42,935 nt of DNA from positions 1-42,935 of the IMG/VR virus record IMGVR_UViG_3300027690_000121. The stretch is one strand, 5' to 3'. A model generated the notes under the pieces. It did not search any database, was not told the origin of the DNA, and was given only the letters and a program-made list of their open reading frames with translations. This stretch comes from a virus. Taxonomy: Duplodnaviria; Caudoviricetes. Shown piece by piece: positions 1-42,935 of the stretch (the stretch's first letter is position 1; every line of letters begins with the position of its first letter). Both the position numbers and the translations under genes were made by a program.

Positions 1-909
1 CTATGCTGCGGTGATGTAAATTACGTTTACGTGAATAAATCCCGCATCCACCAGAGAGGTTAAATCGACGCCGGAACCGGCCGTGGCATTGGTAAACGCG
101 AGATCTAAGTTGTTCCCGTTGACATAGCTCCGAACGAGAATCGCCGTACCGCATGAGTTATGAGCAATTACCCCCGCTACACCTACCACATTGCCGGACA
201 GTGCAGTCGCCTTGATGGTAAGCGTGCCTCCGGCGGCACTAAGACTAAAGCTCGTAGTGGACCCGTCCTTTGCCAGGTTGTCCTCCTCGGCTATGGTGTC
301 CCCGTTGAAATACCCGGTGGTCCAGCATTTCACTTTCAGCGTGCTGGCATTTGTGCCGTTGTTGATGTCCACCCGAAAAGATCTCAATTTTCTCCCGCTG
401 GTGGCGTCCCCCATGATGGCGAGCGGGCTGTCGAGCTTGCTCCAGCTTATTTCGGCCGCGGGGATGTCGGCGTCCTCCACGCCGGTGCAGGTCACATCCA
501 CCGTGCGGAGATCCCAGATGCTCGATTCATTCACATAGCCGTCCCCGTCGGTTTCGAAGCCTCCGATCTTGCGGGAATTGTCGGCGGTCCAGCCGCCCGA
601 GGGATAGGTGGCGTTCTCGGAGATCTTGAAGACCGGCGTGAGCGTGGCATCCAGCGGATGGCAGGCGTAGATATAATAGGTGGTGCTGGCGCTGTAGCTC
701 TCCCCGGTGTCGAGGTCGTCCTCGTCCACGTCCACGTCCGTTTCGATGCAGAAGACGGCGTCGTCCACGCGCACGAAAAACTCCGCCTCGATCCGGACCG
801 TGGTGTTCCCCTGCTTTGTCAGGAACTTGTCGTTATATGGCCCCTGGATCTCGTAGTTGATGGCGAGGGCGATGGAGCCCGCCGTGTTGAACAGGATGCT
901 GTTTCCCAT
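1..909 (-). CDS. Tail fibre / receptor-binding protein with Mtd-like N-terminal region
   Basis: YYIYAC...SENATYPSGGWTADNSRKIGGF...VNESSIWDLR resembles the Bordetella BPP-1 Mtd middle domain; last gene of tail block; lower-GC C-terminus. Confidence 0.65.
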   Translation of the reverse strand: MGNSILFNTAGSIALAINYEIQGPYNDKFLTKQGNTTVRIEAEFFVRVDDAVFCIETDVDVDEDDLDTGESYSASTTYYIYACHPLDATLTPVFKISENATYPSGGWTADNSRKIGGFETDGDGYVNESSIWDLRTVDVTCTGVEDADIPAAEISWSKLDSPLAIMGDATSGRKLRSFRVDINNGTNASTLKVKCWTTGYFNGDTIAEEDNLAKDGSTTSFSLSAAGGTLTIKATALSGNVVGVAGVIAHNSCGTAILVRSYVNGNNLDLAFTNATAGSGVDLTSLVDAGFIHVNVIYITAA

Positions 910-910
910 G

Positions 911-1249
911 TCAGATGCCTCCTTTCAGGAGCTCTTTTCGCTCCTGCTTGGCCGAAAAAAGGGCGTTATGGAGCAAGCGGAGCTCGGATTCCTTGCCTGC
1001 GATCGCGGCCATGAGCGCGGAGACCTCTTTTTCGAGATCGTGGAGCCGCTTCCAGCGCCGCTTCTTCGCGTTTTTCTCCAACGTGATCCGGGCCTTGGCG
1101 GTTGCCAGGTATTTTTTCAGCCGCTGGAATTCGGCCTCGGAGATGAGCGCCCTGTGCTCGCGCAAAAGCCCGGAGGCGAGCCAGGGATCGCAGGAGTTGC
1201 AGACGTTGTAGACGTCCTGCTTGGTCGCGATTTTCGGTCTTCCTCTCAT
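911..1249 (-). CDS. Hypothetical coiled-coil protein (112 aa, MRGRPKIATKQD...)
   Basis: ATG at 1249 with AAGGAGG SD, ATGA overlap with upstream gene; the longer ORF-track start overlaps another gene. Confidence 0.65.
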   Translation of the reverse strand: MRGRPKIATKQDVYNVCNSCDPWLASGLLREHRALISEAEFQRLKKYLATAKARITLEKNAKKRRWKRLHDLEKEVSALMAAIAGKESELRLLHNALFSAKQERKELLKGGI

Positions 1250-1680
1250 GATTCCTCCTTTCCGGCTTTCGGGAAGTGGGCGTCCTTGAAGGCGCGGCCG
1301 GCCTCCACCAGCTCTTCCGCGAAACGGTTGTGCTCGGTGAATTCGCCGGCTTTTCCGGAAACGATGGCGCTTCTCAAGATCTGGAGCTCCTTTTCCAGCG
1401 TGTAGCGCTCGCGGATCTCCTCGCAGACGACGGCATTCACGTCCTCCCGGCTTCCCACGTGCCGGCCGCGAAAACTGGGCGCCTCCCGGAGCTCGGAGAC
1501 CTTGGGCCGGACCGGGGCGTCCATGTCCACGTCGTCGAGGGTCCACTTCCAGGCGAAGGCATGGGGCTTGACGCCGTAAAGCTTGAGATTGGAGCCCAGG
1601 AAATCGTTTCCCTGCCGCACGCAGTCGCGCACGAAGCGCTCGATTTCATCCCTGCCGTTCTTGTGTATGGCGCAGTTCAT
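1246..1680 (-). CDS. Hypothetical tail-region protein (144 aa)
   Basis: GGAG SD, co-oriented, fills the gap between tail genes. Confidence 0.7.
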   Translation of the reverse strand: MNCAIHKNGRDEIERFVRDCVRQGNDFLGSNLKLYGVKPHAFAWKWTLDDVDMDAPVRPKVSELREAPSFRGRHVGSREDVNAVVCEEIRERYTLEKELQILRSAIVSGKAGEFTEHNRFAEELVEAGRAFKDAHFPKAGKEES

Positions 1681-1690
1681 GGCCTTCTCC

Positions 1691-4600
1691 TTACACGTTC
1701 TTGTTGTCGGCGAGCACGTTGGTCGCCCCTTCCAGGTCCTCGACGCCGGTTCCCACGTAAATGGTGAAGTTGGAGGTGACCAGGTTGTGATTGCAATTCG
1801 CGTCGAGGGAGATGCCGATGTCCTTGGCGTCGTCGTGGGCGCCGTTTATGTGATTCCCGCTGATCACATTATAGTCCGAGTAGCTGAGCCGGATGCCGTA
1901 GTGGTAGTCGGTGGTATCGTCGTTTTCGAAGTAAATTTCGTTTCCCTTGATGACGCCGTTCCCGCCCACGCCGACGTAGAGGCCGATCGTGAGGCCGGTC
2001 TCCAGCACCTCGATCCGAACGTTATTCGCCTCCACCAGGAAATTGTGGAGATCGATGGAGATCCCGTAAACGGAATCTCCCGCCCCCCCCAGGGTGCCGT
2101 CGAAGATGACGCTGTTTCCCTTGACGAGCGGATTGTAGCCGCTCGCGCCGATTCCCTCCCAGTTGTAGTGGCAGGCGCTCTTCGAGACGATGACGTTGTT
2201 GACGATCTTGGCCCCGGCCCCGGCGCCGGACTCGATGAAACCGGCCAGGATGCCGTTTAGCCTCACGTCGCTCAGTCGGTTCTCGCCGATGATGGCGGCC
2301 CGGTCCGCGGTGCCGCTGGCGTTGATGTAAATGCCGTAGGCCATCGGGTCGTCGATCTCGTTTCCGATGACCGAGACCTCCTTCACCGTGTCGATGGAGA
2401 CGGCGTGCTTGCCCTTGTAGAACTTGGAATTGAGAATCCGCACCCGGCCGTCGCACTTGTAGACGTAGACGCCCCGGTCGCCGTTTCCGCCGTGGGTGTC
2501 GGCGTCGAGGCAGGAGAGATGCAGGTTGTCGATGAGGAGATCCGGGGTGTTGTTGGCGGCGGCGTCCCCGTAGCAGTAGATCATGTACGTATAAGTGGAG
2601 GTGTTCTGGCTGGCGACCTTGAAGTTCATCATCCGCACGAACTTGGTGAGATTGTAGAGAATGAAGCCGTGCTGGCCCGCCGCGTTCTGGATCACCACGC
2701 CATCGCGGTTCTCGCCCACGATGTCGATATCCCGATCGGGGAGATAGACGGGCGCGGAGAGGGCGTAGGTGCCGTTTAAAATGTAGATGCCGTTGTGGCG
2801 GCTCTCCGCGAGGGCGCGGACGGCCGCCTGGATGGAGGTGAACTGGCCTGAGCCGGCGTAGGGTCCCACGATGAGATAGGGGAGGCCCCAGAGGTCGTAG
2901 GAGCGGAGCCCGAGGCTTTCCGAGCTCAGAGGGCCTGAAAGGGGCGGCTCCCAGCACTTGGTGGTGTCCTCGGTGTAGTAGCTCACGGCGCTCGGAGAGA
3001 GATCGCCCCAGTCGTCCAGGGCCGCGCTCGTCTCGGTGGCGCGGATCGCGACGGAGCCATCGCGGTTGACCGTCACCTGGTCGATCAAAACGGCGTAGCT
3101 GCCGTTATAGTCGGCGTGATTGATGGTGATCACGTCGTCGGGCTGAAGCGCCAGGCAGTCGGGCTTCGCCGTGAAGGAGATCTCGCCCATCCGCAGGAAT
3201 TTCCGCTGGTAGTAGAGGGTTCCGAGCTTCTGGGTCTCCTGGGAGTCCTGGATGAAGGGAAGCTCCAGCACCTCCTGGCTGATCTTGGTTTTTGTGCTCC
3301 CCTTGGCCGGCACCAGGATCTTGAGGAAGCGGTCCTGGGCCTCGTCGTCCTCCTGGAAGGCCACGTAGCCGCAATCGGAAAGCTCCACGTAGGAGGCGGA
3401 CTCGCGGCTGAAGGTGCCGGGGCCGCGCTCCTGGGATTTCACGATGTTGGCCTTGGTGAGGGTCTTCTGGCTGGTTTTGGAGAGCGTGTGGAGCTCGATC
3501 TTCTCCCCCACGATGAGGGTCGAGTGACACATGTTCAAGAGCATGGCGAGGACTTTTTCGCGCGGCTGCTTGTACCATAGGGCGCCGTTCCAGGCGAGAC
3601 CCCAGGAGGTGTACGTGGTTTCGGCCGTTTCAAAGGTGGAGCCGACGCCCGTGTCGATATCGCCCGAATCCACGCCCATGTCCTCCAGCACGAATTCGAT
3701 GATATCGGCCGGACTCGTCATGGAAGCGGTGTCGGAGCGGGTGAATTTCGTGGGCATGTCGAGGAAGTGCTCGCCCTGGCGCCACAGGCCGTTCGCCTCT
3801 GCGGTGCCGTCGTTGTCAATGTCGGCGATCACCGCCTGAAAGACCCGCCAGTTATCGGTCCCGTCGTTCTTGGTGGATTGGGTGAAGCTGAAGCTCCCGG
3901 AGGCCCACTCGCTCCTGATGCCCCAGGCCCGCGGGGAGCGCACCTTGCTGATGGTGTACGTGGGCGTGGTGGAGCCGAGGAGGTAGTAGCGGGATCCCTG
4001 GACCATGCTCACCGAGTCCCCGGCCGCCTCGTTCACGAGTCCCGCGTCGGAGTAGTCGAAGGCGCCGTTCACGACCTCGATCTCGGCGGCCGAGGCCTTG
4101 ACCACCCAGAAGACGCCGTTATTCTCGCTTTCGGTGAATCCGGAGACCGTCACGAACCGGCCCGGCTCGATGGACCCGAATCCGCTCCCGGAGTCCGTGA
4201 ACTTGCAATGGTTTCCGTCGGCGGCGGCCACGGCCGCGATGGTGGTGTCCGAAACCGTGATCGCGTTTCCGATGTAGACGCTCCTGAGCGGCACGTAGGC
4301 CGTGCCGAAGGGGAGCGGGATGCAGACGTTGTCGTCGAGATCCGTGTCCGTGCCGAAGAAGATGTCCTTGATCATGCGGGTGTTGGGGTAGTCGCCCCGG
4401 AGGTGCTCCTGGAGGAAGTCCTCGCAGACGAAATGGAGCTCCTGGTAGATCGAGGCGCAGTCCTTGATCCTGAACTTCCAGGAGCGGATGATCTCCTCGT
4501 CGGTGCCGTCGCTTATGACCTCTTTCAAGAGCACGGTGCCGCCCGTAAAATTGCTCGCCGTGTAGGCGTTGTCCACGTTCGCCGCGCGGAAACGGAGCTC

Positions 4601-4825
4601 GTTCGGGGCCTGGATGCCCAGCTCGGATTTCGACCGGTTCATGACGACGCCGGCGAAGCTCTCGGGCACGATGTTGAAATCATAGGCCTGGGCGTCAAAG
4701 GTATAGGCCTTGGTGGACCAGTAGTAGGTGGTCGGTCCGGCCGCGTCGGTCACCTCGAAAAGCCAGGTCACGAGCGGGTAATCGGAGCCGATGATGGCGA
4801 GCTGTGTGGCATCGAGGCTAAGCAT
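1691..4825 (-). CDS. Tail tip/hub protein with C-terminal right-handed beta-helix (pectin-lyase-like)
   Basis: 1044 aa, two genes after the tape measure; PLPFG and LQPDDVITI hub-like motifs; C-terminus has FTSIQAAV..GTY and repeated I.GN.I beta-helix rungs. Confidence 0.75.
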   Translation of the reverse strand: MLSLDATQLAIIGSDYPLVTWLFEVTDAAGPTTYYWSTKAYTFDAQAYDFNIVPESFAGVVMNRSKSELGIQAPNELRFRAANVDNAYTASNFTGGTVLLKEVISDGTDEEIIRSWKFRIKDCASIYQELHFVCEDFLQEHLRGDYPNTRMIKDIFFGTDTDLDDNVCIPLPFGTAYVPLRSVYIGNAITVSDTTIAAVAAADGNHCKFTDSGSGFGSIEPGRFVTVSGFTESENNGVFWVVKASAAEIEVVNGAFDYSDAGLVNEAAGDSVSMVQGSRYYLLGSTTPTYTISKVRSPRAWGIRSEWASGSFSFTQSTKNDGTDNWRVFQAVIADIDNDGTAEANGLWRQGEHFLDMPTKFTRSDTASMTSPADIIEFVLEDMGVDSGDIDTGVGSTFETAETTYTSWGLAWNGALWYKQPREKVLAMLLNMCHSTLIVGEKIELHTLSKTSQKTLTKANIVKSQERGPGTFSRESASYVELSDCGYVAFQEDDEAQDRFLKILVPAKGSTKTKISQEVLELPFIQDSQETQKLGTLYYQRKFLRMGEISFTAKPDCLALQPDDVITINHADYNGSYAVLIDQVTVNRDGSVAIRATETSAALDDWGDLSPSAVSYYTEDTTKCWEPPLSGPLSSESLGLRSYDLWGLPYLIVGPYAGSGQFTSIQAAVRALAESRHNGIYILNGTYALSAPVYLPDRDIDIVGENRDGVVIQNAAGQHGFILYNLTKFVRMMNFKVASQNTSTYTYMIYCYGDAAANNTPDLLIDNLHLSCLDADTHGGNGDRGVYVYKCDGRVRILNSKFYKGKHAVSIDTVKEVSVIGNEIDDPMAYGIYINASGTADRAAIIGENRLSDVRLNGILAGFIESGAGAGAKIVNNVIVSKSACHYNWEGIGASGYNPLVKGNSVIFDGTLGGAGDSVYGISIDLHNFLVEANNVRIEVLETGLTIGLYVGVGGNGVIKGNEIYFENDDTTDYHYGIRLSYSDYNVISGNHINGAHDDAKDIGISLDANCNHNLVTSNFTIYVGTGVEDLEGATNVLADNKNV

Positions 4826-5246
4826 CGTCGATCTTCCCCAGCACTTTGAACCGGATATTCAGGATGCCATAGACGTCATGGGCCTTGCGGGCGCGCTCCA
4901 TGTCGCAGTCGAAGCGGACCACGTAGGTGTGCCCGTCGTCGGGATGCTCCCACTTGAAGCTTTTTTGCCGGCCGTTTCCCTTGGCGCTGTCGTAGTAGAA
5001 ATCGATCAGGGTTCCCGCCTCGCTCTCGGTCACCACGTCCCAGGCAAGTTCCACGTGAAAGATGGAGTCGTTCGAGAGCGACACCCGCTGCTCGGAGCCG
5101 TCGTCCCCCTCATGGACCACCTGGTTCTTGGTGCCCCGCTCGGTAAGCACCCCCTGGGGGTGGATTTCGTAGCCCCCCGCCCCCAGGGTGATGTCCACGT
5201 CGGGGGTGACGGTGGAAAGGTAGTCGTACATTTCCTTGGCGGCCAT
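4818..5246 (-). CDS. Putative distal tail protein (142 aa)
   Basis: Immediately after tape measure; GRQKSFKWEHP...YVVRFD pattern like minor tail/Dit proteins. Confidence 0.6.
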   Translation of the reverse strand: MAAKEMYDYLSTVTPDVDITLGAGGYEIHPQGVLTERGTKNQVVHEGDDGSEQRVSLSNDSIFHVELAWDVVTESEAGTLIDFYYDSAKGNGRQKSFKWEHPDDGHTYVVRFDCDMERARKAHDVYGILNIRFKVLGKIDDA

Positions 5247-5252
5247 GTCACC

Positions 5253-8200
5253 TCACTGCAAAACCCGCGATGTTTCCGCGATCAAATCCACGTTGCCGCT
5301 CCGGTACTGGTTCGCCACCACGGTGGCGATCACGCGGCCGTCCACGGTGATGGAGATCTCGCCCCCGTCGCGGATGGCGTCCGCGATATCGAGAAGCATG
5401 GGGCCAAGGGCCTTGGCCGTAGCCTCTCCGATCTGCTGAGCCTGGTTTGTGCCCGAGGGCGTCAGGTGGCTGAGCTCGCCGCCGGCCCCGAACATCTTCT
5501 CCCAGCGCCCGGCGTAATCGCCCGGGCCGTATTCCTTCCAGAAGGGCAGGTATTCGCCCTGGAGGTAGCTCAAAAGCGCCTGCATCTCGCTTTCTCCGCC
5601 CGTCCTGGCGGCCGAGACGAGCTCCCCGTAGCGCCGCTCGAAGGCGGCGAGGGACTGGACCGGGGCGAGCGCGGAGGTGGACATGGAGCCCATGAACTGG
5701 GCGAGCATGTCCGAGACGGTGTCCCGCACCCTGGCCGCTGCGGCCTCTGCCGCGTCGGCCCGCATCTTCTCGGCCCTGGCGAGCTCCTCCTCGGTCGCCC
5801 CCAGGTCCTTGAGCCTGTCGATCCAGGCGTCGAACCGATCGTTGAGGGACCAGAGCTCCTTTTCCAGGTCCGTCACGAGCCCCAGCTCCTCCTGCCAGTA
5901 GCGGGTCATCTCGGTCATCACGTCGCCCCGCTGGGCCGAGAAATATTGCTCCATTTGGGCCAGGGCCGTAGTGCCGTCGGCCGCGTTTTTCATTTGGAGA
6001 TTCAGCTCCTGGAGTGCTGCAAGCTCCGCCTGGATCATCTCGACCGGCATAATAAAGCGTCCGGTGGCCGCTTCTTCCCAAGCTCTGCCATATGCTGTAT
6101 TGATATAGGTTCCACGGACTCGTTCTGCAAAGTGTGCGTAGAAATCTTGAGCATATGTAAGATCCGCCTGCGTCTGTGCGATCCTGGCCGCAATCTCGGC
6201 TTGCACCGGGGCGAGGTCTGCGGCGAAGTCCCCCAGGTCCTCGAAAAACTCGATGACCTTGTTTCGCTCGCGCTCGTAGGTGGTCATCGGCGTCCATTGC
6301 TGGAAGGTGTCGGCGATCTCCGTATCCACGTCCCGTACGACCAGCATGAGCTCTTTCACGTAGTTAATCCAGGCCTGGAATTCCGGTTCGTGCCTGAGCT
6401 CCTGCACCCAGCCACCCGGGACGAGGTTCATGATTTGCTGCCAGGCGGAGCCGTAAGTGGCCCGAGCCTGCTCCACCTGCTCCATCCACGGGTAGTCCGT
6501 ACCGGCGAGCCTGCGGTTGAGGGAAGCGGTGTTTTCCTTCAGCGAGGCGGTCAGTTCGGCAAGCGCTCTTAGCTGGGCCTTGATCATCTCATCGCGCTCG
6601 TCCGTGGCGCCCCAGAAATGAGGTAGGTTTTCCGCAATGTTACTGACGATAAATTTTGCCATGTAGGCCCAGGCCGTCATCATCGCTCCGCCGGCCATCG
6701 AGCCGAAACCGCCTTTCACCGCGCCCCAATCGAACCCGCCGCCGCCCATCCCGAAGCCTTCCATAACTTCCTTGAGACCGCTTTTGATTTCGTTTCCGAG
6801 GGTTTCTCCCAGGATGTCGTAGATCACGCCCTTGAGGTTGTCGAAGAAGTCCTTTGCCGCGTCCCAGGCCTCCGTAAATCCGTCACTGATCGCGGCCGAA
6901 ATCGTCATCCCCATCCGGTCCCATGCCCTATCCCAGGCCTCCTGGAACTCCTTGATCCCGTCCTTCCCGGCTTCCATCCCCTGCTCGAACGGGTCCCAGG
7001 TCTCGGTGGGCAGCCTTTCAAATTCCGCCTCCCACGATTTTATGCGCTCCTCTTTTTCCTCCCTGAGCCTCTCCATCGCTTCGGCCTGGCGTTCGGCGGC
7101 CTGGATGTTCTTGTTGATCTGCTCCACCCATTCTTGCCAGAAGTAAAGCTCTGCCTCTAAGGCTCTATTTTGAGCCTCTGTTTCAGCAGTCAATTTCTTT
7201 TTCGCAGCAATTTCTTGTTCAATTTTTTGAGCGATAATTTTTGGGTCAATGCTTTCGAGAGTCTTCTGGGTCTCTTGGGCAATGGTCTTTTGCGTCTCTT
7301 GGGCAATGGTTTTCTGCACGTTTGCTATTGCCGACATAAGACGTTTCTCTTCTTCGTATAGCTTGGCAAGATGTTCATGCTGCCGGATTATCGCGGTGGT
7401 TTCACTCGGCATCTTGCCAGTGCGGATCTCAGCAATTTCTTGCCTAACATCGGTCAATCTGTCGAAAAGCTCATGAGATTTCTTGACAAGAGCTTGCTCC
7501 TCGGTAGGAGATTTGAAGAATGACGCCCAATAGCTCGCCGTCTGGATCAATAATCCCGTCATAGTCGTCACGAGCGGCATAAGCGCCTTTAGACCTTCAC
7601 CTACATCTTTTGCCCACTGCTGGATCTCACGAGAACCGGCAAATTTATTTATTTGTTTCAGCAGATCATTGAACACCGGTAAAAGCTTTTCCCCGAACGC
7701 CGCCTTCAGCTCCTCCACGTTCCGCTGGAAGATCTTGAGCTGGTTGGCGTACTCCCCCTGGGTCCGCGTGAAATCGCCCACCGCGGCCTTGGAGCTTTCC
7801 ACCATGAGGGTGTAGGCGGCCTGGGCCTTCTGGGCCACCGTGAGCTCGCCCTTGGTCTGGGCGAGGCCCATGTTGAGCGCCTTCTGTTCCACGATGGTGG
7901 CGTTGATGACCACGCCGTATTTTTTCATGGTCTCGTAGTTCCCCACCAGGGCGGACATGATGTCGTCCATCACCTGGGCCGTGGGGAGGTTGTTGAAGCT
8001 TCCCAGGTCCACGGAGAGCTTGACGATCTCGTGGCTGAGGATCCCGGCCTGGCCTGCCGCCATGCCCATCGGCACAAGCAGGTCCTGGACCGAGGAGAGA
8101 TACTGGCGCGCGGCCCGGGTGGAAAGGCCGTAGTTGTCGAAGAGGTTTTGCGCCCACTTGTTCGCGGCTTCCATCTGGCCGGCGAAGACCACCCCGAACT

Positions 8201-8495
8201 TGTTGGTCACCTCCACCAGGTCGGAGGCCGCCTTGACGCTGTCGGCCATGAGGCCGAGCGTTTCCCGTGCGAGCTTGTAGAGGCCCAGAGCCGCAAACGC
8301 CGCCCCCAGGCTTTTTACCAGCCCGTGGGTGGTCGTGAGGCGCGCCTTCATGCCGTCGAGCGCCCGATTGGGATGTTCCAGGCCCCTTTCGCCCTTGCGG
8401 CCGGCGTCCTCCATCGCATCGGCGAAGCCCTTCACGCGGGCGATCCCGGTGCGGGTATCCACTTCGATCCGAATTTCGACCTTGTTATCGGGCAT
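5253..8495 (-). CDS. Tape measure protein (1080 aa)
   Basis: Long Ala/Glu-rich helical protein after the tail chaperones; DLGSFNN...SALVGNYETMKKYGVVI TMP motif. Confidence 0.92.
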   Translation of the reverse strand: MPDNKVEIRIEVDTRTGIARVKGFADAMEDAGRKGERGLEHPNRALDGMKARLTTTHGLVKSLGAAFAALGLYKLARETLGLMADSVKAASDLVEVTNKFGVVFAGQMEAANKWAQNLFDNYGLSTRAARQYLSSVQDLLVPMGMAAGQAGILSHEIVKLSVDLGSFNNLPTAQVMDDIMSALVGNYETMKKYGVVINATIVEQKALNMGLAQTKGELTVAQKAQAAYTLMVESSKAAVGDFTRTQGEYANQLKIFQRNVEELKAAFGEKLLPVFNDLLKQINKFAGSREIQQWAKDVGEGLKALMPLVTTMTGLLIQTASYWASFFKSPTEEQALVKKSHELFDRLTDVRQEIAEIRTGKMPSETTAIIRQHEHLAKLYEEEKRLMSAIANVQKTIAQETQKTIAQETQKTLESIDPKIIAQKIEQEIAAKKKLTAETEAQNRALEAELYFWQEWVEQINKNIQAAERQAEAMERLREEKEERIKSWEAEFERLPTETWDPFEQGMEAGKDGIKEFQEAWDRAWDRMGMTISAAISDGFTEAWDAAKDFFDNLKGVIYDILGETLGNEIKSGLKEVMEGFGMGGGGFDWGAVKGGFGSMAGGAMMTAWAYMAKFIVSNIAENLPHFWGATDERDEMIKAQLRALAELTASLKENTASLNRRLAGTDYPWMEQVEQARATYGSAWQQIMNLVPGGWVQELRHEPEFQAWINYVKELMLVVRDVDTEIADTFQQWTPMTTYERERNKVIEFFEDLGDFAADLAPVQAEIAARIAQTQADLTYAQDFYAHFAERVRGTYINTAYGRAWEEAATGRFIMPVEMIQAELAALQELNLQMKNAADGTTALAQMEQYFSAQRGDVMTEMTRYWQEELGLVTDLEKELWSLNDRFDAWIDRLKDLGATEEELARAEKMRADAAEAAAARVRDTVSDMLAQFMGSMSTSALAPVQSLAAFERRYGELVSAARTGGESEMQALLSYLQGEYLPFWKEYGPGDYAGRWEKMFGAGGELSHLTPSGTNQAQQIGEATAKALGPMLLDIADAIRDGGEISITVDGRVIATVVANQYRSGNVDLIAETSRVLQ

Positions 8496-8504
8496 CTTTT
8501 TTCT

Positions 8505-8789
8505 CTATGCCTTGCGCTCTCCCGCTCTCCCGCCCTCGCGGGCCTTCCCCCTGAGTCCCCTGGCGATCGCTTCGAGCTTCCGGAGTATGGGAAGCGTCTC
8601 GCCGATCCCGAGCTCTCCCATCACGTGGACCGCGGCCTGGTAGTCCACGCTCAGGCCCGAAAGGTCCGAGCGGATGACGCCCGGGAAGCGGGCGAAAAAC
8701 TCCCAGGCCTCGGCATTTTCCTCCATCAATTCCGTTTTTCCGCACTGTTCGCACGATGCAGGCACCTTTGCAGGCTCAAGCTGCCGCAC
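8505..8789 (-). CDS. Tail assembly chaperone, frameshift extension (lambda gpT-like)
   Basis: In the -1 frame relative to the upstream chaperone, open from the slippery site at 8852-8858. Confidence 0.75.
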   Translation of the reverse strand: MRQLEPAKVPASCEQCGKTELMEENAEAWEFFARFPGVIRSDLSGLSVDYQAAVHVMGELGIGETLPILRKLEAIARGLRGKAREGGRAGERKA

Positions 8790-9241
8790 TACTTCGCAGG
8801 TTCGGCAGCTAAACCGCGGTCGTAGGGCGTGCCACCGTGCGAACCTTTCGAGTTTTTTTCCTGGGCCTCCAGCCGCTCGGCCTCCTGCTGCTCCAGGTCG
8901 TTGGATTGGGCCACGACCCAGTTGGCGAAGCTCGAAATGGCATCCGTCACCAGCACCTTCGTCTCCGCGGTGCAGGGGAGGGGCTTGCCCTCGGAATCCA
9001 CGATGCCCTCCCAGTCCTCGATCAGGTGATCATAGATCAGGCGATCGAGCTTTTCCTGGTCGATCCTCTCGTCGATCACGCGCCTTCCCGCCTCGTCGAA
9101 GCGGTAGTCCTTGAAGGAGGACTCCTTCTGGAAGGCCCGGAATTTGGACCGGCTCAGGGTCCGGATCTTCACCCGCACCCCGCGCACCCAGTCGCACCAG
9201 GCGCCATCGGTCGCTTTTTTCTCGTCGAATACGATCGGCAT
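8789..9241 (-). CDS. Tail assembly chaperone (lambda gpG-like)
   Basis: Between tail tube and TMP; LIEDWEGIVDSEGKPLPCT motif; AAGGAG SD. Confidence 0.8.
   Translation of the reverse strand: MPIVFDEKKATDGAWCDWVRGVRVKIRTLSRSKFRAFQKESSFKDYRFDEAGRRVIDERIDQEKLDRLIYDHLIEDWEGIVDSEGKPLPCTAETKVLVTDAISSFANWVVAQSNDLEQQEAERLEAQEKNSKGSHGGTPYDRGLAAEPAK
8852..8858 (-). promoter_or_regulatory. Programmed -1 ribosomal frameshift site A AAA AAC
   Basis: GAA AAA AAC in the gpG frame; a -1 shift reads EKKLERFARWH...CRTC...CEQC into the 8505-8789 ORF without a stop. Confidence 0.8.
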
Positions 9242-9256
9242 GCTTGCACTCCTTTT

Positions 9257-9324
9257 GCGTTAGGAACGTTAGGTTCGTTCGAACGTTAATAACGCTCTAA
9301 ACGATCTTAACGCTCTAAACGTTA
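9257..9324. repeat. Degenerate 9-mer tandem repeats (AACGTTAGG / AACGCTCTA type)
   Basis: cgttaggaacgttaggttcgttcgaacgttaataacgctctaaacgatcttaacgctctaaacgtta in an AT-rich intergenic gap. Confidence 0.7.
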
Positions 9325-10242
9325 CGTGATCTGGATCTGCCACTCGTCGTCGCCGCTCGACTGCGCGAGGAGCCCCACGATCTCCAGCACGGAGAGCCCT
9401 TCCCGTTCGCCTTCCCGCACTTCCTGGTACTGGACCGCCGGGGCCGTGACCGCGATGGTGTTTCCCGCGGCGGAGCCCAGGGTGGCGGTGAAGGCCATCT
9501 GGGCGCCCGATCGCCAGTTCCCCAGGAAATCCTCGGTGGCGACCAGCACGTTCTCCGGGTCGAAGGAGAGCGTGGGGCGCCTGCCGGTGATCACCGCGCT
9601 CTTGTGGCCGCTCGACGAATTGGCGTCGCGGCGGAGCGTGATAGCGTTCCCAAGATCGATCTCCACCCTGGCGAGCACCGCACTGTAGGAGTCGATGGTA
9701 AGCGAGATGTCCTGGCAGACGGGCGGCGTGACCGAATTGAGCGAGGTGCCGCTTAAAAAACTCGCGTCCGCCTCGTCGAAGTCGGCCCCCTGAAAGTCGA
9801 AGCTGAAGATCCCGGGCTTTCCCACTTCCAGCACCAGCCGCGCACTTCCACGCGCTCCCCAGATCCGGTGGCGCTTGCCGTCCATGTAGCGACCGAGCGT
9901 CACGCTGGGGATGGAATCCGATGCGGGCACGTAGGTGGCCGAAGTGCCTCCCACCAGGGTCTCTCCCACGCCGCAGGCCTGGAACACGTCCGTGAAATGG
10001 ACGGCGTCGCCCGCGGAGGAGGTGCCCACCAGCTCCACGTCGAAGGTCATCCTCCCGGACCGCGCACCCGGAAGGCTCGCGTAGCGGGAAAGAGACGCCC
10101 TCACCGGGTAGCGCTCGTGCATGTCGATCCGTGGTTCGAATCGCGGATTGAAGGCGAGAAAAGCGTCCGCGGCCACCAGGGTCTCGGCGTCGCCCTCGGT
10201 CCCTTCCACCTCGGCGGCGAATTGCGCTCGTTGAATCAGCAT
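9322..10242 (-). CDS. Major tail tube protein (306 aa)
   Basis: Position between tail completion and chaperone genes; beta-rich sequence; GGAGG SD. Confidence 0.8.
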   Translation of the reverse strand: MLIQRAQFAAEVEGTEGDAETLVAADAFLAFNPRFEPRIDMHERYPVRASLSRYASLPGARSGRMTFDVELVGTSSAGDAVHFTDVFQACGVGETLVGGTSATYVPASDSIPSVTLGRYMDGKRHRIWGARGSARLVLEVGKPGIFSFDFQGADFDEADASFLSGTSLNSVTPPVCQDISLTIDSYSAVLARVEIDLGNAITLRRDANSSSGHKSAVITGRRPTLSFDPENVLVATEDFLGNWRSGAQMAFTATLGSAAGNTIAVTAPAVQYQEVREGEREGLSVLEIVGLLAQSSGDDEWQIQIT

Positions 10243-10260
10243 GATTTATCCTCCTTTGCT

Positions 10261-10357
10261 TTGGTTGAATGGTTGATTGGTTAATTAGTTAAATGGTAAA
10301 AACGGTGTTCTTCCGCCCGCACCAATTGACCAATCGACTAATCAACCAATTGACCAA
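10261..10357. repeat. Inverted arrays of 8-mer repeats (TTGGTTGA x5 ... ACCAATTG x5)
   Basis: ttggttga atggttga ttggttaa ttagttaa atggtaaa, ~20 nt spacer, then accaattg accaatcg actaatca accaattg accaat. Confidence 0.8.
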
Positions 10358-10807
10358 TCACGAATAGGTTTTCCTCTCGATCACGATAAGCTCCAGCTCC
10401 GCGTAGTGGCAGAGCACGTTTCCGAACATCCGGTTTTCCACGACCCTCACCTGCACCGGCCCGGAGTTGAGCACCGTGCCGTTCAAGCTGTACTCGGAAT
10501 CGAAGGCGTTCTGAATCGCCTCCACCATGTCCTGGAACGTGAGCTCGGTGGCCTCCTCGTCCCTCAGACCGTAAATCCCCCGGAGGCGAAAGAGATGGTG
10601 CCGGTGAAGCGTGGGCATGGTGTTCCGGTCCGAGGGGGTGCTGATCCGCGTGAACTGCCAGCCGTTCACCCGGCCGTCCGGATCCTTGAAAAGGTCCAGG
10701 AATTTCTTGAGATCCACGGCCAGGCGCTCGTATTCGTGGATCACGCCGATGCCGGCGACGCCGGAGAGGATGGTTCGAATCTGCTCTCTGATATCGGCCA
10801 GGCTCAT
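10358..10807 (-). CDS. Tail completion/terminator-like protein (149 aa)
   Basis: Size and position directly before the tail tube gene. Confidence 0.65.
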   Translation of the reverse strand: MSLADIREQIRTILSGVAGIGVIHEYERLAVDLKKFLDLFKDPDGRVNGWQFTRISTPSDRNTMPTLHRHHLFRLRGIYGLRDEEATELTFQDMVEAIQNAFDSEYSLNGTVLNSGPVQVRVVENRMFGNVLCHYAELELIVIERKTYS

Positions 10808-11304
10808 CGGTTCAGCCTCCTTGCCACGCGCGCCCCGATGGACTGGAGCATATTACCGGCCCACCGCTCGTTCGCTTTCCACGCCCGCTCGAACATCTTC
10901 TTCCCTTTGAAGCCTTTCCGGGCGATTTTCATTGCCACGGCGAAGGCCACGCTCCTGGAGCGGTCCTCGGAAATCCCCAGGATCCGCTTCACCCAGAGCT
11001 CGATGGGGTCCACCGGCGGCATGGCCTTGCCTGGTCTCCGGCCCATCTCCACCACCTCGCCGTATTCGAGCGGCGTGCCCCACACTCCCGTGAGTCTGCC
11101 GCCCATCTCCACCACCTCGCCGTGGATCGATCCCCGTAGCCCCGCGGCCCCGCCCACGCCCGCCGGCGTGAGCTCCACGGTCTCCGATTCCATGCGGGTG
11201 ACGATCAAATCCAGCACTCGCTCCGTCTCCTCGGAGGCCGCGCCCGGATAGCGTTTCGCCAGCCGCCTCACCTCCCCCAGATCATAGACCGCGTGGATCT
11301 TCAT
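10804..11304 (-). CDS. HK97 gp10-like neck / virion morphogenesis protein
   Basis: TPAG..GLRGSI...YGEVVEMGRRPG..PP..PIELWV...IARKG.KGKKMF motifs. Confidence 0.8.
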   Translation of the reverse strand: MKIHAVYDLGEVRRLAKRYPGAASEETERVLDLIVTRMESETVELTPAGVGGAAGLRGSIHGEVVEMGGRLTGVWGTPLEYGEVVEMGRRPGKAMPPVDPIELWVKRILGISEDRSRSVAFAVAMKIARKGFKGKKMFERAWKANERWAGNMLQSIGARVARRLNR

Positions 11305-11993
11305 CGGTACCGCCTCGGGTGGGTGAGCTTATCGCTCGCCCAGCTCGCCTGCATGTCCTGATCCTTCGTCACGCTCGCCGCCCTGGTCTTCCCCTCGTCC
11401 ACGCCCATATGGGTGTAGTAGATCCTGGCGTATGCCCGCGCCCTGCGGCTGTACTCGTCCGCCTTGCTCTTATGGTCCACGCTGTCCGCCTGGATCGTGG
11501 AGTCCCCGCTCTGGGCGTAATAGGTGGCGAGCATCTCGCAGAAGTAAGCCGCGGCCAGGGCCTGGACCGGCTCCGTGTCGAAATCCGAGACCGTGCAGGC
11601 CGAATCCGTGCAGGTGTGGAGCGCCGTGTAGGTGACCCGGAAGTCCTCGGTGGCATCAGGCGATGCCTCCTTGAACCGGAGCACCTTGCCCGAGGGCTTC
11701 TCGTAGATCATCCACTCGTCGTCCTGGAGGATGTCCGGCGTCTGGTCGTCGTCGTCCACCGGATACTCCACCGTGCGGATCACGGAGAAGTCCTCGGACC
11801 AGGAGGCGAAATCGGAGATGGCGTAGTCGAATTCGCCGTCCCCGTCGAAGTCCTCCACCACCACGCGCGGCCGGTGCCGCGAGTGGGTCTTCACGGCCAT
11901 CGCGATGGCGAGGATCTTGTCCGCTTCGTCGAGCGGAATCTCCCCCTGCACCAGTTGGTCGATTGCCGCGATGTAGTCGTCTCGTACGGTCAT
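11301..11993 (-). CDS. Putative head-tail adaptor protein (230 aa)
   Basis: First neck-block gene; no signal peptide; ATGA overlap with gp10-like gene. Confidence 0.6.
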   Translation of the reverse strand: MTVRDDYIAAIDQLVQGEIPLDEADKILAIAMAVKTHSRHRPRVVVEDFDGDGEFDYAISDFASWSEDFSVIRTVEYPVDDDDQTPDILQDDEWMIYEKPSGKVLRFKEASPDATEDFRVTYTALHTCTDSACTVSDFDTEPVQALAAAYFCEMLATYYAQSGDSTIQADSVDHKSKADEYSRRARAYARIYYTHMGVDEGKTRAASVTKDQDMQASWASDKLTHPRRYR

Positions 11994-12000
11994 AAAATCC

Positions 12001-14607
12001 TCATTGTAACGTCAGCGTGTGGCTTCCTCCGCCGATCGCGATGGTTTGACTGCCCGAGCCGATGGCGAAGGATTGGCCGGTAGCGGGGCTATACCGGTAC
12101 GCACCGATGTCCCACGCTCCGGACTCGGGCCTGGCGTTCCCCGCGTAATCGTTCACGTCGGTCAGCCACAATCCGGCGGTATAGAGATTGAGGCCCGCCC
12201 CCCGCAGGATGCTGGTCGAGGTTAGGTTGAAGTTACATATGGACGTGGCGATGGAACATCCCTGGGACTCGGAGACGAACCCCGGGTCGCCGCCGTTGAT
12301 GCCGTGGGCCTCATACCAGAAATACTGGTTGTAGCCTGCATCGTCGATCCCGTCCTCCTCTCCGTCCACGCTGAAGGCGGAGTAGGGGACGCTATCGAGG
12401 ATCTTGCCCACGTAGTTGTAGTCCGCCACGCAGTTTTGAAGCAGGTGCTTGTTCGCATAGATTTTGAAACCGTCTCCGTTCTGCACCTGCCCGCTGAACG
12501 CCTCAGATACGGTGAGCGTGCCCGTTGAAGCCGTATAGCCCGATATGGTGCGGCTTTCCGAACTGCACGCTCCTCCGCAGGACCCCTCGTCCATCGTGAG
12601 GGTGAGACCATTATAAAAATTATCTGATTCCACATCGACCAAATCGCTGCAAATCAACGTGGTCCCGTCCCCGGCCCCGCCTGTTGCATCCAGGTCGATC
12701 TGCGCAAAACCTGCCTGGTATTGTCCCCAGTTGTCGGCCAGGCTGCCCGTTATGGGATTGCCGTTTAAAAACACGTTGTTGTAGAGTTTCGTGCCGTCCG
12801 CGGCCTCCTTGGCCGGAGCATTCGTGCATGACTCGGCGGCCGGCGTCACATCGTAGCCCGGCGAGATAAAATTCGTGCCGGTTTGCCCGTACTCCATCGT
12901 GTTGTAGAAGGTGTTGTTGTAGAACTTGAAGTTCGGCATCTGGAGCGACCCGGCTCCGCCGGGCTCCAGGACGATGTTGTTTCGGAAGGTCCAGCCGCCC
13001 GCGTAGGGCGAGCTTTCCGCGCTCACCTGGAAGAAGGCGCCCTGCTCGGAACTGTCCGGGCCACGCAGATCCACCAGGTTATTCTCGATGATATGGTTCT
13101 CGTTGGCGATGCAGGTATAAGTGCCCACCGATCCGACCTTGCCGAATCCTTCGAAGCAGTCCACGTGACCGGCCCCGGACTTGTAGACGTTATTGTAGAA
13201 GGTGCAGTTCCGGACGATGTTGCTCCACCCCTGGAAGCGAACGAATGCTTCGCAGTAAAGGTCGTGGACGTAGCAGTCGTCAATGATATTGTTGGTGCCG
13301 TTCAGCATGATCGCTGGATAGTGATAAACGCCCGAGATGTCACAGCCCGTCACCGTGTTGTCGGAGGGATAGTCGCCGCCGTAAGGATGGGAGCTTACAG
13401 CATCGAAGGCCACACCCCAGGCGTAAATGGTGTTGTCGGCCTCCACCACGCAGTCCTCCACCGTGCTGTGAGATGCCGTGTTGCCGAACCGCACGAAGTA
13501 ATGCCCCGCGTCGTAGGTGGAGATCTTGGTGAACTTGATGTTCTTGACCGTGATGTAGTCGTGGTTGATCGTGATGCCTTTCACGCTCACGCTGCTTGAA
13601 TTCTCCCCGTCGATGGTGATCGGCGAGTAGCTATTCCCGTTCGCCGCCGTAGTCACGGCTTCGTCGTAGCTGCCGGGCGCGATGAGGATGTAGTCCCCGG
13701 CCTCGGCCGCGTTGACCGCCGCCTGAATGGTCGCATACTCCGCCGGGACGTTTAGGATGTTGCCGCCCGTTGGCATGTAGTTGTCGTAGATATAGAGGTT
13801 ATCCAGGCTGCCATTCAGGTAATCAGCGTTAGGCATCACGTAGGTGAGCGAGTAGGGGTCCTCATAGCCCGGATACTCGTTTTCCTCGTAGTAATCCAGC
13901 GTGGCGTAATACTGGTTGACGCAGTTCGCCGTCTCCGTGTCCCGCGGGTTGCCGTGGGTCATACAGCCGATGCCCAGGTAGTTGTCCATCTTGAGGTAAG
14001 GGATGCTCGATTTATCCACGCTCTCGACCAGGATGCCATCATAATAAGCCTTGGCGGTGGTGGCGTTCCAGGTGAAGTAGTAGTGGTGCCACTCGCTATA
14101 TACTGTGCTCTCCGCGAAACTCAGGAGTTCCGTCTCTATGTAGGTGCTTGGAGCCAGGTACGAGACCTTGGTGTTCTGGCCCCACTTCCCCATCGTCCAG
14201 GTGTAGGCCACCCCGTAGTGGTGGTTATCCACGATCTGCTGGTGGCTGTAATCCACTTCCGGCGCGTCGAAGATCCAGTTATCCGGCGCGTCGTAGTTGA
14301 CCCATACCGATATGGCCCCCTCGGTCCAGTCCTCGCCCGATAGAGGAACGTAGAAATAGTCGGAATAGTACATGCAGAGCGATCCCTCGAAGTGGGCCGC
14401 CTGGCTGGCGTCGGGACCCACCACGATCTTCGGGCACTGATCCGGGTCCAGGTGGCAGTCGCCGTCCACGTTGTTGCCCGAATCGTCCTCCAGGGTCCCG
14501 GAGGTGAAGTCGTCCTCGAAGTTGTACCAGACCCTCAGAGCGCCGAAGGAAGGCGCGGCCAGGATCATGAAACTCACGAGAACGATGATGGAAAAGACCC
14601 TTTTCAT
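12001..14607 (-). CDS. Exported 868-aa protein: LamG/ConA-like domain plus right-handed beta-helix
   Basis: Signal peptide MKRVFSIIVLVSFMILAAPSFGA; WHHYYFTW...YYDG...NGSLDNLYIYD (LamG); YATIQAAVNAAEAGD.I.IAPGSY and NNTF rungs; C-terminal GNARP..AWDIGAY. Confidence 0.8.
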   Translation of the reverse strand: MKRVFSIIVLVSFMILAAPSFGALRVWYNFEDDFTSGTLEDDSGNNVDGDCHLDPDQCPKIVVGPDASQAAHFEGSLCMYYSDYFYVPLSGEDWTEGAISVWVNYDAPDNWIFDAPEVDYSHQQIVDNHHYGVAYTWTMGKWGQNTKVSYLAPSTYIETELLSFAESTVYSEWHHYYFTWNATTAKAYYDGILVESVDKSSIPYLKMDNYLGIGCMTHGNPRDTETANCVNQYYATLDYYEENEYPGYEDPYSLTYVMPNADYLNGSLDNLYIYDNYMPTGGNILNVPAEYATIQAAVNAAEAGDYILIAPGSYDEAVTTAANGNSYSPITIDGENSSSVSVKGITINHDYITVKNIKFTKISTYDAGHYFVRFGNTASHSTVEDCVVEADNTIYAWGVAFDAVSSHPYGGDYPSDNTVTGCDISGVYHYPAIMLNGTNNIIDDCYVHDLYCEAFVRFQGWSNIVRNCTFYNNVYKSGAGHVDCFEGFGKVGSVGTYTCIANENHIIENNLVDLRGPDSSEQGAFFQVSAESSPYAGGWTFRNNIVLEPGGAGSLQMPNFKFYNNTFYNTMEYGQTGTNFISPGYDVTPAAESCTNAPAKEAADGTKLYNNVFLNGNPITGSLADNWGQYQAGFAQIDLDATGGAGDGTTLICSDLVDVESDNFYNGLTLTMDEGSCGGACSSESRTISGYTASTGTLTVSEAFSGQVQNGDGFKIYANKHLLQNCVADYNYVGKILDSVPYSAFSVDGEEDGIDDAGYNQYFWYEAHGINGGDPGFVSESQGCSIATSICNFNLTSTSILRGAGLNLYTAGLWLTDVNDYAGNARPESGAWDIGAYRYSPATGQSFAIGSGSQTIAIGGGSHTLTLQ

Positions 14608-15818
14608 TTGCTCGTCACCGGGATGAATTGAAGGGCGTCGATAAACACGCCGCCGATGTCGTTGGCCCCGTATTCCAGGAGCACCAGATACCGATAGTCC
14701 GCAGAGTAGGTGAACAGAAAGCTCCTGTGGATGTAGGTGGTATTGGCGACGGCGGACATCTCCACGTACATTGTCGGAGTCGTTACGTCGGCGGTGTCGT
14801 TAAAGAAGAGATAGGTGTTGTCCCCGTAGCCGTCCCCGTGCCGGATGTAATAATCGATCTGGTATTCCTGGGCGTTCTGGAGTCCCACGCTGCTCAAGTC
14901 GAGGTACGCATGCCCGTTGCTGTTGCCGTTCGCGTGAAAAAAAATGTGATACGTGCCGTCCGCAGGATCGGGGCAATCCGAATCCTGGCCGGCCCCGCAG
15001 ACGCTGTCTCCCGTGTCCACGCTGGCGACGGTCACGCCGGAGCTTCCGGTCCACCCGCCTGTAGAATCTCCCTCTGAGCTGGGATCGTCCGCTGCGTCGT
15101 CGTTATAGAGCGCCGTCCCGTAGCAGAGCGTGGCCTCGCAGACGCTGAAGTTGTCTATATAGACGTAGCCGGCGTCGTTTCGCTCCTGGCACACCACGTA
15201 ATCGAGATCGGCGTTCCCGTAGCCATCGGACACACGGGCATAGAACGTGTACGTTGTAAAGGTGTTCGGCGTGAGATTGTCGTAGGAAACCAGTCCGTAG
15301 GCGCTAGTCCACACGGAGCTGAGATTTAAACTGCACCCTATCGCGTTCGATCCGTCCGAGAGAACGTCTATCTTCACCCGCACGAGATCGCCGTGGTCCA
15401 CCCCGGATATCGCCCCGAACTGTCTGTAAACCCTGGCGTTATTCTCGTCGAAGTCTTCGAAGATGGCGTAAGTCCCTATGGACGGAGCACTGCACAAGGA
15501 GGCGCAATCCTCGCCGCATGCCTCTTCATCTTCGTAGATCGCGCTGAGGCAGAGCGGGACGCCGCTCGTCCAGCCGGTAAGGGTCTCGGCATCGGTGGCG
15601 TCCGGGTCCGTGGCGTGGCCTTCGTTGTTGAGCTCGTTGTAGCTCGGGGTGCATCCGCCCGTGGCTTTCACCGTCTGGCCGTCGCACTTGTCGATGTTCG
15701 AGCTGAACCCATCCACGTTGGAAGAGGTGGTGATGGCCGCCCCATCCCTGGTGTCCACGTCGGCGTAAGCCAGGCCGGCGAAGCAAAGAATCCCGACGAT
15801 CACGAATATTTTTTTCAT
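14604..15818 (-). CDS. Exported acidic Cys-containing protein with two related beta-sandwich-like halves (404 aa)
   Basis: Signal peptide MKKIFVIVGILCFAGLAYA; two similar units (TGWT...GTY.IF...YIDN / GGWT...GTY.IF...FIDA). Confidence 0.75.
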   Translation of the reverse strand: MKKIFVIVGILCFAGLAYADVDTRDGAAITTSSNVDGFSSNIDKCDGQTVKATGGCTPSYNELNNEGHATDPDATDAETLTGWTSGVPLCLSAIYEDEEACGEDCASLCSAPSIGTYAIFEDFDENNARVYRQFGAISGVDHGDLVRVKIDVLSDGSNAIGCSLNLSSVWTSAYGLVSYDNLTPNTFTTYTFYARVSDGYGNADLDYVVCQERNDAGYVYIDNFSVCEATLCYGTALYNDDAADDPSSEGDSTGGWTGSSGVTVASVDTGDSVCGAGQDSDCPDPADGTYHIFFHANGNSNGHAYLDLSSVGLQNAQEYQIDYYIRHGDGYGDNTYLFFNDTADVTTPTMYVEMSAVANTTYIHRSFLFTYSADYRYLVLLEYGANDIGGVFIDALQFIPVTSK

Positions 15819-16309
15819 TCCTCGAATGTCCCTTCGTTGCCCTGCGACAGGACGTCCTGCTTGAACTTGTTCCAGATCAGGGTCCTTAGCCCTTTGCCGA
15901 TCGCAGTTCCTACGTCCTGGGAGCGCACCTGGAATAAAAAAATGTCCGAAAAGCAGGTGTCCTGCATATCGTCACAGGTGCCCGTCCCTTCGCCCGTGCA
16001 GCATGGATAGGGATCGCCGGCCCCGACGCACTCGTCGTTCGAGCCCGGAACCTCGATGTCTCGACAGGTCCACTGCTTCCACGGCGTCCGACCCACGTAG
16101 GCCGCGCTGCTCCCGTCCGCGTTCGTCCAACGATAGTGGACGATCAGGAGCTTCTTGTTGGCGTCTATCCGGCTGACATACCATTCGAGATGCTGAGCCG
16201 TAGGATCGGAAATGATGGTCTCGCCGCTTTGCAGCGTGACCATGTCCGCCGTGGCGATACCGCAAAAACCCAGCCACAGGAGCGCAAAGAAAAGAATCGC
16301 TTTTTTCAT
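15815..16309 (-). CDS. Exported Cys-rich protein (164 aa)
   Basis: Signal peptide MKKAILFFALLWLGFCGIATA; CVGAGDPYPCCTGEGTGTC motif. Confidence 0.75.
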   Translation of the reverse strand: MKKAILFFALLWLGFCGIATADMVTLQSGETIISDPTAQHLEWYVSRIDANKKLLIVHYRWTNADGSSAAYVGRTPWKQWTCRDIEVPGSNDECVGAGDPYPCCTGEGTGTCDDMQDTCFSDIFLFQVRSQDVGTAIGKGLRTLIWNKFKQDVLSQGNEGTFEE

Positions 16310-18192
16310 TATTCCACCTCCAGATAATGTCCCGCGAAATTGAAGTAAACCTCGTCATCCGTTATGGCCCAGCCGACAAGCTGCACGCAGTCCCCCGAAT
16401 CGGACGGCGCGGTCTGGGTCAGCGTGGAGCCCGTCCCTCCCTCGCCGAGATAAATGGGGCCGCCGATGGTCGTCCAGTTCCAGCCGTCGTTTCGAACGAT
16501 CCCTTGCACCAGAACCGTGATGGGGTTGCCGTTTGTGCTCGCGGCTACCGCGATGCCGCGGGCCGGAAACTTTCCTCCCCCCGTGGCGGCGTCCGCCACC
16601 ATGAACTCGGTGTCGCTCGCGCTGAAATAGACGCAGTCCCACTGGGCGATGGCCTCCCCGCCGTTCTTGCCCACAATGGCGGTCCCGTTCCAGTCGTCGT
16701 CGGCCATGTTGTCGGCGGTGGCGTTGAGGTAGATTTTCGCCGTTGAAGTGGAGCCGGCAATGGCGACGCTGGGCGCCGCGCTCGTCCCGGCGTTGGTGAT
16801 CTTCACCATATCCACCTGGGCCGGAGTGCCTCCCACGTCGTCCGTCGCCTGCAAGGCGAAATAATCGTCCGCAGTATCCACTTCGTTCCGGATGGTTTTG
16901 GTATCGGTCACGGTGGTATCCACGGCCAGGAGGTTGACGTGACCGCTCGCGTCCACGTCCGCCGCTGCGACCCGCTGGTAGGAGGAGCCGTCGGACACGT
17001 CGTCGAGGCTCACTGTTACGCTAAATGTGATGGAACTCCCAGAAGCGGTGATATCCATGCCGAGGCCCGTTAGAGTCAATTCCGCGCCGCTCGACGCGGC
17101 GGTCACGGAAGTGTCGTCCGTATCGGCCCATATCTTGGTGAATGCGCTTCCTGCATCGGCTTTCGCCGTCAGGCGAGAGGTGACATGATCGTAGATCTGG
17201 TCTGCCGTGGAGAAATGAGTCGTGTCCCCGTCGCTCGGCGCGGCTGTATCAGCCATCGCCGGCGTGATCACCGTGCTCGTGAGCTGCCCCGCCTCGCCCC
17301 ATGCCGCCGGGCTGTATGTCATCGCCGTTGATGATATTGTAACGTTCTCAAGGGTTCCTTCAGCGAGAGCCTCCACATTCGGGTGCACTTGAATCGTCAC
17401 TACGGCCCCCGATGCTGTCGGCGTGATCGCCACCGACGATCCGGCGGTCATGGTGATGGTGGAGGATGAGCTGTTCGCCGTGCCGCTGTCGGTGACAACC
17501 GTGTAGTCGCCGGCTCCGCCGCCCGCCGGAGAGGTCCACCCGCCCTGGCCGTTGAGGTAATGATCGGCGTCGTTGTCGAGCTTGGGGCAAAGGCCGTGCG
17601 CGGAGGTTGAGACATTCGCCGTGCTGTTGTCGCTGAGATTGAGCTCCGTCTCCTCGACGGTGTTGCCGATGTCGCTGTAATCGGTCCCGGCCGTGGCCGT
17701 CACCGCCCCGCCCGATCCGTCCGCCTTGAGCATGACGCCGGAGGTGGTGTCAATCTTCGCCGCAACGCCCAGGTTCGTCCTGGCGCCCGCAGCATCGCTC
17801 GCCCCGGTGCCTCCGTCCGCGACCGCAATGTCGGTGCCCCCAGGCGCAGAATAGTCCGTGCCCTCGGTGGCCGTCACCGCCCCACCCGATCCATCCGCCT
17901 TGAGCATGACGCCGGAGGTGGTGTCGATCGGTGGCGCATAGTCCGTACCCTCGGTGGCCGTCACCGCCCCACCCGATCCGTCCGCTTTGAGCATGACGCC
18001 GGAGGTGGTGTCGATCTTCGCCGCAACGCCCAGGTTCGTCCTGGCGGCCGCGGCCGTGGTGGCGTTCGTGCCGCCCTTGTTCACGTCCATCGCGTTGTTG
18101 GAATCACCGTCGCAGTCGATGTCAGCCCCGTGGGCGAGGCCGGCCGCGGCGAGAACCAGGCAAAGGATGAAAATCCGGATCCATTTGCTCAT
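16309..18192 (-). CDS. Exported fibre-like protein with internal repeats and C-terminal capsid-cement (DUF2190-like) domain (627 aa)
   Basis: Signal peptide ending AHG-A; GGT.A..AA.ARTNLG phage fibre motifs; Ser/Thr rich; C-terminus resembles the 20323-20823 protein. Confidence 0.75.
   Translation of the reverse strand: MSKWIRIFILCLVLAAAGLAHGADIDCDGDSNNAMDVNKGGTNATTAAAARTNLGVAAKIDTTSGVMLKADGSGGAVTATEGTDYAPPIDTTSGVMLKADGSGGAVTATEGTDYSAPGGTDIAVADGGTGASDAAGARTNLGVAAKIDTTSGVMLKADGSGGAVTATAGTDYSDIGNTVEETELNLSDNSTANVSTSAHGLCPKLDNDADHYLNGQGGWTSPAGGGAGDYTVVTDSGTANSSSSTITMTAGSSVAITPTASGAVVTIQVHPNVEALAEGTLENVTISSTAMTYSPAAWGEAGQLTSTVITPAMADTAAPSDGDTTHFSTADQIYDHVTSRLTAKADAGSAFTKIWADTDDTSVTAASSGAELTLTGLGMDITASGSSITFSVTVSLDDVSDGSSYQRVAAADVDASGHVNLLAVDTTVTDTKTIRNEVDTADDYFALQATDDVGGTPAQVDMVKITNAGTSAAPSVAIAGSTSTAKIYLNATADNMADDDWNGTAIVGKNGGEAIAQWDCVYFSASDTEFMVADAATGGGKFPARGIAVAASTNGNPITVLVQGIVRNDGWNWTTIGGPIYLGEGGTGSTLTQTAPSDSGDCVQLVGWAITDDEVYFNFAGHYLEVE
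17678..18045 (-). repeat. Three intragenic ~80-100 bp repeats encoding IDTTSGVMLKADGSGGAVTAT(E/A)GTDY
   Basis: Near-identical DNA (gtggccgtcaccgccc...ttgagcatgacgccggaggtggtgtc) at about 17680, 17850 and 17940. Confidence 0.9.
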
Positions 18193-18203
18193 GGGATGCC
18201 TCC

Positions 18204-18389
18204 TTAAAACTTGAGCTTATCGGCGCCGAACGTGAGGTTGTCCGAACCGAAAAGCAGGTATGTCGTCTCCATATGTGTGCCCGGCGTGGCGTACGGTCTG
18301 GCCGAGGTTCGCCCGGGCCAGCGGGCGTGAACCGTGACCGCGGCCAGGATGAGTACGGAAAATGCAATGAGCAGCACGATTCTTTTCAT
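18204..18389 (-). CDS. Small exported protein (61 aa)
   Basis: Signal peptide MKRIVLLIAFSVLILAAVTVHA; GAGG SD. Confidence 0.7.
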   Translation of the reverse strand: MKRIVLLIAFSVLILAAVTVHARWPGRTSARPYATPGTHMETTYLLFGSDNLTFGADKLKF

Positions 18390-18397
18390 GGCCCGCC

Positions 18398-18745
18398 TCA
18401 GTAACTTTTGCTCTGCACGTCCATGAGCAGGTAGCCCGATCCGAGCGTCTGAAGCGTGATGCCGGTGACCGGGATGTCCAGATAGTATACGTGCGGGATC
18501 CCCGCTTCGCCGTCGGTGTCTTTAAAGATCAGGGCTCCGGCCGCATCGTTGAGGACGAAGCTGTGACCTCCCGTGGTGCAATCCATCCACACGATCATGC
18601 GCACCCGCACCTCCGAGGTGGTGATCGCGCCGGTGGTGTCGAGCACCCACACGTGGCCCGTGATGTCGTTGGCCGCCGGGGCCGGGGCCGCGGAAAGCCC
18701 CGTGAGCAAAGCCGCGAAAGCCAGTATAAGCGCAAGTTTTTTCAT
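18398..18745 (-). CDS. Small exported beta-rich protein (115 aa)
   Basis: Signal peptide MKKLALILAFAALLTGLSAAPAPA; GGAGG SD. Confidence 0.75.
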   Translation of the reverse strand: MKKLALILAFAALLTGLSAAPAPAANDITGHVWVLDTTGAITTSEVRVRMIVWMDCTTGGHSFVLNDAAGALIFKDTDGEAGIPHVYYLDIPVTGITLQTLGSGYLLMDVQSKSY

Positions 18746-18758
18746 TTCTCGCCTCCGT

Positions 18759-19154
18759 TCAATTTTTGAACACTCCGGTTGCCGAAAAGGTATAGCTCGT
18801 GCCGGCCACGTCGTAGTGGAGCCGCACGTATTTTCCGAAGTTGGTGACCGCCTGCCGATACTGCCCGGTCTCGGTGACGGCGGTCATGGTGGTGTGGGTG
18901 TACCAGGTGCTGTCCGCGTCGGAGGTCATCACCGTCACGGTGAGCGTGGAGGAGCCCGACTCCGCGGTCACATCCACCAGGACCTGGCCTTCGATGTACT
19001 TGGAGACCTCATAAGTGCTGCTGGTGCCGCTCCCCGCGGTCCTCGCCGCGCTTGAGAGCATGGAGACCACCCGGGTCTTCCGGTCCTCGGCGAAGCCGGG
19101 AATCACGGTCGCAAAAAAGAGCGCCAGGCTCGCCAGAACGGCCCAGGATCGCAA
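18759..19154 (-). CDS. Small exported jelly-roll-like protein; start uncertain (TTG 19154 or out-of-frame ATG 19195)
   Basis: h-region plus GFA cleavage-like site; VDVTAESG..TLTV.V.TSD...W...GKYVRLHY pattern seen in small phage head-associated proteins. Confidence 0.65.
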   Translation of the reverse strand: MRSWAVLASLALFFATVIPGFAEDRKTRVVSMLSSAARTAGSGTSSTYEVSKYIEGQVLVDVTAESGSSTLTVTVMTSDADSTWYTHTTMTAVTETGQYRQAVTNFGKYVRLHYDVAGTSYTFSATGVFKN

Positions 19155-19211
19155 ATTCCGCCCAGGCCCTATTATATAGATCGTATGCGTTGCATGGAAA
19201 ACTCCTTCCCG

Positions 19212-20312
19212 TCACGGTGAACGGCCTAAAGCGCTCTCCCGAATCCCCAGCCACGCGAGCCCCATGAGCGCCAGGGGCGCCACGTGGAACGTGAACCACC
19301 CGGCCGAGGAGACCGCCGCGGCCGAAAGGCCGGCGATCGCCGCCGCCTCGGCCCGGCCGATCGTCTTTCGCCTCCGCCAGGCCGTCATTGCCAGGTGCGC
19401 CACGAAGGCGAAGATGAACCCCATCGCCGGCAGGCCCAGTTCGAAGCCCGCCTGCAAATACTCGTTGTGGGCGGATTTCCACCACACGTCCGTGGAGAGC
19501 ACGGGCTTGTTCCCCACCCGGGCGATCTCCACGGTTTTGGTGAGCTCCGCGTCTCCGGCGATGAAATAGGGAAAGATCTGCTGGAACGAGCCCAGGCCCC
19601 GCCCCCAGGGCGCCGAGTCATAGGTCTGGACCACGTGGCGCCAGATGCGGAAGCGCGGATCACCGAGAGTGCGGTCCACCGGGTCCACCATGTGGATGAG
19701 AAAAATCATGCTCCCCATGACCGCCAGGCCGGCCGCCACAGTTTTCCATCCGGGCCGGAGGCGCAGGGTGAAGTAGACCGCGATCCCCACGCCGGCCGCG
19801 ATCGCCGCGGTGGTGGAAGCGGTGGCGATGATCAGCAAAACGAGCGCCGGGATCGCCGCGCCCCACCAGCCCTGGAAGGCCGGGAGGGAAAGCGCCAGGT
19901 AGACGCCCGCCGAGCCCGGGTTGAAGAACCCGGCGGGACGGCCGAATTTGTTATAAAGGGGGACCAGGCCGATCACCTGGAGCGCCATCAGCGCCGCCAG
20001 GCTCAAGGCCCCGATCCGGATCGCCGCCATGAGCCGGTCCGGCTCGACCTCCCGGAAAAGATCCACCGCCAGGAGCCCGAGGACGATCATGGCGAACGAG
20101 GCGTAAGAGATCGCCGCCGGGTGCCATACGATTTGGATGAGCGCCAGGAGCGCGAAAATCCTCCGCCACCAGGAGCGCATCAAAAGCGCCGCTCCCAGGC
20201 CCGCGGACCAGACGAGCAGGAGCTCCCAGCCCTCGCGGCAGTTCCAGCCGGGCACGGCCAGGACCGGGGAGAGGGCCAGGAGAAAGAGCGGAATGGCGGC
20301 GATTCGCTTCAT
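19212..20312 (-). CDS. O-antigen ligase / O-oligosaccharyltransferase-like polytopic membrane protein (Wzy_C family)
   Basis: About 10 hydrophobic segments; GFFNP, R.RIW, GRGLGSF and AHNEYLQAGFELGL motifs of the WaaL/PglL family. Confidence 0.85.
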   Translation of the reverse strand: MKRIAAIPLFLLALSPVLAVPGWNCREGWELLLVWSAGLGAALLMRSWWRRIFALLALIQIVWHPAAISYASFAMIVLGLLAVDLFREVEPDRLMAAIRIGALSLAALMALQVIGLVPLYNKFGRPAGFFNPGSAGVYLALSLPAFQGWWGAAIPALVLLIIATASTTAAIAAGVGIAVYFTLRLRPGWKTVAAGLAVMGSMIFLIHMVDPVDRTLGDPRFRIWRHVVQTYDSAPWGRGLGSFQQIFPYFIAGDAELTKTVEIARVGNKPVLSTDVWWKSAHNEYLQAGFELGLPAMGFIFAFVAHLAMTAWRRRKTIGRAEAAAIAGLSAAAVSSAGWFTFHVAPLALMGLAWLGIRESALGRSP

Positions 20313-20322
20313 CGTTCCTCGA

Positions 20323-20823
20323 TCAGTTGGCGGAGATCCCCGTGGGCATCGCGTGGATGAAATACATGGTCGATTCGCTCACGTTGTCGATCTCGCCCGT
20401 GAGCCCCTGCATGACCACGCCGAGCACCTGCACGTAAGCGTCCGCCCCCGTACCTTTCGTGGTGGTGAGCGCCCCCGCCGTGGTGCTTAAATAGAGCGGC
20501 GAGCCCGCGCTCGCGTCCGTCTGCCCGGCCAGGATTCCGGAGATCACGATCTCCACCGTGCTCCCCTCGGTGCCGCCCTTGTCGATGACGCCCACCGCGG
20601 GCCGCCGGCTCGGATCGTCCGCGTCCGCCTTGTAGACACGGCCGTCCACGCTGGCGAAACAGACCACGTCCCCGGTCACGAGCGTCTGCCCCGCACCGGC
20701 CGTGGCCGAGAAGCGCATGAACTTCGTCTTCCACCGCTCCGCGGCCTGGGACTGCGGCGCCAGGAAGAACGCCATCAACAGCACGATCGCCAGCGCGATT
20801 CCTGCTTTCTTCATTGCCTTCAT
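20323..20823 (-). CDS. Capsid decoration/cement-like protein (DUF2190-like) with N-terminal signal peptide (166 aa)
   Basis: Directly after the capsid gene; AAGGAGG SD; MKAMKKAGIALAIVLLMAFFLAPQSQA signal; G..L..GD.V...G.VYKADA...AVG...G.PLYLSTTAG motif. Confidence 0.75.
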   Translation of the reverse strand: MKAMKKAGIALAIVLLMAFFLAPQSQAAERWKTKFMRFSATAGAGQTLVTGDVVCFASVDGRVYKADADDPSRRPAVGVIDKGGTEGSTVEIVISGILAGQTDASAGSPLYLSTTAGALTTTKGTGADAYVQVLGVVMQGLTGEIDNVSESTMYFIHAMPTGISAN

Positions 20824-20850
20824 GGTTTTCCCTCCTTCATTTTGAATTGA

Positions 20851-20967
20851 GCGCGCGGCGAGGGAACGTCCGTGAAGGCGCGAAACGAAAGGGTGGAGGC
20901 CGGAAAGATTTCCTGATCTCTGCTCTTCGTCTCGTGCCCTCACGGCCCTCTCCTCTCAGCCCGTGCG
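20851..20967 (-). other. Long intergenic RNA stem-loop between capsid and decoration genes
   Basis: CCGUGAGGGCACGAGACGAAG pairs with UUUCGUUUCGCGCCUUCACGG including G-U pairs (core 20870-20945). Confidence 0.6.
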
Positions 20968-20974
20968 TTATCTG

Positions 20975-23551
20975 TTACACTTCGGCCTTGTAGCCGCTGC
21001 GGTAGTCGATGACCGCCCCGGCATACTCGTGCCGTCCTTTGTGCCGGATCTTGTCCGCCACGAACACCTGCTCCGACTGGGGCATGTCCGCCACGAAAAA
21101 TTCCGGCTCCTCGTTGCCGTTGAGATACCCCATCTCGATCATGTCGATGACGCTCGGAGGCATCAGGAGCCCCCAGTCCGCCGTGTCGGTGAGCAGCGTC
21201 ACCTGCACCGGGTTGACGCGCTTGTAGAGCGGATTGGGTAGCTTGGTGGTGAGATCGTTCGAGGAGTAATAGAACTCCTCGTTCGCCACGCGGCCGGCCA
21301 GATCGAAGATGTCCGGCGGGTGGACCAGGTTCGGCTTCACGTCCACGCCGTCCAGCAGCCCGATCCGCTTGGAGTTGTCCTTCTCCGTGGTCTTCGCCAG
21401 GAAGAGCCACGCGGTCTTGGCCGTGGAGTGGCTGAGGGCCGAGGAGCCCAGGTTTCCGTGCCCGCTGGTGAACCAGGCGGTCGCGTCCGAGCAGTTGGAG
21501 TTATTGACGAAGAAGTTCCACACGTACTGGCCGTGGGTGCGGGCGAAAGCCCGGCCGAAGGCGTCCACGAGCCTGGTGATGAGCAGGATGTCGTCGTTGA
21601 TGATGGTTTTCCGCGTGATGGTGAGCAGATTTCCTTTCTGCCCCAGCGTGTAGGTGGACTCCTCGTCCGTCACTCCTGCGATCTCCTGGTAGTCGGCCGC
21701 CTCGGGATCCACGTCCGCGATGTCCGGGAACCCGCCCACCAGCACCGCTTCCTGCTGCCGGAAGTCCCTCACCGGCTTACGGATGGAGATGAGGACGTCC
21801 GTGTGGAAGTTCATCTGCCGGTAGGCCCGCACAAGTCTCCTTCCCAGGGTGTTCCCGAGCACGTAGGTGAAGGTGGCCGAGGTGATGTCCGCCCTTGCCC
21901 TGAGCTCCGCCGGGAGACGGCTGCGATAAAACCGGCCGGAAACCTCCGGGTCGCCGGTGAGATAGGTGTACATCTCCCGGATGGATTGAAAGGCCGGCAC
22001 CTCGTCGAAAGCTTCGAGGTCCTGCATGGAGCGGGCTTCGAGGTCTTCGAAGAAAGGCCGGTGATCGAGGCGGGTGTGCTTCTTGGCCCACTTCATGTCC
22101 TCCAGGGTGAGCCCGAGCATGCGGTCCGCCGCCATCTGGATGCGCTCGAAGCTTCCCAGGCCCAGGCCGATGCCTCCGGCCGGAACGGGATCATCCTTCC
22201 GACTCGCCTTTTCCACCGCGGCCAGGAAGTCCTTCATGTCGTTGACAGCCCGGGTGAGCTCGTCCGCCTCGAAAATTCTGTCCTTGAAATCCGAGCGCAG
22301 CCTTTTCACCGCGTGCTCGGGAAGTCCCGAGCCCGCGAGGGTCCGCTCCAGATCCATCTCGCAGCGGAACTTCCTGAATTCGTTCTCGTCCACGAACTTC
22401 CCGCCGTCTCCGGGCGGGTCGTCCTTTGCGGGGGGCGGATCCGCCTTTTTGGGCGGCTCCATCGCCATCCGCGCCAGGCCCGTGATCTCCTCGTCGGTGA
22501 GCGCGTTCGCGTCTTTCCCTTCGAGGAGGTCCGGGCGCTTTTCCTGCAACAGCTTCAAAAGCTCCTCTCGATTCATGATTCTCCTCCCCTGATGGTTTTG
22601 GGCCTGACGGGACGCCACGGCCCGGATAAACTTGCCGCCCGCAGCGGGGCGGGTCACGATATCTACAGAGTCAACGCCCAGAAACTTCGTCACCCGGCGC
22701 ACGACTCGTCCTTCCATCTCCTCCATCCTGGCTTTTACCGGCGCGTCGTAGCTGAGCCCGTAGACGCGCTCTCCCCCCTGCATGGCCCTGACCAGGTTCT
22801 TTCCGATCCACGCGGCCGAATCCAGGAAGTGGAGCACCCCGCGCAGCCCTTCGCCCGCCACGTAGCGCACCTTGTCGATCCAGCCCGCCTTATTCTTGAC
22901 GAGAAGCGACTTCACGTCGAATAAGGGATCGGGCACGTGGGTGGCGTCCGGGAGCTCGTATAGGTTTACGTCCGTTCCTTCGAAAAAAGAGGCCGCTTCC
23001 CGCAGCACCTCCTCATCCAGGAACCAGGGCTCCATATGCTTCGACAAACCCGGCTCGCAGATGACGACGTCCCACACGGCCCCCTCCGGGTCGCGGGCCT
23101 GGATCAGGCGCGAGGAAAGCTCCACGCGCTCGTCGCTTCCCCCGTTCTTCGCCCGCTCGATCCAGCTCTGCTCCATCTCGGTCTCCTCGCCGCCGAACTG
23201 CACCTCGCCGCCCACGAGTCCATAGGAGACTTTGTAGTATTTGCCGTCGCGGTTGAAGATGAGATAAGACGGGAAGACCTCGTACACGTAGCAATGCTCG
23301 GACCATTTGTTTTGCACGGCGCTCCAGAGCATATCCCAGAGCTTATCCAGGCTCATGTCCCCCCTGGCTCTCCACTCGCCGTCCTTCCCCTTCTCGTACT
23401 TCTCCTTGACGTTACTCCACGCTGCAGTCCTCGCCTTCTTCTCGTCCTTTGTCTCGGCGAGCACGGCGTTGAAGGTCTCCACGGCGATCTTCACCGCCCC
23501 CTCGGGCAGGTTCTTGGCCCAGTCGGGCGGTTTGTCGATGGTGTATGGCAT
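20975..23551 (-). CDS. Fused ChaB-like domain / prohead protease / scaffold / major capsid protein (858 aa)
   Basis: N-terminal LPEGAVKIAVETFN..AAWSNVKEKYEK.KDGEW (ChaB-like); GLSYD...SVDIVTRPAAGG (protease); ITRKTIINDD, GYLNGNEEP, DYRSGYK (Mu gpT-like capsid). Confidence 0.88.
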   Translation of the reverse strand: MPYTIDKPPDWAKNLPEGAVKIAVETFNAVLAETKDEKKARTAAWSNVKEKYEKGKDGEWRARGDMSLDKLWDMLWSAVQNKWSEHCYVYEVFPSYLIFNRDGKYYKVSYGLVGGEVQFGGEETEMEQSWIERAKNGGSDERVELSSRLIQARDPEGAVWDVVICEPGLSKHMEPWFLDEEVLREAASFFEGTDVNLYELPDATHVPDPLFDVKSLLVKNKAGWIDKVRYVAGEGLRGVLHFLDSAAWIGKNLVRAMQGGERVYGLSYDAPVKARMEEMEGRVVRRVTKFLGVDSVDIVTRPAAGGKFIRAVASRQAQNHQGRRIMNREELLKLLQEKRPDLLEGKDANALTDEEITGLARMAMEPPKKADPPPAKDDPPGDGGKFVDENEFRKFRCEMDLERTLAGSGLPEHAVKRLRSDFKDRIFEADELTRAVNDMKDFLAAVEKASRKDDPVPAGGIGLGLGSFERIQMAADRMLGLTLEDMKWAKKHTRLDHRPFFEDLEARSMQDLEAFDEVPAFQSIREMYTYLTGDPEVSGRFYRSRLPAELRARADITSATFTYVLGNTLGRRLVRAYRQMNFHTDVLISIRKPVRDFRQQEAVLVGGFPDIADVDPEAADYQEIAGVTDEESTYTLGQKGNLLTITRKTIINDDILLITRLVDAFGRAFARTHGQYVWNFFVNNSNCSDATAWFTSGHGNLGSSALSHSTAKTAWLFLAKTTEKDNSKRIGLLDGVDVKPNLVHPPDIFDLAGRVANEEFYYSSNDLTTKLPNPLYKRVNPVQVTLLTDTADWGLLMPPSVIDMIEMGYLNGNEEPEFFVADMPQSEQVFVADKIRHKGRHEYAGAVIDYRSGYKAEV

Positions 23552-23567
23552 GGTTCAATCTCCCTCC

Positions 23568-23592
23568 GGGCTGGTTTCAAACCCGCCCCTAT
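23568..23592. repeat. REP-like palindrome GGGCTGGTTTCAAACCCGCCCCTAT
   Basis: Imperfect hairpin nearly identical to the 32773-32801 palindrome. Confidence 0.65.
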
Positions 23593-23598
23593 CCACCC

Positions 23599-23982
23599 CT
23601 ATGCTTTCTTCCCGCCCGTCAGCGGCTTCCTGGGCTTCATACGGCTGATCCCGTCCACCTGGACCGCGTCCAGGGCCAGCACCTTGTCGCCCGCCCGATA
23701 GCGCACCTTTGCGCCTCCGTGGGTCACGAGCACGGCCACGGGCTCATCCCCGTCATATTCCACCCGGCCCTTGAGAAGATATTTCTCCGCGATCCCGTAT
23801 GCCTCGCATCCTTCGGCGATGAGCTTCTTTTCCTCCTTGGTGGGCTCGGGCTCCTCGGGCGAGACAAAAGGCGCCAGCACCTCGGCGAGCTGGGCGTCCT
23901 TCTTCCTGAGCTCCGCCTCCAGCTCCGCGATCCTGGCCTCCCGATCTCCGCCTTTCTCCTGTTCTTTGCCGTTCTTTGCCAT
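23599..23982 (-). CDS. Hypothetical head-module protein (127 aa, MAKNGKEQEK...)
   Basis: AGGAGG SD before ATG at 23982. Confidence 0.75.
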   Translation of the reverse strand: MAKNGKEQEKGGDREARIAELEAELRKKDAQLAEVLAPFVSPEEPEPTKEEKKLIAEGCEAYGIAEKYLLKGRVEYDGDEPVAVLVTHGGAKVRYRAGDKVLALDAVQVDGISRMKPRKPLTGGKKA

Positions 23983-24034
23983 TTTTGCCTCCTGTTGTTC
24001 GGTTTGCCGGTTTAGCCGGTTTGCCGGTGAAAGA

Positions 24035-24247
24035 CTATGCCGGTTCGAATCGAATTCCCCGGTCCCCCGGGTAGGGCTCCCTGTGATCGTGTCTTTCCTC
24101 GGTGATCTCCTCGGGAATCCCGTCCGGGAAAGCCTCACACGCAGGCATAGAGTTCTCCTCGACGCCTTCCTCCGTATCCCGATAAACGATGTCTCCGTGG
24201 AAATGCTTGCAGCCAATGCACTGTGCGCTTATATTCGGTGCTCCCAT
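24035..24247 (-). CDS. Small Cys/His protein, candidate immunity/partner of the MuF extension (70 aa)
   Basis: C..C.H...C.AFPDGIP..I....H..PYPGD.GI.FE motif; immediately follows the HExxH domain. Confidence 0.7.
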   Translation of the reverse strand: MGAPNISAQCIGCKHFHGDIVYRDTEEGVEENSMPACEAFPDGIPEEITEERHDHREPYPGDRGIRFEPA

Positions 24248-24249
24248 GC

Positions 24250-25017
24250 TTATTCTCCCAGCATCTTGAAAATTACACGCTCAAGCTCCGACGGCAGCAT
24301 TCCCCGCCTGTAGCCCGGCGCGGTCATCAAGGCGAAGGTTTCCGCGATCTCGTCGGGAATTTTCGCCGCGTACCAGCTCACGTTTTCCCGGAACCAGTCC
24401 CGCCTGGCGTTTCCGGGTGTGAGGAGTTTCGCCGCCGTCCGCTGCCAGTCCCTCACGATTTCATCGGTGGATAGAGCGTGGCCCAGCTCATGACGAAAAT
24501 TCTCCTTAGTCCTCGTCCGGGTGTATTCAACCGCGTATTTCTGTCCATCATGCCGAATTTCCCAACCCTGCCATTTAGCCAGTTGCTCGGCGGAAAGCTC
24601 GTCGGCTGTGCTCAAGCGAATTTTTCTTCCCTGCAGCCTCGTATAGCCCATATCGCAACGACCCTCATCGGTCTTTGTGACATAGAGCGTATCCACCGGT
24701 TTTTTCGCCATGTTCGGGTACTGCCGTCTCAGCCGATCCCATTCCCGGTTCACCTTGTTGAGCTTCGCCAGGCGCTCCGCGTCGCTCCCGAGCGGCTCGC
24801 CCCACTTTCCTCCTCCCTGGTAGTCCACCAGCCCCACGCCCATCTCCCTGGCCGCCCACCGTTCCGCCTCGACCAGGGTTCCAGCCGACGTGAACGCCGC
24901 CGGCTTCATGGGCGCGGGCTCGATCCCAGGCTCCGTGTACTCGGCCCGCTCCGTGTAGGGCGTGGGCTCCCAGGTCCTGGGCAATTTCTCCCAGTCCGGG
25001 AGAGTCAATACGTGCAC
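24250..25017 (-). CDS. HExxH zinc-metallopeptidase-like domain, in-frame continuation of MuF past a UGA
   Basis: RHELGH plus VSWYAA..PDEIAETFA third-ligand region; first codon is directly after the MuF TGA in the same frame; no well-spaced SD. Confidence 0.75.
   Translation of the reverse strand: MHVLTLPDWEKLPRTWEPTPYTERAEYTEPGIEPAPMKPAAFTSAGTLVEAERWAAREMGVGLVDYQGGGKWGEPLGSDAERLAKLNKVNREWDRLRRQYPNMAKKPVDTLYVTKTDEGRCDMGYTRLQGRKIRLSTADELSAEQLAKWQGWEIRHDGQKYAVEYTRTRTKENFRHELGHALSTDEIVRDWQRTAAKLLTPGNARRDWFRENVSWYAAKIPDEIAETFALMTAPGYRRGMLPSELERVIFKMLGE
24981..25017 (-). promoter_or_regulatory. Candidate bacterial SECIS hairpin downstream of in-frame UGA (25018-25020)
   Basis: UGA GUGCACGUAUUGAC UCUCCCG GAC UGGGAGA AAUUGC: 6-7 bp upper stem, G-starting loop about 20 nt from the UGA. 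Confidence 0.5.
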
Positions 25018-25791
25018 TCACCCGCAGTTGACCGACTCCTCGGCCGGCAATCCCGGCGCGTGGGGATAGGGGATGCCGCCCGGAAAGTCCTCGTCGAAAG
25101 GCACCACGACCCCGTCCAGGGCCGCATGGTTCGCTCGCGGATGGGCCTTGCCGCTGGAGATCCACTTCTTCTCCCACTCCTCCCCGGGGCTCCCCTTGAC
25201 CGTCTGCTCCTGCCGCGCTTCCCGGGCCGCGCTCTGCACCCTGGCCGATTCCGTCCGGGTGATGGTCTCGGCCCGGCTGAAGATGGTCCGGAAGACCCCC
25301 GGATCGGAGAGGTTCCGGCCGATCGCCTTCATCACCTCGAACTGGGGCTTCTGGCCCATCACGCCCAGGGTGATCTCGTTCGTGACGCGCTTCATCGCGT
25401 CCGCGGAAAGTCCCTTGACGAGGTCCGCGGAGTAGCCCTGGAGAATCGAGAGAAGCGTCCGGGGCAGCTCGGGAAGGGCGTATCCCAGACCCACGAAGTG
25501 AAGCGGCCCGTCCACCTGGTCGATCCCCGCGTTCCATACGTTCGAAGCGTGCGCCTCCTGGTTCGTTCCGAAGCGCTGCCGGAAGCCGTCCATCGCCCGC
25601 TCCACCGCCTCCTTCATCTGCGGAATGTAATACTGGTCCCACTCGGTCTCCGCGATCCGCGCCGCGATCTCCCGGCGCGACTGCTCCAGAATTTCGCCCG
25701 CCCTTTTGACCGCCGCATCGTCGAGCTTTCCCGCCCGGTCGATCAAGTCCCGGATCTTCCTCCCGTATGCCTGCTCCCGCCGTGTGGTCAT
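25018..25791 (-). CDS. MuF / SPP1 gp7-like minor head protein (257 aa; 513 aa if UGA is read through)
   Basis: RAETITRTES, KKWISS...PRANH..LDG..VP.DE.F, YPHAP.LPAEESVNCG motifs; follows the portal gene. Confidence 0.88.
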   Translation of the reverse strand: MTTRREQAYGRKIRDLIDRAGKLDDAAVKRAGEILEQSRREIAARIAETEWDQYYIPQMKEAVERAMDGFRQRFGTNQEAHASNVWNAGIDQVDGPLHFVGLGYALPELPRTLLSILQGYSADLVKGLSADAMKRVTNEITLGVMGQKPQFEVMKAIGRNLSDPGVFRTIFSRAETITRTESARVQSAAREARQEQTVKGSPGEEWEKKWISSGKAHPRANHAALDGVVVPFDEDFPGGIPYPHAPGLPAEESVNCG

Positions 25792-25961
25792 GGTTCAAAG
25801 GTTTCGATGTATTCGAGTTTGTCCTTGTTGATATGCACCGTCCCGCCGGAGTCCTTTTTCAGATGCATCCAGACGCTGTCGCCCTTCCACTCACCCTTGA
25901 CCTTCTTGTAATGACCGCTCTCAAAGGCCACGAGGATCTCTCTCTTCTCACCTTCCGCCAT
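25788..25961 (-). CDS. Hypothetical protein (57 aa, MAEGEKREILVAF...)
   Basis: AAGGAG SD, ATGA overlap with MuF; below ORF-track cutoff. Confidence 0.6.
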   Translation of the reverse strand: MAEGEKREILVAFESGHYKKVKGEWKGDSVWMHLKKDSGGTVHINKDKLEYIETFEP

Positions 25962-25962
25962 G

Positions 25963-26193
25963 TCAATCTCCTTTTTGATCGGCGGACTGCGGCATGTCCC
26001 CGCGCACCCGCTCCTGACCGATCTCCGAATTTACCATCCTCCCCAAGCATCGGCTCGTGAACCGGAGCTGGCCCGCGTGGACGTGGCACACCTCCCAGCC
26101 GAACCCGCCCAGGACGAACCGGGTTCCCACCGGCGGAAGGAGCTTCTCCTTTTGCCGGTTGGGCAGGGTCCTCATGTCCACCTGCTCACTCAT
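25963..26193 (-). CDS. Hypothetical protein (76 aa)
   Basis: Overlaps portal stop, AGGAG SD. Confidence 0.55.
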   Translation of the reverse strand: MSEQVDMRTLPNRQKEKLLPPVGTRFVLGGFGWEVCHVHAGQLRFTSRCLGRMVNSEIGQERVRGDMPQSADQKGD

Positions 26194-27667
26194 TCCGATC
26201 TCCTGTGGAAGCGACGTCCTGCCGCGATCCCTCCCGGCGCAGTCGCTCCATCACCTCCCGCACCAGTGCCTCTTTCCCCTCGTAGTCCTCGGTCCCCTCC
26301 TCGCCCCGCTCTGTTCCCGGCGCCGCGTCCGGGTCGATCTCGATCCCCATCTGGCCCACGATGGCCGCGAAGATGCGGACCGCGTCCTCTTTCGCCACCC
26401 AGCCCCGCTCCTCGGCGATCGACAGCGCAGTGGCGAGCTGTGGAATGCCGTTCACCATCTTGGTCAGGTCCTTCTTCGAGATCTCCGGCATCTCCACCGT
26501 GAAACCTTCCTCCGCGGCCTGCTCGGAGAGCCTCCCCGCGATCACCGCCTGGTCCACCACGAACTGGCAGACCGTGGTGAGCACGTGCTTGAGATAGAGC
26601 TGGCGCTGATCCAAATCCTTGATGGGCACCTGGCCGAACTGCTCCGCCTCGGTCTGGTAGGCCTTGCCGCCCCCGCCGAACCAGCTATCCGGCCGGCCGT
26701 GGCTTCCCAGGATGAAGCTCTTCCCCATGTCGAAGCCTTTGGCGAAATCCCACGCCTGGAGGTTCGGCGCCACCGCCTTCCATTCGGCGTTCTCGTTGTG
26801 GGCGCGGAGGCTCCCGGGCTCGGGCGGAGGGTTTTCCTGGAGCCACTTCCGGATCTGGCCCTCATCCATCCCCTTCAGAAGCACGTCCCAGACGAAGTTC
26901 AACATGAACTCGGCCCGGTCCAGGAAATTGTACCCGTAGCGCTCCAGGCCGTCGATCCAGTCGAAGAGCGTCAAAAAGTCGCTCCTGCCCCTGGGGCTGT
27001 TGGGCGGATGGTTGATGGCGAAAAAGAAGCACTCCCCCACGAGCTTGTCGTAGGTGCGGGAGCGCGGATCCCGGTCCTTGCGGATCACCGCCATCTTCTT
27101 TCCGGGCCTTCCGGCCATGCCGCGAAGCTCCACCTGCTGCACCTGGCGCACGTTGGTGACGCTCACGTTCACCTGCTTGATCTGGCTCGGGTCCACGTAG
27201 CCCAGGACCACCTGGCCGTTGTGGGGGCTCACTTCCACGGGCCAGCATTGCTCGCCCAGGAGCCCGAGCCACATGGCGTACTCGGGGAAGTTGATCTCCA
27301 TCAGGTTTTCCTGGTCCTCCCAGAAGCGGTCCAGGATCTCCTGCACCTGGTCGTTCTCGCTCGTGACGCTCACCGGCTCGCCGAATAAAAAACCCTTGTC
27401 CATCGTGGCGAGTCTCCGGGTCATGGCGGAATGATCGTACATGTAGTAGGCGATCTCGAACATCCGGTCCTGCTGGATCGCGTAGAGGTCCCGGACGAAA
27501 GCCCCGCCCGCCGACCTCCGGTAGCCCTCGTTTTTCGGGTCGTAGTTGGCGGTGACCGGCAGGCTCGCCTTGATCCGGCTGACTTCCTCCTCCACCACCC
27601 CGCGGAGCTCCTCGCGGGTGACGAGCCCCGGCGCGATCAATTTTGCCGCTTTCTCTCTGAGGCTCAT
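26186..27667 (-). CDS. Portal protein (493 aa)
   Basis: Follows terminase; GEQ.WPV...GYVDP, RGRSD motifs; size typical. Confidence 0.82.
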   Translation of the reverse strand: MSLREKAAKLIAPGLVTREELRGVVEEEVSRIKASLPVTANYDPKNEGYRRSAGGAFVRDLYAIQQDRMFEIAYYMYDHSAMTRRLATMDKGFLFGEPVSVTSENDQVQEILDRFWEDQENLMEINFPEYAMWLGLLGEQCWPVEVSPHNGQVVLGYVDPSQIKQVNVSVTNVRQVQQVELRGMAGRPGKKMAVIRKDRDPRSRTYDKLVGECFFFAINHPPNSPRGRSDFLTLFDWIDGLERYGYNFLDRAEFMLNFVWDVLLKGMDEGQIRKWLQENPPPEPGSLRAHNENAEWKAVAPNLQAWDFAKGFDMGKSFILGSHGRPDSWFGGGGKAYQTEAEQFGQVPIKDLDQRQLYLKHVLTTVCQFVVDQAVIAGRLSEQAAEEGFTVEMPEISKKDLTKMVNGIPQLATALSIAEERGWVAKEDAVRIFAAIVGQMGIEIDPDAAPGTERGEEGTEDYEGKEALVREVMERLRREGSRQDVASTGDRNE

Positions 27668-29202
27668 GCCGCCTCCTTGTTTTCATCCCGGGTGTGTCTT
27701 CCCCTGCCCATCCCCGTGGGAGCGGCTTCCAGCCGCGAGAGCCCGCCGAAGATCCCCCTTCCCCTCATCATCCGCCCGAGCATGCCGGGCCGGTGAGGGA
27801 ACATGGTCTTCGGCCGCTCGGGTTCGCGGCCGGCGCAGGCGGCAAGCCCGCTCACCGCGCCTGCGTGGACCGCCAGGGCCAGGGCCCAGAACCGGTCCGC
27901 GTGTCCGCCCGGACCCGTATCCGCCTCGAAGCGGATGTTCCCGGCCGCGGTGGTGGTCTTGCGGATGGAGCGGAGATCCGCGCGGATCCTGTCCTCCCTC
28001 GGGATCCGGATTCCCTTGTCCTCGAATCCGGATCGCACGGGGTAGGCGAGCTCCTCCTTCACCGGCCCGGTGAAGCGCACCGCCTCCACCCGGTACTCCC
28101 CGAACTTCTGCTGCGCCCGCTCCGCGAACTGCATGCCCAAACCCGTGGCGTCGATGCAGCACCGTCTCACCTGGGGGAGGGCCAGGATCTCGTATAGGGC
28201 GCTTTCCTGCTCCGAGAAGGCGACTCCCTGGAGCTCCACGATCTTGCGCGTGAAAAGCGTGCCGGAAACCCGCTCGATCACCCAGATCACCGTGAGATCG
28301 TGCATGCGCCCCACGTCCACGCCCACGTAAAGCTCCGAGGCGAGCCGGTCCTCGATCCGGCCGGCCGCCGTCATCTCCCATTTTTCCGTGGCCCGGTACT
28401 CGCAGGAAGCGATGAGGTCGTAGCTCAAAAACGCCCCCTCGTCGTCCGCGGGAACGCACATGTACTCCTGCAAAAACTGCTCTTCCGAGGCGCACCCGCT
28501 GCGGATGAAATCGAAGTATTCCACCTCGTCCATCCCCAGGCGCTCGTCCCCGTCCGGAAGGGCCTCCTGGAGTTTGTATAAAAACCCCTGGTCGAGGGCG
28601 TCCTGGAGGGTCACCGTGTGGAGGGAGAAGCCCTTGGGATTTCTCCGGTGCTTCACGTCCTCCACCAGCTCGTTGAAGAAATTGGCCGAGCCCCGGTGGG
28701 TGGAGATGATCTCCATCTCTCCGCCCCAGGTGATCCCGGGATAGGCGATGGTGTAAAGCTTCACCGGGTCCGGGTGGAGCGCGAACTCATCCAGGATCCT
28801 CCCGCCCTTTTTCCCGGCCTGGGCGTCCGGGTTGGAGCTCATGGAGTGGATCCGCTTGCCGTTCGAGAATTGGAGCACGTAGGCGCTGATCCTTTTCTCC
28901 TCGTCGATGATGACCGCCCCCAGGTTCCGGGCCGCCGCGTCGAGCAACCGCGCGAACCGCACGCAGTCTTCCAGGAAAAGCCTCGCCTGGATCGCGTCCC
29001 GGCTCGACACCCACTGGTCGTTCCTGTTCTCCGACGGCGCGGTCCTTTCCACGGCTCCGTAGGCCGTGCCCCAGGAAATGCCGATCTGGCGGCTCTTCTC
29101 CATGAGCTTGAGGCGGCTGTGGTCGTCGATCCACCGCTGCTGGTAGGGGAGAAAGACTCTCTCCGGATCCTTCGGGATCTGCTTGGCGTTCCCCCTTCTC
29201 AC
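27664..29202 (-). CDS. Terminase large subunit (Mu gp28-like)
   Basis: LPYQQRW, EKSRQIGIS Walker A, ILDEFA Walker B, GVDVGR and HADRFWALALA nuclease motifs. Confidence 0.95.
   Translation of the reverse strand: MRRGNAKQIPKDPERVFLPYQQRWIDDHSRLKLMEKSRQIGISWGTAYGAVERTAPSENRNDQWVSSRDAIQARLFLEDCVRFARLLDAAARNLGAVIIDEEKRISAYVLQFSNGKRIHSMSSNPDAQAGKKGGRILDEFALHPDPVKLYTIAYPGITWGGEMEIISTHRGSANFFNELVEDVKHRRNPKGFSLHTVTLQDALDQGFLYKLQEALPDGDERLGMDEVEYFDFIRSGCASEEQFLQEYMCVPADDEGAFLSYDLIASCEYRATEKWEMTAAGRIEDRLASELYVGVDVGRMHDLTVIWVIERVSGTLFTRKIVELQGVAFSEQESALYEILALPQVRRCCIDATGLGMQFAERAQQKFGEYRVEAVRFTGPVKEELAYPVRSGFEDKGIRIPREDRIRADLRSIRKTTTAAGNIRFEADTGPGGHADRFWALALAVHAGAVSGLAACAGREPERPKTMFPHRPGMLGRMMRGRGIFGGLSRLEAAPTGMGRGRHTRDENKEAA
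27716..27738 (+). repeat. REP-like element GTGGGAGCGGCTTCCAGCCGCGA (related copies at 26205, 33278, 39219)
   Basis: GTGG tetranucleotide followed by GCGGCT/AGCCGC palindrome; four related copies in the same orientation. Confidence 0.65.
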
Positions 29203-29720
29203 AGGATCTGCTCCCTCAACTCCCGGATGGTGGCGGCGTCGAGTGTCGTCTTCTTCCCGGCCTTCTTGGCCGCCTCGTCGAACTTGTCAAGGAGCTGCGT
29301 CTTCAGCTTCTCCCTCGCCACGCTGGACATCTGGAGCCTGGCGAAATCCCCCAGGAGCTTCCCGATGTGCTTGACATCGATCCGGTCTCCGGCCTGCATC
29401 GCCTCCTGGAAGACCTCCATCATCACCACGGCGCCGAGCTTGGCCGTGGCCTCCTCGATCTTGAGCGGGTCCTCGCCCGCGGCCTCGATGATGGTCTTCG
29501 CCTGCTCGCCCACGAATTTCACCTTCTCCAGGGCGAAAAAATACTTGGCGTAGCGGCCCACGGCGCTCTGGCTGGATTTATAGCCCGCCTCCTCCAGCCA
29601 GTCCGCGATCTCCTGGTAGGTCTTCCGCCCCTCGCCCACCTCCACGAGCATTTCGTTCACGCGGGCGAGGATCTCCTTCGGGAAGCCCAGGAGCTTGCTC
29701 TTTCCGCGTCGTCTAACCAT
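29199..29720 (-). CDS. Mu gp27/DUF3486-like putative terminase small subunit
   Basis: SK...P...VNEML....TYQEIADWL...GY..S.SAVGRY HTH pattern; directly before TerL. Confidence 0.8.
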   Translation of the reverse strand: MVRRRGKSKLLGFPKEILARVNEMLVEVGEGRKTYQEIADWLEEAGYKSSQSAVGRYAKYFFALEKVKFVGEQAKTIIEAAGEDPLKIEEATAKLGAVVMMEVFQEAMQAGDRIDVKHIGKLLGDFARLQMSSVAREKLKTQLLDKFDEAAKKAGKKTTLDAATIRELREQIL

Positions 29721-30006
29721 TGAGCAGCACCCCCGGATCGCAGGGCACGTTGCCCTCGATGAGGTCGATCCCCTGGGGCGTGATGAAGTTCACGCGACGC
29801 TTCACGTTGTTTTTCTCGTACTCCTGGCGGTGGATGTAGCCCTTGTGCTCCAGATACAGCAGATGGCTTTTAAGCTCCGAAGGGGTCATGTGAAAGCCCG
29901 ACTCCAGGAGCGCCGTCTCGATCACCTTGAAGCTCGCGCCGTATGGCTGCGCCCGCTCGCAGATCCGGAGGATCCATCCCCGCACTTCCCTGTTCTCCAC
30001 GCTCAT
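29713..30006 (-). CDS. Mu gp26-like winged-helix protein (97 aa)
   Basis: R.WILR...L.YLE.KGYI...ITPQGIDLIEG pattern; ATGA overlap at 30003-30006. Confidence 0.7.
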   Translation of the reverse strand: MSVENREVRGWILRICERAQPYGASFKVIETALLESGFHMTPSELKSHLLYLEHKGYIHRQEYEKNNVKRRVNFITPQGIDLIEGNVPCDPGVLLNG

Positions 30007-30290
30007 GACGGTGTGCCTCCTTCCACCAGCTTCTGGATGTTCTTCCCGAGGTCGTCCATCTTCTTGTCCACGCTGATGGACCACCGGATGAAGTCCTCGC
30101 GGAAGAGGTATTTCTCGGGCAGATCGTTCATTCGCATCTCAAGCTTCTCTATGGCGCAGTCCTGCTTCTTCTGGTCGATCCGAAAAGACTGGCGAATCTC
30201 CCGCAGGTAGAAGATCGTGAAGGTCAAAAGCGCCGTGGTCACGATCGCGAAAACCGACACCAGCACCTGAAAGGCCGCCTCGCCGGTCAT
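30003..30290 (-). CDS. Single-TM coiled-coil protein (Mu gp25-like position)
   Basis: N-terminal hydrophobic segment; LPEKY..REDFIR motif. Confidence 0.7.
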   Translation of the reverse strand: MTGEAAFQVLVSVFAIVTTALLTFTIFYLREIRQSFRIDQKKQDCAIEKLEMRMNDLPEKYLFREDFIRWSISVDKKMDDLGKNIQKLVEGGTPS

Positions 30291-30871
30291 GGCTTGCCCC
30301 CGGTCGGCTCGGGATGAACGAGAAGCCTGGTCTTCTCCGAGGAGCCCTTGCTCGATCCGAAGAAGTACTGGACCACCGCGGTCACCCCGGCTGTGAGCGC
30401 CCCAAAGAGATTCCCGAGGAGGAAAATCACGTACTCCGGCACCTGGGCAGGGAACTGGTTCGCCAGGATCAGCCAGATCATGAGCCCCGTGGAGCCGAAA
30501 AAACCGGCCACATAGACGTACGCAAGGATGTAGAGGTTGATGTCCCGGGTCCCCGTCGCCCTGGTGGTCTCCACCTCTCTCTGCCTGGCGTTGGCCCGGT
30601 CCTGTATTTCGAGGCGTGCCTGCTCCAGGGCCACCTTGGAAAGCTCCAGTTGATTCGCCATCTCAAGCTCCCGAAGCTTCACAAGGGCCGCCGGATCGGA
30701 CTCGATAATGCGGTTGATCTTTTCCGGAGTCGCCTCCTCGGCGCTCAATCCGAAAATGGACGCAATGAGAGAGATCGCGGTTCCCGCCGCCCCTCCCACC
30801 GGCCCGCCGAGAATTCCTCCGAGAATCGGCGCCGCTTTCGCGATCTTTGCTCCCAGGTCCTTCCACTCCAT
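30287..30871 (-). CDS. Putative holin (194 aa)
   Basis: APILGGILGGP.GG N-terminus, two C-terminal TM segments, QYFFGSSKGS motif; AGGAGG SD. Confidence 0.7.
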   Translation of the reverse strand: MEWKDLGAKIAKAAPILGGILGGPVGGAAGTAISLIASIFGLSAEEATPEKINRIIESDPAALVKLRELEMANQLELSKVALEQARLEIQDRANARQREVETTRATGTRDINLYILAYVYVAGFFGSTGLMIWLILANQFPAQVPEYVIFLLGNLFGALTAGVTAVVQYFFGSSKGSSEKTRLLVHPEPTGGKP

Positions 30872-30881
30872 CACGATCCTC

Positions 30882-31640
30882 CTAATGTATCTCGTCCACC
30901 AGGCCCCACGCCTTGGCCTTCGCGGCATTGAACCAAGTAGTCTTGTTCTCCATTTTGCCCCATTCCTCTACGGTTAGCCTGCTATGGGCCGCGAGTTTTC
31001 CCAGGTAGCGCTCCCGCAAAAGATCCATAAGCTCGTTCTGGGACCGTATATCCGAGTGGGTTTCCTGCCCCGGCCATTTCCAGATGGACGTCTCATGCAC
31101 CATAAAAATCGTGCCCGGAGCCGCCTGACGGTAGTTACACACGGCGAAAACCGGCACCGCGGCGCTCGCTACGATCCCGGAGGCGTGGGCCGTCACATAG
31201 AATCCCTCCTTTTTCGCCCGCTCAATCTCATCGGCCAGCGCGAGCCCCGAATGGGCGTCGCCACCCGGAGAATTGATAAAGACGATCAGCTTTCGGATTT
31301 TGGTGCTTGCCTTCAGCACGCAGATATCGTTCCACAGCCGGGACACATCGGATACGGTAAGACCCGAGAAGATCTTGACGTACGCTTTATCCCCGCAAAT
31401 AAAGGACAGGGTGGAGAGCGTCCCCTCCTGGTTCTGGATCTGCATCGTCCTAGAAATCCTGTCCGACGGCTCTACGGCCGCCGTCGCTATCCCCGCCGGC
31501 TCCACCTTGATCACGACCTCGTGGCGGACGGTTTCCGTACGCTCGGGGATTCCCGCGCACCCCGGCGCATACAGCATCACGCAAGTAACTATCAGTAATG
31601 CCGCGCTCAATGACCAGTATCTTTTTAGTAACTCCGCCAT
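30882..31640 (-). CDS. ClpP/crotonase-fold serine protease with N-terminal membrane anchor or lipoprotein signal
   Basis: INSPGGD, GIVASAA (nucleophile Ser), FMVH (His); hydrophobic N-terminus ending APGC. Confidence 0.8.
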   Translation of the reverse strand: MAELLKRYWSLSAALLIVTCVMLYAPGCAGIPERTETVRHEVVIKVEPAGIATAAVEPSDRISRTMQIQNQEGTLSTLSFICGDKAYVKIFSGLTVSDVSRLWNDICVLKASTKIRKLIVFINSPGGDAHSGLALADEIERAKKEGFYVTAHASGIVASAAVPVFAVCNYRQAAPGTIFMVHETSIWKWPGQETHSDIRSQNELMDLLRERYLGKLAAHSRLTVEEWGKMENKTTWFNAAKAKAWGLVDEIH

Positions 31641-31656
31641 GAGACACCTCCTTTTT

Positions 31657-32010
31657 TTATGGAAACCAAATCACGTTCGGGTCTTTCGCCCGATCGATGT
31701 CCAGGTGAACCCAGGTCGGACCGAGCTCCATCCGGTTGATCCGGAGCAGAATCGCCTGCTCCACGATTTGATATCGAAGCCGGGAATTGTCGCAGGCGAT
31801 GTCCACCGCGAGCCCCTTCATGTGGCTCGACCCGCGAGAACCCTTGACGGCCTTGTTGTGCTTGGGGCAGCGATAGCCCGAGGTCACGGTGAGTTTTTTA
31901 CCCAGCCGGCTTTCCATGATCTCCACCAGGGCCGCCACCCTCGGGTCGGTCTCATTGACCCCGCAGCACGGGCACTCAAATCTTTTCTCCGGCTTGTATT
32001 GCACGATCAT
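31657..32010 (-). CDS. Peptidase M15 family endolysin
   Basis: FECPCCG, VTSGYRC..HN, SSH..G.AVDI, WVHLD zinc-binding motifs. Confidence 0.88.
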   Translation of the reverse strand: MIVQYKPEKRFECPCCGVNETDPRVAALVEIMESRLGKKLTVTSGYRCPKHNKAVKGSRGSSHMKGLAVDIACDNSRLRYQIVEQAILLRINRMELGPTWVHLDIDRAKDPNVIWFP

Positions 32011-32023
32011 CGGATCACCTCAT

Positions 32024-32057
32024 CTCCGACCTCCGATTTCCGACCTCCGACCTCTAA
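32024..32057. repeat. Heptamer tandem repeats CTCCGAC/CTCTGAT (also 32752-32772 and 33910-33944)
   Basis: Direct reading of the sequence; each array lies just upstream of a - strand start codon. Confidence 0.8.
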
Positions 32058-32072
32058 GTTCACCCGGCCCCT

Positions 32073-32124
32073 AAACAAAAAGCGGCCTCAAATCCGCTCC
32101 TGAGCTTGCGGGTTTGGGCCGCTT
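32073..32124 (-). terminator. Terminator-like hairpin in the late-operon leader
   Basis: AAGCGGCCCAAACCCGC...GCGGAUUUGAGGCCGC followed by UUUUUGUUU. Confidence 0.6.
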
Positions 32125-32144
32125 GGGCGCCGGGGTAACATCCG

Positions 32145-32191
32145 GTATGGCGTGCGAGACGCGCAAAAATTGTATGGCGTGCGAGACGCGC
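32145..32191. repeat. Perfect 20-bp direct repeat GTATGGCGTGCGAGACGCGC x2 (27-bp period)
   Basis: Copies at 32145-32164 and 32172-32191. Confidence 0.9.
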
Positions 32192-32201
32192 TTAAAAAAT
32201 C

Positions 32202-32420
32202 TCAGGTAGTATCGCATAGGCCGTCAAAAAAATCAATCTTTTTTAGCACCACCCATTTTTTGCAGCGGGGGCACTTGATCTTCAGGGTGCCCGCGTCGGT
32301 CTCCATGAGCTGGCGCTTGCAGTGGGGGCAGCGGATCAGCACTCCCGCATACTCCCGCGGCCTCTTCCGCACCACCCTCGCCGCAAATCCCGGATTGACC
32401 CCCGTCCGCTCGGGCTTCAT
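32202..32420 (-). CDS. Com-like zinc-ribbon regulator (72 aa)
   Basis: IRCPHCKRQL...LKIKCPRCK matches the Mu Com pattern. Confidence 0.7.
   Translation of the reverse strand: MKPERTGVNPGFAARVVRKRPREYAGVLIRCPHCKRQLMETDAGTLKIKCPRCKKWVVLKKIDFFDGLCDTT
32208..32236 (-). promoter_or_regulatory. Candidate sigma70 late promoter
   Basis: TTGATT-17 nt-GATACT with extended TG, in the 3' end of the com-like gene. Confidence 0.35.
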
Positions 32421-32752
32421 CGATCTCCGATCCCTTCCCAGCCGTTGACACAGTGGACGATGATTTTTTTCACCCGACACGCTCCCAAGTTGAGACGCTC
32501 GACCAGGTTACTCAGGTCGTCCCTTTCAGGCGGCGCATGGCGCACCGGCCGGCACTCGAAGAGGATCTCCGTGATGGCGCAGCCGCGATCTTCCAAATAC
32601 TCTCGAATTTCCTCGAAGTGGTAGACTTCCTCATAAGTCTCATGCTTCGCCGCCTCCGCCGCCCTGGCGACCTCGGCCCGCGAGACATCGCCGGCCCAGG
32701 CCTTCACCTCCACCACAAGAAGGATTAAAATCATCATACACAATACTTTCAT
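32417..32752 (-). CDS. Hypothetical protein with hydrophobic N-terminus (111 aa)
   Basis: GGAGG SD; signal-like N-terminus. Confidence 0.6.
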   Translation of the reverse strand: MKVLCMMILILLVVEVKAWAGDVSRAEVARAAEAAKHETYEEVYHFEEIREYLEDRGCAITEILFECRPVRHAPPERDDLSNLVERLNLGACRVKKIIVHCVNGWEGIGDR

Positions 32753-32772
32753 TCCGGCCTCCGATCTCCGAT

Positions 32773-32801
32773 GTACGGGCGGGTTTCAAACCCGCCCGTA
32801 C
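32773..32801. repeat. Perfect REP-like palindrome GTACGGGCGGGTTT-C-AAACCCGCCCGTAC
   Basis: 14-bp arms; overlaps the gemA stop codon. Confidence 0.8.
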
Positions 32802-33262
32802 CGGTCTCCGTCTCTCGGCGCTTCGCGCCGATCCACCCGATCCCCGATCTTCTTCATCGCCTCGATCGCCTGGTGCGCCTTCTCGAAGCTCAGGAAGTTT
32901 TCATGGTCCACCCGGAATCTTTTCTTGAGAAACCCCCGGAGCGCCTTCCACTCGCTTCCCACCCGGTAGTAGCTTCCTCCGAGGCTCCACCAGAGCACAA
33001 AGATCTTCCGGAGCTGCGCAGCCGTCGCCATGCCCCGCCTTGCGGGGTTGGCCGGTTCGCCGGTTGGCCGGTTTGCCGGCTGGTGCCGCTTGAAGCCGGC
33101 CCGCTCGAAGTGCCCCATTATTGCCTGAAAACCCCGGTAGTCGAGCTCCTTGGCCGAGCGCACGCCGGCGTGTGCCTGAAGCGCGTCCCGGTAGGTCTCC
33201 TCGTCGAGCCCCAGCTCCTTGGCCGCGATGTGGAGGATGGCAAGCTGCGATTTATTCAGCAT
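32786..33262 (-). CDS. gemA: GemA (Mu gp16 / DUF1018) family protein
   Basis: LAILHIAAKELGLDEETYR..L....GVRSAKEL and QLRKI..LW motifs. Confidence 0.85.
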   Translation of the reverse strand: MLNKSQLAILHIAAKELGLDEETYRDALQAHAGVRSAKELDYRGFQAIMGHFERAGFKRHQPANRPTGEPANPARRGMATAAQLRKIFVLWWSLGGSYYRVGSEWKALRGFLKKRFRVDHENFLSFEKAHQAIEAMKKIGDRVDRREAPRDGDRYGRV

Positions 33263-33300
33263 CCCTCTCTCCGATCGGTGGAAGCGGCATCCAGCCGCGA

Positions 33301-33435
33301 TTATTTATCACTGTGATATTTCCATGCCACGTACTCATAGAGCCAAACCGCGACACTTAAAATCAGAATTGCGAGGCTCATTGGTACGAGAGCCATTCCA
33401 AAAACAAGAAGGAATACCGCTAATTCCATGCCCAT
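33301..33435 (-). CDS. Small membrane protein (44 aa)
   Basis: MGMELAVFLLVFGMALVPMSLAILILSVAVWLYEY...; GGAGG SD; AT-rich. Confidence 0.5.
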   Translation of the reverse strand: MGMELAVFLLVFGMALVPMSLAILILSVAVWLYEYVAWKYHSDK

Positions 33436-33447
33436 CTTGACCTCCGA

Positions 33448-33903
33448 TCACGATAAAATTAATTCGTCGGGCACGTTGAAGATTCCCTGTCTGCCGCGGA
33501 AAGGCATGCGATGTACAAGCGGAATTCGCTCACCGAGAAAAATCAAAAATTTCCCAGATGTTGGGCACATCGCTCGCCGGTTCAACTGAAAAGCGCTCAT
33601 GCCCCAGGGCAACGGAGATGTCGGATCGTGCCACTGGCAATCCATAACCTGGCAGGTACAAAGAATTCTCCCCCGATTGATATTGATAAATGCCAGTAAA
33701 TTCAACATGTCCAACGAGCTTTTAGCTCTCGATGCGAAAAAGGGGGAATCCAACGCGTCCTCATCAACTTTTATCGCTGCATGGATGGCAATGCGCTGGC
33801 CGATCAGAGACTTAAATCGATCGTGCTCCCTTGTTTCGATCGTCTTCCAACCCAGACTCACCCACGTCGCCCAAGGCTGCCATAAGCTAATCGCTTTCAT
33901 CAT
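33448..33903 (-). CDS. ASCH domain protein
   Basis: MKAISLWQPWA....G.KTIETR...RIAIHAA...RGRQGIF; lower GC. Confidence 0.85.
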   Translation of the reverse strand: MMKAISLWQPWATWVSLGWKTIETREHDRFKSLIGQRIAIHAAIKVDEDALDSPFFASRAKSSLDMLNLLAFININRGRILCTCQVMDCQWHDPTSPLPWGMSAFQLNRRAMCPTSGKFLIFLGERIPLVHRMPFRGRQGIFNVPDELILS

Positions 33904-33946
33904 TCTGTCCTCCGACCTCTGATCTCTGATCTCCGACCTCCGGCCC

Positions 33947-34624
33947 CTACTCCCCCAGCTCCGCCACCAGCCGTTCGAACTCCCGGGCCTTGATCTTCAG
34001 CGCCGCCACCTTCTCCTTCGGCAAAAGCACGCCCCCGAACTTCTCCCCGATTTTTCTCAAACCATCTGCAAATTTCTCGGGGTTGCGGGTCATGCGCGTC
34101 AGGAAAGCATCCACCATTTCGATGGGGGCGGGCATGGGCACCTTGGGCCGGATCGGGCCGGTCATCCCGCTCCGGTCCACCAGCTCCTCCCACTCGAAGG
34201 AAAGCTGGGTGACCATATCCACCATCGCCGCCTGCTTGCCGCGCGACGCTTTGACGAGCCCCGTGAGCCCGCGCTTTCGGAAGGTGTCATAGAAAGCCTC
34301 GGCCTCCTGCTCGCTTTCCGCGATCCAGTATCCCCCGCCGCCCCCCGCCTTACTCAGGATCGGGATGTGGCTGTGCATGGTGAGGAGGTGATTGTGCATC
34401 CGCCTCACGTCCCGCTTCCAGAACTCGTGCCAGCCGCTCTCCCACGCCATGTGACGCCCCTCCAGTCTCGCCGCGAACTCCAGGGCCAGGTTATCGGCGG
34501 AGATCGCGTTCTCCTGCCCCACGTGCTCCTCCCAGAGAATCCCGGTGAACACCTCCTCGGCGTGCGTCAAAGTCCGCACGTGCCGCCCGGTCTTGACATC
34601 GATTCCCAGGTCTTCTTCTTTCAT
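33947..34624 (-). CDS. Hypothetical protein with probable winged-HTH N-terminus (225 aa)
   Basis: HVGQENAIS...RDVRR...IPILS...GGYWIAES pattern. Confidence 0.65.
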   Translation of the reverse strand: MKEEDLGIDVKTGRHVRTLTHAEEVFTGILWEEHVGQENAISADNLALEFAARLEGRHMAWESGWHEFWKRDVRRMHNHLLTMHSHIPILSKAGGGGGYWIAESEQEAEAFYDTFRKRGLTGLVKASRGKQAAMVDMVTQLSFEWEELVDRSGMTGPIRPKVPMPAPIEMVDAFLTRMTRNPEKFADGLRKIGEKFGGVLLPKEKVAALKIKAREFERLVAELGE

Positions 34625-34776
34625 GGCTTCCTCCTCACTCCATCTTCTTTCCCGCCATGCCGGCCAGGCTCTCCACGCCCCGCCGCCGCGGCGGTCTTTT
34701 TTGGCGGTGGAGCTGGCGGGGGTAATGGCTTTTTGCTTATCTGAGGCGGTGCTGGATTAGATTCCTTTTTCATGGC

Positions 34777-34917
34777 TCAGCTCCTGATCATCGCCGCCAC
34801 GGCGATCCCGAAAACGAGGGACGCCACAACCGTCACGCCGGCATCGAACAGAATCCCGCACCATCCGCACGGCTCCCCGTACGCCCAGATCCCCAATTTC
34901 ATCGCCAGATAAAGCAT
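34777..34917 (-). CDS. Small membrane protein (46 aa)
   Basis: MLYLAMKLGIWAYGEPCGWCGILFDAGVTVVASLVFGIAVAAMIRS; TGATG coupling with upstream gene. Confidence 0.5.
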   Translation of the reverse strand: MLYLAMKLGIWAYGEPCGWCGILFDAGVTVVASLVFGIAVAAMIRS

Positions 34918-35174
34918 CACGCCCTCCTCAGTTCCTCCCATAGATCGGGATTTTTAGCATTGCAAATATGGCGGCGATCGAATGGCGTGAAGCAAATAGC
35001 CTCGGCTCCATCTAGATCAACAAACGCATGGACATATTGTCCAGTATATGAGAGCAGTGACGCGCTCTCATATCTACGCCCTTGTAAGCGAATGGAACCA
35101 TCCTCGGCTACTTTTCGGAATGCCGCATTATTTACAGCCTCGCTAAACGATTCAAAATCCATATAGTTTTCCAT
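34917..35174 (-). CDS. Stand-alone Mu-transposase C-terminal-like domain protein (85 aa)
   Basis: RKV..DG.IRLQGRRY...L..Y.GQ.V...D......ICNA resembles the Mu-transposase C-terminal beta-barrel; low GC; GAGGAGG SD. Confidence 0.55.
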   Translation of the reverse strand: MENYMDFESFSEAVNNAAFRKVAEDGSIRLQGRRYESASLLSYTGQYVHAFVDLDGAEAICFTPFDRRHICNAKNPDLWEELRRA

Positions 35175-35184
35175 TGTGGCCTCC

Positions 35185-35733
35185 TCACTCCATCTTCTTC
35201 CCCACCATGCCCGCCAGGCTCTCGATTCCCTGGCGGCGCTTCCACTCCTCCGCGCTCATGGTGCCCTCGGCCTCTTCGTGGCGTTTCATGAGGTTGCGCT
35301 GTCGGCTCTCCTCCCGTGTCTTCTCCTCCTTCGCCGTCATCCCTTCCGCGGAGACCCGCTCGGCCTCCCCCATGAGCACCTTCTTCAGGTAGTTATGGTT
35401 CTGGAGCGCCGTTTTTCCCAGGGTGCACACGGTGTTCAGCCCCGCGCGGATCCGCGCGGGGTCCGTGCGGTACCGCTTCTGGTCGTACTCGAACTCGCAC
35501 TTTTCCCAGAGCTTGACGACCTCCGTAAGCAGCGCCACCCGCCGCTTGAGCGTGATCTTCCCGCCCGGGGTCTGCCGGAAGCAGTCCACGTATTCGTTGG
35601 CGATGACCCAGGCCGGCCCCAGGCGGGCGGCCAGTTCCGCCCGCTCGTGGAAAAGCTCGGCCATCTCCACCATGTCGAGATCGAAGGTCCGGTTACAGTA
35701 GGGACACGTGAGCTTACTCATGTGCTCCTCCAA
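35185..35733 (-). CDS. Hypothetical protein with N-terminal CPYC (about 180 aa)
   Basis: Co-oriented ORF; likely start MSKLTCPYC after GGAGGAG. Confidence 0.7.
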   Translation of the reverse strand: MEEHMSKLTCPYCNRTFDLDMVEMAELFHERAELAARLGPAWVIANEYVDCFRQTPGGKITLKRRVALLTEVVKLWEKCEFEYDQKRYRTDPARIRAGLNTVCTLGKTALQNHNYLKKVLMGEAERVSAEGMTAKEEKTREESRQRNLMKRHEEAEGTMSAEEWKRRQGIESLAGMVGKKME

Positions 35734-35902
35734 ATAAAGGAGATCTGGCGATCCTCCCCGGGGGGGGCGATTTCAGATCCGAGAGCGGCACCACCCACCC
35801 CCGCAGATATACCGTGACCGGGCTCCCGCATCTGGGGCAGGCCCCGGCGCCCTTGAACACCTCCTCGCAATCCATGCAGAGCTTCGCCTCCCTAAGCGTC
35901 AT
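35714..35902 (-). CDS. Small zinc-ribbon protein (62 aa)
   Basis: CMDC...CPRCGS. Confidence 0.65.
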   Translation of the reverse strand: MTLREAKLCMDCEEVFKGAGACPRCGSPVTVYLRGWVVPLSDLKSPPPGRIARSPLFGGAHE

Positions 35903-36650
35903 GGCGCACCTCCTTCAGCCCCCGCACGATGTAGTAGAGCGCCTGGTGCTCCACGGTCCGGATGTTCACCCGGGCCTGCTCCGCGAGCTCGTCCGCCACC
36001 TCCGGGTAGCCCCCCAGGTCGATCACCAGCCCGAAGGGCTCGATGGCGGCCGGGATCCCCACGGGGGGCTCGGGCGCCATGTTCGCATCTCTCACTTGCT
36101 GCTCCAGCTCCTCCATCTTTTTTTGCGTGCGGAGCCGGTGTGCTCTCACCTGAGCGGCTTTGCACGCCTTGCATCTCCGCTCGTAATACTTGCCCCGGAT
36201 CATGCCGAACTCCGTGAGCGGCTTCTCCTTGCCGCACTTCCTGCAAAGCTGCATCCCAGGTTTTTCCTGCCTCTGTTCTCGGTTCTCCGGCTTCCCGTGT
36301 CGGCGTTTTTTTTGCCTCTCGGATGCGGCATTGTTCCGGCACTTCTTACACACGCTGTCATGCCCGTCCTCGCAGCCCGGCGACTTGTAAAACTCCTCCA
36401 TCCTCTTCTCCTCGCCGCAGAAGCGGCACACCTTGCTTTTCTTCTCCTCCATCGTCTCCCCCCTTGTGTTTCGGTTTTCCCTGCCCTGGGCGCAGTCCAC
36501 GCACTCCAAATACTTCACGGACGGGATCCCGCCATAACCCGGCCATGCCATCGTCTTCTGCCGCGCGATGCAAGTTTCGATCGGCATCCGGCACCGGAAC
36601 CGCTCGCAGGTGAAATAGTCCGGCCCTCCCAGGATCTCCTCCGCCGTCAT
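35892..36650 (-). CDS. Multi-CxxC zinc-finger protein (about 252 aa)
   Basis: CRFC..K..EEF...CKKC and CRKC..KPL.EF...CKAC repeats; TGATG coupling at 36648-36652. Confidence 0.65.
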   Translation of the reverse strand: MTAEEILGGPDYFTCERFRCRMPIETCIARQKTMAWPGYGGIPSVKYLECVDCAQGRENRNTRGETMEEKKSKVCRFCGEEKRMEEFYKSPGCEDGHDSVCKKCRNNAASERQKKRRHGKPENREQRQEKPGMQLCRKCGKEKPLTEFGMIRGKYYERRCKACKAAQVRAHRLRTQKKMEELEQQVRDANMAPEPPVGIPAAIEPFGLVIDLGGYPEVADELAEQARVNIRTVEHQALYYIVRGLKEVRHDA

Positions 36651-36874
36651 CACCAGAGGTTCTGCTGCAACCATGTCACCGCCTCCTCGTAGGCCTCCTC
36701 GTAGCCGTCCCCGATCCTGCGATAGAGCGCCCGCTTCATCTGGGCCGGGAGCTCGTTGTAGCACCGCCAGCAAAAGGAATGCCCCGGCTTTTTCTCCCCC
36801 TCGCAGAGGCAACCGTTACTCATGCGCGTCTCGAAATAGAACCGATTGTCCTTCCTGGCGATCTCGTCTTTCAT
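36650..36874 (-). CDS. Small Cys-rich protein (74 aa)
   Basis: CLC...K..GHSFC.RC...LP motif; GGAGG SD. Confidence 0.65.
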   Translation of the reverse strand: MKDEIARKDNRFYFETRMSNGCLCEGEKKPGHSFCWRCYNELPAQMKRALYRRIGDGYEEAYEEAVTWLQQNLW

Positions 36875-37052
36875 AGAGCCCTCCGAACGATTCGATCCAC
36901 TGGTTCACCGCGGCCCGGATCTCCTCTTTGCCCTGCGCCTCCGTGAGCCTCTCCACCAGCTCGTCGTCCTCAGGCCTGGGCGCGATCCTCCGCACCTCCT
37001 CAACGAGCCGCTCCCTCTGCCGCTCCTTCTTCTGCTTGTTTCGTTTCCCCAT
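36816..37052 (-). CDS. Hypothetical protein (78 aa)
   Basis: GGAGG SD; co-oriented. Confidence 0.5.
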   Translation of the reverse strand: MGKRNKQKKERQRERLVEEVRRIAPRPEDDELVERLTEAQGKEEIRAAVNQWIESFGGLYERRDRQEGQSVLFRDAHE

Positions 37053-37515
37053 CGCCTCCCCCGTAGCGCTCGCAAAGACGCATGAAGTATTTCACCGACT
37101 TGCGGAGCCCCGTGCGCACCGATTCCCGATAGTGGCCCGCCGTCTCCGGATGGAGCGGCCTGATTCTCCGGGCGTGAAAGAGCAGCGCCATCATGACCCC
37201 CCTCGGCGCGGACCAGACCATGTGGTTTTCGACCACAATCCCGTAGTGGTGCACCCAGCAATCCCTCACCGCCTCCTCGAAGGTGCACTCCACCACCATC
37301 TTGTCGGTCCAGTAGATGCTCGGCTTCCCCGGATCCCGGAATCCGAAAAAAGCGATCATGTCCCGATCCCCGTTCCAGACGCTCGGGTGGTTGAGCCTCC
37401 CGTCCTTGCCGAGGCCCCCGTGAGTCCTGAGTTTGATTCCCGCGACGGGTTTGAGGATCTCCCGCGCCTCGGGCAAAAGCTCGTATAAATCGAAATCCAA
37501 CCCGTCACACCACAT
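37000..37515 (-). CDS. Hypothetical protein (171 aa)
   Basis: GGAGGAG SD; co-oriented. Confidence 0.6.
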   Translation of the reverse strand: MWCDGLDFDLYELLPEAREILKPVAGIKLRTHGGLGKDGRLNHPSVWNGDRDMIAFFGFRDPGKPSIYWTDKMVVECTFEEAVRDCWVHHYGIVVENHMVWSAPRGVMMALLFHARRIRPLHPETAGHYRESVRTGLRKSVKYFMRLCERYGGGDGETKQAEEGAAEGAAR

Positions 37516-37819
37516 CGCACAACTCCTCCCATTTTCTCTTCTGCATCCGGATCTCCGCCTCCATCCGGAGCGCCTCCCGGTGCTCCGCGCAGATCCCGTG
37601 GCTATGCTCCGTCTCGCTCCAGTTCACCACGTTTTTCCGTCCCTCAGCCAGGCACCATGCGCAGTAAACCGGGAATTTCCCGGGCCCCACCAGCTCCTCG
37701 ACGGCCCGATCCAGGTGTTTTACATGCTCCCGGATCCGGTCGTAGCGCGGATGCCTTTTGAGCATCTCCACCTGCTCCCGCAGCCAGGCCGCCGTCTTTA
37801 GCCTCTCCTCCCTGGTCAT
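37505..37819 (-). CDS. Hypothetical protein with CAWC...SHGIC motif (104 aa)
   Basis: ATGA overlap, SD, metal-binding-like motif. Confidence 0.65.
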   Translation of the reverse strand: MTREERLKTAAWLREQVEMLKRHPRYDRIREHVKHLDRAVEELVGPGKFPVYCAWCLAEGRKNVVNWSETEHSHGICAEHREALRMEAEIRMQKRKWEELCDVV

Positions 37820-38229
37820 GACTCCTCCTTCCAGTCCGGGGTCTCCGGTCCCGGATCCTCCACCAGCTTCCAGCAGCCGCGCTCATAGCGGAGATGGCCC
37901 TGTTTTCTCCAACCGGTGAAATACTCGTGGAGGGTGTGGATGCTCGCCCCGGAGAGCCGCTCGATCTCCCGTGCGGTGAATTGCCGGTGGCTCCGGATGA
38001 GGTGCCACACGATGTCGAGCACCCGGCGCTTCCGTTTTGGAGCGTATTCATAGATCCCGCGCCGGATCGATCGGAGATCTCCGATCTTTTTGAGATCCTT
38101 GATGGCGCATCGCACTTGCTCCGCTTCGGCGTAAGTTTGGGCGCCCATCTCGTTCAGAAGCTCCGGCCTGGTGAAGCATCCAAGCCTCGAAGCCGCCTCC
38201 CTCACCCGCTTGGTGATCCCTCTTCTCAT
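37816..38229 (-). CDS. Tandem winged-HTH-like protein (137 aa)
   Basis: Two FT..E(L/I) helical units; follows the MuB-like gene. Confidence 0.65.
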   Translation of the reverse strand: MRRGITKRVREAASRLGCFTRPELLNEMGAQTYAEAEQVRCAIKDLKKIGDLRSIRRGIYEYAPKRKRRVLDIVWHLIRSHRQFTAREIERLSGASIHTLHEYFTGWRKQGHLRYERGCWKLVEDPGPETPDWKEES

Positions 38230-38930
38230 GCGCCGTTCCCCCGGAGTCCCTGCTTGATGGCGATCTTCACGGTGTCGTCCGTCACCTGGTCGAGTTTATT
38301 CACCTCAACCAGCTCCTCGATCCGCCGCACATCCCTGGAGACCAGGCGAAAGTCCCCCTCGGAGGCCTCCCGGAGCATCTCCGCCTGTCCGGCGCTCAAT
38401 TTGAGCTCAGCGGCCTGCCGGGCGAAGAAGAGGATGTCCTGGCTGGTGATGGGGCCGAATTCCACCGAGCGGAGAGTCCGGCTCCAGACCCTTCTCTCCC
38501 GCTGCATCTTGTGGACGATGAGCTTTTCGCCCACGAGCGCAAAGGGCACCTGGGTCAAGTCCGCCAGGTCCCGGACCACGTCCAGGGCGTTCTGGGTCAT
38601 CTTGTCCGCCTCGTCGATCAGGACCGAGCGCGGACTCCTGGAGAGCGCGTAGACGATCGCCTCAAAGGCGTGCTTTTTCCTTCCCGGAATCGGGTCCACC
38701 CGGAGCTCGAAGCAGAGATCCTGCAGCATCCAGAGCTCCGTCCAGAGCCTCTTTGCCCTACAGTAGGTCCAGTCCTCCTGGGCCGCGAAAAACCTTGCCG
38801 TGGAGGTCTTCCCCCGTCCCGCCTGGCCGTGGAAGACCAGCAGCACCGGCTCTCCCACAGTCTTTTCCGCCTCTTTCATGGCGGAGATGAAATTCTTGAC
38901 ATTCTGAGTATGGACAAAGACGTTTTTCAT
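38226..38930 (-). CDS. MuB-like AAA+ transposition ATPase (234 aa)
   Basis: GQAGRGKT Walker A, VLIDEAD Walker B; ATGA overlap with the transposase. Confidence 0.9.
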   Translation of the reverse strand: MKNVFVHTQNVKNFISAMKEAEKTVGEPVLLVFHGQAGRGKTSTARFFAAQEDWTYCRAKRLWTELWMLQDLCFELRVDPIPGRKKHAFEAIVYALSRSPRSVLIDEADKMTQNALDVVRDLADLTQVPFALVGEKLIVHKMQRERRVWSRTLRSVEFGPITSQDILFFARQAAELKLSAGQAEMLREASEGDFRLVSRDVRRIEELVEVNKLDQVTDDTVKIAIKQGLRGNGA

Positions 38931-41002
38931 GCCTTCCCTTCCTCCTCTCCCGCGAGCCACAGCTCGCGGAGGAACTCGAAGCGCTCCCGGAGGCTCGCGT
39001 AAAGCGCGGTCCCCTCGAAGTAGCGCATGAATCTCATGTCCTCCAGGGTGAGCTCCCCGCCCCGGCATTCCCGCTCAAGGAGCGCCTCGTAGCGGTCCGG
39101 CTCCGTCATGTAGACCGGGTCCGCCTTCTTGGGCCGAAGCTCCAGCACCTTCATCTTCGCCGCCGCCTCCTCGATCCGCTCGGCCTCCACGGGAGTGAGC
39201 CCGATCACCTTTCTCCCCGTGGGAGCGGTTTCGAGCCTCGCGGATCTCTCGGGCAGTTCCACAAGCTGCGGGGCCTCGGCCACGTACGCCCGCCCTTCGA
39301 GCTCCGTCCTCCTTTTGAGCGCCCGCTTCCTCCTGATCTGCTCCTTCACCTCGGCCAGGTCCTCTTTATTCCCCCCGATCCTGGCGATGGGGTGGACCTT
39401 CTTCACCGCCTCCGCCTCGCAAATGAGCCTCGCCCCGGTCTCATCATAGACGAGCACCCGGGACAAATCCTCATAGTCGTAGCGCACGGTGACCCGGCAC
39501 TTGAGCCCGTAGAGCGCATCATCATAATAATGACGACCCAGGAGATTCACTCCGTTTCGTCCCACCTGGTCGATCTTCATCCCCATCATCAAATGCCGGA
39601 GCGCCCCCTCGTCCACTCCCGGCCCCCGGCCCGACTCGAAGAGATCCTCCGGCCGGAGCCCCCGGAGCCCCTTGTGCTCCCTGGCCGCGTACTCCTCCAC
39701 CCAACCAGCGATGATGCGGTTCGTCTCCTCGATGGTCGGCACCCAGCCGCCGTACTTCTTCTCGTGGATCGCCTTGTGGAGCCGTTCGTTCCGGAGAAGG
39801 TGGGCGGGCTTCTCCTGGATGGAGAAGCCCGTGTAGGTGGGAAGAAGCCGTTCGAGCTCCCCGAAGGTGCCGAAGAAGCGCTCGACCGGCTTGGATTGGG
39901 CGTTATAGGGCCAGGCGAAAATGGTCTCGATCCCGAGGCGGGCGAACATGCCGTAAAAGCCCGCCTCCTCGAAGTCCACATCCCGGCTCGTGAAAACCTT
40001 GGCCTTGAAAGCTTTGCCGTTGTCGAGGTAGGCGACGCGCGGCATCTTGCCCAGCGTGAGAATCGCCCGCCGGAGTCCCGCCGCCACGCACTGGACGTCC
40101 TCGGTGGGCATGATCTCCCATCCCGCCGGCATCCGGCTCGCCCAGTCGTACCAGAGGACCATCGCCGGCCGGCAAGGCTTGCCCGTGAAAGGATGGAGCA
40201 CCTGGAAGTTGAGCATGTGCCCGTCGGCCACCAGGACCTCGCCCACTTCCAGGAGCCCCGCGTCCCGGTCGAGGTAGGGGAGGCACTTGTCCACCAGGGC
40301 CTTCTCTCCCTCCCGGCACCAGATCCAGCGGTCGTAGTTCGTCCGGATCCAATCGTCCAGGGACCTGCGCAAGGTATCGATGGAGGAGGGCGACTCGATC
40401 CCGCGCTTCTCCAGCGCGAGCTTCGCCAGCCTCACCACCTCTGCTTTCCGGAGACGGTTCGGATGCAAGCCGAAGCTGAGCATGGTGTTGAACTCCTCCT
40501 CGGTCACCTTCCGCTGCCCCTTTCGGTTTCCCCACTGCGGGGCGAGCACCGCGTAGTCATAGCCCGATTCCCGGTACTCCTTGAGCCACGCCTCGACGGT
40601 CTGGCGCGCCGTCTTTCCGACTACCTTGTAGACTTTGGGCAGGAGATGACCGGTGTTATACCCGGCGATAAAAACCCCGGTCGCCTCCATCACGGATTTC
40701 TTCGCCGCCTTGGCCTTCCTCTTCTCCTCCACGTAGGCGCGCAGGAGGTCGGCCCTGGCGAGCGCGATCTCGTTCTGCCAGTCGGCGAGATCAGGCGATC
40801 CCACCGGGATTCTCACCGGCGCCGGCGCCGGAAGGGTGCCGGCCGTGAGCGCGATCCGCACGTCCTGGGGCAGCGTGTCCACTTTGTACTTTCGATCCCC
40901 CCGCCCGTTCGTGGCTTCGTAGGGCCACGCTTCTTTGAGCGCACGTTTGTTCACCGCGCGCTTACTCACTCCCATCGCCGTCGCAATCTCCGCCGCCGTC
41001 AT
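38927..41002 (-). CDS. MuA-like DDE transposase (691 aa)
   Basis: N-terminal Mu HTH (MTAAEIA...KRA.KE.W); VADGH, YLDNGKAF, SKPVERFF catalytic DDE; C-terminal beta-barrel. Confidence 0.95.
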   Translation of the reverse strand: MTAAEIATAMGVSKRAVNKRALKEAWPYEATNGRGDRKYKVDTLPQDVRIALTAGTLPAPAPVRIPVGSPDLADWQNEIALARADLLRAYVEEKRKAKAAKKSVMEATGVFIAGYNTGHLLPKVYKVVGKTARQTVEAWLKEYRESGYDYAVLAPQWGNRKGQRKVTEEEFNTMLSFGLHPNRLRKAEVVRLAKLALEKRGIESPSSIDTLRRSLDDWIRTNYDRWIWCREGEKALVDKCLPYLDRDAGLLEVGEVLVADGHMLNFQVLHPFTGKPCRPAMVLWYDWASRMPAGWEIMPTEDVQCVAAGLRRAILTLGKMPRVAYLDNGKAFKAKVFTSRDVDFEEAGFYGMFARLGIETIFAWPYNAQSKPVERFFGTFGELERLLPTYTGFSIQEKPAHLLRNERLHKAIHEKKYGGWVPTIEETNRIIAGWVEEYAAREHKGLRGLRPEDLFESGRGPGVDEGALRHLMMGMKIDQVGRNGVNLLGRHYYDDALYGLKCRVTVRYDYEDLSRVLVYDETGARLICEAEAVKKVHPIARIGGNKEDLAEVKEQIRRKRALKRRTELEGRAYVAEAPQLVELPERSARLETAPTGRKVIGLTPVEAERIEEAAAKMKVLELRPKKADPVYMTEPDRYEALLERECRGGELTLEDMRFMRYFEGTALYASLRERFEFLRELWLAGEEEGKA

Positions 41003-41280
41003 GACTCGCTCCTGTCCAGCTTCCTTGGGATGCACCAGTAAAGCTCCCCCAGCTCGCGATGGATCGCCTCCTTCACCCTCCGGCTTTCTCGTCTCCCGGC
41101 CACTACCAGTGAGATGGTGACTCGGCCGACCGGCGGATCCAGGGTTCTTCCGATCGCCGCAAACGACATCGATTCGCCTCGACTGGTTTTTACTCCCGCA
41201 GCCTGGAGCGAAATCATTCTCTTTTTCACAATCGCGGCGGTCTCTTTTCGCCACCGTTCCATCTTCACATCTTTCTTCAT
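40999..41280 (-). CDS. Ner/Cro-like DNA-binding protein (93 aa)
   Basis: SFAAIGR....R.TISLVV.GRRES.RV..AI..ELG HTH pattern directly before the transposase. Confidence 0.65.
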   Translation of the reverse strand: MKKDVKMERWRKETAAIVKKRMISLQAAGVKTSRGESMSFAAIGRTLDPPVGRVTISLVVAGRRESRRVKEAIHRELGELYWCIPRKLDRSES

Positions 41281-41681
41281 GATTCCAGCGCCTCCAGCGC
41301 GATCCTCGCCTGTTTCGAGGCCCGGCGCTTGGCAAGCTCGGCCTTCCCCCACCGGAGGATCCGCACTTGCTCCTGGTCCAGGATCTCCCACTCCAGGGGT
41401 TTCACCATCGCCTCGATGGGACCCGTATCCCCGGTCACGAAGCAGAAAATCGTCAACCAGGCCGGCGAGGGCAGCCTGCCCGGGTCCGAGTCCTTCGCCC
41501 AGTTGTCCAGGGTCTGTCTCGAAATCGTCTGCCGCATTCCTTCCCGGACCGCGACCTCGTTCATCCGGTCCGCCACTTCGTCCCTGGAGTGATGCACGCC
41601 GGAGAGAGCGATTCGGATCCTTCTTTTGATCTCGTAGGTGGGATTGAGGGAATGAGTGTTGAAAAGATTTTGTTGTTTCAT
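41277..41681 (-). CDS. Phage regulatory HTH protein, CII-like (134 aa)
   Basis: SRDEVADRM...IS..TLDNW.......P....L..FC.VTG pattern. Confidence 0.65.
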   Translation of the reverse strand: MKQQNLFNTHSLNPTYEIKRRIRIALSGVHHSRDEVADRMNEVAVREGMRQTISRQTLDNWAKDSDPGRLPSPAWLTIFCFVTGDTGPIEAMVKPLEWEILDQEQVRILRWGKAELAKRRASKQARIALEALES

Positions 41682-41872
41682 CTCACCTTTACCTCCGCCC
41701 AGATAACCGCAACGTCGTCTTCCACCTCGCCGAGCATGATCCTCTCCAGGAACCCGTCCGGCATCTCTTGCATCGGAATCCAAATCTGCCAGGGTTCCAG
41801 TTTTCCGGATTCCATCGCCCGATTCAGCCTCTCTCTCACCCGTGCCCTTTTCTCTTTCGTAGATCGTTCCAT
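41678..41872 (-). CDS. Hypothetical protein (64 aa), first early gene
   Basis: ATGA overlap with next gene; downstream of the predicted promoter. Confidence 0.45.
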   Translation of the reverse strand: MERSTKEKRARVRERLNRAMESGKLEPWQIWIPMQEMPDGFLERIMLGEVEDDVAVIWAEVKVR

Positions 41873-41949
41873 GACCGTCCGAAAAATTTCTAAAATGAAC
41901 GTTGCGTTTAGGCTAACGTTTGTGTAAGCATGAGGCTAACGTGTTAGCT

Positions 41950-41979
41950 AGTATATGCTGCTTTTTTCGGTTATGTCAA
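41950..41979 (-). promoter_or_regulatory. Early (Pe-like) sigma70 promoter
   Basis: TTGACA (41979-41974), 18 nt spacer, TATACT (41955-41950). Confidence 0.7.
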
Positions 41980-41988
41980 CAAAAAATC

Positions 41989-42114
41989 GGTTCCCAGTCT
42001 CTTTTTTTTGATTTTTTTATATGCTACCGAAATCATTATTAAAACATACGCAAACGCTGGTTCCCAGTCTGGTTCCCGATCCGACCGCGTCAAAATGGCG
42101 CGACCGGGAACCGA
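41989..42114. promoter_or_regulatory. Candidate repressor operator repeats GGTTCCC(A/G)
   Basis: ggttcccagtct at about 41989 and 42059, ggttcccgat at about 42071, inverted cgggaaccga at about 42105. Confidence 0.5.
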
Positions 42115-42140
42115 ATTCATGGCAAGATCGGTATTGAAAA

Positions 42141-42935
42141 ATGCCTATCGGAGACCGAATAAAGAAGATCAGAACCGACAAAGGGAATCTTAGCCAGAAA
42201 GAGTTCGCTTTAAAAATCGGTACTGCGGCGAGCACCGTGCAACGATATGAGCAAGTTAATGCCCACCCCAAGGGAGACATCCTACAACGCATTCATGATG
42301 TCTTCGGGGTTAGCATCGACTGGCTTCTGACCGGGAAGGGTGCGCCCTACGAGGAACCGCAATATGCGCAGCCTCCCCGCAAGGAATTCGCCACGCATGA
42401 GGGGACGGGCCTGTACGGCAGGACCAGGATGCACGAGGTGGAAGGGAGGAGGTTCGCCGTCACGGAGTTCGGCGCCGGAGAGCAGTCCGCCGAGCCCTCC
42501 GATGCTAACGCTCGAATTGAAAAGGAAGAGGAAACCGTCAGCCTGGGCTCGGCCGTGGAGATCCTCGCCGAGCTTCTTTCATCAAAAAACGAGGAAGTCC
42601 TGCACGCGGTAATCGCCAATCTGCGGGCATTTAAGAACCTGGTGCGGCTGGAAGGAGAAAAGAACAGCATCGCTTTTGAAATGACGCTTCTCCGCACCGA
42701 AATCGCCTCGTTGCGGAAAGAGGTGGAAACCCTCCGCATGGAGCGGGACGAATTCAAAATCAAGCAAGAAAAACTCGAATATATCGAGCGTCAAATGGAG
42801 AGAATCATTAAGATTTTTCTGGAAGAAGCCAGGCCGACACCTGAAGAGCATCGATCCTTTTTCCGAAAGCTCGGGGAGGTAATCGACGGCGATCGCCTCC
42901 TCCGCGAAGCCAAAAAACCCCCGCACTCCCCGTGA
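42141..42935 (+). CDS. CI-like XRE-family repressor (264 aa)
   Basis: IGDRIKKIR...LSQKEFA.KIG...STVQRYE...P......I...FGVSIDWLLTGKG; divergent from the early operon; coiled-coil C-terminus. Confidence 0.88.
   Translation: MPIGDRIKKIRTDKGNLSQKEFALKIGTAASTVQRYEQVNAHPKGDILQRIHDVFGVSIDWLLTGKGAPYEEPQYAQPPRKEFATHEGTGLYGRTRMHEVEGRRFAVTEFGAGEQSAEPSDANARIEKEEETVSLGSAVEILAELLSSKNEEVLHAVIANLRAFKNLVRLEGEKNSIAFEMTLLRTEIASLRKEVETLRMERDEFKIKQEKLEYIERQMERIIKIFLEEARPTPEEHRSFFRKLGEVIDGDRLLREAKKPPHSP

Follow-up and report, generated by a model that had tools for sequence, protein, structure and literature searches.

Does the gene for a MuF-type head protein in this provirus end at an in-frame TGA, or is the codon translated and, if so, as which amino acid? 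In the window analyzed here, that is, the whole stretch of 42,935 nt of Caudoviricetes DNA, the codons before this TGA end with ESVNCG, those behind it begin with VHVLTLPDW, and the frame then stays open for 255 codons, just as the original prediction had described. The gene lies on the minus strand; the plus strand was considered as its coding strand and rejected. Among 30 TGA-ended window ORFs that were checked, none has a longer in-frame run behind the stop, the next longest being 199 codons. The gene and its surroundings are organized as follows:

25791 to 24250, minus strand: MuF gene with in-frame TGA, from ATG 25791 to TAA 24250 (257 codons, TGA, 255 open codons)
25021..25791, minus strand: MuF/gp7 head-morphogenesis region, 257 codons, ending with N-C-G
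25018..25020, minus strand: in-frame TGA, the putatively recoded codon, at the invariant second Cys of a C-x-C motif
26186..29720, minus strand: upstream packaging genes (Mu gp27-like, terminase large subunit, portal)
20975..23551, minus strand: downstream ChaB-capsid gene
38927..41335, minus strand: Mu-type transposase (PHROG 310, E 4.5e-104)

The region upstream of the TGA matches Pfam PF04233 (Phage_Mu_F) with 39.8 bits (cut-off 29.6) and PHROG 2468 with an E value of 5.9e-24, and the AF2 model of a relative with Cys at this position (P0012, pLDDT 93) matches minor capsid proteins in BFVD. Among solved structures, none matching the MuF domain was found, only generic helical bundles. On the Mu-like provirus, the gene lies between those for portal and capsid; "provirus" is also the classification of the record, and the presence of a Mu-type transposase identifies the element as a transposable prophage. 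The nearest relatives from cultured phages are distant (best 31.7% identity over 75%). As had been predicted, UGA is an ordinary stop elsewhere in this phage: it ends 35 of the 52 listed window ORFs and also several TGA-form MuF genes after their tails, and a reassigned genetic code was therefore rejected. The window harbors no tRNA gene.

Whether the TGA is peculiar to this copy was assessed with the homologs. Among the matches listed (120 of 127, including the window protein itself), 59 of the 119 non-self homologous proteins stop at the TGA position and 59 continue with Cys, mostly for about 28 residues that match the post-TGA frame of the window, while one looks frameshifted; this classification was made from protein sequences, with five rows missed by the pattern, of which four were assigned by eye. 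The codons themselves were counted in 201 loci from three collections, gathered by alignment (a pattern scan of viral contigs with a single read-through protein gave no match); six loci fell short of the motif and five lacked it, and the remaining 190 represent 163 distinct loci. The codon for the second Cys is TGC in 99, TGT in 44, and TGA in 20 of them, the latter including the window's own contig (L123), whereas TAA or TAG was found in none of the 163. The first Cys is encoded by TGC or TGT in 163/163 loci, and the second is invariant in all 44 aligned Cys forms. Thus, Cys and TGA alternate at a conserved position, in agreement with the original prediction, which had placed the UGA at a conserved MuF cysteine and had named recurrent alternation among homologs as the observation to look for. 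TGA occurs in 17 of the 41 loci scoring 300 or more and in none of the 73 scoring below 100, so that all TGA forms are found among the closer relatives. The frame behind the TGA is open for 15–33 codons in 18 of the 20 distinct loci and for 255 codons in two. A 21st TGA locus (L204), with a tail of nine codons, came from a scan of genomes.

These counts bear directly on the possibility that the TGA arose from a sequencing error or from nonsense mutation during decay of the prophage, a caveat that had been attached to the prediction. The classification of the record as a provirus and the dispensability of SPP1 gp7 for assembly, as given in the available text of PMC6316719, would be compatible with decay. 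However, the presence of TGA in 19 other distinct loci among the 163, plus L204, excludes a one-off nonsense mutation or error, and also contradicts the notion that only this copy has TGA. In addition, the complete lack of TAA and TAG, the unbroken first Cys codon, the conserved tails described below and the open structural genes adjoining the MuF gene do not fit with decay. The contigs at depth 30 show no alternative letters, although they come from one run, possibly the source of this DNA, and are not independent data. Mutation or error can hardly account for the codon.

The alternation was also traced on a tree, on which the Cys/TGA label changes 13 times, with seven changes forced by starred branches; the tree was calculated with a quick method from 82 rows (score of at least 130, at least 200 residues) and only the residues upstream of the codon, and a more careful search was unfinished. 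Switching between the two forms has thus occurred repeatedly. In one locus (L153:2654-2690), the first rather than the second Cys of the motif is replaced by TGA; this locus has a 7-bp hairpin with the loop AGUGUG at +19 and an extension of 296 codons with an HExxH motif, and is a case in which the recoded codon was placed independently. In two other loci (L045 and L054), extra sequence is present directly after the first Cys, within the C-x-C motif, and looks as if an intein or Hint domain began there. The matches of related loci to the ChaB-capsid, portal and terminase genes contain no aligned TGA except at gene ends. NCBIfam has no model of a Sec-form MuF.

If the codon is translated, the sequence behind it should resemble the tail of the Cys forms. 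The following elements are located there:

24934..25017, minus strand: conserved MuF tail of about 28 codons, H-V-L-T...D-W...Y, including a predicted beta-strand
25006..25008, minus strand: in-frame TTG, a possible separate start of the C-terminal part; an SD-like site in front of it overlaps the TGA

With a profile built from 56 Cys-form tails, the window tail scores 35.1 in frame vs. −43.8 and −28.2 in the other two frames, and 0 of 1,000 shuffles scored as high. The first 12 post-TGA codons score best in frame in each of the 21 TGA loci, with at most 4 of 1,000 shuffles as high; the scores are 25–37 for the 14 nearest loci and −10 to +1 for the seven distant ones. In the model of P0012, a strand (258-263) directly follows the Cys; in the numbering of this protein, His221, Cys255 and Cys257 are invariant, and His259 and Trp266 nearly so. 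Natural short MuFs of the subfamily end about 28 residues after the Cys or TGA. A stop at the UGA would therefore yield a clipped MuF domain, unlike a natural short MuF, because the predicted strand and the conserved His and Trp lie beyond the UGA. Judging from this conservation, His222, Cys256, the recoded residue and His260 of the window protein may form a metal site, probably for zinc, or a redox site.

The same stretch allows another reading, namely, that MuF stops at the UGA and that the peptidase domain described below is a second gene starting at the TTG at 25008. The original prediction had stated that the GTG downstream of the TGA has no properly placed Shine-Dalgarno motif. This holds (−2.9), but 9 nt further on the TTG is preceded by an SD-like site of −6.8 kcal/mol at a spacing of 8, which is as strong as the sites of some real genes in this DNA, and a gene call of 252 aa starts exactly at this TTG (P0140). 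However, the codons from the TGA past the TTG form the tail of the MuF core, which is conserved also in TGA forms without any further coding sequence, TTG is present at this codon in only 2 of 14 TGA forms, and it is the Gly codon together with the TGA that gives rise to the SD-like site. A minor product may be initiated at the TTG, but the family pattern is left unexplained by it, and a division into two genes appears extremely unlikely.

Read-through of the tail leaves the question of how a stop codon would be decoded at this site. A SECIS-like hairpin about 20 nt behind the UGA had been predicted and is indeed present:

24987..25003, minus strand: SECIS-like hairpin UCUCCC-GGACU-GGGAGA, loop from +21 to +25 (24997-24993)

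It consists of 6 bp and the 5-nt loop GGACU, which starts 21 nt after the UGA, and has a folding energy of −8.8 kcal/mol. The published bSECIS rule, as given in the available text of PMC13188914, specifies a loop of 3–9 nt, a stem of 4–16 bp, a G in the first two loop positions, a distance of 16–37 nt from the UGA and an energy of at most −7.5. The window hairpin agrees with this consensus (5-nt loop, 6 bp, 20 nt, −8.8). A loose version of the rule passes 21/21 TGA loci, yet also 37 of 55 TGY loci. Compared with shuffles of the whole region, the hairpin yields z values from −0.26 to −1.91, which are not significant; in three of five folds of the region a competing stem displaces it, and in a fourth the minimum-energy structure extends the hairpin, while the centroid lacks it. 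Compared with synonymous-codon resampling, the z value is −2.0 (p 0.02). Taken alone, the window hairpin is unremarkable.

The comparison of TGA and Cys forms is more informative. A hairpin with a G-led loop at +19 to +23 and an energy of −4 or better was found in 18 of 20 TGA loci vs. 10 of 55 TGY loci (score of at least 150), with thresholds that were set after seeing the data and loci that are related to each other. In the same score range, the median z value against synonymous resampling is −1.94 for TGA and +0.22 for TGY loci, and, by the same rule, a hairpin follows only 1 of the 29 ordinary TGA stops of the window. Relatedness is taken into account by independent pairs on the tree: on average, the hairpin goes with TGA in 5.7 of seven pairs and against it in 0.0 (median p 0.031), and, with a stricter loop rule, the values are 5.0 vs. 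0.0 (median p 0.0625). In the near subfamily, base +21 is G in 14/14 TGA forms vs. 3/12 Cys forms, across six different codons. Hairpin and TGA are thus linked, and the predicted conservation of the hairpin with the TGA was borne out. RNAalifold found no consensus structure for the 21 TGA loci, the register of the stem sliding between loci; in a fixed register, covariation is 0.335 vs. 0.209 after shuffling, and with a slide of −1, 77% of the cells are paired vs. 73%. In two Cys forms (L029 and L145), the SECIS position is still occupied by a strong hairpin (−7.8 and −10.0); they are possibly recent reversions from TGA.

The hosts were analyzed for the Sec machinery. The closest genome-borne relatives of the window protein are from Syntrophobacteraceae (61%) and Thermodesulfobacteriota (49%). 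A canonical-looking tRNA-Sec(UCA) is present, together with selA and a TGA-containing selD, in the four strongly matching host genomes. In seven of seven host selD genes examined, hairpins with G-led loops start at +17 to +23, one of them weak (−1.6). In three genomes (G001, G002 and G004), the Sec genes are present, but the MuF gene has the Cys form. Scans for further hosts yielded matches in 2 of 401 (the phylum of G001), 4 of 96, 1 of 122 and 1 of 13 genomes; the five matches from the 96 genomes are all Cys forms, and the only TGA form added was that of G217, drawn from the same phylum as G001. This genome combines the TGA form L204 with selA, selB, two TGA-containing selD genes and tRNA-Sec(UCA). 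Conversely, a bin labelled Saccharibacteria (G003) holds the TGA form L084 on a contig of 4,033 bp, and no selA, selD or selB above the cut-off and no tRNA-Sec were found in it; misbinning of L084 is plausible. The host evidence on TGA forms thus consists of one genome for and one bin against. The host of the prophage would be a Sec-using anaerobe of the Desulfobacterota kind. In addition, G001 contains a second selB-like gene with one internal TAA (G001:C20:34382-36280) beside a tRNA-Sec-like match (34234-34321).

The UGA could also be recoded with the aid of the hairpin while the inserted residue is Cys, carried by a tRNA-Cys with a UCA anticodon, or another amino acid inserted by leaky read-through. 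Such a tRNA-Cys system has been reported from some deltaproteobacteria; a literature search found no paper on it. The sequence alone cannot name the residue, and Cys is tolerated at this position in 143 of the 163 loci. Against another residue stand the four strong-match host genomes with their tRNA-Sec(UCA), selA and TGA-containing selD, and leaky read-through explains neither why TAG and TAA are missing nor why the codon is linked to the hairpin. Another residue than Sec is thus very unlikely.

It is very probable, as far as sequences can tell, that the UGA is read as Sec by SelB and tRNA-Sec of the host, resulting in a 513-residue fusion of MuF and peptidase with a C-x-U motif. The core of the original prediction, a site-specific recoding of UGA, most likely to Sec, via a SECIS-like hairpin, therewith gained strong support. 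The SelB of the host would bind to the hairpin and bring Sec-tRNA to the UGA, read-through would generate a single protein, and Sec would stand in for Cys in the presumed site of His222, Cys256, the recoded residue and His260. The Sec codon would belong to the MuF core and be exchangeable with Cys. By analogy to SPP1 gp7, the fusion protein may reach the interior of the head via the portal.

The part of the protein that depends on read-through comprises, behind the tail, a domain of its own, and it is followed by a small gene:

24250..24870, minus strand: zincin-like metallopeptidase domain, with HExxH at 24492-24478
24035..24247, minus strand: gene for a Cys-rich protein of 70 aa (PHROG 33375), candidate partner or immunity protein of the extension

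Pfam, PHROGs and NCBIfam yielded nothing named in the extension. Nevertheless, a search retrieved 99 homologs; HExxH is present in 95 of them, a MuF domain of the window kind was detectable in 17, and H, E, H and Y are invariant in 42 aligned sequences. The AF2 model (pLDDT 95) contains the HExxH helix and a downstream Glu helix, which characterize zincin-like MPTase domains. Among the fold matches, the catalytic domain of lethal factor ranks first (Z 10.4, rmsd 2.9, 157 aligned residues, 15% identity), followed by PPEP-3 (Z 8.8, rmsd 3.9, 151 aligned residues); the profile match to 2l0r (E 0.3) and the best Foldseek matches (E 0.03-0.04) are not significant. The likeness of the model to anthrax lethal factor and the PPEP family is one of fold only. 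An HExxH helix plus a downstream Glu-bearing helix is also what the available text of PMC5512222 describes for zincin-like MPTase domains of phage proteins with the lethal-factor/PPEP fold, and the extension fits with these domains and with MuF toxins (PMC5576092), 20% of which are metallopeptidases according to the accessible part of that paper. In contrast to lethal factor and PPEP, the window extension, which has 14–15% identity to them, is a single domain of 206 residues on a phage head protein. Autoprocessing has been proposed as an alternative role of such MPTase domains (PMC5512222, available text). A Cys form of the same subfamily (P0187, as in L014) has MuF and a related peptidase domain in one ORF of 526 aa.

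The 70-aa gene adjoins 4 of 11 long-extension MuF genes and none of 70 short ones, a distribution that would suit a partner or immunity gene of the extension. PHROG 33375 occurs only behind long-extension MuF genes, including L142, the extension of which lacks HExxH. A C-terminal enzyme domain followed by a small ORF is the hallmark of MuF polymorphic toxins and is found here, with the fusion depending on read-through.

The original prediction had further claimed that termination gives a short MuF and that the supply of selenium thereby sets the dose of effector. In this case, incomplete Sec insertion would have been selected as a selenium-dependent switch of the ratio of plain MuF to MuF-effector, which could overlay decoding as Sec. 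HExxH extensions are present in three TGA loci (L123, L084 and L153), and effector output would follow Sec insertion there; in L084 (2268-3040), a second TGA-form MuF, the extension of 255 codons is a different one. However, no extension is present in 18 of the 20 distinct TGA loci, extensions of at least 100 codons occur in two TGA forms and in four Cys forms (score 150 or more; compare L014/P0187), and termination at the UGA would remove the predicted strand and conserved residues of MuF itself. The occurrence of extensions on both forms indicates that the recoding is not there to meter extensions, and the claim about dosage was not upheld; a selected switch of this kind is unlikely. The peptidase domain has been added to the MuF core as a separate module that can be swapped, and its dependence on selenium is therefore a side effect of the recoding rather than what the recoding is for.

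On a broader scale, it is likely that this gene is one case among widespread temperate phages of selenium-using anaerobes, which would place Sec in a Cys/His site of a virion protein via a phage-borne SECIS, with repeated switching between Cys and Sec at either motif cysteine. Full infectivity, and in the case described here also a peptidase effector, would thereby be tied to the Sec machinery and the selenium of the host.

How does such a gene compare with known systems? It resembles bacterial selenoprotein genes with a bSECIS inside the ORF in that the UGA corresponds to Cys in homologs, other homologs have TGA as well, and a G-led loop follows 20 nt downstream, and CxU motifs occur in bacterial selenoprotein families listed in the same source (PMC13188914, available text). 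It differs from the genes described there in being encoded by a phage, which has no tRNA gene of its own, and in specifying a protein of virion assembly instead of a metabolic enzyme. With MuF/gp7 minor head proteins and MuF polymorphic toxins it shares PF04233 between portal and capsid, a variable C-terminal domain and a small downstream ORF (PMC5576092, PMC6316719 and PMC5512222, in their accessible parts); SPP1 gp7 is packaged in the head via the portal (PMC6316719). In contrast to known MuF/gp7 proteins, the conserved C-x-C is written here as C-x-TGA, and standard annotation splits or truncates such genes. The words "stop codon" and "cysteine" are absent from the main text on MuF toxins in PMC5576092, as far as it was available. 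Viral selenoproteins are known in the form of the glutathione peroxidases of poxviruses, that is, of molluscum contagiosum and fowlpox viruses (PMC8310308, available text). Like the MuF gene, these are viral genes using the Sec machinery of the host; however, the poxvirus enzymes are captured host genes with a eukaryotic SECIS, whereas MuF is a native structural gene of phages with a bacterial-type hairpin and repeated Cys/TGA switching.

In the literature searched, which comprised titles, abstracts, passages and few subscription papers, no natural phage selenoprotein was found, only an engineered M13. The available text of a selenoprotein review (PMC13188914) does not mention phage, virus or head; phage, head and capsid are likewise unmentioned in the main text and one possibly incomplete supplementary file of the BSepDB paper (PMC13326102), phage is unmentioned in the accessible part of PMC12013277, and in those of 10.1101/2022.07.06.499078 and PMC13745706 it appears only in unrelated uses. 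If decoding as Sec is correct, a structural head protein encoded by a bacteriophage would be a selenoprotein, one that belongs to none of the enzyme families making up the current lists of selenoproteins. Annotations would then wrongly present about half of the MuF subfamily as truncated, and would separate effector domains past the UGA from their carrier. Since Sec marks reactive sites, the swap suggests that the function of MuF/gp7 is centred on its C-x-C motif, which would become testable by selenium labelling. Phages with the TGA form would also be confined to hosts that use Sec, so that this form would both constrain host range and serve as a marker for host prediction.

Several further genes of the window deserve mention. 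Within the head-tail operon, 19212-20312 encodes a membrane protein of 366 aa without a PHROG match, which by eye presumably resembles an O-antigen ligase or polymerase. The interval between the capsid and neck genes (12001-18192) contains four genes for proteins of 627, 164, 404 and 868 aa, which begin with signal-peptide-like sequences and have almost no PHROG matches. A gene similar to Clp-type head maturation proteases, with a lipoprotein-like start, is located at 30882-31640 in the lysis region, away from the head genes. Downstream of the structural genes, short intergenic repeats, TTGGTCAATTGG-like and CGTTTAGAGCGTT-like, are present at 10243-10357 and 9242-9321.
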